The notes below the pieces were generated by a model that saw nothing but the letters and a program-made list of their open reading frames with translations, was not told the DNA's origin and did no database searches. From Marsupella aquatica (lineage: Eukaryota > Plantae > Marchantiophyta): a DNA stretch of 64,000 nucleotides. Positions 1-64,000 of the stretch are shown here, in pieces (position 1 is the first letter of the stretch; the number at the start of each line of letters is the position of its first letter). A program made the translations under genes and the position numbers. The DNA lies in contig OZ316894.1 of NCBI GenBank assembly GCA_973895155.1, positions 13,697,580-13,761,579 on the forward strand, given 5' to 3'.

Positions 1-540
1 TCTGGAATGTCATTTTGTACATAGTACGTTTATTTGGGAGTCACAGTTGGACCCTTCCCAAACTAGCGATATCGCTAGTATAGAACTGCCTCTACATTTC
101 AGATCAATCTTCGATGTGTTCATCTTAGATAATCAATTCGACAAAGTATTACTGCAACAACTTCAGGGATTACTTCCCTCCCAAGAACACATCCTATCAC
201 TCTATAGTAAACTTTATTGCATCCTAAATTCCGTTGATCAGACTAGCGATATCGCTAGCAAAAAACTGGCATCATTTTAATTAATGATCAAACCGTGAAC
301 TCTATACATACTTGTCGATAGGTTAACACGGCTGGAAGTTGGATGTTTCTGTCAGGATGTTGCAGACTTCCTAAGACGAGAGATTGCTAGCCATAAACAA
401 CAAACTCAAACACCATAAAGTTACCATTATGGACCTCGCTAACATTATGATTCACTCGGTGAAAACAGATTGATATTTGTGAAACCACAAACTCGAGTAA
501 TCCATCCCACCACCCTATAATTAGCATCTCCAATAAACGA

Positions 541-3500
541 CTAGTCCCCTATCTGTAACGGAATTAAACTCCTCACTTCCCCAATAGTCACAATCGGCTG
601 TTTGACAAGGTCGTCCTTCTCCAGGTTGAGTGAAAACTTGTTTAAATACACCCACAACAGATGTTTACAAGACATGTATGGTTTTCCTCGTGTATGCCTC
701 TTATAAAAGTCTTCACAAGAACACGAAGGGAAACAACAGATTTGCACCCAATATGTGTGCGGAACTTGTGAATCAGTCTCGTGAGTGGCGATCAAGTATC
801 TCCAACCCCATCCATTTCTGGCAATTACCTTCTCATTTCCGACAACTCTCATGTATTCTTGTGTAGCGGAAACGATGCGCTTGAGCAACTCTGGAGTATT
901 GCTGAAACGCTATCGTGCACCCTTACCATTTCGGGTTTTCAACCGACGGTCCACATTAGTTAGATCGATTCGTTCGGGGAATGAGTTAACATCAATTCGT
1001 AGGTTGACCCGATTGGGGGACAGGAACTCTCCAACTTGATTTGCTTCCACATAGGAGAGTCCACTGATCTAGAATCCTAATCCCAGCAGAAACTCTATCT
1101 CGGGATGGGAGAGGCAAGTCCCACACTGAACCTTGAGCGACTCGGGTGGGGGGGGTAGTTGAGCTATAGTTCTGTGTCCTTGGCTCTTGTGACACCTATT
1201 GTTAGGACAGAATTACAACAACTAGCGATGTGGAGACGATAATCGCAACCCGTGAATGGTGACTCCAACAATTCCCCCTTGCGCGGACTTACATCCAGTC
1301 TCCTTGATGAGATTTCTACATTCATCTCTTCCAAAAATGCTTCGGTCAACCGACCCGTTGCAAATAGGTCCAACACCGCTACCGCTCCGCCTGAGATGCC
1401 AGGTCCCATAAGGAACATCAACCTCTCGGATGGAAGGGATCCTTTGGGGGGCATCCCGATGGTCATCCCCGACATCACACAAAGGTTGAGTCCCCATCTT
1501 CTTGGTATCATTGACATTACGACTTGCATCATCACCATCGTCATCTGAAATATGGATAACTCCAGCGGAACAACCTCCGACAGGGGTTGCCAAAGTTGTA
1601 TTATTTGCTATTTCTGGGTCCGCATAAGTCTCCGAAACATTGATGAAGCAAAATTCAGGATAGAGATTATGCCTTTTTAGTCCTGAAGGAGAAGCTATTG
1701 TGCGTGACACCTTGTCATGTTTGTGGGAGTCATTCTTGTGGATTGTAGCTGAAGCTTTCCCTTTCCTCTTCGTGGATGTTGTTCGGAGATCACCATGTAA
1801 TGGAATTGTTCTATAGAATTCATACTTAGCTGAAGACTCAAGCAAAAGATTTGCTGCCTTTTCGTAAGCATCCATGGATCCCATAGCATCGGCGTTCCTA
1901 TATGCTAATTCAAAAATGGTCGGCCCCTGGCCTCTGTGAACATCTTCACTGTAGACAGTAAAAGCAGCAATTTGCCCCGCAGCACGATTCTGGTCCACCT
2001 CACATGCTTCAATCAATCCCACTAGTTTCTTCATTTGGCAGGATCTCATGGATGCATGGACTGATTCAGCTCTAGTACAATTTGGCATCAAGGCTGACTC
2101 CATTGCGGTTTGCGTCTGCAAAAAAGTAGTCCCCAGTCAGACCTAATATGCTAGCGAGGTCGCCAGCAAAAACAATGACGTCAAAGAGAAATGAAATTGG
2201 ACACTTACTACGCAGATGAAGTTCCCCCACTGCCTCCACCTCACGACCCACCAAGATAACCATCCTTGGAGAGACTTCAATTTCCCAGCATAGCAATTTC
2301 CTTCCTTCCACCAACGATGGATTTCGTCAGCAACACGGTAGGCCTGAACATATGTTGGTGCTGTTCTCAGCCTTTCCCACAGTTTATAGTGCTCTCGATG
2401 GCGATCTTCCCGAATACCCTCCAATGTGTGACGACAAAGAGATTGAGCAAAGTGAAAGGCGTCACTGTGCTCCTTCTGTGGGTGACGGACACCTCCAAAA
2501 AAACATTCCGAATAGCGATCCATCCAGCCTCGGCATTATCGGCAATAAATCCTCCAATGAGTGGGTCATGCATGTCATGATCAGAGGCAACTTCAATCAT
2601 ATATCTCCATGCGGTTTCAAGAGATAAGGAGTCCTCCGCACGGAGCTCACAAGTGAAGATGGTACAAAGGGACCTGTAATTATGGTCGTACACATGGGCG
2701 CTGAAAGTCAGCCACCCAATGCTTATTCTCCGCATTACATCAGAACTGACCCATGCTCCTTCCAACTCACCTCCACTCTTCATCTGCCTGAGAATATCGA
2801 CACCAGAAGTTGGGCCATTTGTACTCATTTTGAAGACATGAGTCCTATCGGTCTTGCTCCCCTGGCCAGGGAAAAGGTACCTCTAAATGTAAGGAAAATT
2901 ATTCCGGGCTTGCATCTCACGAAGAGAATCCAACTCACCTTTTTTTGGGTTATCCATTTTCACGCTCTGGAATATGGCCTGGAATTTCTCAACAGTGGAC
3001 ACAACCTTCATCGATTCCCATATCTCTCTCTCTTCTTCTTTTGATAGTTCTGAAGAAGACTCTAGATGCAAAAGAGAAACCAGGTTTCCTATAGACTTGT
3101 TAAGAACACGCCCTGGCGTACACACGGGATTTGCTTTATGAACACCAGAAACTATCTCCTCCGCCTGCTTTTTTGCCAATCAAGATTTCCCTTTCCAAAC
3201 AACGTGGTCATGGAAACCCATGTGAACAGCCAATCGAGACATATGTTTTGCAACATTTGACTCAAGAGACGGCTTAGGATAGACGTACAAAAGTTTAGCC
3301 GGACATTCATGGATGCAGAGAGGCCTCTCCTCACAGAATCCGCACACCAACCCTCCTTCCTCCACAAGCTCACCAAGATGAAACGGCTCAGTAAATTGTC
3401 CCTTTCCTCGAAAGGAAGAGTCATTTTTTGAACCGGTGTGCTTCAACTTTCTACAGACCAGATTTTGACATTCAAGTACACCAACACATCTGACGTTTGA

Positions 3501-4271
3501 CACAGACCAGTGATTGCAAGGTTTGAGATTAGCTGAAGTTGTGAGAAGTCTCGTCCATGGGTAGCCGTCATTATCCCTATCCATGTCCTGAAGACCATAT
3601 CCTCGACGAAATTGACCTTCGACCGGAGGAAGCTCAAAAATGCAGTTTCCGTTGTATGAAGTGGGCAAAGTTTGCACTTGAATCTCCTTCCAATCGTTTC
3701 CCCTGCGGAAATTTGCCAACTCGCTTGACCCAGTAATATTGAGGAAGGCATCATATGCACTAACTCGATAAAGAACTGGCTGAGATTGAAACTCATTTTG
3801 ACTCACTGCTTCAAAAACAGCTTTCTCAAAAGACTTTGTCGACACAGAAGAGAGATCCCGACCCACACTCTCAGGGGAGATGTCGATAATTTCAGGTACT
3901 GCAGGTGACGGGCGAGTCGGGGATTCTGGATTGAAAACATTGATATGTGCAATGTCATCCTTACATGAGACTAGCTCTACAGCTGAACCACACTTCAGGT
4001 CCCAAGCCCTCTCTGGCAATATTCCTGAACCATTATCCGACACCTCGTGACTTCTGGATCCATTCCGAGAGTAAAGAACGAACAACTTCCACATGAAATC
4101 ATCTTTCAAAAGCCCAAACCTCGATGAGAGAAAAGACTCCTTGATAGACATAATAGTATTCTCCGGAACATCCAGAACAACATCACCCGTCGTCTTTCTC
4201 TCGATCAAATCTTCGATCCCAATGAAGACATGCTGACAGTTTTGGACATTACAGTCTACAACAATCCTCAA
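541..4271 (-). pseudogene. Mutator-like (MULE) DDE transposase with N-terminal Cys/His-rich (WRKY/GCM-like) domain and C-terminal SWIM zinc finger; disrupted
   Basis: Joined ORFs 3180-4271, 2883-3179, 2367-2828, 2143-2523, 1222-2121 and 541-888 give FPGQG..VFKMS..GP.SGVD, WVSSD (D1), GFIADNAEAGW (D2), DAFHFAQSL (D/C-x2-H), RAESVHASM (E) and SWIM CSCEDF...CKH. In-frame GT-AG intron at 2116-2208. Stops at 3180, 2883, 1069 and 910; frameshift in the A7 run at 2497-2503. The start codon is uncertain. Confidence 0.85.
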
Positions 4272-6024
4272 ATGTGAGATACTTCGCTCTCTTCTTTCTC
4301 CAAATACATATGAGGAAACGTGCTTGTGTAGGCGTTGGACTCAACGTATTTGTTTAATAAATGCCTCTTATTCCCGTTATCTGACCGTTATTTTGTCTTA
4401 TATGACACTATTTACGGAATGATAAAGCTAGCAAGATAGCTAGCTCAATGAACCAAGTAAAATGGTTCAAAACCTTACAAAACACCCTTCACGAGTTCAT
4501 GGATTTAGTGATCAATTTTTGGCTAGCGATGTCGCTAGCAAAAATAGTTTCTCATAAGAGACCATTATGACCGTTTATATCCGTTGCAATTGGTCAATGG
4601 GTACCTATATGTCAACGGTACGGTACAATACCAGACACTTGTCTCTTTGTCATTAGATACTTTTCTTTCAATCGTGAGTTCGGTGGTTCGTATTTCCGGA
4701 AGTACATGTATACCTGACAGTGTCTGAAAAATGATTGCGAGGAGAGTCGTACAGAATATATGTATCTCTTTTCACGACCGGGCGCTGCATTCAGGTGAAA
4801 GCAACAGATGAGGGTACGATTTTGTCTTTGACTGGAAGATCGATTCTCGGGTTTCTTTACGTTCGCAAAGCGTGTCGCCCTCGACCTTGACTTGTTCATA
4901 CCCTTATCACTTCACGGACCCACTGATGGAGCCATTGTCTTCACCCGAGAGCTTGTCATCAATAGGATCATTCAAGTCAGTCGAGTCAAGCCGGAGGGAG
5001 ACAAGGTCTTCAGCGAACAAGGAGGCGCTCCAGGCGGGATTGAAAATACGGAGGAGGTCCAAGATGGTGAACCAAGTAGGTGTTGTGAATCCTACGTTTC
5101 AACCTGGAGCTTCAGAACCCTATTCTGTTGTCATGTCGTCGGCTTTGGCCTTAACTCGGGCTTTAGCTTAGACGGGCACATCCTTCGTAAATATGAGGGT
5201 TCGGGCAGGGAGGGAAGCACGTAATGCACCTAATTCATGTAAACTAGCGCTAAGTGCACCTACTGTTAGATACGGACACCTCCTAGGTATGGTTTGTGTT
5301 CCGCCGCCGGAACATACCTTAGTCGATAGCAGGATCGACCCCGGCTTAAGGGCTTCTAAGCCTTTATGTTGTCCGCCTTCAATCCGGATTTGATGATACA
5401 GGTCCTCAACCCGTGCTCGCAACCACTTACCCGCAAGCTGCACCTCGTGCACGATTCGGGTAGTGCGTTCGGCCCGGCGTTGTCACCTATACACAAGATT
5501 CACCCATACATATACACGCACAAGCATACAATCTCGATTTACACGAAGGAAATGGTGGGAAAGGATTTTACTACATAGGGGACATATGCGTACACTTGAT
5601 TGACCCGACAGCTCTGGAGTGAACAGGTCCAAGGCCGAGGGTGTACACTACAACGGAGCCCGGCTCCGCACTCGCCCAGCGAGCTTAGTCCTACCCCCTC
5701 CCCTTGGTACTCTTCCACTCCCAGAGGTCGGGACTCCTTGCACATACCGCGGATGTCCAATTTGAGACTAGAAAAACCCCCCTGCCTCTACCGAGGGGTG
5801 CACTAAATACTAAGGGCTGAGGAACGGGGTGGCCTCCTGTCCGAAGATTCGCTGACTTAGGTCCTAACTAAGCTGATTGTCAGGCCAAAAAACGACTGTG
5901 TCTTATTAGAAGATCCTAATCTATGTAGGCTGGACAGCATGGCAGTGCTGCTGTAACTAAGGCAGGTGCCTGTCCCAATAGCCTGACTTAGTATTCCTAA
6001 CCCTATTCTATTCCTACTCCGCCG

Positions 6025-8229
6025 CTAATGCCTGGCACGCTTGCCAGAGCCGCTTGAGTGGGAGCGGCCATCCCGCTGCTTACAAAGTCTGTCGTTGTTC
6101 GCCTGGAGGAGCTGGACCTGGTCCAGCAGAGATTTGTTCTCTTGCTTCGCCGCGTCTGTCTCCTCCACTGCCTCCTGGCATGCCTCCTCCAGCTGCTGGG
6201 CATCGCTCGTCAACTTGCCCGCCAGCTGGTCCTGCTTCTCGGCTTCGGTTTGGAGCCGTGCCACTTTGGCCTGTAGCGTGGCTATCTCTGCAGTGTCCCG
6301 CTGGGCCCGTTTTTCGGCCTCCTCCAGGTCTTTCTGCCAGATGACAGTTTGATTCTTCAAACTGTCAATCTGGTTCCGGAGTCGTGCAATCTTGGCCTCG
6401 TTCCCAGCTTTGGCCTATTCAGCTAGGGCGGTAAGGGCGTGCGCCTTTGCTAACAACTCATCGGCGGCTGCAACTTTGGGTCGTAGTTGCAGAAGCTCAG
6501 CCTCTTGAGCCGCAACTTCGTTCTTTAAGTATACGGACTCCACCCGATACCGCTCTATCCTCTGAAGGGCCTCTGACTGGGCCCGACCTACCTTTACTAC
6601 GGCAACCAACTCCTGATTGAAGAAACAAGCTACCTTCTGGGCCATGAACTCCCCGGTATCCCGGGCAATTTGATGAGAGAAATCTCCCAGAAACCCGTTC
6701 AGAAATGTACCCGATATGAAGAGTTCCGGGTGGTCCAGGTTGTGCCTGTCTGGAGTTGGGCACGGGCAGACGTCAACACGCGCGGGGGCCGGGGCAGTGA
6801 CATCCAGCCCTAGGGACGTAGTGTTGGAAGGTGTTGGAGTGTCCTCCTGCAGCAATGTCCGGTTCTCCGGAATAGCCACTGGTGGGTCTTTGGGAGACCC
6901 GGGCTCGAGTAAGGCCTCCGCTGTACCAACTTCTGTACTTGGCCCGGCCTGTTGGATCGCATCTACGGTTGCGATAACTGACCCATCCGGTACCTCCTCG
7001 GTTACGACTACAGCTACTTGTGGAGGTGGGGTGGGTGAAGCCTGCGTGTCCGCTGGACTTCGGGCCTCGGGTTGGGGCCGTCTCTCCAAGGCCGGAAAAA
7101 CCCACCTAGCTGGGACCAGCTTTGTAACGTTGACACGGGGAAGGGTTCGTCGATCAAACCGAGCGTACCACTCGAGAATGATCTCGATGTGGCTAGCGAA
7201 ATACGCCTTCCCGCCAATGTATAGTGTCTTTCTTTGCCGCTCCATCTCTTCATGGAATTTCTTAGTAAAGTATGACGCCCACTTCCTAGGTCGATAGTTC
7301 TCGACCTGGATAACCTGGGCAGCGGAGATCTCACCCCGGGGTTCCATCATGTGGAGGGCGTACCTTTGGAACTCCAATCGCTCAGCTATCTCGGGGATGA
7401 GGCAAGTCCTCATCACGAACCCGTTGTCCACTGCTCCCTCTGAGGGAAAACTCGAGGATTGGTACTTGGCTCCCTTGCCCTCGGGAGCCCGTGATTCGAC
7501 TCGATGGTCACCTTCGGGTAACCCGAAGATCATCTTGAGCCGTTCTTCCGTGAGGGACATATTCCTTCCCCGCAGCCGAGTATGTTGACGTGCGTCATCA
7601 TAATTCTTGATGAATTCCGTCATGTCCTCCCCATAGTACCTGCAAGTGTTTCAGGGGAGAGATGCGAGGTGCTCGAATCCCTGAGTCTTCAGGTACACCG
7701 CATGCTTGGGATGGAGGATGTTTTTATGCACATTTTCCCCCATGCGATGCATTGTCACCTTGGCCACGGCTACCGTGGCCAATGGTAACCCGGATGCAGC
7801 AGCGGGTTCCTTCCTCTTCTTCCCCCGTGACTGGCTCGGGGAGGGTGACACCTCCCCATCCTCTCGATCGGGCATAGGTAGTGCTACTGCCGTTAGTATT
7901 GGGCCCGGGGCGGCCACGGTCACCGTGTTGTCTGTTGGAGCCGCTCCTTGGGTCCGAGCATTGGGAGGGGACGATGTAGTGTCGGCCCCCTGAGTGTTTG
8001 CTCCTTTGGGCCGCCTGAGCAAGGGTGGGGTAGCCTCGTCGTCGTCGCTAAGGTCCACAGCGTTGATGACGGAGCATACTTGTACTGGCGGGGCGATCGG
8101 CGGTGGGGGTTGGCTAGGCTGAGGCTGAGATTGAGACTGAAGCTGAGCCTGAGCCTGAGTCTGCGTTGGTGCGGGTACGGGTATGGGGTCGACTGGGCCG
8201 GCGCCGGCGGTTGAGGGTCTAGTTCCCAT
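6025..8229 (-). pseudogene. ORF2 of the solo-LTR-like element (about 734 codons: P/Q-rich N-terminus, retrotransposon accessory-ORF-like domain, C-terminal coiled coil)
   Basis: ORFs 7651-8229, 6415-7623 and 6025-6360 share one frame and are separated only by single stops. LRGRNMSLTEERLKMIFGLP resembles plant Ty3/gypsy extra-ORF domains. A homologue lies at 37300-38720. Confidence 0.7.
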
Positions 8230-8235
8230 GAAGCT

Positions 8236-8673
8236 CTACAGGTGCTGGTAGAAGTTCTCCGAAGCAAGTGCAGACGACCTTGTCGAACGGGTAGTGCTAG
8301 ACTCGCTGTTGATGATAGCCCGAACCTGAGCAGGGATGTGGTCAAAGTGATGTCGTTGCAAGTCGATCGTACCCGGGATATTGAAGACCTCATCCGAAAG
8401 CCAAAGCAATGCTTCCCAGAAACCGATATATTTGTCTCCGTTGAAGAAGTACCTAGATACCTCTGCTGGTCGGTAAAGCTCGCTCTGAGACGGGTAGTCA
8501 AAGTTAAGGATATAGTGGTGTCGTCCTGCTAGGCGGATGGCTCTCTCATACTTGCGCTCGATTTCGTATCGGCGCGGGTTGGCATGTTTCAATGAGTCGG
8601 CCAAGTGTCTTCTGGTAGATAGGAACTGCGTCCAGAATCGAATGGCCGAACTGGAGAGGATTGTGTGCGACAT
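8236..8673 (-). CDS. ORF1 of the solo-LTR-like element, unknown function (145 aa)
   Basis: Intact ATG ORF about 90 bp downstream of a TATAAAA box; a diverged homologue at 35418-35813 shares the F-x3-G-x3-L-x4-F-x2-IP pattern. Confidence 0.55.
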   Translation of the reverse strand: MSHTILSSSAIRFWTQFLSTRRHLADSLKHANPRRYEIERKYERAIRLAGRHHYILNFDYPSQSELYRPAEVSRYFFNGDKYIGFWEALLWLSDEVFNIPGTIDLQRHHFDHIPAQVRAIINSESSTTRSTRSSALASENFYQHL

Positions 8674-8762
8674 TCAGAGGAGATAGCAGTGGCGACTAAG
8701 AGCGAACGAGAGAGCTGGGCGCGTGGACTGATGGACTGGTGCACTACAAAGGGTCGGCTCCC

Positions 8763-8770
8763 TTTTTATA
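8763..8770 (-). promoter_or_regulatory. Candidate TATA box for ORF1/ORF2
   Basis: Minus-strand GTATAAAAAGG about 90 bp upstream of the ORF1 ATG. Confidence 0.45.
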
Positions 8771-11700
8771 CCTTGAGGGCTTGTCGATCCCCTGACGTCT
8801 CCTGGTTGCCTATAGGCTGAACCGTTCACGCTTGTAGTGTATCGGCCACTCCGCCGGTCTGAGTCAGCGTGTGTCAGTGGTTGCTTCCCTAAGTTCGTTA
8901 TACGGACCCGAGGGAGGGGCCCCTCCACGCTCGCAACCCGGGCGTGTGAATGGCGACACGCTGCCAGTCCGAACATGAATTCCCCTTATTGACTAATGAT
9001 TTCCTACTCATAATGGTTACCTAAATACTGTCGTTATGCTAATTATAGCGGCCTAAGATACCCCTAACGTGCATGCTAAGCGCGGTCCAGACTGAATTAC
9101 TCATTATTCACCGTACCGACGGCGTCACATCTGTTGTCATCAATCGCCATCTTTTCCCCTTTGGAAATGACAAATTTGGATTCCCCCTCGCTCCTCCGAG
9201 GATTCCCCTTTGTAGAATGCAAAACATGCAGATCGTTCGGTCCTTGCAAACAAACTCGACTGCGATCGAGACACTCAAGAATGAATTCCGGACGCAGGGA
9301 TACATCGAGGATGCGCCTCGATTTTACGTCCAAATGACCGGCGAAGATGGCGTTGTCCAGATGTGCGAGGATGTGATTTGGGAGTCGTGGGATGACATGT
9401 GGATTCTTCAGAATGAAGAATTCGAGAGGGAATGTGATTCTCACGAGGCTTTCAAAATTTTGAAAGACAAAATGTTCTGTGTTTTTGATGGAAATCATCG
9501 TCTGTACTCATGGATGCAGCTTGCGGACGAGAATCCCCATGATGTCAAATATCATCCTTGAGTTGTTTGCCGAATTTTCAAGGGTGACAAGAACTCATTC
9601 ATTCAGATTGAGTCGGCGATGCATGCGCTGAATAGGTTTGTTTCTTTTCCTTCAAGCAGTGAATTGTAAATAAAATTCTTTCAGTTCCTCTTGTTAGCGA
9701 TCTCGCTGACCTGTTTCTTTTGTTCAGGTTGACTCAATGTCACGTTGAGAATTCTTGGGTCCTTGAAGCAGAGAGAGTCCAGAAGGTGCTCAATAATGAC
9801 CTTTCTGTATACAAAGATATCATCGATGCAGACAACTACAAACTTTTCCAGCAGAAGATGGCAAATATCAGGAAACCGGCTTGGTATTCGAAGAACATGA
9901 CACTCGATGCCTGCACGTACATTATGTCTGTTGCTAATATTGCAACGCAGACGGAAGATTTGAAAAAGAAGTTCCAGTTGAAAGAAGTGCAAGGAGAACC
10001 TCTTTCAAAAGCTGCGCAAGACATGGCTATGAAAGACATGATGAAGGAGCAACTAGCAGATTGGAATGTGAAGGTGCTAAAGATTGGACCTCTCCTGAAT
10101 CCTGAGTTTGGTGACTTTTTCCAGAAGTGTGTTGAGATGCACAACTACTGCGAACATGAGAGGAAGGAGGCCCAATGAACAGACGATAAAGGAAGGGGTA
10201 ATGTGTCATGTGGTCTCGATCGTGCAAGGCTATTTATGGGTGTCTCGTCGTTGACTCCGCAGCTCAGATGTGTACTCCTCGAGGCACAATGCAGACCTGA
10301 GCTTCGCAAGAAGTACTTTCACCCTGGTCAATTCTCGGACAGCGAAACAAAACTTTGGCTTCACCGATGGGCTGTATGGGAGCAGGTTGAGTCAATTTGT
10401 TCTTCGCTCATGTTTGAGATTATTTCAGAGTTGATCCCAAGTGTTCCAGATGCAAGGATCCTTACTTCGTCTGAGAAGACAAAGCCATCGCTGATCCTTG
10501 ACATAGAGGAGGACTTTGAAGATTTCCAAACGAGAGTGAAATCTCATTTTTTCAAACACATTTGGCCACCAAAGTCGGGTGAGAAGATTGACATCTCACT
10601 TTTTCGGAGGAGGGCAAAGAGATATACGTACATATCGTTTTTTTGTGGATAGAGAAGTTGCTGAAAAAACATATTGGTGGTCCTATCCTGCTTGCTTCTC
10701 GCCTTGGATAGCAGGAGTGAAAGAGGATCCAACCTCCGTTAAATATGGAGAGTACTCGATGTACCCATGTGAGGGAGTGGAGGCTCCAAGGAAGATGAGT
10801 GAGTGGGAAGTCCTTCACTGTCCATGGTATTTAGAATCAGACAAATGGGCAGTGACATTTGACACAGTAGAGAAGGCAGCATTTCATATGATAAATCAAG
10901 ACTTGATACCAAAGTCATACATTACAGAGTCCAAATTAGCCCCTGCAGAAGCCGAGGCTGGCGGATGCGAGGCAATGGAGAAAGCTGTTCTTGGTGTAGC
11001 TGCCATTGTCGACTAGAGTAGATCGAGGAGACCTCGGAAGGTGCCGGTGAAGGATACGTCCAAAGATGGATCAGTCTTGTCTGGGAAGCAAAGTAAGTCT
11101 TTTTCTCCTCTTTTTTTCATACCTCATTCGGAGTAATTTTGTCTCAGTCACCTGTCTGACATTAACATGTTTTTCAGAGAAGAGAAAGGTTGCAGCCTCT
11201 GGGAGTTTGAAGAGTGGGGCGGATGATGGGGAAGAACCCAAGTCTCCTGATGTTGAGGTCACAACAAAATCTGCTGTGGACCTGGGTTCAATCCAGCATT
11301 TAAAGAGGAAGCGCAATGTCCAAATTCTCTCCGACTTGGATGAGGAGGAAGCATGCGTCGCTCAAGGAGTAGCACGAATGTGTGGTCTTAAGAAGGACGG
11401 TGAGAGGCATTTCTTGGCAAAGAGCAATCTCATGGAAACTGCAAACTCAATTAGCCAGAGGAAAGTAAGACCTCCCTGGATGGGCGATGCGGATCAGTGG
11501 TTGTCTGGAATGACCAAATCGAGCGAACACCCAAACGCCGTGATGATCAACGGAAAACATTACGCTGGAATTGGTGCTCACTTGGGTTTCATATTCCTTC
11601 CCATGGGTCATCGAACGAGCGTCACAGACCGGGAGGTCCCGAAGTGGAATGTTTGGAGTGAGAAATTACCATATTATTTCTTTGGAGTCATGCGTCCGAT

Positions 11701-14700
11701 GCTTGCCGACGATGGTTATGTCGCAGTTCTTCATAGCTCTGACTATAACCATATGAGGCAAATTTTTTCTGCCGTCGAGCAAAAGAATAAATTTAAACAT
11801 GTCCGGCAGTATTCGGTTTTGCTTTCATCTCCTTTGTATCAGGCAGATATGGACATCGAGGTAAGATATCCTCAATATTTGTTGTGCAATTTTTGCTAGC
11901 GAGCTCGCTAACCAAAAGTGCCCATTTCTTACATATTCTCGTTTTCAATTCAGGTGGTTACTCTCATTATGGATGTCTTCTGCAAGGTGGAATTCTCGGC
12001 AAAAGTCCCGAAACATACAGGATATGTTCCAATGACTTCCTCGGAGGATGCCCGCCATAAATCAATGTTGAGTGTTTGCTACCCAAAAACTGATCCCAAT
12101 CCCAAGGCGGCTTTCGCAGGTTCCAATAGATTGTCAGTTGGGTTCATGCAAGCCGTAATGGAGATCCTTACTTTGCCAAAGGACATTGTCATTGATTGGA
12201 CTGTTGGAGATGGAAGTTCTTTTGCCGCTGGGGAATACGCTGGGAGATTTGTTGTGGGTGTTGAAGACCGAGACATTCTTCATCTGTGTGCGCAAAAAAC
12301 TTTGGCAAATGTGTTGGATAGACATGCCCAGAAGTTGAAAGGGGCCGCAGACCCGAAGAACGATGATCCCAATGATGAAGGGTCGGATGATGAGTTCACC
12401 ATCCCAGGAGATGATCAGGGAGGACCTTCAGACGAGAAGGATGAATTCAACCTGGAGTAAAGCACTTGGCCTTTGATGTAGAACTCCCTATTTGGTGTTT
12501 TTCTTTTGTTTGTAGAATTTTTGGATGTGTAGTATTGATCCGATTCTGGTGATTTCTTCAGTGATAGGCGTTCGGATTGGTTTTCGGAGGAGAGATTCCG
12601 ACTTTGGAAAGAAATCGAGGATCATTTTCTTGTGACCCTTGAGAAGGGATTTGCGCTTCCATGCTATGCTGAAAAGACTGCAAAGGAGGTTGATGAAGCG
12701 CCCGTTGTTTTGACTTGGGAGGGGAAAGGTCTGCGGTCAGTGAGGGGTGCTCGAAAAGCCCTTTACTGCCCTCAGTTCATAGATGATGAGGCTGGGACTG
12801 TAGCACAGTATGTTGACGATTCCGCTGAGGAGACTGATAGGGAGTCGAGTAGTGATCCTAGTAATTCCTCAGATGATTTGGAATCAGAGGATTCTCAATG
12901 ACTCATGGTCAATTTCAGATGCAATCTCATTCCAGAAGATATTTGTCATACCAAAGTTTTATTAAAGATGGATTGTGAAATGTTTTTTGACTTGGTTTTG
13001 TTCATAATGATGATGCCTTTTCATTCAGTTCAGTGTAGTGAAGATCTCGATTTTTGCGTTTGTGAATATTTAAGTATCTGCATTTTTGTTTTCTGTAACT
13101 GTTTCACAATATATATCGATAATCTTACTTGGGAATCCGCCTAACTACCCTGAAGTTACGCACAAACTTGCCTCGCTAGCCTGCTGTCCTCGCTAGCAAA
13201 ACTCCTGTTTGCTCGCACAATAGAATACCTCTGGAGACCTCCACAACTCAAGTCTATCAGGTCAAGGTCTTCAAGCATAGGCAGTGGCATCCTAATTTGC
13301 CAGGCAACTGCACAAGGAGATGGAGCACCAGAGCACAAGGTTGGCTCTATAATGGAGGAAAGTTATACTTTTCCTCCACCTTGATATCATTCTTGAATGG
13401 TACCACTGGCTACACCAGGAGGAAGTCCCTCCGATATAATTGGCCCCTCTTGTCTAGGCATCATGGATGTTCCCGAGGCTCGGCCCTCCATAGCTGCACA
13501 AAGGGGTTTGTAGTATCCGCCAGCCAACCATTTCCAACTATAGAGTCGGTCCCTGTGCAGCCCGACCTAATACTAGTAAGCCTGATGCAGGCCTTGGCCA
13601 TGCAGAATCACGCTTTTGCTGCCACCTTACAGACCTGGTGCAGTAGATTGATACCTCCTTCTTGGCCTGTTCTCTGTCCACTCACCTTTTTCTTTTCCCA
13701 ACCTTTTACATCCTTCTTCCATACTACCAGCGTGGATATCTGTGCAACACAAACACATTGAACCTCACATTTTGTATTGACGATATTAGGGCGTCTCAAA
13801 GTTGACAATTGATGGACCATTACTCCCTTGTTACGGGTTATGGACATGAAAAGTTACAGACTATGAAATTCATAGTCCGTAACTATTTGCCATACAGATT
13901 GGTTGCCCTTATCATCAGTCACTCTAGAGGCTGCAGACATAAAAAACAACAAAAACATTTACAAAACCTTGTGAAAAAGTTATGACCATTCCTTTATGGT
14001 CGAATGCCATCATCTATAATTTTGAAGCTTTGAGACGCCCTATTATGTAAATGACACACAAGGGCTGTCAGAACTCCTTTCTGCTTGCAATAGCAACATT
14101 TTTGTAACATAAACAATTTCAGCAATGACAATACTTTTGCTCGATAACACTTCCATGCGCGACAACATTTCCACTTGAATAGCTCTTTTTAGCTTGACAG
14201 CTGTCTTCTTGATTACACTCTTTACAGTATTTAGTCTCACACAACTCTATTCAGTGTCAGGTTATATTTTGGGTGGGTAATTGTAATTAGTGTTTGTGAC
14301 TAATATGGCATAGTGTCACTTGTACAAAATAGTGTTATATGAAAATTCAAGGGCTACCCCTAATTAGTGTGTGTGACACTAATTGTTTACTAAATACTGT
14401 AAAGAGTGTACTCAGTGCATTGCATAGGTATTGGGCTAGTCATATCAATTAGGATAGGATTGAAAGAGAGAACCATAACTAGAATATGGCAATCTTGAAA
14501 CCGGGACAAGACTTGTAAGAACACTCCCTCTGGTCCACCCAACAGACCAGCCAGGATGCCTTCGCATTTTGGAGCAGAAAGTGGGCCCCCACCAGCCTCC
14601 GCTATTGGTAAATGTATCTGCCAACCCCACATTTTTTGAGCCTGGCACGCGGGAGTTCCGGAGTTGCCTGCCATTCCTGTGCAACCACTCCGATCCATTC

Positions 14701-15143
14701 GTGGGGATTTATCAGACGGCTCACAAGTAGCAGAGTGATCCCAGGAGTGATCCCAGCTCCTGGTTTGAACACATTTTCAGCGGTAACTGGTAGGGTACAC
14801 CTTTCCCAACCCTAATGGAAGAGTCGAATGGTGGCCAATTGAGTTGGCCGCCTGCTTCGTTTTCCCTCAGTGCGGCACGGGATCTGCTTTGTATTTATTT
14901 ATTTGTATTGTATATATATATGTATGTAAGTTAGAGCAGAGCTACTGTCTGTCGTTCCTGGTTTAACGGAGGGCCAACAAACGCTCGCGACGCTGTTTCC
15001 TTTATGGTAGGGGTTGTAGGAGTTGCAACCCTGACACCTTTTGTAGAGAAGAGGGAGAACGAGCGCAAACCTCCTATAGTCCGTGACAGAAGCCGGCACC
15101 TTACATCCTTCGCAGTGCTGGTCACTCCAGCGTTACCTCTGGT

Positions 15144-18733
<3,590 letters not shown>

Positions 18734-21156
18734 CTGCTACTTATGGCAGTAAAGTTTAATCTGGCTCACTTATCAGGAACTTGAGCTTAGCTTTACAGGG
18801 ACGAGTTGGAATTTTTTGCCCTCTTAATTTGTGTAACTGCGAATCTCGGTGTTTATTTGTGATATTGGGATCTCTTGCTCAAGTAAGTTGGGTGGGATTT
18901 TCTTGGAGCTGGGCGTGTTCCGACCTCTTTTTTTGCAAGCTCATTTGTTTCTATTCGAATGCGTTCCGTACACTTGGGTATTTTGTGTGGCTAGTTCTTC
19001 AAGGATACAGTGATAACTGGAGGAGAGCTTACTGCAATTATGATTTTATGAGGACGGTGTAAGTAAAGCACAGTCTTTGGAGACACTATGGCATACGTCC
19101 AAGGAAGACCATATGGTCATCTTGGGAGACGATATGGCCGTATGTCCCTTCCAACTCCTACTAAGAGCAATTGGACGACTGGACAGATGGAAGGGTTGAA
19201 TTTAACGAAAAGAGACTACTTCAATAAAGAAGGTAAAAAAATACACATGTAAAGAGAAGTTCACGAAGGACCACAAAGAAACAAATTAATAAGTCTCATT
19301 TAAATAAATACCGACAAGCCCCACAAAATGTAAAAAAACGATAAACACTTCCATAGTCGTGACTATGTATGTCTATGAATTGTCAATGTACTTGTGCAGG
19401 CCAAGATGAGAAGCACTAGCGCCTACCCTTGTTTCTTTTTGTATTTTGGGCACGGCCGTGTATGGGTGATTACCGTTGTACTTGACTTATATATCACAAA
19501 GTGACCCATAGATCTATGAAGTGTGAATAAGCCACTACAATTTCATTTTCAAACCCTCTTTGTTTCATTTGCAAGCCCCTTCACCTGGTAACAAATGTGT
19601 GTAAATCTCTGGTGCCCACAGAGCTAGGAGAAGCCACTCGCACTTTTGAAAAGCTCTTTGCATCACTTGCGAGCCCCTCATCTGGTAGCATATGTGCGAA
19701 ATTTCTGGGCCCCGCTGAGAAAGGTCTATGCTAAGCATCCCATGTACTGACCTGATTATTTTTGTGTCGTGCACCTCCATGGTTTCACCTCTGGTATCAC
19801 ACTGGCCATCCATTTCTCTTGGTGTTGGAGAGAATATTTCTGCTGCCTGAGTTGGGGAGCCATGCCACCATAAACTAGAGAATGTTCAATGTTATGCTTC
19901 ATGTAGTACCCAGGGTGGTATCGATAATGTCCCCAACACTGAGCTCTCCAAAGCTTCTCTTCATGTTACAAGATTGAGGTATTCGCAGCTAATACCCAAG
20001 GAACCAGAGTGACAAGCTTGCAAAGCTTGCACATAGAGTTATCTTACTCTTCTTCATGTAGTACCCATTGTGGTATCGGTAATATTCCATCAGTAAAAAG
20101 TTGAATCTCCACGTTCAGTCTATTCGTCAGTGGCCAGAAACAAACGTTTTGCCAAACTCTTCTCACAAAAATCCTGAGAATGCGACATTAAATCAGGTTA
20201 GAAAGGTACTTAGGCAAGAAGTAAAATTGGGTCTTTCGATCTTCTGTTTGCTACCTGGTGCAGTTGGCCACCTCTTCAGCTGTGGGAAAGGGGCTCTTGG
20301 ATTTGCTGGTATGGTATTGCTGGAATTGGACCCTTCAGGTTTGTTGGCCTAATTACATACATGATGTCGAACACTAGGGACAGTTATACCAAGAGCCCCC
20401 ACAGCCACCATTAGAACTTGACTGAAGTTATGTCAACGGTCCTAGCAATTCAACCCTTGGGGAGGCACAGGAACAGATAGAGCTCGGACACTTTCTTCTT
20501 TCAGGAAGCTATCATTAACACAACGGCGACAAAACGAAGCGCTGGATATCTGTAGCAGCCCTCAGTCAAACTGGTAACTGGACAGAAGCTTTCATCTCAT
20601 CATGGTAACCCAGGATAAGACTGGAAGGCTTGATCTCTACCAACAAGGGTACATCAGAATCTCACGCGGTCAAGAACATGGGATAACAAGACAATCACAC
20701 AAGATTCCTTCTTGATGTCACCAGACTCCATCGCTAGAAGTGTAGATCCAAGGACAGTCATATGTAGGTAGTTGATGCTAGCTTATAGCATTAAAAACAT
20801 AACTTCTGCGGTAAGATGAAGAAAAATGTACGAGTCACATCATCAATTGCTTTCTTTGCGAACCCATTCACGACAACAATTATCTGTTGCCGAATGACTG
20901 CAAATTGCAACCTCCTCAGGTTTGGACGTAGTGTGTCAGTCATGTAAAGTTGTACAACACTCACAGATCATTATCCACGACGCATTACCAACTCAGAATT
21001 ATCGTTCCAGCAACTCAAAATCTTGTGGTTGCATGATTTCCTCTACATAAAAGATGTATTTATCCCGAAAATGTGGACTGGCCTCAATTTGACTCCAGTT
21101 TAAAAAAATTGTTACCGTCCAAAGTGTCACCATGGCATGAAATACTCGAGACGTCT

Positions 21157-24100
21157 TTACCTCCCTCTATTCCATGCTTCACTAATAATGGCATCTCTTT
21201 GGGCTAACGAGACAAGCCGCTGGCCTCCACCATTGTTCCAAACCCCACGACCTTGCGGTCTGCTAGAGTTATTACTCTCAGTCTCCACCTCAGTCCGGCC
21301 CCACGGATTGGAAGATGTAGAATCCAACAGTGCTGAGGCTGAGCCGTCACCTAGGCGAACTCTTTGAAATTTAGGTGTCTTTTTTTTCTTCCTATCACTC
21401 CCAACCGAAGAGTCCGCTCCACTTCTTCCCTCTTCACCGGGCTTAGTCGTCCCACACGCAGCACAAAGTAAGGAGCCTGCAGTGTTGACAAGTGTACAAA
21501 GTCCACAAGGCCATCCTCCTCCCAACATTGCCGAAGGCTTGTGAGAGACAAGAGTATGTGGAGACTCTGGAAGAAGGGGTGGAAAGGACCTCACCAGAAC
21601 CTGTGGCGTACGGTCTCTGGCAGCAGCAAGCTCATTTAATAGAGTTCCCTCCGCGCTCGGTATCACATCAACACGAACACCAGATGAACTACCATCGGTA
21701 GCTGTAATCTTGAACTTCCCCTTTTGTCTTCGATAGCCATCAGTTGACAAGACTTCAACTAAACCATCATCCGCGTCTGCTCTGGAGGAAGTCCCTAAAC
21801 TGACTTTAGATCTGGCACTGAAATCTGAGGAACTGCTTCCTGAGTCGGAACTAGAGCCTTTGACAGCTTGAGCCACAGCGAGGGAAGAAGAGCTCGAAAA
21901 TGCTCCAGCCAAACCAGGAAGTAGACTTCTAGGGTCAACGACATTATTGGTGAGCTGTGCAGCATGTAAACCCAACAATTCTTTCCCCTTCCTTGGATCC
22001 GGACAAAGTCTGGCAAGCTCTGGGACGACGTAAGAAAGGCCAAGACGCGCAATGTGGACGTAGTAGTCTTTGGAATTCATTTCCCCTTTCCTGAACAAGG
22101 AAGAGACATCCTTAAAGTCTGCAAAGCGCTGCTCATTGCCTTCCAAACCTGCACGGATGCGCTCTACCAAAGCTTTATTTGCTGCACGAATGTCCTCGAG
22201 ACTTAAATTGACAAGTTGGTTGCTTTGTTGTTTCCCTACAACCCCCATTTCTCTCGATGGTATCCCATTTCTGAAGTTTGAAGACTGCCCGACAGTTTCA
22301 AATTGGATGGCAACCGGCGACGCCTGTATCGTACTGACAGAATTTCTTGAATGGGCTGGTCCGACAATGTCATTCCGACTTGTACTGCTCAAACTGTGAT
22401 GACTTTGGGCTGTCTGAAACTCCTGTGAGCGACCTGGGGATGATCGGTTGTCAGAAGCATTCAAGACCCGTATTCCGGCCCTTGCACTCGTACCAGATAC
22501 ATTTCCACCAAGCAGAGCTGCCATTGATGCTGGACCCTGATTTTTCAGCTTTGCTCGGCGTCGAGCACTTTTGGAAGTTCCTGGTAGAGGTGGGAATGCT
22601 GCATCACCAAGTGCTGAGGGTCCCGCGCCCCACACAGCAGCAAGATATCGAGAAGGCTCAATGTCAGTATCACCTTGAACTTGAGATGAAACCCCCTCAA
22701 GATGATCAATATTAGAGATCTCAACAGCACTATGAGTATCCACCATTACAGCTTCATGAGTGTTGGGAGATATGACTAGCGATTCTCGAACAGCATTTTC
22801 AAGATTTGCTGATTCGACACTGGCAAGAACAGCTGCACCAAGTTGGTCGTTTCTTGCATTCGATGCGTACGGATGACCACCTCGACCCCTGCCACCTCGT
22901 CGAGAGGAGTAGCTACCACTATTATCATCTGAAGAGTCTTGTCCAGGTCGGCGGTAATGAAAACTGACCGGTATCTACAAAAATTGATGAGAACGAGGAC
23001 ACAGTTACTACCTACCCATCTCATAACAACAACCAGAGTCACTCTAGACAAAAAAAATGGGAAGAGTGGAAAAAACAGTTAATCATCGCTTTCATTGTCC
23101 CGTTCCAACTGTTCGACGTGAATTGAGGATTCGAGTACCTACCTTGCAGGCATTCACACGCATCAGAAAGGGGAACCATGATAAATCTTTCAACCTATCT
23201 AGCAATCAAACTCATAACAAAGCCAGGTCCTAGCTGTATTACATCTCGAAATCAGGGGAATAGTGTTTTCTGATATTTTCTCATCAACGATTTCGAAAAG
23301 TCTTTTGACCTTTCATCCACAGAAACTAAGCACAGATGACCTGCACGGGCAATGATGAGAACGAAGGACTGTAAGCTGCTTTAAAGAAACCACAACAGAC
23401 CTGTAAGGCAGCATTTCTCTGTGAACGTGACATGTGTCCACCATGTGTAGTTGCATTGTGTCTCTGGAAGTATCATTTGGCAGACAGAAAGGAGGCCGTT
23501 AACTTCTTGGCATGAAGCAGAACACATGGGACCCAACTCTTCTAATCTCATTAATTTTGAACAAACATCGGACCAACACTGCAAAGAAATTAATTTACAG
23601 ACGATTCACCCTTTAACAAACATTAGCATGTACGACAAGGTATAGGTTCGCAAGTAAACAGAACTCTTCTATCCAGTCTTGTTGTACAAGCTTTCAGTTG
23701 CTCAAAGCTCGAGGACGTTTCTAACGTTCGAAAGTATCACCAAACCATGGAAGTTAAATGTGTGACTGATTACAGAAACTACGCAGTTGCTTCCAGTCGG
23801 AGCCTTCGTGGCCTCAGAAACTCCAAGCATGATCAGTCTATGTCTAGTCTTAAAGCGAGTCATTCAATGTTTCGTCCTAGAACTTCTTTTCTGGGAACTG
23901 GGTGAAAAGACTTCCTACCTTCAGCTCTGCTTCACTGGGAAAGACGACAAACTTCTTCGCAAGACACTCAGGGTTCTCACAGAGTAAATGCTCTTGTCGA
24001 AAATGGGCCTGCAAACGACCTGCCTTATTAAAACCAAATACGAGTAAGCTTGCAGAAAGAAACCTTACCGCTCTCGAGCTGAAATTTGTACGGGAAGAAG

Positions 24101-27100
24101 TCAAGCTATCAGTTGAAGGCTCTTTCAGAGGCCTATCTTCGTTGAGAAAGTTAGACGATTAGGACTTCCAAAAGTTTACAAAAGAACACTCCATTGTTAT
24201 GCAAGCGAAAACAAGGACCTACGTTAATTTACATCTCCCTCTGAAAATTAGACATCGTGCCGATAGTGTCAATTGTGCAGATGTGAACTTCATACGAAAT
24301 TGGATCAAATAGAGTACTTTTACAGTTCCTCTTACTATGAAAAATGAAACAAGTGTGAAAATGCAAGTGAAGATAAACACCAACTTAATATTACTTCGGC
24401 AAATGGGTTTTGGAAAGACTCCAGTTTTGAACTAATTGTGAAGCTCAAGAAAACCTTGTTTGCGAACAAGAATTCTACATAATCTCGGTTTAATGAAATC
24501 TAGTTAATAAAGAATACTGGAAAGATCATGCACACAACCATCAAACAATTATCCCGAATTTGTAGTCAAATTCACTTCCAGAAGACCCTGAGTATCACCT
24601 CTAGATCATCATAATTCCGATAATATTCGTAGTGGCCTGGCCTAGCTCTACAGAACCACATAAAAGATGAGGGTTAGTAGACCACACAGGTAGTTATTAA
24701 GCCACTAATGAATAATATTACGAGAAAATACATTACTCACCAAAATAGAAACCCTGCAACAGAAGCAGATTTCAATTCCCCAAACAGTTAGCAAAGGTGT
24801 GTGTTGGGAGCAGACAACTGTCCCACAATAAAATGACAATCTCAAGCTTCAAGTTTATCAACATTTATTCGAGGGAGCACTTTGAATGGCGTTCATGCTT
24901 TAATTAAGTCACCGTGGTAAAATTCATACTTACACCATTTCTGGTGAGTATTCCCACTATATGGGTGAGTCTTCCTCTTGTATGTTTCTAGATCAATCAC
25001 TCGGTCTAGGGAATCTGTTAGAAATACAGTTTCATGGTCAGCTTGTGGAGTGACAGCTATATTGTTTATACGAATGAAGGATTACTCATGTCGAAACGGA
25101 TGATAGGCTCCGAGGCAAAACGTTCAGGAAATAAGGTGGTGCTGAGCATAGCTGCCGCGGTATTAGTTTGACGTGAAACATTATGTGGGGCGAAGCTAAC
25201 ACCTAGTATATGTGGGTTGATCATGGAACTCAGATGCTAACTCTAATAAAGTGGCTCTAACTTTAATCACCAGAGATCTGGGCCTGGATGAAACCTTGTT
25301 GTCTGACAAAAGATTTGTCCGACTTGGGTGATAGCCTTTACTTAAACCGCACTCCAGACAAAAATTGATGAGCATCGATATGAGGATCGGAATAGCTGTG
25401 GGGAATAGATGTTTTGCATCTTTTCAACAGCTTGATCCCATTTGTTGGTAACCTAACTGCCTCGTGACTCTTATATTCTTCTAGTGCAGATTCCTATCAC
25501 TAGTCCAAATATCTTCTTAGGTCCGCAACATTTTGTTTTTCGTTAGGCCTAATTTCTCGACGAACTAAATCTTTCAAAAACGATCATCAATCCTGCTACT
25601 GTTTTGAAATTAAAATTTGATTCTTGTGTATATTTTAAATTTATTCGCTCGATGCTTTTGTCTAGACAAATTGAAGGTCACCACAGTCCAAACTGCAGGA
25701 CTGGAAATTGACTGACAAGACGTTGTCGAGTTCGATCCCCTGGTTGGAGTTATTCAGACCCGTTTATCAGTTTCTTCCATCCAAGGACTATGGATGAAGG
25801 CTACAAATCGGAATGCACAAAGAGCTGTGTCGCCTACCCATGTCCACTAAGTTCTAGGATTCCTAAACAGCCCTTGCTAAAGGACGGGAATCAAGAAACT
25901 ACGACCAACGAGGAATTATAATACATCCCTGACTACTAACTGTAGAGAAATAAGGCATATTATACAGAGAGACGGATTTATCGCCCATTAAATCGTCAAC
26001 TAAAAAATGTGAAAGCAAATATACTCTGCAGTGAACTACATGTGTTTAGCCTTCACTAGAAAAAACTAACAGATTTGATAATCTTCTCCTTCGTCAATTG
26101 CTGTCTTAATCAAATAGCTACCACAGAACTCTTAAATAATGAATTCGACAACTGTACATATTCTCTCTTCTTATTGTTCATTCCCTGAAATGCTACATGT
26201 TGCTTGCTGCAAGCTGCGAACCCACGAGGCATTACAAGAGATATAGAGCCTTCTGTTCACTGCTTTCATTACTTTCCTGTTTTGATGGACTACAAGGTTA
26301 CCCAAGCAATTCTTTTTGTTTCTATTCAACTGCCTCGATTCTTTTCACATTTGATCCCGTCAGGTGATGATGGATATCCATTCCAAACAAGAATCATACT
26401 TAGTTCCACTAAGTCAGGCATTGCAAGGAGAGCAAAAATATCAGACACCTCTGGCATAAGGGCCAGACCCATACCTTTGACAAATGTGGCAGGTGTAATG
26501 CTCTTGTGACATGTGCTGGTAGAGCTCATTATCTCCATAAAAAGGTTTTCGGCAGAAATCACACATTGGATGTCCAGCAAATCCCCCTCGTTCCTCTTCA
26601 TTTCCATCAACTTCTGAGTCTCCCCTTCGAGAATGTTGATCCAGCTGGGACTTGGAATATAACTTCTGTTCACATATAAATACCTGTACAAGTAAAACCA
26701 TGCACCCGTCAACCAGACTAACTTCGGTAATTTGGATTGAACTAAATTGCCCAGAAAACTCGGAGAGATCAGTTGCATGACAAATATGGATGTAATGATG
26801 AATTAATTTGAAGTTAAAGGATCGTCACCTTCCTGCCTTCTAAGCACAATTCACACATGAAGACTTTGTGCACAGTGGACTGATGGCGCCGTAATGTGTC
26901 TATATTCTTAAATGTATATCCTCTCTTCATCATACCCTTGGCCACCGGTTCTCTTTCCACAGCCTTTTCACAGATGCTACAATACAGCCTACACATAGCT
27001 TTTATGATTTTGAAGGGCTCCTCATCATCAAAGTATGCTTCCACAACATTGTCATAACATAAATTCCCCTGCCCCGAGCTGTGATTGTGAATTAGCAATG

Positions 27101-27751
27101 ATTTCCAGTCTGTAACAACCCTTGTGTAGTCACCTAAAGCCTGCAGTTTTCAATTGCAAGTTACTCTTAGTTAGATGCACTGGACAGAAAACTACATTGA
27201 CTAGTACTCCTGAGAAAGACATTCTGCCATAGACTTATTGCGCCTCTTCGCATCTAACAGCTTGAGGAGACTGCCAAGACAGAATTCAGGACAGGGCCTA
27301 GTTCTGGACATTTGAGTTGCGAAGCCATAGTAACCAACAGCTCATAACTGTGTCAGGTAACAACGGCAGAGACCATCTAGTAAATATAGCCTCGAGATCT
27401 AATATATGGAAGAAAAGCATTGCATGGTAATCAGCAATCTGCTCAATTTGGCTTGAAGAAGCCACGGTAGTGCCCCATCCTGAATCATTCCGCTACTCCA
27501 GTATCAAATTTCCTCTTGCAGCAACAAAACAAAAACGCCGGAGAGAAAACAGACTAAAGCTCTGACCTAGCGTAGGAACAAACCTTTGTAACATACACAG
27601 TTGGACAAAGTTGCTTGCAAATGCAACAATTCTTATCATTGAGGACAAAGCGCAGCCGTGCAATGCATCTAAAGCACACTTCACGGTGACCACAAGGCCC
27701 ATAGCCAATCCACTCCAAGGGCTCGGCGCAGACAGCACAGCAGTCTTCCAT
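21157..27751 (-). CDS. HEL2: HEL2/ZNF598-like RING + C2H2 E3 ubiquitin ligase with a C-terminal RanBP2-type zinc finger, 7 coding exons
   Basis: Exons 27751-27584, 27140-26829, 26683-26475, 24647-24599, 24008-23919, 23463-23401 and 22974-21157. N-terminal CAVCAEPLEW..GPCGHREVC RING, GHPMCDFC, HYTCHIC, HLLCENPECL, and WPCGLCTLVN...CAACG. Confidence 0.92.
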
Positions 27752-28032
27752 GATTTGGAACAAATTACTTTCAAAAAGGTCTGGATAATCACGTCAGCTT
27801 TATATCTGCAACAACATTTTAAATCTGACCAAAACACGTTAGAACGCATTTCTTGTAAACTAGAAAACAAATTTCCTAGGCCAACGGACTATCAAATTTT
27901 TGTCAAAGGATACACATAAACTCCACTGCCCAAAGCTGAGCAATGGCAGTAACGTAGGAGTAAACTTTTCCCATTCTCATTAACAAACGAACAATTTCAA
28001 TTACAATAATGTTCCTCTCCGAGCTCAGACAC

Positions 28033-28075
28033 ATGACCAGTCTGTGACTGATGACCAGTCTGTGACTGATGACCG
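28033..28075. repeat. Short tandem repeat (18-bp unit ATGACCAGTCTGTGACTG, about 2.3 copies)
   Basis: Direct repeats visible in the sequence upstream of the HEL2-like ATG. Confidence 0.8.
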
Positions 28076-31000
28076 ACAAGTCCCTTTAATGGAGAAAAAA
28101 TATCATCGTCTGTTAGTGTCCTCTTCTCTATGCCCGAGGCTGTACATCCAGGTAATCTTCTCGCACTTCAAAATAAGCAGTATAAATCAAAATTAATATC
28201 CTAGTTTTGAGTTGGAGACCTAATGTCAATTGCGATTTCTCAAACATCTATTTCAGCAACTTCCTGCCGGCAGCAATGGTTAAGAATTTGGGTACCAACA
28301 CTTAGGGATGACAGCCTACACTCTAAAAACTGAGCATGCCGCACGAGCTTCAGTCCGCGGGGCAGGAATAAGAACCACTCCCGATTAAAACTCTAATTAC
28401 AGGTCATACATCCTCATCTTGCTGCTTGCTTCAGAGATTCAGAAGGTAATTGCTCGACTTCCTATCGAGTTCTATTGCCTTGTAAACAATTCAACAAAAA
28501 ATTCCCTGACCTCAAGGCTTCACTCTCTTCAGTGAGAACTTCGAGTAAAACTATCGTCGATTGCATTTGCGGCAAAGCCAGGAAAATGAATCATAAAGTG
28601 AGTTTCTGTCTCTCTTGACATGCTCCCATCCCTGAAAGATTTACTCTGTCGCATGAAGGGAGCTTCTGCAGCCTGGTGTCTAAAACAGAACTTGAAAGAC
28701 GAGTATGTATAACTCGGGGCAGGATGAGAAACAGGCTACCGCTCATTTCTTTGCATTGTAAGTTCTTTTTTGTTGCAGCTCCCTTGACTTTTATGGTTCC
28801 GGAGGCATAATACATTACATTACCAATACCAATACCAATACCAAACACTTTCAGTTTAGCGCATCACTTGCCAGTGCCCCTTCTTAAAATACGCCCGGGG
28901 TTAAAGTGTGCAGCAATGTGACACTGTCAAGCCTCCTTTTTCCCAGCACAATAATCCCAGGTGAAGAAGGCAAACGTTATGCTTTATCTCCACTTTGGCT
29001 CTTCTCGTAGCCCTCATATAGTTGAAGAGCTGTTCAACAGTCTTTCATTCTATTCCAGCTCCGTGGGACGTCTTTGTTCATATCATCCCTCAGCAGTCGA
29101 GACCTTTCCCATATATGAAGGTACCTACAGGTCTGCATTGTATGGGCCATTTCCCCTAAATTTTCAGAACTGTTCCGTCGTAATATCCTGATGACCTGTG
29201 TGGTCTGTCCCGAACCTGCGTTTGTGAGTGAATTGGCATTTACAGCGTATTTATTTTTTCCCTCATTTCTCTGGAGAGGGCTTTGCAGGGTGATATTCTG
29301 ACAAACTCAGTGCAAAGAATACAAGCCTTCAACAAGGACGAAGGGGACACTAAGATTAAAAGTTCCCCGACGTAGAAGTATGTAGTGTGCCAGGATATGG
29401 GTCCAAAGCAATATCAAACACTACCGCGGGAATGGGTCAAAGGAGGCTGACCACAACATCTGAGACGACTAAGTTCAGAATTTTCAAAACCACAAGCAAC
29501 AGCAATAACCTCGTCGTGACCTAAATCCTCTCTCACGAGAAAACTGTCTTATGTATGAAACAAAACCTACAAGTTTCGCATGCCTCAAATCCCCCTAAAA
29601 TGCCTTTCCCACTTTCAATCTCATCCTGATTTGTACACTTTTGTCCGAATTAGAGGCAGTTCTAGCGTACCTTCCTAAAATCTCGAATTGTCCTCTCCCT
29701 GCTACCCAGCCGACCTTAAATGAGTCTTGAGGTCACAGCACGGCCCCACAGCACAAGAAACCCGTGGGAGATCTGTATCGAACTCGGAACAATTTAGTAA
29801 CCCGAACTTTTAGGTTCAATCCTCTTAAAATTGGAACCCGCCCAGTCTTCCCTCCCTGCCTGGTCCTGTTCCGTAACTCCGCAACGAAGTAGCTACACCC
29901 AAACCTGGATTCCTTGCAAACCTTGTCGGCTCACTAATATTCCAGTTCGTTCCAATAATGAAGCTCTTATCTTCCGAACCTGTTCCTAGCTTCTAACACC
30001 GACCCACCCGAACACTGTCAACTTCAGACGAGGGATCAGATTGAACAAGATAAAGAACCCGGTGCTCCTCTACCCACCTTAAAGTTACGTTCAGTTCTTA
30101 AAACACAAGCCCGCACGGATACAGGCACCGGACCACAATCTCCTCTAACAATAACGGCACAGCTCTTCGATTCGCCAGTGAATTGCGCCCCTACAATCCT
30201 GCAACACAGCCAACAAGTCTAACACTCAGAGTGAGACCATTTAAGCATCCCCGATCAACTTCACAAGAGGAAAGGAAGAACAGCAGCGTCCTTTACTTCA
30301 CGTTACAACAAGATTTTCTCGGATCCCGTACACGTTCTGACCTTTCCAGATTCCGTACACCCGTAACAAGACCAGGCCTCATTAGAAACAACACATGTCG
30401 AAATAGTGTAGAACCAACCAACTTAATAATCTCAAGTTAAAACTGCCAGGTCAAGCCCGCGACTGGCAAAAATAGACTGCCGTAGCTCACACCGCGGTAA
30501 CCTTAGGAAGGAATTCAAAACTGCTCGTATTTTCAGAACCAATAACGCGATCGTGTCTGCGACTTTGACAATCAAAAATGGACAGACCATCCTTCGACGT
30601 ACATCCGGCCCACCCAAAATGACCCGAGTGAACACCAGGAGAAGGCACCCACGAGATCTCACCTTTCCTCTAGCAAACTCTGCTGGCCGTATTCAGAGAG
30701 TAGGTTGTGAGGGAGACCAGGGCGATGGTCGCGACGGCCCCTGTGTCGATGCAATTAATCGTTGCCTGACTTGAAGAGTTCTACACTGACGACCAGCTCC
30801 TTCCGAGCTTCCTCTGTTCCCAGCTCCTTCCTCTGTTCCCTCGCGCACGTCGGCAATAATTCGACAAGTTTCTACACATCCCCTTCATTAAGCACGAGAG
30901 GCAATCTCGATGCACATTAATTAATGCCACTAAGCTTACGCTAATGTACTTAGCAGGGCAACCGTGATGTTTCGGGCAGTTTAGGTTGCCACGTCGCCTG

Positions 31001-31849
31001 CCCCGACAGGGACACCCTGCCAAGCAAGCCCCTGTGCCTCCGATGGCCCAGTGCCCTCCAGCCCGCGCCTCATGGGCCACGGCCCTCAACCAGCCCGTTG
31101 CTGAGTGGTCCATCTGGGCACCAATTCCACCCTGTCGCTTGGCCATTCCGTCGCCAACATCACACCAAAATACATCATTGGGCCTAGATGTACAGATTCA
31201 AAATGAAGGCGCGATGTGTGGCAAACTTCCTCTACATTTGCATGGTGTGTGCAACACTCGATCCAACCTGTCAGCTCAAAATTATGTTGTTTGCAATGGC
31301 ACATGGTAAGTTGGTAAGGCACATCAAAAACTGTTGGGATCCTTTGCACAAAGCGCCTAGTGCACTTTACCGCCAACAAACGGTACATTCCAGGCACAAG
31401 GATCAACTACTGCAGGGCCGATGACTTGATCTGCAAGCAAGGATGCGGCTTTTTCCAATGAACAACAATGTTCAAGAACAACCATTTAAACACTTGGAGT
31501 CTATAGTCAAGGATTCAGAACGGGACAAGGAGAATTTTTAATAGGGCAAGTGCCCTATGATGATGGAGACTTTGCACAGTAAGTTTAGTGAAATGAAAGT
31601 CAAAAGTGGTGTGAAGGCAACAGATTGGGCCATTCCACAACTAAAGAGGTGTTTTCATGAGAATAATAAATGTGATAAAATTCAATATCCTCCCCTTGGT
31701 GAATTTGATGCTACTAAATCCCAATGTTTGGGACAAAATAAGACTTTCCCTGGACTCCTAAAAACCTATTGAATGACTTTATTTGGGGAGAAACATGAGG
31801 GAGGGTTTTCATACGCAATTCTTCATGCACAAATCCCACGAGCATAAGA

Positions 31850-32710
31850 TAATTGAATACGGTCTCTTGAGAAGACTGTGACCTGGTATAATTGTTGTTT
31901 TGGGCTTGAAGACAAGCACCATTGGAAGGATGTCATGGGTAACAAAGTTCCAAAGAACTTGAGCTCAAAAGAAGGGGGCGTCTACCTGAAAAAGAAAATA
32001 ATCAGAGGTAAATGTCTCCCCGTGTCCCCATGCACATCACGTTCTGCACGTCATGTTCCGCATGATTCTGACATTGTGGCATTATGCAAAAGAACAATGT
32101 ATTTACGTTTTTGAAGGACAAGGCAATGTATTTGAACATCAAAAGTCTGCCCTGTCATAAATGTCTTACACTATCTGCGTGCTTCAATTTTGAAGGCCAC
32201 TCCATCAAGCAAGGTTGTTGATGCAATTTCACAACAACTCTTTTTGTATTACATCTGGATGTTCTCCTTATAAGTTGGCTACAACGGGAACACAAGGACG
32301 GAGATGGCCACATTGTGCCACAATTTGGAAGACACATCCACTTATGCATCAAAATGTCACACATCCCCTCGCATTTTGATGAAACTAAGGGCTAAACTAG
32401 AGAGATATTTAAGAGTTGGCATGTTAGCAAAGGCTACTATCAAGGCGCACTTTGATGAGGTTGTTGTCAAATGGCAAAAGATCACCTTGCTTTGGATGCA
32501 GATGTTATCTTTAGTAAAGACATGAAGCTCATGCCAAAAGACATTTGGATAGTACGTGAGAGAGGAAATGCGGTGAAGATAACCATTTTACACAATGGAT
32601 GACGCAATTACTGGTGTTCACAACTGGGTCCTTCAAAACAAGTCAAATGTACTCTTTTACCAGCCTCAAGTAAAAGTAGATGATTGACCCTTCATCTTGG
32701 CATGGTGTAT
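31850..32710 (+). pseudogene. Highly degenerate fragment of a second MULE/SWIM-type transposase family
   Basis: Frame-hopping translation gives CCFGLED, KQGC*CNF...HKDG...CHNLED...SPRI..LR...L.VG and DDA...VHNWVLQNKSNVLFYQ...PFIL, matching the N-terminal region of plant MULE-derived SWIM proteins. Confidence 0.55.
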
Positions 32711-33888
32711 GTGGTATAGATGGAAGAACCAAAAGTGATATTTCTCATTTAAAGACCAAGGTATCGATCCCTTTAAGAACAGAATTGGATCGGATTGAAT
32801 ATTTTTATCCTTTTGAGAACTTTAGAGCCTCTTGCTCTCTATTTCTCTTACTTACTCTTAACAGAAGTAAACAAATCCATCAAAACACCAGTATGAAAAA
32901 CTTCCGAGTTATAGATGGAGATAAACTTAGATTGAGGTGATTTAATTATCATTTTAATATTGTCACTCCTTCAAAAAGGATTCTGGTCTTATTATATATA
33001 AAATGGTAACTTTCAACCACTCTCCAATCATCCTTTCTCCAACCTATAATAATGTCGAATGTAAGACTTTTGCTCACCAAGCCCAAAGTAACTTTCTGAT
33101 TACAAATGTAGAGATAAGCCTTATGATGCCGTCAACATGATTCGATTAAGTGTGATACACAACTTAAGTCAAATTCTAAGGTTTATTGCGGTGCATAGTA
33201 ACCGTACTAATTTCCGTGAAAATGGAATTTTGCTTCTCACAATTACAACATTCATCCTCGAATTGGCTAGCGAATCTCGTCACAGCGAGTAAGCCTAGCA
33301 GTGAACTCGATGTGAATCTTAGAAGTTAATCATTAAACTCAATCATTACAAAAGAGTCTTCAATTCAATCATACTTCAAAATCAAAGCTTTACTTTCATA
33401 CAAGACCTTGACTCTCAATGACTTGTTACAATGGAAGGAGGAACAATTAATCAGCAACCTCTATTACTGAATAATGATTTTGCCCCTGGAGCAAGAAGCG
33501 TCCCTAAAAGACTTTATAGGTTTAGGGTCCTAACATAATGGTGGTAGGGAAGGTTATACATTTTCGAGTCTAACTAAGATGCATATAATATTACTCTAAT
33601 AGTAGGTTCCTACAAAAACTAAGTTTGGGGCCGGAAATGACTAAGTGTCATTAGGCTTTTTTGACAGAAAACAATATTTGACTATCTTTACCTATTTTTA
33701 ATTCCTAATCCTTAACACCCAAAATGTTGATTTTAACACAGTGGCAGGAGCTACCTTCAGTCTACAAGCAGGTTGAATCTCAAACTTTTCTGAGTGGTCT
33801 AAGTACTTCAAAGAAATCGGGCAGAAATGCTACTTGATGAAAATGCGGTTTAACCTAAAAAAATTCTAAGTATCGGGAAGAAAAAGGT

Positions 33889-34054
33889 GGACGTTTTATG
33901 AAGCGTCGGGTTTCAGATGGACGCTTTATGAAGTGTCAGTGTCTTCTCTTTGTTGGGGTTGCGGACGCTTTCAAAAGCGTCAAGGTTTTTGTCATCGTCA
34001 GTGGTGGACGCTTTATGAGGCGTCCTGCAACTGTTGGACGCTTTCAGAAGCGTC
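33889..34054. repeat. Five copies of a 19-bp hairpin repeat GGACGCTT-N4-AAGCGTC with variable spacers, inside an LTR-like remnant
   Basis: Copies start at 33889, 33919, 33963, 34006 and 34036; spacers are 11, 25, 24 and 11 nt. Confidence 0.8.
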
Positions 34055-34389
34055 GGCATAAAGTAACAAATTAAGTTTTGGTACCTTAGAAAATTCATAA
34101 CTCCTTAACGGCTAGTCCAATGAAGCTCAAACTTTGCCAAGTTGATCTCCTATATCAATTCCATTTGATACCAAGATTTCAGACATTTCTGGTATCCTTA
34201 TCAATTAAAATAAAATAGGAGAAGATTCAACTTCTCAATCTGCATTCAACACTTGGAATCGGTGCAAAAACTAGTTTTCTTCACAAAGAGGCTGCAAAAA
34301 TCCAAGAATAAGCTCGAGTTGAGGAAATCCAAAAAAGTGTCCATCCACAGTGTAGCTATTGGCAAAGGAAAAAGTTGGCTCACGGCGAT

Positions 34390-35250
34390 GTTGTGGGCTT
34401 TGTCGTGCGCATACACATTGCTACACAATATACATTGTTTGTCACACACATCTAAGCATAGTCACAATCCAACATCACAAACATAAGAGAATGGAATACA
34501 AGTGGAACTCTTCTCCACAGATGTCCAAAACCCACAATTGAACAGCAAATGATGTCAATCAAACACACAATACTGCTCCACACGGTCACACACTATCTTA
34601 TGTCAAGTCAAACGCACCTTGCGCCTCAAGGAATCCACATCACCTAGACACAACCTAGACAGCCACACCATAGCCGCTACAGTTTGTGCTTGAAAGGCTT
34701 ATCACACCGTCGAATAGGATATCGGACTATGTAGGTTTGAGGCTTTCATATATGTGTTATCTAAGTATTTTAGGGTTAGTGTATGTTTGTGAGGGATTGT
34801 TATCCTTTTTTCTCTGGGCTCAAAGGTCTCATCTTTTGATGTTGAGCCTTTTGAGCACAAGCTCTAGCGGCTATGGTGTGGCTATCTAGGTTGTGTGTAC
34901 ATAACGTGGATTCCTTGAGGCGCAAGGTGCGTTTGGCTTGACATAATCGTGTGATCGCATTGAACAGGATTGTGTGTTTGATGCGCATCAATTGTTGTTT
35001 GATTGCTCTTGAAGATTACATCAAAAGATCAGCTTTGATTTTGTTGTTGATGATTTTTGGTAGTTCGGATTGGGTGTTATTATTGAACGGATTGTTGGTA
35101 TCTCAATCTGTTGCAAGTTGGTGCTCGGCGCTCGCATAGAAGTGAAGCTTCAAGTTGTTGTTGCTAACTTGTGGTTTTGGAGTTGCGGTCTTCATCAATA
35201 TCTGTAGCAAGTTTTGTTGCAAGGGTTTAGGGTTTTGGGGTTTGGGCGAG
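34390..35250. mobile_element. Rearranged LTR fragments of the PHD-finger Ty3/gypsy family, in both orientations
   Basis: 34400-34536 is the reverse complement of the LTR start at 41841; 34713-34845 matches 42007-42133; 34550-34700 and 34845-34990 are inverted copies of each other. Confidence 0.75.
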
Positions 35251-35417
35251 GGGTTGGTCAGGGCCGGAATTAGTATGGGGACATGTATAGTCCGTGCATG
35301 TAGTTGAGGGCTCTACATTGTCCTAGTTTGCTTTTGTAAGCGCTACGTCAAGTGCAAACTACCTTTGCCGGCTGAGTCCAAAGAACAATTTGCATTGTTC
35401 TCAACGCGTATCTGGGC

Positions 35418-35813
35418 CTAACTAGGCAAAACTGGCTTGGCTGGAACGATAGGCTGGTTGGTGGTCTGTTCGGGCGGGGTAGCCAAATCCCAATTCAATG
35501 CGTTGGAGCTTTTCCTAAGGAAGGTGAGATACTGCGCAACCTCTCCCTGATAGTTGATTTCTTCCTCCCTCTGCTTGGCCACAAGCTGTTGCTCAATGTA
35601 ACCCGGGATCTTGTTGAACTTTGCCTGAGTCAGCTTTTGGCCGCCCTTTGGCTTAAAATACTTCATTGGTACCACTAAAATTGTCTCAACTACTGACCAC
35701 AAGCCTTCTTTGTTGATGTACAACTTGGTAATGTAATCCCAAACCTCGTTGTAGCTTGTGTTCTTGGTGAGTGCGACCTTCTCGTAGTTGATTTGTGCTA
35801 CCTTAATCACCAA
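35418..35813 (-). pseudogene. Diverged homologue of solo-LTR ORF1
   Basis: EVWDY...GLW...FKPKGGQKLTQAKFNKIP aligns with EVSRY...GFW...FNIPGTIDLQRHHFDHIP of 8236-8673, and the ORF lies a similar distance from a ...GTGACA end (36473). Confidence 0.5.
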
Positions 35814-36482
35814 TTTAATGTACCTTTGCTCGTATGCAGCTTCTCCGAGGCAAGAATACTAGTAAGTCTCAGACAACTTGTCGCCTACCTCCCCTACTAG
35901 GGTCCACTAACCTTCTTAGTCTATTGATTGAGTCCGTCCCCTATGCCCCTTTGTTGTTGCAGTACTGTAGGTCTGCAATCTCTCATGGAGAAGTCCCGAT
36001 CTCCTTTGTGTGTTACTCCAATTAAATTCCACTACAATGCGCGCTTATCCTTTGGTTTCCTTCGATAAAAACGGGAATAAAAATGAGTTTGATCAAGAGC
36101 AAAACTGGAGTGTAAGAGCAAATTGACGGGAACCAAGCAACGATGATGCCACCGAATGGGTTCTCATGGGGGTTCTTTGGCAAGCTCAGGCATGAGAATG
36201 TTGAGTACTATTGGTTGCCATCGCCTAGTTGAACGCGATTGCCTTGGTCCAAGGGTAAATTGCCATAACAAACTTTTACTCTGTCGCCGTCATAGTAAAG
36301 CAAATTATTGTAATAGTGCACATCATAATCGGCACTTGTTAAGTTGACTAACCTATTCTTAGCCTAATTATAATTGCAAAAATTGTTACGCGTACTATTC
36401 CTAACTATACAAATATGGTTCTAATTACCGTAGACATCCTAAGAATCTACTACTTGCGTCATGGTAAGTGACACGTTGCCCG

Positions 36483-39400
36483 TGTCACACCACGCAAACC
36501 AAATTGTAAGGGGCCACAGGCCGTGGGCTGTGGGTGCGGGTGCCTCCCCACCAAAACTCTCTTCACTCAAGTTATGGGCTAAACACGCCGCGAGTAATGG
36601 AAAAAACACTATTCACTATTTATCATTTCCTCTATGCCCTGAGTCATAGCCACACCTTGCCTCTTTGTGGTGCCTTATCTTGTTGCGTGCTGACAACACA
36701 ATTCACCAACATTCAACGTCATTTCCTTCATAGAAACACACTATTCATCAACAAAGAACTTGATGCAAATCAAAACTGCATCCTTCAAAAATTGTAAACA
36801 CAATCAACTATTGGGCTCCCAATCGCACCGCCTCAATCAAAACTACAAAGAGTTGCACATCCGACTACTTTCCCTTCACAAAATAGGATCAGACACCACT
36901 GTCTGTCTAGCACAAAGTTGTCAACAACATCTGCTTGTCCCACGTGGACATTCTAAAGGACCCGTCCCACGTGGACTATCTAAAGGAGCATCAATTAGAT
37001 AAATTTTCTCAGTTAACCTGGAGGCCTACCACCTTTGGGGCAAGGAGATGCATGAGTTCATCTCAAACTTTGATATATTGACACACCTGTCACCAAGGTG
37101 TCGGGACAAACTTTGTCCCCCCTGGGCCCTCACTCCGAGTAAAAGAAGTAAACCCCCTTGTGATTGGGACCCCTTCCCTCTTACCCCTTGTTATTTTTAT
37201 TTTTCTATAAAAAGCTCCCTTGTTACCGATAATAATTATAATTACTAGTTTCAATAAAACCCACCCTTTGAGTGTTCACACGTCCTCCCATATTAGTTAA
37301 CATTGAGGGCCCAGGGTTTGTCCCTCATGGAGTACCGGTTGGCCCAAGTCTTTTGTCTACCAACAGGACCTGTGCTAGTCAAACTCCGGATCAGGGATAA
37401 GGAGTATGTCCCTCGATACTTCAAACAGGTACAAGCAAGGTTTGTGTACCAATCTGGTTTGTATGGAGTGACTAAGCTTCATCCAAACCACCATGCACAT
37501 GATCAAACCTTGATCTGAGATCTCCCTTTGCACAATTATGTAGGTGGAGCAATGCAAGAGGCAAATTTGGGCCTAGTTCTTTAGCCACCGGTTTTTAGGG
37601 GAGCTTAAGTGGGCTAAGACAGGCCTATACATTGGCGGGAAAACCTATCTTGGAAGTCACATTGCGATCATCCTAGATTGGTACAAGCAACGTCGCAAGG
37701 TCAGGGGGAAGAAGTCTACAATCCCGGTCTTGACCGACACCGGCCCTACCCCCAGTAGTAGCACGTCAAGCACCCCAACCACCGCAACTCGGGTAAACCT
37801 TGCCCCCACTCCGTCACAATCTACTCCCCTACCTACTCCATTTGGGACCATTGTGAACAATGGGCCACCGCTACCTCCTCTTGTTGTAGAGCCCCCACTA
37901 CCTCCATTGCAACCACCATCAATTCCATCACCCCTTGTGGATCCCATCCTTCTCCTGTGCGGACTATGGAGGAAGCCATAGCCCCAACCATGGAAGGACC
38001 CTTGCCAAAGACCGTGGAGAAGTACCAAGTGGTACCCGATACCTTAGCCCACAATCAGGTCCAAAAGTTTAGTCAAGACCTTTCAATGGAGCTAGTAGAG
38101 TATATCGCCCTCCAAGTCTCTAACTACTTCCAATCGGCTTTCTTCACGTTGGATCACCACCTGCGGCTTATGGCCCTCTTACAAGACAAACTCATGGCCA
38201 AAGGGAATGAGATCGGGGCCCTCAAAATGACCATGGAGTGCCTAGAGTCTGAAGCCACCGCGCACCGAGGGGATTTAGTCTAAGAGGGTTAAGAGCGGGA
38301 CAACTAAAACAAGAACTACTTAAGGTTCAAACGGACCTTAAGGAGCAAAAGGCTGCCATAGCTTGGCTTGAGGAGTCTGCGACTTGGGTTAAGAGCCTGG
38401 CTGACCTAAACAACCAGTTTGTGCAGGTTGCTTAGCAAGTGAATACCGTCACTGCCAATTGAGATAAGTGGTTGGGGCAGCATCAAGCCAACCTCAAAAT
38501 GATTGATAACCTCAACTTGGGGATGGTGCACCTGCAAACTAAGGTGAACAAAGTCTCCAACAAGGCAGAGGAGGCAACTCAAGATAACCAAGCCTTGTAG
38601 GCTCGGGTTACTCTGTTGGTGAGCCAACAGAATGGGGCGGGAAATGCCTTTGACCAAGGGGGCTTGAGGTTTTGGCCTGACAAAGGAACAAGCCCAGGGC
38701 AGCAGCGTAGTGTAGTATTACACTAGGAACATAAATTAACATTTAAGATCCAAAACACAATATTCGTTCCCATGGAAGAACAAGTAAGGATGATTTTCTA
38801 TTGTTTAGCACTTTTGAATAAGTAAGATAACAAAAACACAGGTTTGAGCCTTTTACTATGATTGCTCAACAAAGCATAGTTTTGAATGTTTACTTAACAT
38901 TGTAAACAAAATGGAAATAACTATCAACAAAAGACAATGAAAATCAAGCACCCAAACACTCCGATAAATAACCCCAAAAAGATCTAGATCTCCCCCAAGT
39001 CTAGCATCCTAACTCAAGCTCAACAGACATTGGTAAGTAGGTTAGCAATAGGTCCTCCTGTTGCCATAAGTCAGAATCAAAACCGACACCCACTATTCGT
39101 CCAGAACAACCCCTCTGGGTTCCCCCTCGTACCTATCCATCACCAACTGACCGCTCTGCCCCCAAGACATGTTCATGGCCCAAATAGTTTGTCCCAACAC
39201 GTTGAGACTAGAATAGTCCCGACTCTAACCCAACTTCGGGTTCTCACCCCACTGATGGCCTAGGGGCCAAATGTACTTGGAACTCAACCTCCATGCCTAC
39301 TTGACCTTGACTCCCCAACGCAAGCTCTCTTGGAAGACTAAACACGGCTTGGCTGCTGTTTTGGTAGGATTTGGCAAGTGGGCAAGATAGCCCCCACAAA

Positions 39401-39607
39401 CCCCGAGAACCATGACACCCCTAGACCCAGCTGAGCTCAGGAGGATATAGTCTTTCATGAGAGCTTGATGTTATTGCCATTTCCATTTGACAGGATGAGA
39501 AGTCCATGGCGATAGTTTTTGTTTGACGTTTTTCCTTAGTGTCGCAACTGCCGCGGCTCACGACTTTGGCTTGCCCTTAGCCCCCAGGGTGACACCACTC
39601 CCCTCAA
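36483..39607 (-). mobile_element. Candidate long 3' LTR (TGTCAC start at 39594) with adjacent polypurine tract, containing the ORF2 homologue in antisense
   Basis: The minus strand reads TTGAGGGGAGTGG|TGTCACCC at 39607-39587. The distal end is tentatively placed at 36483 (GTGACA on minus). The region is a mosaic with other insertions, so that boundary is uncertain. Confidence 0.5.
37300..38720 (+). pseudogene. Degenerate homologue of solo-LTR ORF2
   Basis: LRAQGLSLMEYRLAQVFCLPTG and LYIGGKTYLGSHIAIILDWY (37625-37684) match LRGRNMSLTEERLKMIFGLPEG and LYIGGKAYFASHIEIILEWY, followed by Pro-rich and coiled-coil segments. Confidence 0.75.
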
Positions 39608-40214
39608 GTATGCTTTTGGAGACCTGCCATCCCCAGACCTACTTTGGTCCCTAAATTTTGCCCCCCCACCTAGACTCCAACCCGCATGTCTGGGCGCACC
39701 ACCAACTAGCTATGCCCATAACTTTCTAGTTAGGCGTCCGTAAGCAGAGTGCCTTAGCCCGTTGTGATCCAGCCAACCCAGTGTTCATGCCTAGGCCCTC
39801 AGAACCCGTCATCGCCCGGGGCCCCTGATCGGCCAAACTTGGGCCAGGTCGTAACTCGTGCCCAAAGCGTCCGTTGCACATGGAGTAAACTCTATTTGCC
39901 TTGGGCCCAAGATGAGCTCTCACTCAAGCCCTCATAACTCAAAGTCCATCCGGGGATCCGAACGGTTAACCTTGAGTCTGGCCCTTTCCCTTGACCCGAC
40001 CAGCCCTCAACTAGTCTCAGTCCTTAGAGTGTGTCACCAACTTAGCGCCTTGCCTTTGCCAGTACCACGCCCCATTGCCCACATGTCTCCCCATGCTAAG
40101 TCCTCCCCGGATGGCCGTTCCAGGCTTGGACCATAGAGGAGTTCAGCGTCGGAGTCAACAATGTCAGACCTAAGTGTTAAGGTAGTCAAGTTTTGCAACT
40201 CACTGTGTGCAAGA

Positions 40215-42135
40215 GACTAAGGTGGAGGCCATTACATAGATTCCTTGTCCTACTGATGTGAGTAAAGTTCGTGCATTCTTGGGATTGACAAGCTATTATA
40301 TAGACGCTATGTTAAAGGATTTAGCCAGCTTGCTAAGCCTTAACCATACTATGTTGGACCAGGAGTGGATTTGGGGTGACGACCAAGAGCATGCTTTCCA
40401 AGAGTTGGAGGAAAGATTGGCGTTGACACCTATTTTGAGAAGACCTATTTTGGGATGACCAGTTCAACTACACACTGATTGGAGTGGGGTAGGACTTGGA
40501 GCAGTGCTCACTCAAAAGGATGATGAGGGGAATGAGTTTGTTGAGGTGTATGTCAATAAATCAAACAATTTAGTAGAGGCTAAGTATAGCTCTTATGAGT
40601 GAGAGTGTCTGGCAGCAGTGTGGGTTGTGGCACACTTCCGTTGCTATTTGTTTGGTAATCCGTTCACATTGATCACTGATCATCAGCCTCTTAAGTGGTT
40701 AATGGAGTCTAACAAACTTAGAGGGAGCTTGCACAATGAGCATTGTTGTTACAAGATTATGATTTTTAGGTTGTGCATAGGCCTAAAAAAGTGAACTTGG
40801 ATGCGGATGGGTTGAGCCACAATCCATGTATCAGTCAAGAGGATGAGATTGGAGCGCAACGGCATGATGAGTCACATAAGGAGAGTGTGCCAGGATAACA
40901 TGCATATGCCTTTCTTGTTGGGTTCCAACATGTAGTATATCTGTGCACTCTACTTTATTGGATGGGGTAGATGTTAAGTCTTCAAATATGGATGTTGATG
41001 ACTCGGTAGTTTTTGGACAACAAGATATTCACAATATATGATGAGAGAGTGTTGGAATATTTGCGTGGTGGCTCCATTGTTGGCAATTGTGATGCTAAGG
41101 AGCAAGATAGGGTTCTACAACGAGTCAAGAGGTTTTGATGGGAAGGAAACCATCTTTTGAGGATACTATGTGATGGTAAGGTGTTGGTTGTACCAAAACC
41201 ATCACAACAAGTACGCACAAGAGTTGAGTCACTTTGGTGTGAAGCGCATATATAGCTTGCTGTAGACACAATATTGGTGGCGTGGTATGCACACTGATGT
41301 CCAACAATTGATAACTAAGTGTATGGTATGTGATCAAGTGAGAGCATCGTTTAATGCTACACTTTGCAATTGCATCCGTTACCAATAATGGGGTTTGGGA
41401 TATCAATGGAGTTTGGACTTTGCTGGTCCATTGCCTCTTACCCCAGGTCATAATCAATTTGTTTTGGTTATGGTACAATAGATCCAAGCTTGGCTCATGT
41501 TCATGCCGGCTTGAAGTGTATGTTGTGTGGATCTGCTCAAGGAGCAGCCACTATGTTAATTTGTGATAAGCGTTTAAATTAGAGGATGACGCATGTTGTG
41601 TTTGACATCACCATTGGAGGTGATTCCTAGTGGATCATGGTTGTGTCCTCAATGTCGGTGAACCGACTAGTTATCATTTGTGTTCTCATATATGGAAGAT
41701 ATAGATTGCAGGAAGGTAATCGATGGGGCTCACTTGCACCCGGCCTCTTGATCTCCACACTTATAAATGGTGTATATCAACCTTGTAGAACTTATGGCTA
41801 GCTAGAGTTAAGGGACCTCACTCCCAGCTAGGGGGAAAATTGTGGGTTCAGGACATGTGTGGAGAGGAGTTCCACTTGTACTCCATTCTCTTATGTTTGT
41901 GATGTTGGATTGTGACTATGCTTAAGTAGATGTGTGTGACAAGGGTTGTATATTGTGTTGCAATGTGTATGATCACGACAACTGTCACACCATTATGAGT
42001 GATAGTATAGGATATCGGACTATGTAGGTTTGAGGCTTTCATATGTGTGTTATCTAAGTGTTTTAGGGTTAGTGTATGTTTGTGAGGGATAGTTATCCTT
42101 CTTTATTGACTCCAAGGTCTCATCTTTTGATGTGG
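40215..42135 (+). mobile_element. Degenerate Ty3/gypsy retrotransposon 3' part (RT end, RNase H, deleted integrase, PHD finger, PPT, 3' LTR start)
   Basis: VRAFLGLTSYY, LHTDWSGVGLGAVLTQKDD, LITDHQPLKWL, ADGLS and WSLDFAGPLP; PHD C..CG...MLICD...WLCPQC at about 41515-41657; PPT AGGGGGAAAA followed by TGTGGG at 41841. Confidence 0.9.
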
Positions 42136-43759
42136 AGGAACCATGATCCACTAGGAAACATTGACTTAACTAAGCAGATTCCTTTTGTTGAGGATGGTAT
42201 CAATTGGGATGGCAAAATTGCTACTAAGGATCCAATACTTTATAAAAGAATGTCACAACCATCCAAACGACCAAACATGACTGTGAGGAATCAAATGACT
42301 GGCAACTCATTTCACAATTGCAATGTGACCTTCAAGATTGTGCATCTTGGCACAGACGAGGAGAAGCAGAATGTAGAATACAATGTGCAGATGATAGACA
42401 GTATTTGACATATAGCTTACATGTAGCCTACAAGCCATTTCACAGATTAGCAACGATCGTTGTGATCAAATGTGCTTCAAACAAACGAGAGGTTTAGATA
42501 GAAAGGTTTAGTGATACAATGCCTTCCACAGATTCTAGCTTGGGAGACATTTATAAGAAAGTCGGCAGTGATTGATTTGATGATTTTAATTGTGATCCAA
42601 GATTTTGTCTGAGCATTTTACGATTGGGGTTGATCCAGAATGATCCCCTTTGAATAAAGTAATGACATTTTTTCAAACATGTGTCTATAGTGTATGAGGC
42701 AATTTAATAGTTGTTGTCTTCGGAAGTAAAGAAAGCAAAGTAAACATGAAACAACGGAAGCCAAAAATGACACGTGTTAATGACAAAAAGCTGTCATCCC
42801 CCATGGATGAGCATCTGAAGTTAACAATGATAGCTGGAATTAGAATGGATGGAATTATGTCCTTCTGTCCATGACGAGTTTTGGTAGACTACTTATAGTT
42901 TAGTAGGCTGATTATGGAGTTCTATCCATGGGTTATGTCTGCCAGATGTGTCAGGGCATGAAGTTATGTATAGGGTAATGGTCCTGCGATGTACCATTAA
43001 TGCGTATAAGGTTGACCATATGTTGCCCGTGTATGCAAGGAGGCATACGGGAGACTGTATATGTCTAATGGTTCACCACAAGCCCATTGGCCAACCTTAA
43101 GGGCATGCCTGTCACAAATAGGTCAGAAATGTTTTGGCATAGGCAATAGACAAGACCAATTTCTTATGACACACTTTGAGAGAGTAACTTCTTTGCACAT
43201 TCCAGAAAATTATGATTTATGAATGTCATATAGTCACATTATGAGACATAAAGTGATGATGCGACACATGATTGGCCCAAATACTCTTATTGGCCCAAAT
43301 ACTCTTATAGTAAACCGATGCCCTTAACCTACATGGAAGGGCCAACAAAACGTTTCTACACCGGTAACAGTGACACCAAACCGAAACTAGGATGAAAATA
43401 CTTGAATTACTTGGAGAGCCCCCAAGTGCCATACCACTACGCTACTCTACACTCCTTGTAGCTCCGGGCATCTCGTGTCGCATGGACATGCGAAGGGAAG
43501 GGGCTGAGATTGGATAGAAGTGGAAGAGCCAATGGTGGCCGAGATGGGCCCGGCGCCCCTGCCCTCACCAGCCCGCCCGTAAGTGTTTGCGCAGTACGAT
43601 CCGAGGGATGCAGCCCTCAGAACGTTCACGTCATCTTGTGTTCTCGATTCTCGCTCTTTCACCCCGACTCCCCGTCTCACTTACCCCGACTCCCCGGCTC
43701 ACGTTCGGCTTGCGGTATCTGAGTCATCGGCGAGCTTGGCCGATTGCGGTGAGGCGACC

Positions 43760-46700
43760 ATGGAAGCCTTCGGAATGAGCACCATCGCTACCGCGCCGAG
43801 TTTGATAACATGCAGCATTGACCGCACATGGACCAGGAGAAATGGCGCTACTCCCCCGTCGTCGTCGTCTACACAATTTTGTCATTCGGCGCAGGAGGAG
43901 AGGAAATTCTTAGCTGTGTCGGAGAACGTTTCTGGTGTGGAAGTACGCGGACACTTGAGCACCATCTCAAGTAACTTAGCGCTTGCATCTCTAGTATCGG
44001 GGTTTGCGATTGCCAAGTCTGCATTTGCCATTTCTTACGACGAAGTGGTAGGGGCAGCAGAAGAAGCGGCCAGCTCAAGCACTGATACTATCAGCTTTGA
44101 CTTACCTGAAGTGGACACCTCAGCGCTCACAGATTTTTTGAGTTCGAATCCGTTGGCCTTGCTGGGAGGCGGTGCAATTATTGCCCTGCCCTTTATCTTT
44201 TCGGCGATATTTAAGAAGCCTGAAGGGTATGGAACTGTTTCTGCAAAGCAAGCGTTTGAGAAACTTGGAGACAAGGTCCTGAAGAGTCAACTGCTGGATA
44301 TCCGCGATGCAGATGGTGTGAAGGAGGGTAAGCCAGATCTCAAGGTCTTCAAAAAGAAGGTAACCCAGCTACCTTACGATAGCGAGCTGGAGGGGTATGT
44401 TGCCAAAGTACTGAAACAATTTAAAGATGCAGAGGACACTACAATTTACGTTCTCGACCGGTAAGCTACTTGTTTGGCCCGACCTCGGAGGCCTTTTTTC
44501 CGTGCAATTGATAACAGTAGCTCTCCCGTTACAGCCTCGTGGTGTCGCGCCGCTTTCAATCCTGTTTATCTTCCGTGATGAGCGTTTATCACTCTGAGTT
44601 GCGAACAGACACCAATGTGATTACAGATTCTATGCTATCAAGTCCTCTTAAGAGCAGAGAGTAGTCCACCTAGAGAGGTTGTACCGTGGCAGTTGGGTGC
44701 ATGAAATTCTACCGGTTGCATGTTGATGGTTCAGACAACTTCAGTAAGTCGACCATATTCTACCTTAGAATGTTAGCTTCAAGTTTGGTAAGAAATTGTA
44801 GAGTGGGTGGAAGTCTATCGTCTCACCTCTTAGACTTTTGTAATCATTTTGTCGAACAGGATTTCCTTCATCTCCATTCATCATGAGTGACCCATGTTTG
44901 ACTGCCTAATAGAATGCCCCGAGGATCAGGATTTCGTCATGTCTGGGATGCAGTTTGCCTTCTGCCATCAAGCGAGTTTGTCTTGTTTTCAAATTAGTGT
45001 GATATGAGTTCCACATCTTTTGAATTGTAACGCATGCTGGTGAACTTTTGAGGAATCAACTGGTACTTCATTTGAAATTACTTTCTGGACATGATTTGTA
45101 GGTTTGATGGAGATTCGCTAAGTGTTGCCAAGTTGTTGGCCAATGGTGGCTTTAAAGCTGCATATGCGGTCAAAGACGGTGCTGAAGGGCCCAGTGGGTG
45201 GCAGGTATAATATTTTCTTGCCGGTCCGTTTCCATGCTGCTAACGTAGCAGCTTATATGTTTGTCTCTTAAAGATCAGAATTCGGCCCGTCAGTCCAAGA
45301 GACATCTATTGGAAATCACGATCTTTATTTGTTCTCAAGCTAGGCTCCTGTATTCTCTGCGCAATTTTGATCTGAAACTTTCGACTCTACTCCCGGAAGT
45401 CTTCGTATATTGTTGCGTCTAATGCCTGGTTGGATCCTTGTAAACAATATAATCCTGCTATTCAACACTGCGACTCTAAAAGGTCGTGAGAGTTGATTCA
45501 ATTTGTCAACATGATGTCGTATAGTTTGACATTCATTTGAAACTTATTCTGCGCTTGCCATGAATTGAGTTCATTGGGTGTTTTTACCAGGCTATTCCAT
45601 GAATAATATTGGCTCTGCATCTTTGGTTTTACTTTCTCCTGATAAGCGTGGTGAATTTTCATCTGAAATGAACAGAATAGTGAGCTGCCGTGGCTAGTGC
45701 CTGCCAAATTCTCACTTGGAAGCTTCAAAGAATTACTCTCCGCTTCGGTTGGTACACTTGAACCGCTTTGAGTTTTTCATTCCCGTCTTTGCAGGGTTGG
45801 TATCTTAGACTAAGGACTTAAGAGACAAAACTTTGAGCTTCAGATTTAAAGCATTTATTGAACAGGTGGAAGGATTTTCTGGGGCGTAAATGCAAGGTTT
45901 GTCTAGTCTTTTGATAGTGATATCTGAGACACCTTGTTTGCGCTCTGCCAGGATACCGGAAATATACTACCTGCCACGTTGGGGGTGGCAGCAGCTGCTG
46001 GTGTCGGACTTGTTGTGTTCTCTGAGGTTTTCATCGAATGTTTATCTTATGGAATTCCATGCTACGTTTGTTAGTACATCTAAAACTTATTTTTTTGTTT
46101 GATCTTATTGTTCTGTGAAGATATAAATAGGAAGTCAAGAGACGTTTCATGTTGGCTAAAACTTGGCCGATGGTCTACAGGCAGAGACAGCTCTACAACT
46201 ATTGGGTTCTGCAGCCATTGTGCAGCTTTTTGTAAAGAAGTTCCTATTTGCGGCGGTGAGTTGAGGGCATGTCGGTTGAGTTTATGAATGTATTGTTTTG
46301 CCCTGTCCCGTCTTCGTTTCAGGGGTTGTGGTTTAAGGATGACCCCGGCGATTTATCTCTGTAATAGATTTTATGTACCTGAATGCCATGGTTTTGGGTT
46401 GAGGGAGGCAGGATCGGAAGACGACTGTAGAAGAGCTCAAGACATTCCTAGATACCAAGGTTGCTCCAAAGGAGTTTGTTGACGAACTGAAGGTTTGCCT
46501 GCATGCCTTACGTGCTCGGTTTTTATAGAACACTTATATAATTTGCTGCTGGGCCAAATTTGCTCTCGAATCTAGTACATCGAGTTGTTCTTGGAAGTCC
46601 ACTTCACAATTCTTCGGTGCAACGTCAGTCGATTTGGCAAAATGTGCGCTTAGATTATGTAGCAGTATCATGCCTGGACTAGGAATAGCTGTGTGATGCC

Positions 46701-47331
46701 TTTCGCTTTTATCATCCAGGAAATTGCCGACGTGATCCTCCCCAAATATGAAGAAGCTAAACAAGCATCGGTAAATGGTGCCGCTGTAGTGGAAAGTACA
46801 ATCGCGGATGTCGCTGCTGAGACGGTTGCCAGTGTCGAGGAGAAGACATCTATTCTATCTTCTGAAATCGCGGATGTAGCTGCTGAGACGGCTGCTAGTG
46901 TCGAGGAGAAGACATCTGTTGTATCTTCTGAAGTCGCGGATGTAGCTGCTGAGACCGCTGCCAGTGTTGAAGATAAGACAACTACTCCTACCGAGCCAAA
47001 GGACGAGGAAAAGCAAGAAGTCAAGGAAACAGAAAGCTCACTCGCAAGCTCAACAGAACTTCCTCGAGCTTTTAGGCCTCTGTCTCCGTACGCCCAGGTA
47101 GCCAGGTTTAACGTCGTCCGAATAGAGTGGTTCTAGCGTCTTTAACAACTTTGCTTTCCGAACCACCCATTCTAGGGCTAGTAAACAAGGTGGCGCGTGG
47201 CTTGTTGAACTGCGGCCTGTGTGGAGGTCATTTAATATTCTATCGTGTGTTTCTTACATGTTGGTACTCTGATTGTTTTGCAGTATCCAGGATTGAAACC
47301 TCCATCGTCCCCAACACCATCAAGGCCCTGA
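43760..47331 (+). CDS. TROL: Thylakoid rhodanese-like protein (TROL/STR4), chloroplast FNR anchor, 8 exons
   Basis: Exons 43760-44460, 45102-45204, 45676-45747, 45952-46026, 46181-46255, 46412-46492, 46720-47097 and 47284-47331. Transit peptide, transmembrane helix, inactive rhodanese domain (LLDIR...GKPDL; LDRFDG; GGFKAAYAVKDGAEGPSGW) and C-terminal RPLSPYAQYPGLKPPSSPTPSRP FNR-binding motif. Confidence 0.93.
46801..46980 (+). repeat. Coding tandem repeat, 66-bp/22-aa unit (IADVAAETAASVEEKTSxxSSE) x about 2.7
   Basis: Units at 46801-46866, 46867-46932 and 46933-46980 inside TROL exon 7. Confidence 0.9.
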
Positions 47332-47954
47332 GTGTCCTAGTTGCTTCTGGCTGAAGTTACTCAGTTTGAAGCCACATTGCATTGATCCTTGTGTAGTTTA
47401 TCTGAAAGTATCTTGCAGTTAATTTCTATCCCAACTCTAAGCCACGTTCCAACTTTATTTCCTTGTAGTGCAAAACGCTTCCATAAAGGCATATACATTT
47501 GAGTGTACAGGGCCATCGGTTGAGAGCATTCTTTGTATAGATTGGCGGGTTTTCTGACGCCTGAGTGGCATTCTAGTGGTTTGGAGAGACTTACTACATG
47601 ATCATTGAGTATCAGTTAGTTTACCTGCCATTTGTGTAGTTTTGAGCCAATGAAGCAAATGGTCGTCCAGTGCCAGTTTGAGACGTACGAGTCCTAAAGT
47701 CACTTCCAGACTCTCTTGGCTGATAGCGAATGGTAGATTTACCCCTTCGAAAATTCCCTACTATTGTTTTGCAAGATTGTGTGTGGTTTAAAGAGGAAAA
47801 ACTGTGAGAAAAACAAAGAAGTCTTATACACTATGACCAATGGTGGTTTAAAAATAATTATCAGTGGTGGTTCAAAAATAGAGACACTTCTCGTTTTATA
47901 TGACATTTAAAAATATATGACCAGTGATGGTTTAAAAATAGAGATCAAGACACA

Positions 47955-48432
47955 GGGCAATTATTGAGCCACTTAAAATTTTAGCATCACTTACCCGTAG
48001 AGGGCACTGCCCAATTATTGAACCACTTAAAATTTTAACATCACTTACCTGTAGAGGGCACTGCGGGATCATGCAGCAAGAGAACGGACTTAACAATGAA
48101 TGAAGTAACTGGTAGTAACAACACGTCTGTAGATAACTAAATCCAGAATCCAGAAAATTATGAAGCTGCCATATTGTGAATACACCTTTCAATCCACCTA
48201 CACTTATGAAGCTTTTATATGGTGAATCCACCTTTCACTACACAATACACCTAGTGAATTCATCTTTCAGATTTTGTTCCTTTATATTTTGTGTCAAGTA
48301 TTTTGATTTTAATGTGTATTAACAAGGTGAATCATTTGTATTAATTTATTTTAAATTAAAATTTATCAAGTATTTTGATTTTAATGTGCCTTAACAAGAT
48401 GAATCATTTGTATTAATTTAATTTTGAATTAA
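47955..48432. repeat. Two short AT-rich tandem duplications (about 57 bp and about 72 bp units)
   Basis: caattattga.ccacttaaaatttta.catcacttacc.gtagagggcactgc twice at about 47958-48064; tcaagtattttgattttaatgtg...aatcatttgtattaattta twice at about 48294-48432. Confidence 0.75.
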
Positions 48433-48756
48433 CTTTTGGACCCATTTTAATTTTAGTGAACTTAGAGTATTTTAATGTATTTGGCTCCCCTCATAAAAGT
48501 TTAATCTTTCTTTTTCAATCACTCCTTAGTGAATTCATTTTTTTCTTATGAGAGTGAGAGAAATGAATTTGAATAATGTGCACATTTGGCGCTAAGTTAC
48601 ACTCGTGCTCTATTTTGCAAAATTCATGGTTTTAATTGAGTTTACTTTCATTACCTAGAAGCAAGTGAAAATCTAATATGTGCACAATTTTTTAGTACCT
48701 TTGTACTTTCTTGGTCATAATGTGATTTTCTTTACATGTGACTATAGTCTCTGATA

Positions 48757-48962
48757 AAAAAAAACTCCTAACTCTCCTTTGGGCGCTTCTACTCTTACAT
48801 AATGTTCCTGTTTTGGTAACTTGAAAGTGGGCGAAGGATTTTTACTGATAAATTGATATTCAAATGAGTTCCATTCTGAACTTCTTTGTTTATTTAGTCG
48901 TCTAGCCTCCAAATTTTCGTAGGGCCCTCCCGGAATAGCTTTCAAAGCTTGTTGAATTATTG
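48757..48962 (-). pseudogene. ndhH: NUPT: nuclear copy of an internal fragment of plastid ndhH
   Basis: [22 protein letters not shown]...[35 protein letters not shown] is characteristic NdhH sequence. It is about 200 bp, AT-rich, and has no start codon, transit peptide or flanking plastid genes. Confidence 0.92.
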
Positions 48963-50801
48963 TGTATAGTTTTGTGTGTTATGTCATTCGCTCTTAATTA
49001 ACAGATTAATGTTTTGGCATATGCTTTACATGTAACTATTTTTTATCATAAAATAAATTAAATGAATTACATATCACTACAGGACAAAAAAGAGACATCT
49101 TCTAGGATGAGCATGCTATAAAGTTTTCTTTGCAACACAATCATGACAAGAAATAGGAACTAAACCAAAATTACTGAAAAAGGACCTGTTTGAACATGGA
49201 GGGACAAACTTGACGAATTGCAGCAATTGCATTTGCTGGTAGCAATTACCTGCGTTGTCAATTTTGCAGAAAAGCCTAACAGAACTATTGTTGTAATAGA
49301 ATTACTTGTTTAGTTGCCCCTTTCTGAGCTTCTCCCTGGCACTGGCTTCCCCCGTTTTTTAGTTTTTTAGCACATCTGCCTCTTGGGTGTGGCCCTTTTG
49401 GTGTATTTGAATAGAATTCACTTGGTTTTTTCTAGGGAAAAAAAAACAAAACTACTGTTGTGCCCTACTCGTTATTGATGTGCAGTAAATTTTACGTAGA
49501 GTAGCAAGTAGTGCATGTGAAAACTGTCGCTGTCATGCAAGTTTGGTAAACTCTGAGATCATTGAACAAAGTTCAACCACTCTACTTATGCAGTGAAAAT
49601 GTGAAATAGATTTTGGCCTTACAGCTGGTCCCCCGGGCGTATAAATTGAATTCGAGTCGAGCATGTTTGGAAACGAGAGAACCCACGAGCAGAGTAAGTA
49701 AGAACTAAGGCCCAGGAAGGTGTGTTCTCGTGTGCACAGACAAATCATAAAGTACAGAACGGAGATGTGGCAGGTTATCACAGAGTAGCACTTTCTAGAC
49801 TATGGAATCTCAGACTCCGAATTGAAACCATCAAATGACAATTTACTCCCGTCGTTACGTAAGTAGCTAATTTCCTTACAGTCAGTGATCAATCGTTTCT
49901 TACTGGTGAGTGTGAATGTGTCAAAAATTGTCACGAGAATTAAGACCACATTGGATAGAAAATTCTAGGATTTTTAATACTTCAATTGTAAGGTTGTTCG
50001 TTCCAGCTTACTCCCCAAGGACTGAAGCACCGAACATTTCTAGGATTCACAATGCAAATGTAAATCTTCCGTGGAGATTGATGTGGCAATGTCACCTCCG
50101 TGCTTAAGCCAGGCGGAACTTCAGTGTGCATGCTCTTTCATCAACATCGGCTGTTTTCGTGGTACAAACAAACAGTGGCTATGCACTGCTGATAATATGG
50201 AAATGGGAGCACTGTTTATTATGAATTTCCGTGGGCTGGACAGGAGAAGAGAAAGGCGATAAGAATAAGAAAAGTGATCTCCGGTGAAAATATCTGTGGC
50301 TTAAAACAATAGAAGTAGTTCGTCCCTGGAAGACATTCCAACAAATCTTAGGCACATGATAAGCCACTTCAGAGGTGCCACATGTGTGGTCTCCAAGATA
50401 CAAAATCAATGGCGAGCAATGATTCCTCCAGGAATCACAAATAGCTCCATCTCTTGTAGCAGTACATCATTACCCTACATAGTTCATCGTTGACACTCCT
50501 TCCGACCTTGCATACATTGTGCAATTTTCTTCCGTGCTCAACATTTTACAGGCAGGGATTTTGGAGCAGCAAATCCCGTCCTGGACGAAAAACTGTAAGA
50601 GTAAGGAAAAACGAATGGTGAAACATATTCGGCAAAGGGTTGCGATTGATTAAACCCATAAGATGTCGGAAGCTAATATACCCTCTCCTATGTCACAAGT
50701 ACAGACCTAGGGACCAGTCCAACCGAGACTTACATCTACTGCCCGATAGTCAGCCTCAGGGAAGGCTGGAACAACAATGCAAGCAAAGTGCCACAAAAAA
50801 A

Positions 50802-53800
50802 TTAAACAGCTACAGCTTCTGCTTTTGCGTCTACTGGACTGTGCTCGCCAATCTGTGGAAAGTCCAAACGGAAGATATTAGGGACACAAACCGATTTCAA
50901 CACACGCCTAGTAAAACACGTCTTCATCCACTCTTACAAATTAGAATGAGTAACATCGATACTGAAGCAAACCTATGATGGCAAAATGTTTTTCATAGTT
51001 CTGCAGATAGAAACATTGGGTTTCAGCCATGCTTAGTACAACGTTTCCAGTTCCCTCATTGACTTGAAAACACCTCAAAAACGGTACAAACCTTAGCAGA
51101 CTTGAATAATTCATCCAGAACTTCAGACAAAGTAGGATGTGCATGTACGGCAAATTTGATTTCCTGTAAGATAAAACATTAGTCAGGTAGAATTTTTTCC
51201 AGTTAGGTAGAATCAATCTCTTAGTACAGATTTTCGATTGACTGCTACTGCATTGATAGCTCAGCAGGACGAGGATACATAATTCGAATTACTTGCTGAC
51301 GTACGGGTTGTAACAGAATGCGTAAGAAAAGCAGTAACTAGTAAAAACAAAGTAATACCTTGATAGTGGTTCCCAAAGCAATGGCGTTTGAAGCTTCATG
51401 AATGAGATCAGCTGCATGAAGTCCAAGAATATGTACTCCCAAAATCTCACTGGTATCAGCTCGGTAGATCAACTGCAGGAGCACAAAAATGCTCATTAAC
51501 AAGCTTTGTAAGTTAAAGAGTCTATCGATCATGTGGCATACACAAATGAAGGCGAGTTCACCATTGAGCAGCGAGTCCATCATAACCAGATCGTCGGTAG
51601 TATACAGCAGCCTGCTTCAGAATCATACCTTCGCAAGACCTTCACCCTCGTTCTCAGCAAGGGCTTTCGTGTTGGCCTTGAAGCTTGTTTTCGCAACAAG
51701 CACCTCGAAACCCTCCTCCTCAGCCTTCTTTCTTGCTTGAGGCTGCAGTTGAAAGTTACGCATTTAGTATAGTTGTCACAGTTCAGATCATAAAAGAGCC
51801 GTTTAAAGATCCTTGATGATAAGACTAATTACAGGATAAAACGAACCTCTGTAAGTCCAACCATGCTGATCTCAGGATGGGTGAAGCATGCAGCTGGGAT
51901 GCTCAGATGATTCAAGACATTATCATTATCTGTAATTTGCTCAACCACTGCCCACCCATATGACACCAATATCAGCAATTGCATGAAAACTTGCATCTTT
52001 AGGCAAGAATGAACAAATCTGCATAGACGCTATGGCTAATTTTGAGAATTCTTTACCAATGGACGTGTGCTTCGGACGACATATATATCCAAAAAGGAAT
52101 CAAAACTTACCAGAAATGCCCTGTGCACTAGCAGCATGGGCCAACATCATCTTCCCATTAGCATCTCCAATACAGAAGAGACCTGGCACCTACATTTCAC
52201 AAATTCAAGCTTAATTCAAAGCTGACGTCTTGAGAGACGAAAACTGAGGATCCAATTGAGCAAGCGTGGCATCACATGCCCTCGCACGACATAACTTCAC
52301 AAACATCTTCCCGGGGCAAAAGCAGTTTGCTACAAGTCCGGTACCCACCACTTTTCCATCGTTATCAGTAACTCTCATTCTCTCATCGACTGGCACAAAT
52401 CCTCTCTGAGTTGCCACATTAATCTGTAAAACAAGAAAAAACAAGGTGAGTCGGCGGACTACTAAAACAGAATCTATACCAATGTGTTAGCTGGAACGAT
52501 GTTCCCCTAATGTATTGACAACAGTCACAGACCAGTGAAAAGGAACACAAGGTCAGTATTTTTAAACTTTTAGGAATGCAATATATTGGCTCAGAACAAC
52601 CAGCCCAGAGACGTAAGTTAAACAACTGTACATACATTCTCAAGCCCCAATCCTTTAGTGAAAGGCGCTCTTCCCGTCGCAATAAGAGCAGCATCAACCT
52701 GCAAAGCGTTCAAACCTCAAGGTAAATACATTGACAGGTATCTTTGGTGAAAATTCCTTATTCTTAGGCTGGCCCAAAAGACTTCTATAAAATAATTTCA
52801 TTCAGAACCTGAAGTTTACAGTATGAAGCGTAGTGGCAAACTGCTCCACTGGCCTAGTATAAACGACAACTTCAAACGCTACAAAATTAACAAGTTCGGC
52901 CAAAAAAGGAAGCAATCCGCACCTCCAGTATTTCCTTTGGCTCTTTCGTCTTCGTGTCAATGAGCTCAATCCTCACTGGTTTTCCATCTTTAGCAGGAGT
53001 GATCTGCACAAATTAGTCCGAAGCTGACATGAGGAAATATGAAGGGTAGTGTTTGCAGCACACAAACACTCTTGACTAATCCATACTTTCACACCTTCAC
53101 TTTCCAATACGCACCTTCTTCGCAATCACGCCTGTATGCCAGTCAATTTTGCGAGGATTGATCAAAACCCTCTGTGCCAACTTCCCAATTTCAGGATCAA
53201 AACCTGGCATCAAATTATCAAGGGCCTCGATGAACGTGACCTGCAGATAGGGAGCAGGTGAAAAGCATCGTTGGTTCAAAAATTATCGACTGACCAGCGT
53301 CTTGCCAAAAGAGCCAAACCTTGTCACTGCCGCTAGTTGCTAACTGGTGTCACGTTAGAAGTCAGCTAATTCCTTCCTCTTTAAGCTATCCACTAGCAGC
53401 CAATCACATCATCAAAATATCATATAACCTCAGTGCTCACGCAAAAACAATAAGGTAACACATGTCCTGGAGAAAGATACCCACCTCACTCCCAAGTGCA
53501 GTATAAACATCACTGAACTCAAGACCAATATAACCACTGCCGACAATGGCTAACCAGTCTGGAATCCATTCCAACTTTAGTGCGTGGTCACTTGTGAACA
53601 CAGTGTTCCCTGCTTGTGGAAATGTCCAGTTATCAGCAGAGATACTGTACTTAAACATCAATCACCAAGTTTACGACTGAAGCTAATGGGAAGAAGTTGA
53701 CCCCAAGAAAGAACGAGAATCTTGGAAAAGTATGGCCAGAGAAATCAATGGATAGGAATTCAAAAGATAAATATTGTTTCTTCAATGATAAAAACAGAAA

Positions 53801-55599
53801 ACTTGAACGCAACGAAATTCTTATACGATTAGACTCATACCGTCAATTTCAATGCCAGGGGGCACAAATGGAACCGAACCAGTAGCAATAATGATATTCT
53901 TCGCAGTCGCGGTTTTGTCTGGATAGCCAATCCTTCCATATTTAACCTTGTGAGGAGCCTGCAGGTGACGAACGGAAAGTGGAATCATTTTCCTTGATGG
54001 GTGCGGTGGTAGGTAGTTACTTGGAAAGAAGAGCTTCAGGCTACAGTGTCCAGTGTAACCAAGGATACAAGCATAGTAAGACGGAAAGAGGTCACCTGAG
54101 GGAAGGCTTTACCACAAGAGTGCCAACACCATTCAAAATGTCCACACCAATTCCTTTCATTGAGTTCGTCAAATTTCCCCGAATTTTCGTAGCCAAATTA
54201 TTAGCGTGGTCTGCAACATCTTGTCTGTTGTATGTAGCTGCGTCGACCTGCATGGACAGGCAATCACATCAGCCTTGTACATTTGAAGCATACCTAACAT
54301 GCGTCTAGATCTTTATAAAGGACGATAACTAAATGGCAGAAACTTGCGAAGGTGCACCTGAATGCCCAAGGCCTTAAGATGATGGGCATCTTGCAGTTCG
54401 CGCATCCGACCACTGACGGCCAACAAAGCTTTGGAGGGCACACACCCTCGGTTCACACAAGTCCCTCCAATAACATCTCCTTCGATGATGGCGGTTTTCA
54501 GACCCTGAAGCAACAGAATATCAGATCAGCCACAGCAGTTTGAGATAACTTCAAGGGCGTAGGCACAAGAACGCCATTAGGACACCTGGGCGCAATCTGG
54601 TGTGGAGAACGGAGGAATCTGTGATACAAGTTAAACGACCGATGGAGGCTCACCATAGTAAGCTCGGCTAGATGGTCGGGTTAGAATATCCAATATTGCT
54701 GAGAGATCCATAAATACCGGTAAGGCGGAGAAACAGAATGGCTTAAAATTCTAGATTGTCGAGAAAACGTTTCCTTTCGAAGGAAAGAAGGAAAATACAC
54801 CACACCAAGGATCAGGCAAAACACAAATATGATGTCCTGGACCTATTTATTACGCAATCTTCCATGAAAAGGAACAGTGGAAACTTCGAGATTTTTTACT
54901 TCAATGTGCCAATGTGTGCACAAAGAATGCTCACCTCGGAACTTCCTTTGAACAGCGGTCACGCAGCACTAGAGGTGTTTCAGTTGGTTCCTCAAAGCTT
55001 TGACTCAGATTTCCAATTCGAGCAACGAGAGAACTACCATTTGGGGATCCGACAACCTGGAATGTGAAGACCTTGAAAGGGTTACCGCAGAGACTGCTAG
55101 AAGTGAAAGTGGGTGCATGAGCATTAAAGATTTCTACCCACTTCCATCAACATAGCATTTCGATCTGCTGGATTAATGGAATTGTTCTTTGCCTACAGGA
55201 AATTCTGTTGTTCGCGTTCATAAATCCCTTTCTAGAAAACTGAGCTAGAAGGTAGAGCGATAAAAGGTTTGATATTGTAACCTTTTCCACTGCATGCAGT
55301 GCAGCTCCATGTCCTCCTACACCAGCGCCGATAATAATCATATCATAGTCGTAAGCCTGAGGTCCACCGTTTGTGGAAGCTTCCACCCTGAAATGTCGCG
55401 AGCCTCCGCGGCATCTCAGCTTGCTCTTGTCTACAATGACACCACAGGAGTTAATGATCCCGTTGGACACCATAGATGCGAGCTGCTCTTTCTTCAAGCC
55501 CAGCCTTGACACCAGCGAAGACGGTGTCGTGCTCCGAACCACAGGACATGACAGTGCTAGTGTCGGCCTAGGCGAGACCATTGCTACTGCCCCCGCCAT
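50802..55599 (-). CDS. LPD: Plastidial dihydrolipoamide dehydrogenase (E3 of plastid PDH), multi-exon
   Basis: Transit peptide followed by [67 protein letters not shown] and HAHPTLSE. First exon 55599-55282; last exons 51163-51092 and 50852-50802 (TAA). Confidence 0.96.
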
Positions 55600-55930
55600 T
55601 CCTTCCCCCTGCTGCTCCTTCGCACCAGCTCCTGACCAAATCTGTTTCTACGAAGTTGCGATTGTGGCCTCCCGAAACTCGAGTTCCCAACAGAATTTGC
55701 TGCCTACAACAAGCTCGGTCAGGTCGGCAATTCTACGACTGGCGGGATGTCGAGAGGACATACATAGCAAGCAAAGAGTTATCCCCTGCTGGACATACGA
55801 GTAAGAAAGTCGTTACAGCAGCTCTTACTATGAAAGAAAGACAATTCTGAAGTTGCAATGCTGGCCAGTCCTGCGCGAGGCGATTGCTACTAATCTGGAG
55901 CCTTAATTGCTTCCTCTAGGAGCCTTGACT

Positions 55931-56068
55931 CCCGAGCGAAGTGGAGACAACAAGGTGAATGCCCCAATGTTTTCCCCGAGACGGAGACAGCGAGGTCGAT
56001 GCCCCACCAATGTTTTTACCGAGACGGAGCCAATTCCTCGAGACGGAGACAACGAGGTGGATACCCAA
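55931..56068. repeat. Three to four degenerate copies of CCGAGACGGAGACAACGAGGTGGATRCCC upstream of LPD
   Basis: Copies at about 55931, 55976, 56019 (partial) and 56039; they resemble DNA-transposon subterminal repeats. Confidence 0.6.
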
Positions 56069-58504
56069 CGTATTTCTTCCCAAGATTTCCTTTCGTTTTC
56101 CTTTCCTTGGGCAAAGATAGAGCACACTCCTGCCAAAAAACAAAACCAGGACACCCATTATAAAGAGGAGAAAACAAGGAAAAACATAGTAAGACCAAAT
56201 GTGCAAGGAGGTGGTTAATGCCCCCTTCCCGTTTTTTTCTTTCCAGTCGCAAAAAGCTGGGTATCCAAGATGCAATTGCATTGTAAACATCAAAGTTCAT
56301 AGCACATATGATGAGTATTTTCATTTTTTCATCAAAAGATACTTTATTTGAGCAATTAAAACTCAGACGTGAAGTGGCAAAGATGAATTTTATCCTCTCT
56401 TTACTTATGTCCAGTTGTAGTAAGGAGTCTCATCTCAGAAACCTTGATACTATCTTATATAAAATCTAAAACAATACTAACATAACTTTCTTTGCAATCA
56501 TTTTCTAGTATCTTGAAAATAAAAATAAAAATAATGGTTTTAAATATGAAATCCATAACAACAATATTTGTTGTGAGATGGAAAAGTAGACAAGACCTTA
56601 GCATTTTAACCATTAATACTAGATGGTGTAGTTCTTCAAGAAGGTAATGGATCCATCTTAACAGAAAAGGGTCCTCCAAGTCATCAAGTGCTTTTCAAAC
56701 TACACATTGTGTACCATAACTCATATATGTAGCACTTGATGTGCATATTATCTCAATTGACAATGCTTATGACTTTCTGAAAGAATGTAGCATTGCTCAT
56801 AGTTCCAAATGGCATGGTCAGCAATTCCTAGAGTTTATCACTACCATGAATTAATCCGTGTACCCCTTGTTTCTTTGCATAACTAAGGTGTTCTAATTCA
56901 TGAGCTTAGTTTGAGTGTTTGATTGCATTCAATAAATGTGTTTCTCATGACTTGAAATTGGTTTTTTGGAGTCAATAGTTTTGGTTTAGGCACACAAGAT
57001 ATCTATGAGGGAATATTTTATTTTTTATTTACGGAAAAAATGTTATGATTTAATATATTTTTCTAGAATCCTGATCTATCAAGCTATGCCTACGACGCCG
57101 CTCAGATGACCTAGAACTTGTTCTTCGACGAAGCACCCACTGTTGTGCTCTCGTCATTGCTCGGAGCCGGAATGCTGTTGATTAGCCCTTGTTCGCTGCT
57201 TTTCCTCAGTCGACGCTTGATCAGCGTCTGTGCGTGCACTTTATTCAAGTTGACCAACATGTCAACCTACATCTCCCTTTTTCATTTGACTTCAGGCATA
57301 TGTACCCTGATTTATGAGAAATACGATTCGATTCCAATATACCATATGGTGTTTACCTGGCTGGCAGTCGTCTATTAACAAATACTACCAACTGTCAAGC
57401 TTTTGGCTAGGAACCCCAGTTCTCGTTGTTGTCTGACAAATCTCGAGCCTTGTCTTTCACATATACAGTTTAGCTGGGAAAACATAAGTCTACGAGTCAA
57501 GCTCTGATCAAGAAGCTCCCACATTAGTGCAATTCCGGTGTCACAGCGCTAGCCAGGTCTATGCCACCACAGTTTCAAAATTCTACGTGAAGAGTGTCCT
57601 AAAAGGTGCCAAAGCCATTATCAGCAGGACGCAGATGTTGGCGTCATCAAATTGGTGTTCACAGACGTACTTATGAAACACATGGCATGAAAATGATAAT
57701 CTCTATCAAATTGCAATGGACTTACAGAAACTGCTTTTAATTGAATAACAAAGCTTATGCAAGAATAAGTCCATGTCTTTACACATCACATGACTGGCAG
57801 ATTGTCATGAGATCAAATCACGAAGTCCTTAACCAAAGGAATCAGGACAGACCCATATCTCAAAGACAAATAGTCGAGAGGACAGCATTGAGTCAAAGCT
57901 CCAGGAAGTTGAAAAAGTAATTTTCATAAACAGACAAATGGACCTTACAAAGGTCGTCAAGTCACAAGAGAAAGGGTCGATGCTGACCCTACAGAGTTTA
58001 GTGTAAACAGAGATACTACCGATACATATCCGAGAAAGGTCTAAGAGAACTGAAGATCAAACCGATGGGAAATCATTCAGCTAACATGGAAGATCTTTGA
58101 AATACCAGGCCCGGTTCTCGCAGTTAAGAGGTTCTAGACAAAGACCTTCGTACCTTTCCGTCACGTCATAAGATAGAATTACTATTTCATGAGGCACATA
58201 GATACTGGTACATGTATAAGTGGGACCAAGAGCCCAGGCACACAGTGCTCGAGTAAAGCTTGCTTAAGGAACGCATGCCAGGAAGTTCTCGAGTTAGACA
58301 GATGTCTCTTACATCAATTTCTACATCGGGGATTGGAAGACAGTTTGAATCTTATGGAATACTTGCATCAAGTATTTCTGCGATCGGGGCTCGGGTTGGG
58401 GCTAAATCAGGTGGAAGTAAGCTGGGCATTATCGTGGGAATCTCGGTGGGTATCCTTATTTTTTTCTAACTGCCATTCTTGTAGTTGTCTACGTGTGGAA
58501 GAGG

Positions 58505-58645
58505 TCTGCCGGTCAAAACAGTTTAGACAATGTCTGAAAATATTTCCAAGAGGGACAATTGTTTCTTCAATAGATTTCTCCAAAAATTACACTTTTTTGC
58601 CTCAGAATGAGATTCAAAGTCAACATTGGGACAACAAGCAAACGG
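58505..58645 (+). pseudogene. DDE transposase fragment, probably Sola-type
   Basis: QFRQCLKIFPRGTIVSSIDFSKNYTFLPQNEIQSQHWDNKQ matches the DF(A/S)ENY...Q.EIQS.HW...Q motif around the first catalytic Asp. The superfamily label is from recall. Confidence 0.6.
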
Positions 58646-59594
58646 CATCGATCGAACCGAAGGGCAAATGCCGAAGCAGTTCACCTACAAGCAATTGACC
58701 GTGGTGCAAGCTTGCAAAATTGCGGGGATTGACATTTTCAAGTTTTGCTATCATCTGCGTGTCGATTGCAGGTAGAAACAATGACGCGTCTGTTGCATTA
58801 TCTGTGTTGACATGATGTGTACGCAAGGTAATTAAACTTGTTACAGCTTCTCCATGCATAGTGACTTGGTTTTGATCACATAAGGTATTCCTGAGTGTAC
58901 TCTAGTGCGAGTCACTGAGTGTGCAGAGAGAAATGATCCATCTTTGTTTCAAAGAGTGGTAACAAAGAGTGGTAAAATCAATAACAGCAGAGAATTTTTT
59001 TCCCCAACAGATGCACGCTGATTTCCCGAGCTTCAGACAACAATGAACGTAAGCGATGAAACTAGTTTTCTAGAGAAACGTAGGGCAGGCTGTCCCGCCC
59101 CTAGCCAGGTCAGGTAAGTTCCACAAATCCATTGACAAGAATTTGTCTATTTGCGAGGCCGGTTCGAGCAAGGTCATTGACGCAACCATATTTAATCAAA
59201 GACAATCTCTTCTCTCAAGTAATGTAAGCAAGAGATAGGTCCATTTTCTTGGGCTGGCGATGAAATTACTGCTTTCAATTCAAAAAAAATAACAATAGAG
59301 ATGGATTTTCTAGAAAGTTTGATTGATAGTGATACTGGCCTTTTACTCACCTGCGACCTGGCCTGCTACTACCAAACAATGAAATTGTTGCCACGCCCTC
59401 TCTTGCCAAAAATTGTGAACCTCTTCCAATGTCTATATTGCACATTAATTCTCTGTTGTTCTGTGTTGGAATCTCATACCCTCATGCACTCTCTTTTTCT
59501 CTCTTTCCCTGTTCCCTGTTGCTATCTCTGTCTCGTCTACTGTCTTTATTCTCTCCAGAACGAGAGCAAATCCAACCTTAGCAAAGCAAAGTTC

Positions 59595-59862
59595 TCTCCT
59601 TCGCTGGTACTTTCAAGAGTTGTTCTCTGGAGTATTTGTTACTTTGTTTGCCCCGCACACACAGCAGAAAGCAGGAGCTCAAGGGACAACCCACATTGAG
59701 TACGATTGACAATTTGCTAGTAATAGTTTGAATCTCCTTTGCTGGTACTTTCAAGAGTAGTTCTCTTGAGTATTTGTTCCTTTGTTTGCCCCACATACAC
59801 AGTAGAAAGCAAGAGCTCAAGGGACAACCCACACCAAGTAGAATTGACAAGTTGCTAGGAAT
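59595..59862. repeat. Tandem duplication, about 138-bp unit x2
   Basis: tctcctt.gctggtactttcaagagt...ggacaacccaca...ttgacaa.ttgctag at about 59595 and 59733. Confidence 0.85.
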
Positions 59863-59885
59863 CTCTTCATCAACAGCTCTCCAAG

Positions 59886-60125
59886 AGAATACAACATTGT
59901 TAATTAAGGTGACACGGATAAGGATAGTTACTTAACTACCCATTTTCTTAAACACTAACATATAAGTTTATTGAAATTTAATGTGAAAAACACAATATTA
60001 TACTAATTTATTGAATTTATTAAAAAATCTAAAAGTAAATAAAATGGTTATTATACAAAGTTATCGGTAACCGCCTAAAAATAACCCTCCCATTTTGCTC
60101 ACCTTAATTAACAATGTTGTATTCT
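59886..60125. mobile_element. MITE-like element / 27-bp perfect inverted repeat around an AT-rich spacer
   Basis: AGAATACAACATTGTTAATTAAGGTGA at 59886-59912 and its exact reverse complement at 60099-60125; no clear TSD. Confidence 0.6.
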
Positions 60126-60489
60126 TCTGTATTTGGTTTTTTTAATTTATTTTACTTTAGAACTTACGGCATGGTGACCTAAGTTATTACACAACATTCG
60201 CCACAAACAGGATTTGGCAATTTTTTTCCCATAAAATAATTGTGTCTTGTTTGTTGTCGTTTATGTTGATGTGGTATGTCCTCGTGCCAAGAATTTTGCA
60301 AGAAACCCCTAATGGGGGTTCATAAATATAGTTTATCTTCTATCCTTCTTTTATACCACAATGATTACAGACCCCATTAGGAATTTGTTCCAAAAATCCT
60401 GGAACCAAAGCGTGTCACATCAACAACAACTGCAACAAACAAGACTCATCAATTTTGTGAATCAAACTAACCATTTTCATTTGTGTTTG

Positions 60490-62988
60490 TGTCAATTTGG
60501 GTTGTCGTGCGCATACACATCTCTACGCAACATATATCGCATGTCACACAAATACAAACATAAGGGAATGGGCTGCAAGTGGAACTCATATCCACACATG
60601 TCCGAAACCACAATAATCTCAACACAACCAAACCACGATCGACGCCAATCAAACGTCTGATCCCATCTGGAACGATCACATACAGATATCGAGCTAAACT
60701 TACCTCACACTCTGAGGAATCCACCTTACATACACACAAAACTGGCTAGCTACACCATAGCCTCCAGAGCTCATGCTCAAAGGCTCTACATTGAAGAAGT
60801 GAGGCCCTTGAGTCACAACAAAGGGATACTATCCCTCACAAACGTGAACTGAACCCTATCGGCTCATATAACACACATACAAAATATATAAATCTAGACA
60901 ACACGATATACTCTAATGCTACCTAGAATGCTGTGATAGTTGTCGTGCGCACACACATCGCTACACAACATACATCGCATATCACACATATACAAACATG
61001 AGTACAGACAAACATAAGGGAATAGGTTGCAAGTGGAACTCATGTCCACACATATCCAAAACCCACAATCGCCCACCTAGTTGGGAGTAAGGTCCCCTAA
61101 CTCAGAGCTAGGCATGAGTTCTACAAGGTGGATATACACCTTTTTAGGTGTGAAGATCAGGAGGCCTGGTGCAAGTGAGCCCAATCGATCACCTATCTGC
61201 AATCCATATCTTCCAAGAGAACACAAATGATAACTAGGCGGCTTTATCGACATTGAGGACACAACCATGATCCACTAGGAATCACTTGCAATGGTGGTGT
61301 CAACATGACATGTGTCATCCTCTAAAACACTTATCACAAATCAACATAGTAGCTGCTCCACACAACATACACTTCAAGCCAGCAAGAACATGTGCCAAGC
61401 TTGGATCTACTATACCATCAATGTTTGGAAGATGACATGGTGCACAATTGCGCACATGATCCTTCCAAACCATACCATCATTCCCTCCAACGTTAGGACA
61501 CCAGAAGGCAGCTTCACGCACACGTAAAATGGTCCAACCTACGGTCATATCAAGTGTAGTTGGTGCTATCAGCTACAAATAAACGTAATCACCATGATGA
61601 AATCGTCAAATCCTGGCACGATAACCTCCTCCACAAATAGTGGCATACGGTCCAAAATGACTGAGTACACGATCCAAATGACTGAGTACACGATCCAAAA
61701 GTGTGGCAACAACTCCTCCACTAGCTTTATCTAGCAACGCCACTAGCTCAATCCACTTGGAGAAGTGCTCCACCATGACCAAAACATACCTATTATGTCG
61801 TTGGGTAAGAGATAATGGACCAGCAAAGTCCAAACTCCATCTATACCCCAAACCCATGATCGGCAATGGATGCAATTGGGGAGTGGGAGCATTGAAGGAT
61901 GCTCTCACTCGATCACATACCACACACTTAGCTATCAATTACTAGACATGCGTGTGCATACCACGCCACCAATATTGTGTTTGTAGCAAGCTATAAGTGC
62001 GCTTCACACCAAAGTGACCCAACTTCTTGTGCGCATGTTGCACCAAATGTATTCATGAATTGTGATGGTTTTGGTACCACCAATACCTTATCATCACACA
62101 CTACCCTCAAAAGATGGTTTCCTTCCCATCAAAACCTCTTGGCTCTTTGCAAAACCCTGTCACGCTCCTTGGCATCAAGACTGCCATCGATAGAACCACT
62201 GCAAAAGGTATTCCAAGACTCTCTCATCGTTGTGAATATCTTGCTGTCCAACAACAATCTCACCAACATCCATATTTGCAAACTCATCATGTACTCCATC
62301 CAATGAGGTAGCGTCCACAGATTCACTACTGGCACCCAACAAAGGAAGGCGGATGCATGTCATCCTGGCACCATCTCCTTATCTGACTCATCATGCCATT
62401 TGGCTCCATTCTCATCCTCTTGACTGGTACATGGATTGCGGCTCAATCCATCTGCACCCAAGTTTACCTTTCCAGGCCTATGCACAACCTGGAAATCATA
62501 CTCTTGTAACAACAATGTCCATCGCGCAAGCTTCCCTATAAGTTTGTCAAACTTCATTAACCACTTGAGAGGTTGATGATCAGTGATCAAGGTGAAGGGA
62601 TTACCAAACAAGTAGCAGCGAAAGTATGCCATAGCCCACACTGCTGCCAAACACTCTCCCTCATAAGAGCTATACTTAGCCTCGGCTAAATTGTTTGATC
62701 TATTGGCATAAGACACAACAAACTCATTCCCCTCATCATCCTTCTGAGTCAACACTACTCCAAGTCCTACTCCATCAATTGCTATCAGTGTGTAGCTAAA
62801 ATGGTCTCATTGAAATGGGTCTTCTCAAAATAGGGGATGATGCCAATCTTTCTTTCAACTCTTGAAAGTCATGCTCCTGGTCATCACCCCAAATCCACTC
62901 ATGATCCAACTTAGTGAGTATGGTTAAAGGTTTAGCAAGTTGGCTAAATCCTTTAACGTACCTCCTGTAGTAGCTTGCCAATCCGAGG
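60490..62988 (-). mobile_element. Second degenerate PHD-finger Ty3/gypsy copy (RT end, RNase H, partial integrase, PHD, 3' LTR pieces)
   Basis: GLASYYRRYVKGFSQLAKPL, YSSYEGECLAAVWA, LITDHQPLKWL, CVVCDR..WSLDFAGPL...VEHFSKW and KCMLCGAATMLICDKC...WLCPQC. The LTR start TGTGGG at 61067 is homologous to 41841, with a second LTR start at about 60612. Confidence 0.9.
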
Positions 62989-63759
62989 TTTTTTGCCGTG
63001 ACAGGAAACAAGAAACAGTAACAGGAAACAGGAAATGGTAACAGTAAAATAAGTGAGGAAATTTACACAATATTTGTGACATCCATCAATAAAAATCCTG
63101 TATAAAAATGCTGAGTATGTTAGTAGCGCCTAGCGCTACTTTAAAATGTGTGTCACAGAATGTGTGTTACATGGTAGAAAAAACACAAAGCCGGACAACG
63201 ATACCTATTCTGCCTTCAAGCTCTAAAATCTTAAGAGATACCGCGAGCAGAAAAACGGCTAAAGAACTGGGATGTAGTAAGCTCGCAAGAAAACATGGAG
63301 AACTGACACTACAACCTAACACCTTCAATCTCCGATGGCGGTAGCATCGGGCACTACTATTGCAAAAGTTTTTAAGAAGACTCCATCTTTCCAACAATCT
63401 CAGGATGTTGTCCGAGTGACCGGTATATTATTGGCTCATTAGAAACCATAACAGCAGTTGCAAACTGAGCTCCAAAATGATAGGTTAGATGTTGCCTCAT
63501 AGATGGTTTGTCTAAAAGATGGACTCTAATCAAAAATGGATTACGAAGGGGAAGATCAGGGATAACTCTCTCTCCTGGATTCATGATGGCTCTCCTATTC
63601 CTTTGCTATCCGGGCCAAAGGACACTCCACCCCTATATTCCCAAAGAAACCTTATTCCCTAAGGTCCCATCTATAAGTCTACCACTCATTCCTTTGCTAT
63701 CCGGGCCAAAAGACGCCCCACTACTATGTTCAAGGCACAAAAGAGCTTCACAACCTTGA

Positions 63760-64000
63760 ATGATAAACACTGCAGAATGAGGGGAGAGTGCCCCTCACCA
63801 CTTTATTTATAGTGCACACCAAGAGGGCATGGATCAAGCCCAAGCACTTGGATGAAGGCCAAGTGGCAAGCATCAAATACCTAAGAGTGTGCTATACTAT
63901 TCATAGTTGGTGAAACTACTTTTAGTAGGTGGAACTACCATGCATTGGTGGAACTACTGTGCGTTGGTGGACCTACTGTGCGTTGGTGGTCCTACTATGC
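63760..64000. repeat. LTR-like sequence with a 19-bp tandem repeat (GGTGGAACTACTGTGCGTT x4), running off the window
   Basis: Tandem units from 63928 to the window end; CTATAAATA on the minus strand at about 63804-63812. Confidence 0.5.

Follow-up and report, generated by a model that had tools for sequence, protein, structure and literature searches.

The 64-kb window (the whole stretch of DNA analysed) contains a probable Mutator-like element in which a 16-18-bp palindrome is confined to non-coding DNA, recurs in a shared intron of copies both close and distant, and differs symmetrically from one family to another. The explanation we favour, with a probability of about one half, is that it serves as a conserved cis-element specific to the family, likely the double-stranded site on which an element-encoded dimer loads, most likely the ParB-like/methyltransferase-like protein of the cargo gene. 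The presence of the word in introns and between genes, together with a symmetric variant in the same intron of a relative, suggests that one of the element's own proteins lands there.

Distribution of the palindrome

Eight sites match the relaxed consensus RYTAGCGA-NN-TCGCTARY with at most two mismatches in the whole 64-kb window, the consensus having been derived from the same copies on which it was then scored (Table 1). With the 18-mer CTAGCGANNTCGCTAG, the same threshold gives six matches in 64 kb (63, 243, 2151, 4428, 4523, and 11896), against a mean of 0.07 and a maximum of 1 in shuffled sequences, which confirms the recurrence first noticed in the sequence-only reading. All six copies listed there are present, with positions shifted by 0-1 base, but only three are exact (63, 243, and 4523). 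Those at 2151 and 11896 carry one mismatch, and the copy at 9693, with three mismatches to the 18-mer, is outside its six matches. The site at 4427 and the degenerate copy at 426 are additions to that list. A half-site proposed at 1221 was not upheld: the DNA around it is probably coding, and its 8-mer recurs at 7192 in the nested insertion and at 22775 and 33266 in host DNA, which makes it no better than chance.

All eight full sites lie within the 1.7 kb of non-coding DNA of the element, as had been claimed. With the relaxed consensus, none is observed in the 7.5 kb of element coding DNA (at most two mismatches), in the nested 4-kb LTR-like insertion, or in the 51 kb of flanking host DNA. 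As the non-coding part represents only 18% of the element, the probability of this confinement is ~1e-6. Exact half-sites number 17 in the window, 13 of which fall in the same 1.7 kb; their density per kb is 7.6 in element non-coding DNA, 0.13 in coding DNA, 0.25 in the nested insertion, and 0.04 in host DNA.

The palindrome is present in three of the four introns of the element and between its two genes, while cargo intron 2 (11093-11177) has no copy. The location inside introns of both genes is borne out by GT..AG borders at 2208-2116, 9636-9727, and 11861-11953. Intronless homologues read straight across two of these three introns (P0009; P0013 and P0021), and homologous ORF calls end or begin at the third (P0001, P0063). 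The palindrome at 62..79 is possibly within an intron of a third gene. In other copies, a 2-bp insertion after 377 and a C at 385 would, in our reading of the variant tables, restore a near-palindrome at 375..392. The inner arm pair is a symmetric A..T in all eight window sites, which are dispersed, with unrelated flanks, and do not form dense same-orientation tandem arrays.

Fold-back repair, or a tiny mobile or intron-generating element, could also have left the palindromes as footprints that have no function for the element hosting them. The three motif-bearing introns are all 92-93 bp long, and one site of the distant relative L001 (see below) is inside a 60-bp perfect palindrome. Nevertheless, repeat searches show that the sites share no sequence beyond about 22-30 bp, host DNA and the nested insertion are free of them, and the word outlasts the intron sequence around it. 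We give this origin only a very slight chance.

Table 1 Features of the element in the window
Feature	Position	Strand	Basis and remarks
Perfect palindrome ACTAGCGA-TA-TCGCTAGT	62..79		Exact motif match; past transposase gene 3' end
Palindrome ACTAGCGA-TA-TCGCTAGC	242..259		Exact motif match; spacer base 251 and flank base 260 variable among copies
Decayed palindrome copy	375..392		Variant tables of other copies
Degenerate palindrome	426..443		Right arm TCGCTAAC intact; relaxed consensus
Mutator-like transposase pseudogene	541..4345	-	Broken by stops and frameshifts; start codon position provisional
Transposase intron, 93 bp, GTAAGT..TTTTTTGCAG	2116..2208	-	Homologue comparison
Palindrome in transposase intron	2150..2167		1 mismatch, at 2164
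Degenerate palindrome, divergent intergenic region	4427..4444		Motif match
Perfect palindrome GCTAGCGA-TG-TCGCTAGC	4522..4539		T-tract and A-tract flanks; between two divergent genes
Cargo pseudogene	4812..12460	+	ORFs, homologue comparison
Cargo exons (about)	4812-5128 plus 9135-9635, 9728-11092, 11178-11860, 11954-12460	+	
Nested TG..CA insertion	5129..9129		5-bp target duplication TCTGT; in cargo exon 1; without full palindrome
Variant palindrome GTTAGCGA-TC-TCGCTGAC	9693..9710		Cargo intron 1; 1 mismatch to relaxed consensus
Palindrome GCTAGCGA-GC-TCGCTAAC	11895..11912		Cargo intron 3; 1 mismatch
Two direct-repeat half-sites CCTCGCTAGC	13171..13197		17 bp apart; ~35-60 bp inside right end
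Inferred right end of element	13203..13233		Near 13231 (..ATAGAATACCTC)

The element and its transposase

The element is multi-copy and likely a Mutator-like transposon, probably from a liverwort; the window holds a decayed copy of it. Thousands of contigs with 80-100% identity were obtained in all four runs. The left end is outside the window, since bases 1-21 still have a depth of 10-20x the single-copy level. At the right end, single-copy contigs without differences start at 13203-13205 in the four runs. The empty site of the nested insertion is joined in run X3 (5134 to 9152). The hallmarks of MULEs are a target site duplication of 8-11 bp and either TIRs or non-TIR ends; a search of 1-13000 gave no terminal inverted repeat partner, and the window shows no target duplication of the element. 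Pfam assigned no family to any element ORF in the window, and no VANC-like domain, oxygenase, or SET was detected. The window's part of the element contains no ParA-like gene. Assignment to the PAG cassette of Plavaka elements was rejected, the transposase being Mutator-like by motif and oxygenase and SET matches being absent.

The transposase appears to have a D..D..CxxH-like..E core, a C-terminal SWIM-like finger (CxC..CKH, within 544-909), and a Cys/His-rich N-terminus that appears GCM-like by eye. FDVMHR, ADNA, DxFH, and a later E are conserved across nine aligned sequences and by eye fit what we take to be the MULE pattern (D..D..CxxH..E). The protein has no Pfam MULE match and no PDB match, and Pfam SWIM was found in one homologue only (P0009, E 2.5). 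L001 has its intron donor at the identical position, which also coincides with the points where the P0002-P0007 ORFs end.

The half-sites previously noticed near 13172 and 13189 are real and form a 10-bp direct repeat (13173, 13190). Half-sites near the element end would suit the transposase, which counts against the cargo protein as binder. The transposase could indeed bind the word through its N-terminal zinc domain, using the end half-sites for synapsis and the internal palindromes for self-regulation. The two half-sites 35-60 bp inside the inferred right end, the absence of a TIR partner in 1-13000, and L001, whose transposase-only sequence presents motif and transposase together with the cargo gene not in evidence, are consistent with this. 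Moreover, the AtMu1c transposase binds its cognate ends, leading to hypomethylation and activation, but, in the available part of that report, its binding peaks at TIRs and not in introns (10.64898/2026.08.24.746577). The full palindromes are distant from the end and inside introns of the cargo gene, and a ParB-like gene with inverted repeats is also described on Plavaka, with another transposase (10.1101/2025.02.11.637652), both of which argue against the transposase. We consider it an unlikely reader; if it were the reader, transposase self-regulation would extend to intronic sites.

The cargo protein

The cargo protein comprises, in order, a low-complexity N-terminus, a ParB-like domain (about 9139-9635), a helical middle part, and a methyltransferase-like C-terminus. 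The ParB-like domain carries DGNHR, a GxxR-type motif (GNHR). Its look-alikes in the language-model Atlas are DUF3723 (0.92), ParB_N (0.91; 11% of members), and DUF6551 (0.90), and eight of its ten best family matches belong to one family or clan. This motif and these look-alikes hint at a ParB-like N-terminal part. Pfam and PDB searches and folding returned nothing for this assignment, two AlphaFold models being unusable (pLDDT 39 and 52), and Atlas gave nothing firm for the helical middle part. ENxxR is absent as such from the cargo protein, in which no DNA-reading domain, including helix-turn-helix (HTH), was detected (Pfam blank; low-confidence models). In BisD and canonical ParB, the site is read by the HTH and not by the ParB_N domain (PMC12409273); its absence among the detected domains counts against the cargo protein as binder.

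With regard to the C-terminus, cargo homologues match PF01555 at E 3e-5, which is below the curated cut-off, and phrog_67 at E 8e-9, and DpnA and CcrM are matched in the region of motif I, with E from 1e-4 to 1e-3. On these matches, the cargo domain is classified as beta-class N4/N6-methyltransferase-like, with a permuted fold in which motif IV precedes motif I. The catalytic motif IV of this class is (D/N/S)PP(Y/F/W). The window cargo reads FIFLPM at this position, with no DPPY, and DPP is missing in five of the six aligned sequences covering motif IV, P0058 alone having it (IDPPT). Catalysis has probably been lost, and the lack of catalytic motif IV makes 4mC or 6mA marking of the sites unlikely.

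The element is not depleted in CHG (ratio 0.93, interval 0.84-1.01); four other repeat stretches of the window are (0.42-0.58). This compositional hint of shielding is weak because the nested insertion is also undepleted (1.02) and L001 is partly depleted (0.68). Among the best-supported positions with T/A in place of a family C/G, 24 of 28 are in a CG or CHG context, compared with 32% of cytosines, which indicates that the window copy of the element was methylated. Past methylation of this copy counts against a shielding role.

Conservation in close and distant copies

Only the copy in the window carries the mismatch at 2164: T, which restores the palindrome, is found in all depth of the four runs (depth peaks over the motif may stem in part from contigs of other places where the word occurs). 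In positions 1-620, none of the 40 listed differences (the best 40 of 97) falls in the 32 arm positions, and positions 61, 251 (spacer), and 260 vary among copies (arm sparing P ~0.04). One X1 record departs from the window's transposase intron at 2125, continues with 27 unrelated letters, and then matches the palindrome at 243. It is probably the record that differs by about 19% in its exons and whose intron does not align.

L001 was chosen by its transposase protein alone (66% in the best segment). The intron equivalent to the window's transposase intron contains three palindromes, GCTAGCGC-NN-GCGCTAGC, with the same length and spacer as the window sites and a symmetrically changed inner arm pair, C..G in all three versus A..T in the window. 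None of 300 simulations produced any site. The word marks one multi-copy element, as proposed in the sequence-only reading, and neither of the refuting outcomes named there was observed: in the window it is absent outside the element, and copies near and far retain it at the corresponding intron position. It persists as the remaining intron sequence turns over. In L001, the symmetry of the palindromes continues for another 6, 21, and 4 bases; such extensions exceed a protein's need and count against a dimer site.

A dimeric host transcription factor, borrowed by the element for its expression, might read the word, as two sites are in the shared intergenic region, where position and dyad form are suitable. 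However, no site occurs near host genes within 51 kb, and the concerted symmetric change between families points to an element-encoded reader, although this argument is weakened as the host of L001 may differ. A host factor is thus highly improbable.

Alternatively, the word could act as a structure, either a pre-mRNA hairpin helping the splicing of short introns or a DNA cruciform. Stems of 7-8 bp are predicted in the three motif-bearing window introns (z -1.7 to -2.7; 0.0 in the motif-free intron), and stems of 13 and at least 20 bp in L001 (z -4.4 and -10.9). Three of the four intronic arm mismatches would be G-U pairs in RNA, and the right arm of the 9693 palindrome, in intron 1, contains what we take to be a CTRAY-type branch-point word. 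Nevertheless, a structure would allow the arms to drift, whereas within each family their sequence is fixed. Symmetry of the inner arm pair holds in 11 of 11 sites, although these two bases stay unpaired in each of the five RNA folds that contain the motif. Copies also lie between divergent genes, the half-sites at the right end, being direct repeats, cannot pair with each other, distances to donor and acceptor vary between introns, intron 2 has no site, and Rfam gave no match in 1-14000. A structural role is improbable. The fixed arms, free spacer, loop-pair symmetry, and tandem end half-sites favour a double-stranded dimer site; the earlier proposal of a binding site for a dimeric protein is strengthened in this respect, while the identity of the binder stays that of a candidate.

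Proposed function and implications

If the cargo protein loads on the palindrome, a dimer would read the two 8-bp arms across the free 2-bp spacer, aided by the T/A-tract flanks. Their placement in introns and intergenic DNA would reflect the inability of coding sequence to accommodate such sites, which, with the insertion removed, would cover the element at spacings of 2-3 kb or less. The loaded protein might spread like ParB-fold clamps and could perhaps maintain transcription of its own family or protect that family from host methylation, in the way VANC acts on VANDAL. With catalysis probably lost, the methyltransferase-like domain may serve as a DNA-, cofactor-, or partner-binding module.

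According to one study, no transposon family other than VANDAL is known to bind its own sequence and modify it (10.1101/2025.02.11.637652). The function proposed here, if true, would represent a second, prokaryote-derived route to transposon self-recognition and silencing resistance, and possibly a family of sequence-specific chromatin tools. As the element supplies a defined 18-bp site, a natural pair of variant sites, and a candidate reader, and as the lineage has a laboratory model in Marchantia, the idea is directly testable.

Comparison with known systems

The following comparisons refer to the available portions of the cited sources; the closest precedents are PAG3 of red-algal Plavaka elements, with its inverted-repeat arrays, and VANDAL/VANC. 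The element shares with VANDAL21/VANC21 of Arabidopsis a probable Mutator-like nature, the presence of accessory genes, TIRs that are apparently weak or missing, and a motif that is specific to the family, sits in non-coding DNA, introns included, and differs between families (PMC5735166, PMC10398659, PMC6446971). VANC motifs, YAGTATTAY and AGTTGTCC, are non-palindromic, dense, in the same orientation, and spread by tandem repeats (PMC5735166, PMC10398659, PMC6446971). In contrast, the sites described here are dispersed palindromes, the part of the element within the window shows no VANC-like domain, and anti-silencing is suggested by analogy. The VANC analogy drawn earlier holds for a likeness of function, but not for the motifs, which are of 8-9 bp and tandem in one orientation in VANC (PMC5735166).

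The palindrome, a 16-18-bp dyad in several copies, resembles the 15-23-bp palindromic loading sites of ParB/parS, BisD/bisS, and KorB on mobile elements, where a GxxR-type protein acts at a distance on genes of its own element (PMC12409273). However, these systems are bacterial and combine GxxR, ENxxR, and HTH, whereas the cargo protein exhibits GxxR (GNHR) only. The sequence is unrelated to parS (TGTTCCACGTGGAACN), and the window's part of the element has no ParA-like gene.

MpDN4MT1 of Marchantia is also a liverwort gene related to prokaryotic amino-methyltransferases, but it encodes an active host enzyme of sperm (10.1101/2021.02.12.428880). The cargo domain, compared by description only, belongs to a transposon gene, where it is joined to a ParB-like domain and lacks DPPY. 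DUF3723, the best named Atlas look-alike of the N-terminal domain, is a conserved accessory gene of fungal Starships, which are giant eukaryotic transposons with a tyrosine recombinase; no palindromes are mentioned in the available part of that source (10.1101/2021.12.13.472469), and the likeness to the cargo is a look-alike score, not an alignment.

It is possible, although we consider it doubtful, that several eukaryotic DNA-transposon superfamilies took up a bacterial ParB/parS-type device. Here, a ParB-fold clamp joined to a dead methylase would load at the family-specific palindromes in introns, spread over the element of a land plant, and protect it from host silencing, its site and reader diverging together, as suggested by the symmetric A..T to C..G change. 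The giant Plavaka transposons (EnSpm/CACTA) of Bostrychia carry PAG2 and PAG3, with a ParB-like accessory domain, N6_N4_Mtase (PF01555), and inverted repeats for which binding by the ParB-like protein was proposed there, without a test; homologues are stated to occur on Chondrus Mutator elements (10.1101/2025.02.11.637652). Plavaka is red-algal and has a CACTA-type transposase, whereas the element here is likely from a land plant and its transposase is Mutator-like by motif; the methylase-like part here has lost the catalytic motif. Plavaka has two separate genes, one joining ParB to a 2OG oxygenase and the other joining the methylase to SET, with repeats in tandem arrays beside PAG3; here, a single gene holds both parts, and the sites are scattered among introns. 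Like Plavaka, nevertheless, the element of the window pairs a ParB-like part and a methylase-like part with palindromic repeats.

The palindrome in the non-coding DNA of the element

The sequence-only reading had claimed that a palindrome recurs across the element, and this observation is confirmed and extended. When up to two mismatches are allowed, its pattern exhibits six matches in the 64-kb window (63, 243, 2151, 4428, 4523, and 11896) against 0.07 expected; the copy at 9693 is a variant of that pattern, GTTAGCGA-TC-TCGCTGAC. A relaxed consensus, RYTAGCGA-NN-TCGCTARY, derived from the same copies that it scores and applied at a threshold of at most two mismatches, gives eight sites in the window (62, 242, 426, 2150, 4427, 4522, 9693, and 11895). 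As had been noticed, full copies are confined to the non-coding DNA of the element (1702 of its 9225 bases), which holds all eight sites, with none in the nested insertion or in host DNA. Exact half-sites are found 13 times in non-coding element DNA, once in coding DNA (1221), once in the nested insertion, and twice in 51 kb of host DNA. As such strays occur in the insertion and in the host, the half-site claimed at 1221 was rejected as chance background, whereas the two half-sites near the right end (13173 and 13190) stand above background.

Extent, copies, and genes of the element

Contigs of four public runs that contain the stretch were aligned to the window. Thousands of contigs cover 1-13200 at 80-100% identity in all four runs. 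As low-depth contigs without differences begin at 13203-13205, we infer from the 31-letter graph that the right end lies near 13231. Depth over bases 1-21 is still 10-20 times that of the low-depth contigs; the left end therefore lies outside the window. Depth is multi-copy on both sides of 62-92, and the idea that this stretch marks the end of another element was therefore abandoned. At position 222, a single record, one contig of run X2, joins plant-type telomere repeats.

Judged by eye, the motifs of the minus-strand gene are consistent with a DDE transposase of the Mutator type that carries a SWIM-like finger, and its N-terminus was labelled, also by eye, as what we take to be GCM-like. 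Pfam gave no support for the transposase type, and a PDB sequence search with the transposase had no match. Among 10 proteins looked up, the three with names belong to Calypogeia fissa and Riccia sorocarpa, both liverworts, which makes it likely that the host is a liverwort too.

Features of the element and of the neighbouring DNA
Feature	Position	Strand	Remarks
Transposase gene	about 4345-541	minus	eight protein relatives in the search; broken in the copy studied
Cargo gene	begins upstream of the nested insertion	plus	broken in the copy studied
Nested insertion	5129-9129		4.0 kb; TG..CA ends; 5-bp duplication (TCTGT); no internal LTR pair, solo-LTR-like; empty site joined in one run; contig depth above that of the host element; relative at 37625-37684
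ORFs of the nested insertion	8673 to 6028	antisense	about 2.6 kb; terminal coiled coil
Motif-bearing introns	2116-2208, 9636-9727, 11861-11953		93, 92, and 93 bp; the motif-free intron is 85 bp
Possible exon	103-206	plus	AG..GT, open frame, between the 62 and 242 palindromes; may be part of a third element gene converging on the transposase
Open frame	12539-12901		120 codons, 3' of the cargo stop; contigs at multi-copy depth; may be another exon or gene; without a match in Pfam
Inverted-repeat pairs	13783-14046, 14210-14414		arms of 34 and 26 bp, 196 and 153 bp apart; miniature-element-like
Retrotransposon fragments	40299-42100, 60821-62969	opposite orientation	diverged copies (RT RNase H); strongly CG- and CHG-depleted

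Conservation of the palindrome

The motif had been expected at equivalent positions in other copies, and it is found there: position 2164 is T at all contig depth in all four runs, which makes the intron site perfect, and the distant transposase-bearing metagenome locus L001 also carries intron sites. One record departs from the intron of the window at 2125 and reaches the palindrome 27 letters on; its depth probably identifies it as the record whose exons differ by about 19% and whose intron cannot be aligned. Across 1-620, 40 of 97 differences are listed, and none of these falls in the 32 arm positions of sites 62 and 242, whereas variation is seen at base 251 of the spacer and at the flanking bases 61 and 260. 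This absence has a P of 0.04 under a uniform model, for a list that names two positions twice and a depth that may include contigs of other sites. The variant tables point to one more site (about 375-392), decayed in this copy. An Rfam scan gave no match.

The evolutionary comparison depends on a single distant locus, as L001 is the only one confirmed among 95 candidates of a motif-blind metagenome scan with transposase peptides; the same alignment confirmed none of 66 viral-contig and none of 15 prokaryote-genome candidates. The L001 intron starts at the same codon as that of the window and is 317 bp long. It exhibits three TATT-GCTAGCGC-NN-GCGCTAGC-AATA sites, one of them with one mismatch, and no site of this kind arose in 300 first-order simulations. 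Site length and spacer are the same as in the window, and the inner pair is altered on both arms. L001 is the strongest of the conservation tests. One of its motif copies lies at the centre of a palindrome that is perfect over about 60 bp (1172-1231 of the locus), with 21 symmetric bases outside each arm, suggesting fold-back copying.

Candidate readers of the palindrome

The word could act as a structure, either an RNA hairpin or a DNA cruciform, and small stems do appear in the folds of the motif-bearing introns, those of L001 being longer, up to the 60-bp palindrome. Nevertheless, the arm sequence is constant within each family, and each of the 11 sites has a symmetric inner pair, although in all five motif-bearing folds this pair falls within the four-base loop. 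As, moreover, the two central bases are free and half-sites also occur as direct repeats, a dyad read on double-stranded DNA is favoured, and a structural role is less probable. The sites have no long flanks in common, which speaks against a mobile intron or a miniature element.

We consider it probable (about 0.7) that a protein encoded by the element reads the palindrome. The transposase is one putative reader: half-sites lie near the right end, and the AtMu1c transposase is reported to bind its cognate ends and to activate them (10.64898/2026.08.24.746577). This is countered by the red-algal Plavaka elements, which are reported to pair a ParB-like gene and inverted-repeat arrays with a different transposase (10.1101/2025.02.11.637652). 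Likewise, ParB-like proteins, BisD among them, are described as controlling their own element from palindromic sites (PMC12409273). We give even odds to the cargo protein as the reader. A site-reading domain was sought in it with Pfam, Atlas, and low-confidence AlphaFold models and none was found, and L001 is too short to reveal a cargo gene.

The N-terminal domain of the cargo protein exhibits DGNHR and ParB/DUF3723-type look-alikes. With this ParB piece, none of 134 metagenome candidates was confirmed, tblastn of phage and plasmid sequences gave no match, and the PDB sequence search gave chance matches only. None of the element ORFs matched a relevant Pfam family, and a fold search with a low-confidence AlphaFold model, built from an alignment of two to three sequences, gave no match at E 0.001, a result that carries no weight on the fold. 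Atlas matches of the middle domain (helical-bundle, low recognition) were rejected.

The C-terminal domain matches beta-class amino-methyltransferases, in a family of 52 matches that includes several spurious repeat proteins. Its motif IV is FIFLPM in the window, and DPP is missing in five of the six sequences that cover it. As the catalytic motif is lost, active methylation of the palindromes by the cargo protein seems unlikely. The arm contains GCTAGC/CTAG, which we take to be targets of known restriction-modification enzymes; this lead was put aside because the cargo domain lacks the catalytic motif. A relative of the methylase-like domain in Riccia sorocarpa, P0058, has retained IDPPT at motif IV and is possibly active; its matches to phage DNA methylases are weak.

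Function and comparison with known systems

An anti-silencing purpose of the word is plausible. The CHG ratio of the element is 0.93, against 0.42-0.58 in four other repeat stretches of the window, and such retention of CHG sites would be consistent with a lineage that had evaded methylation. However, the nested insertion is not CHG-depleted either, L001 is partly depleted, and 24 of the 28 listed losses particular to the copy studied lie at CG or CHG, so that these ratios argue only weakly for anti-silencing. A ParB-type anti-silencing clamp is possible but less likely than not.

No account of the element family or of its motif was found in the literature searched, chiefly the main texts of open-access papers and preprints. 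The methylases of chlorophytes and chytrids that are fused to ParB-HTH belong to another methylase group (PMC4738411), and passages of PMC6431247 concern enlarged Chondrus En/Spm elements only. Compared with VANDAL/VANC and with the proposed PAG3 system, the element would work alike, but it belongs to neither.
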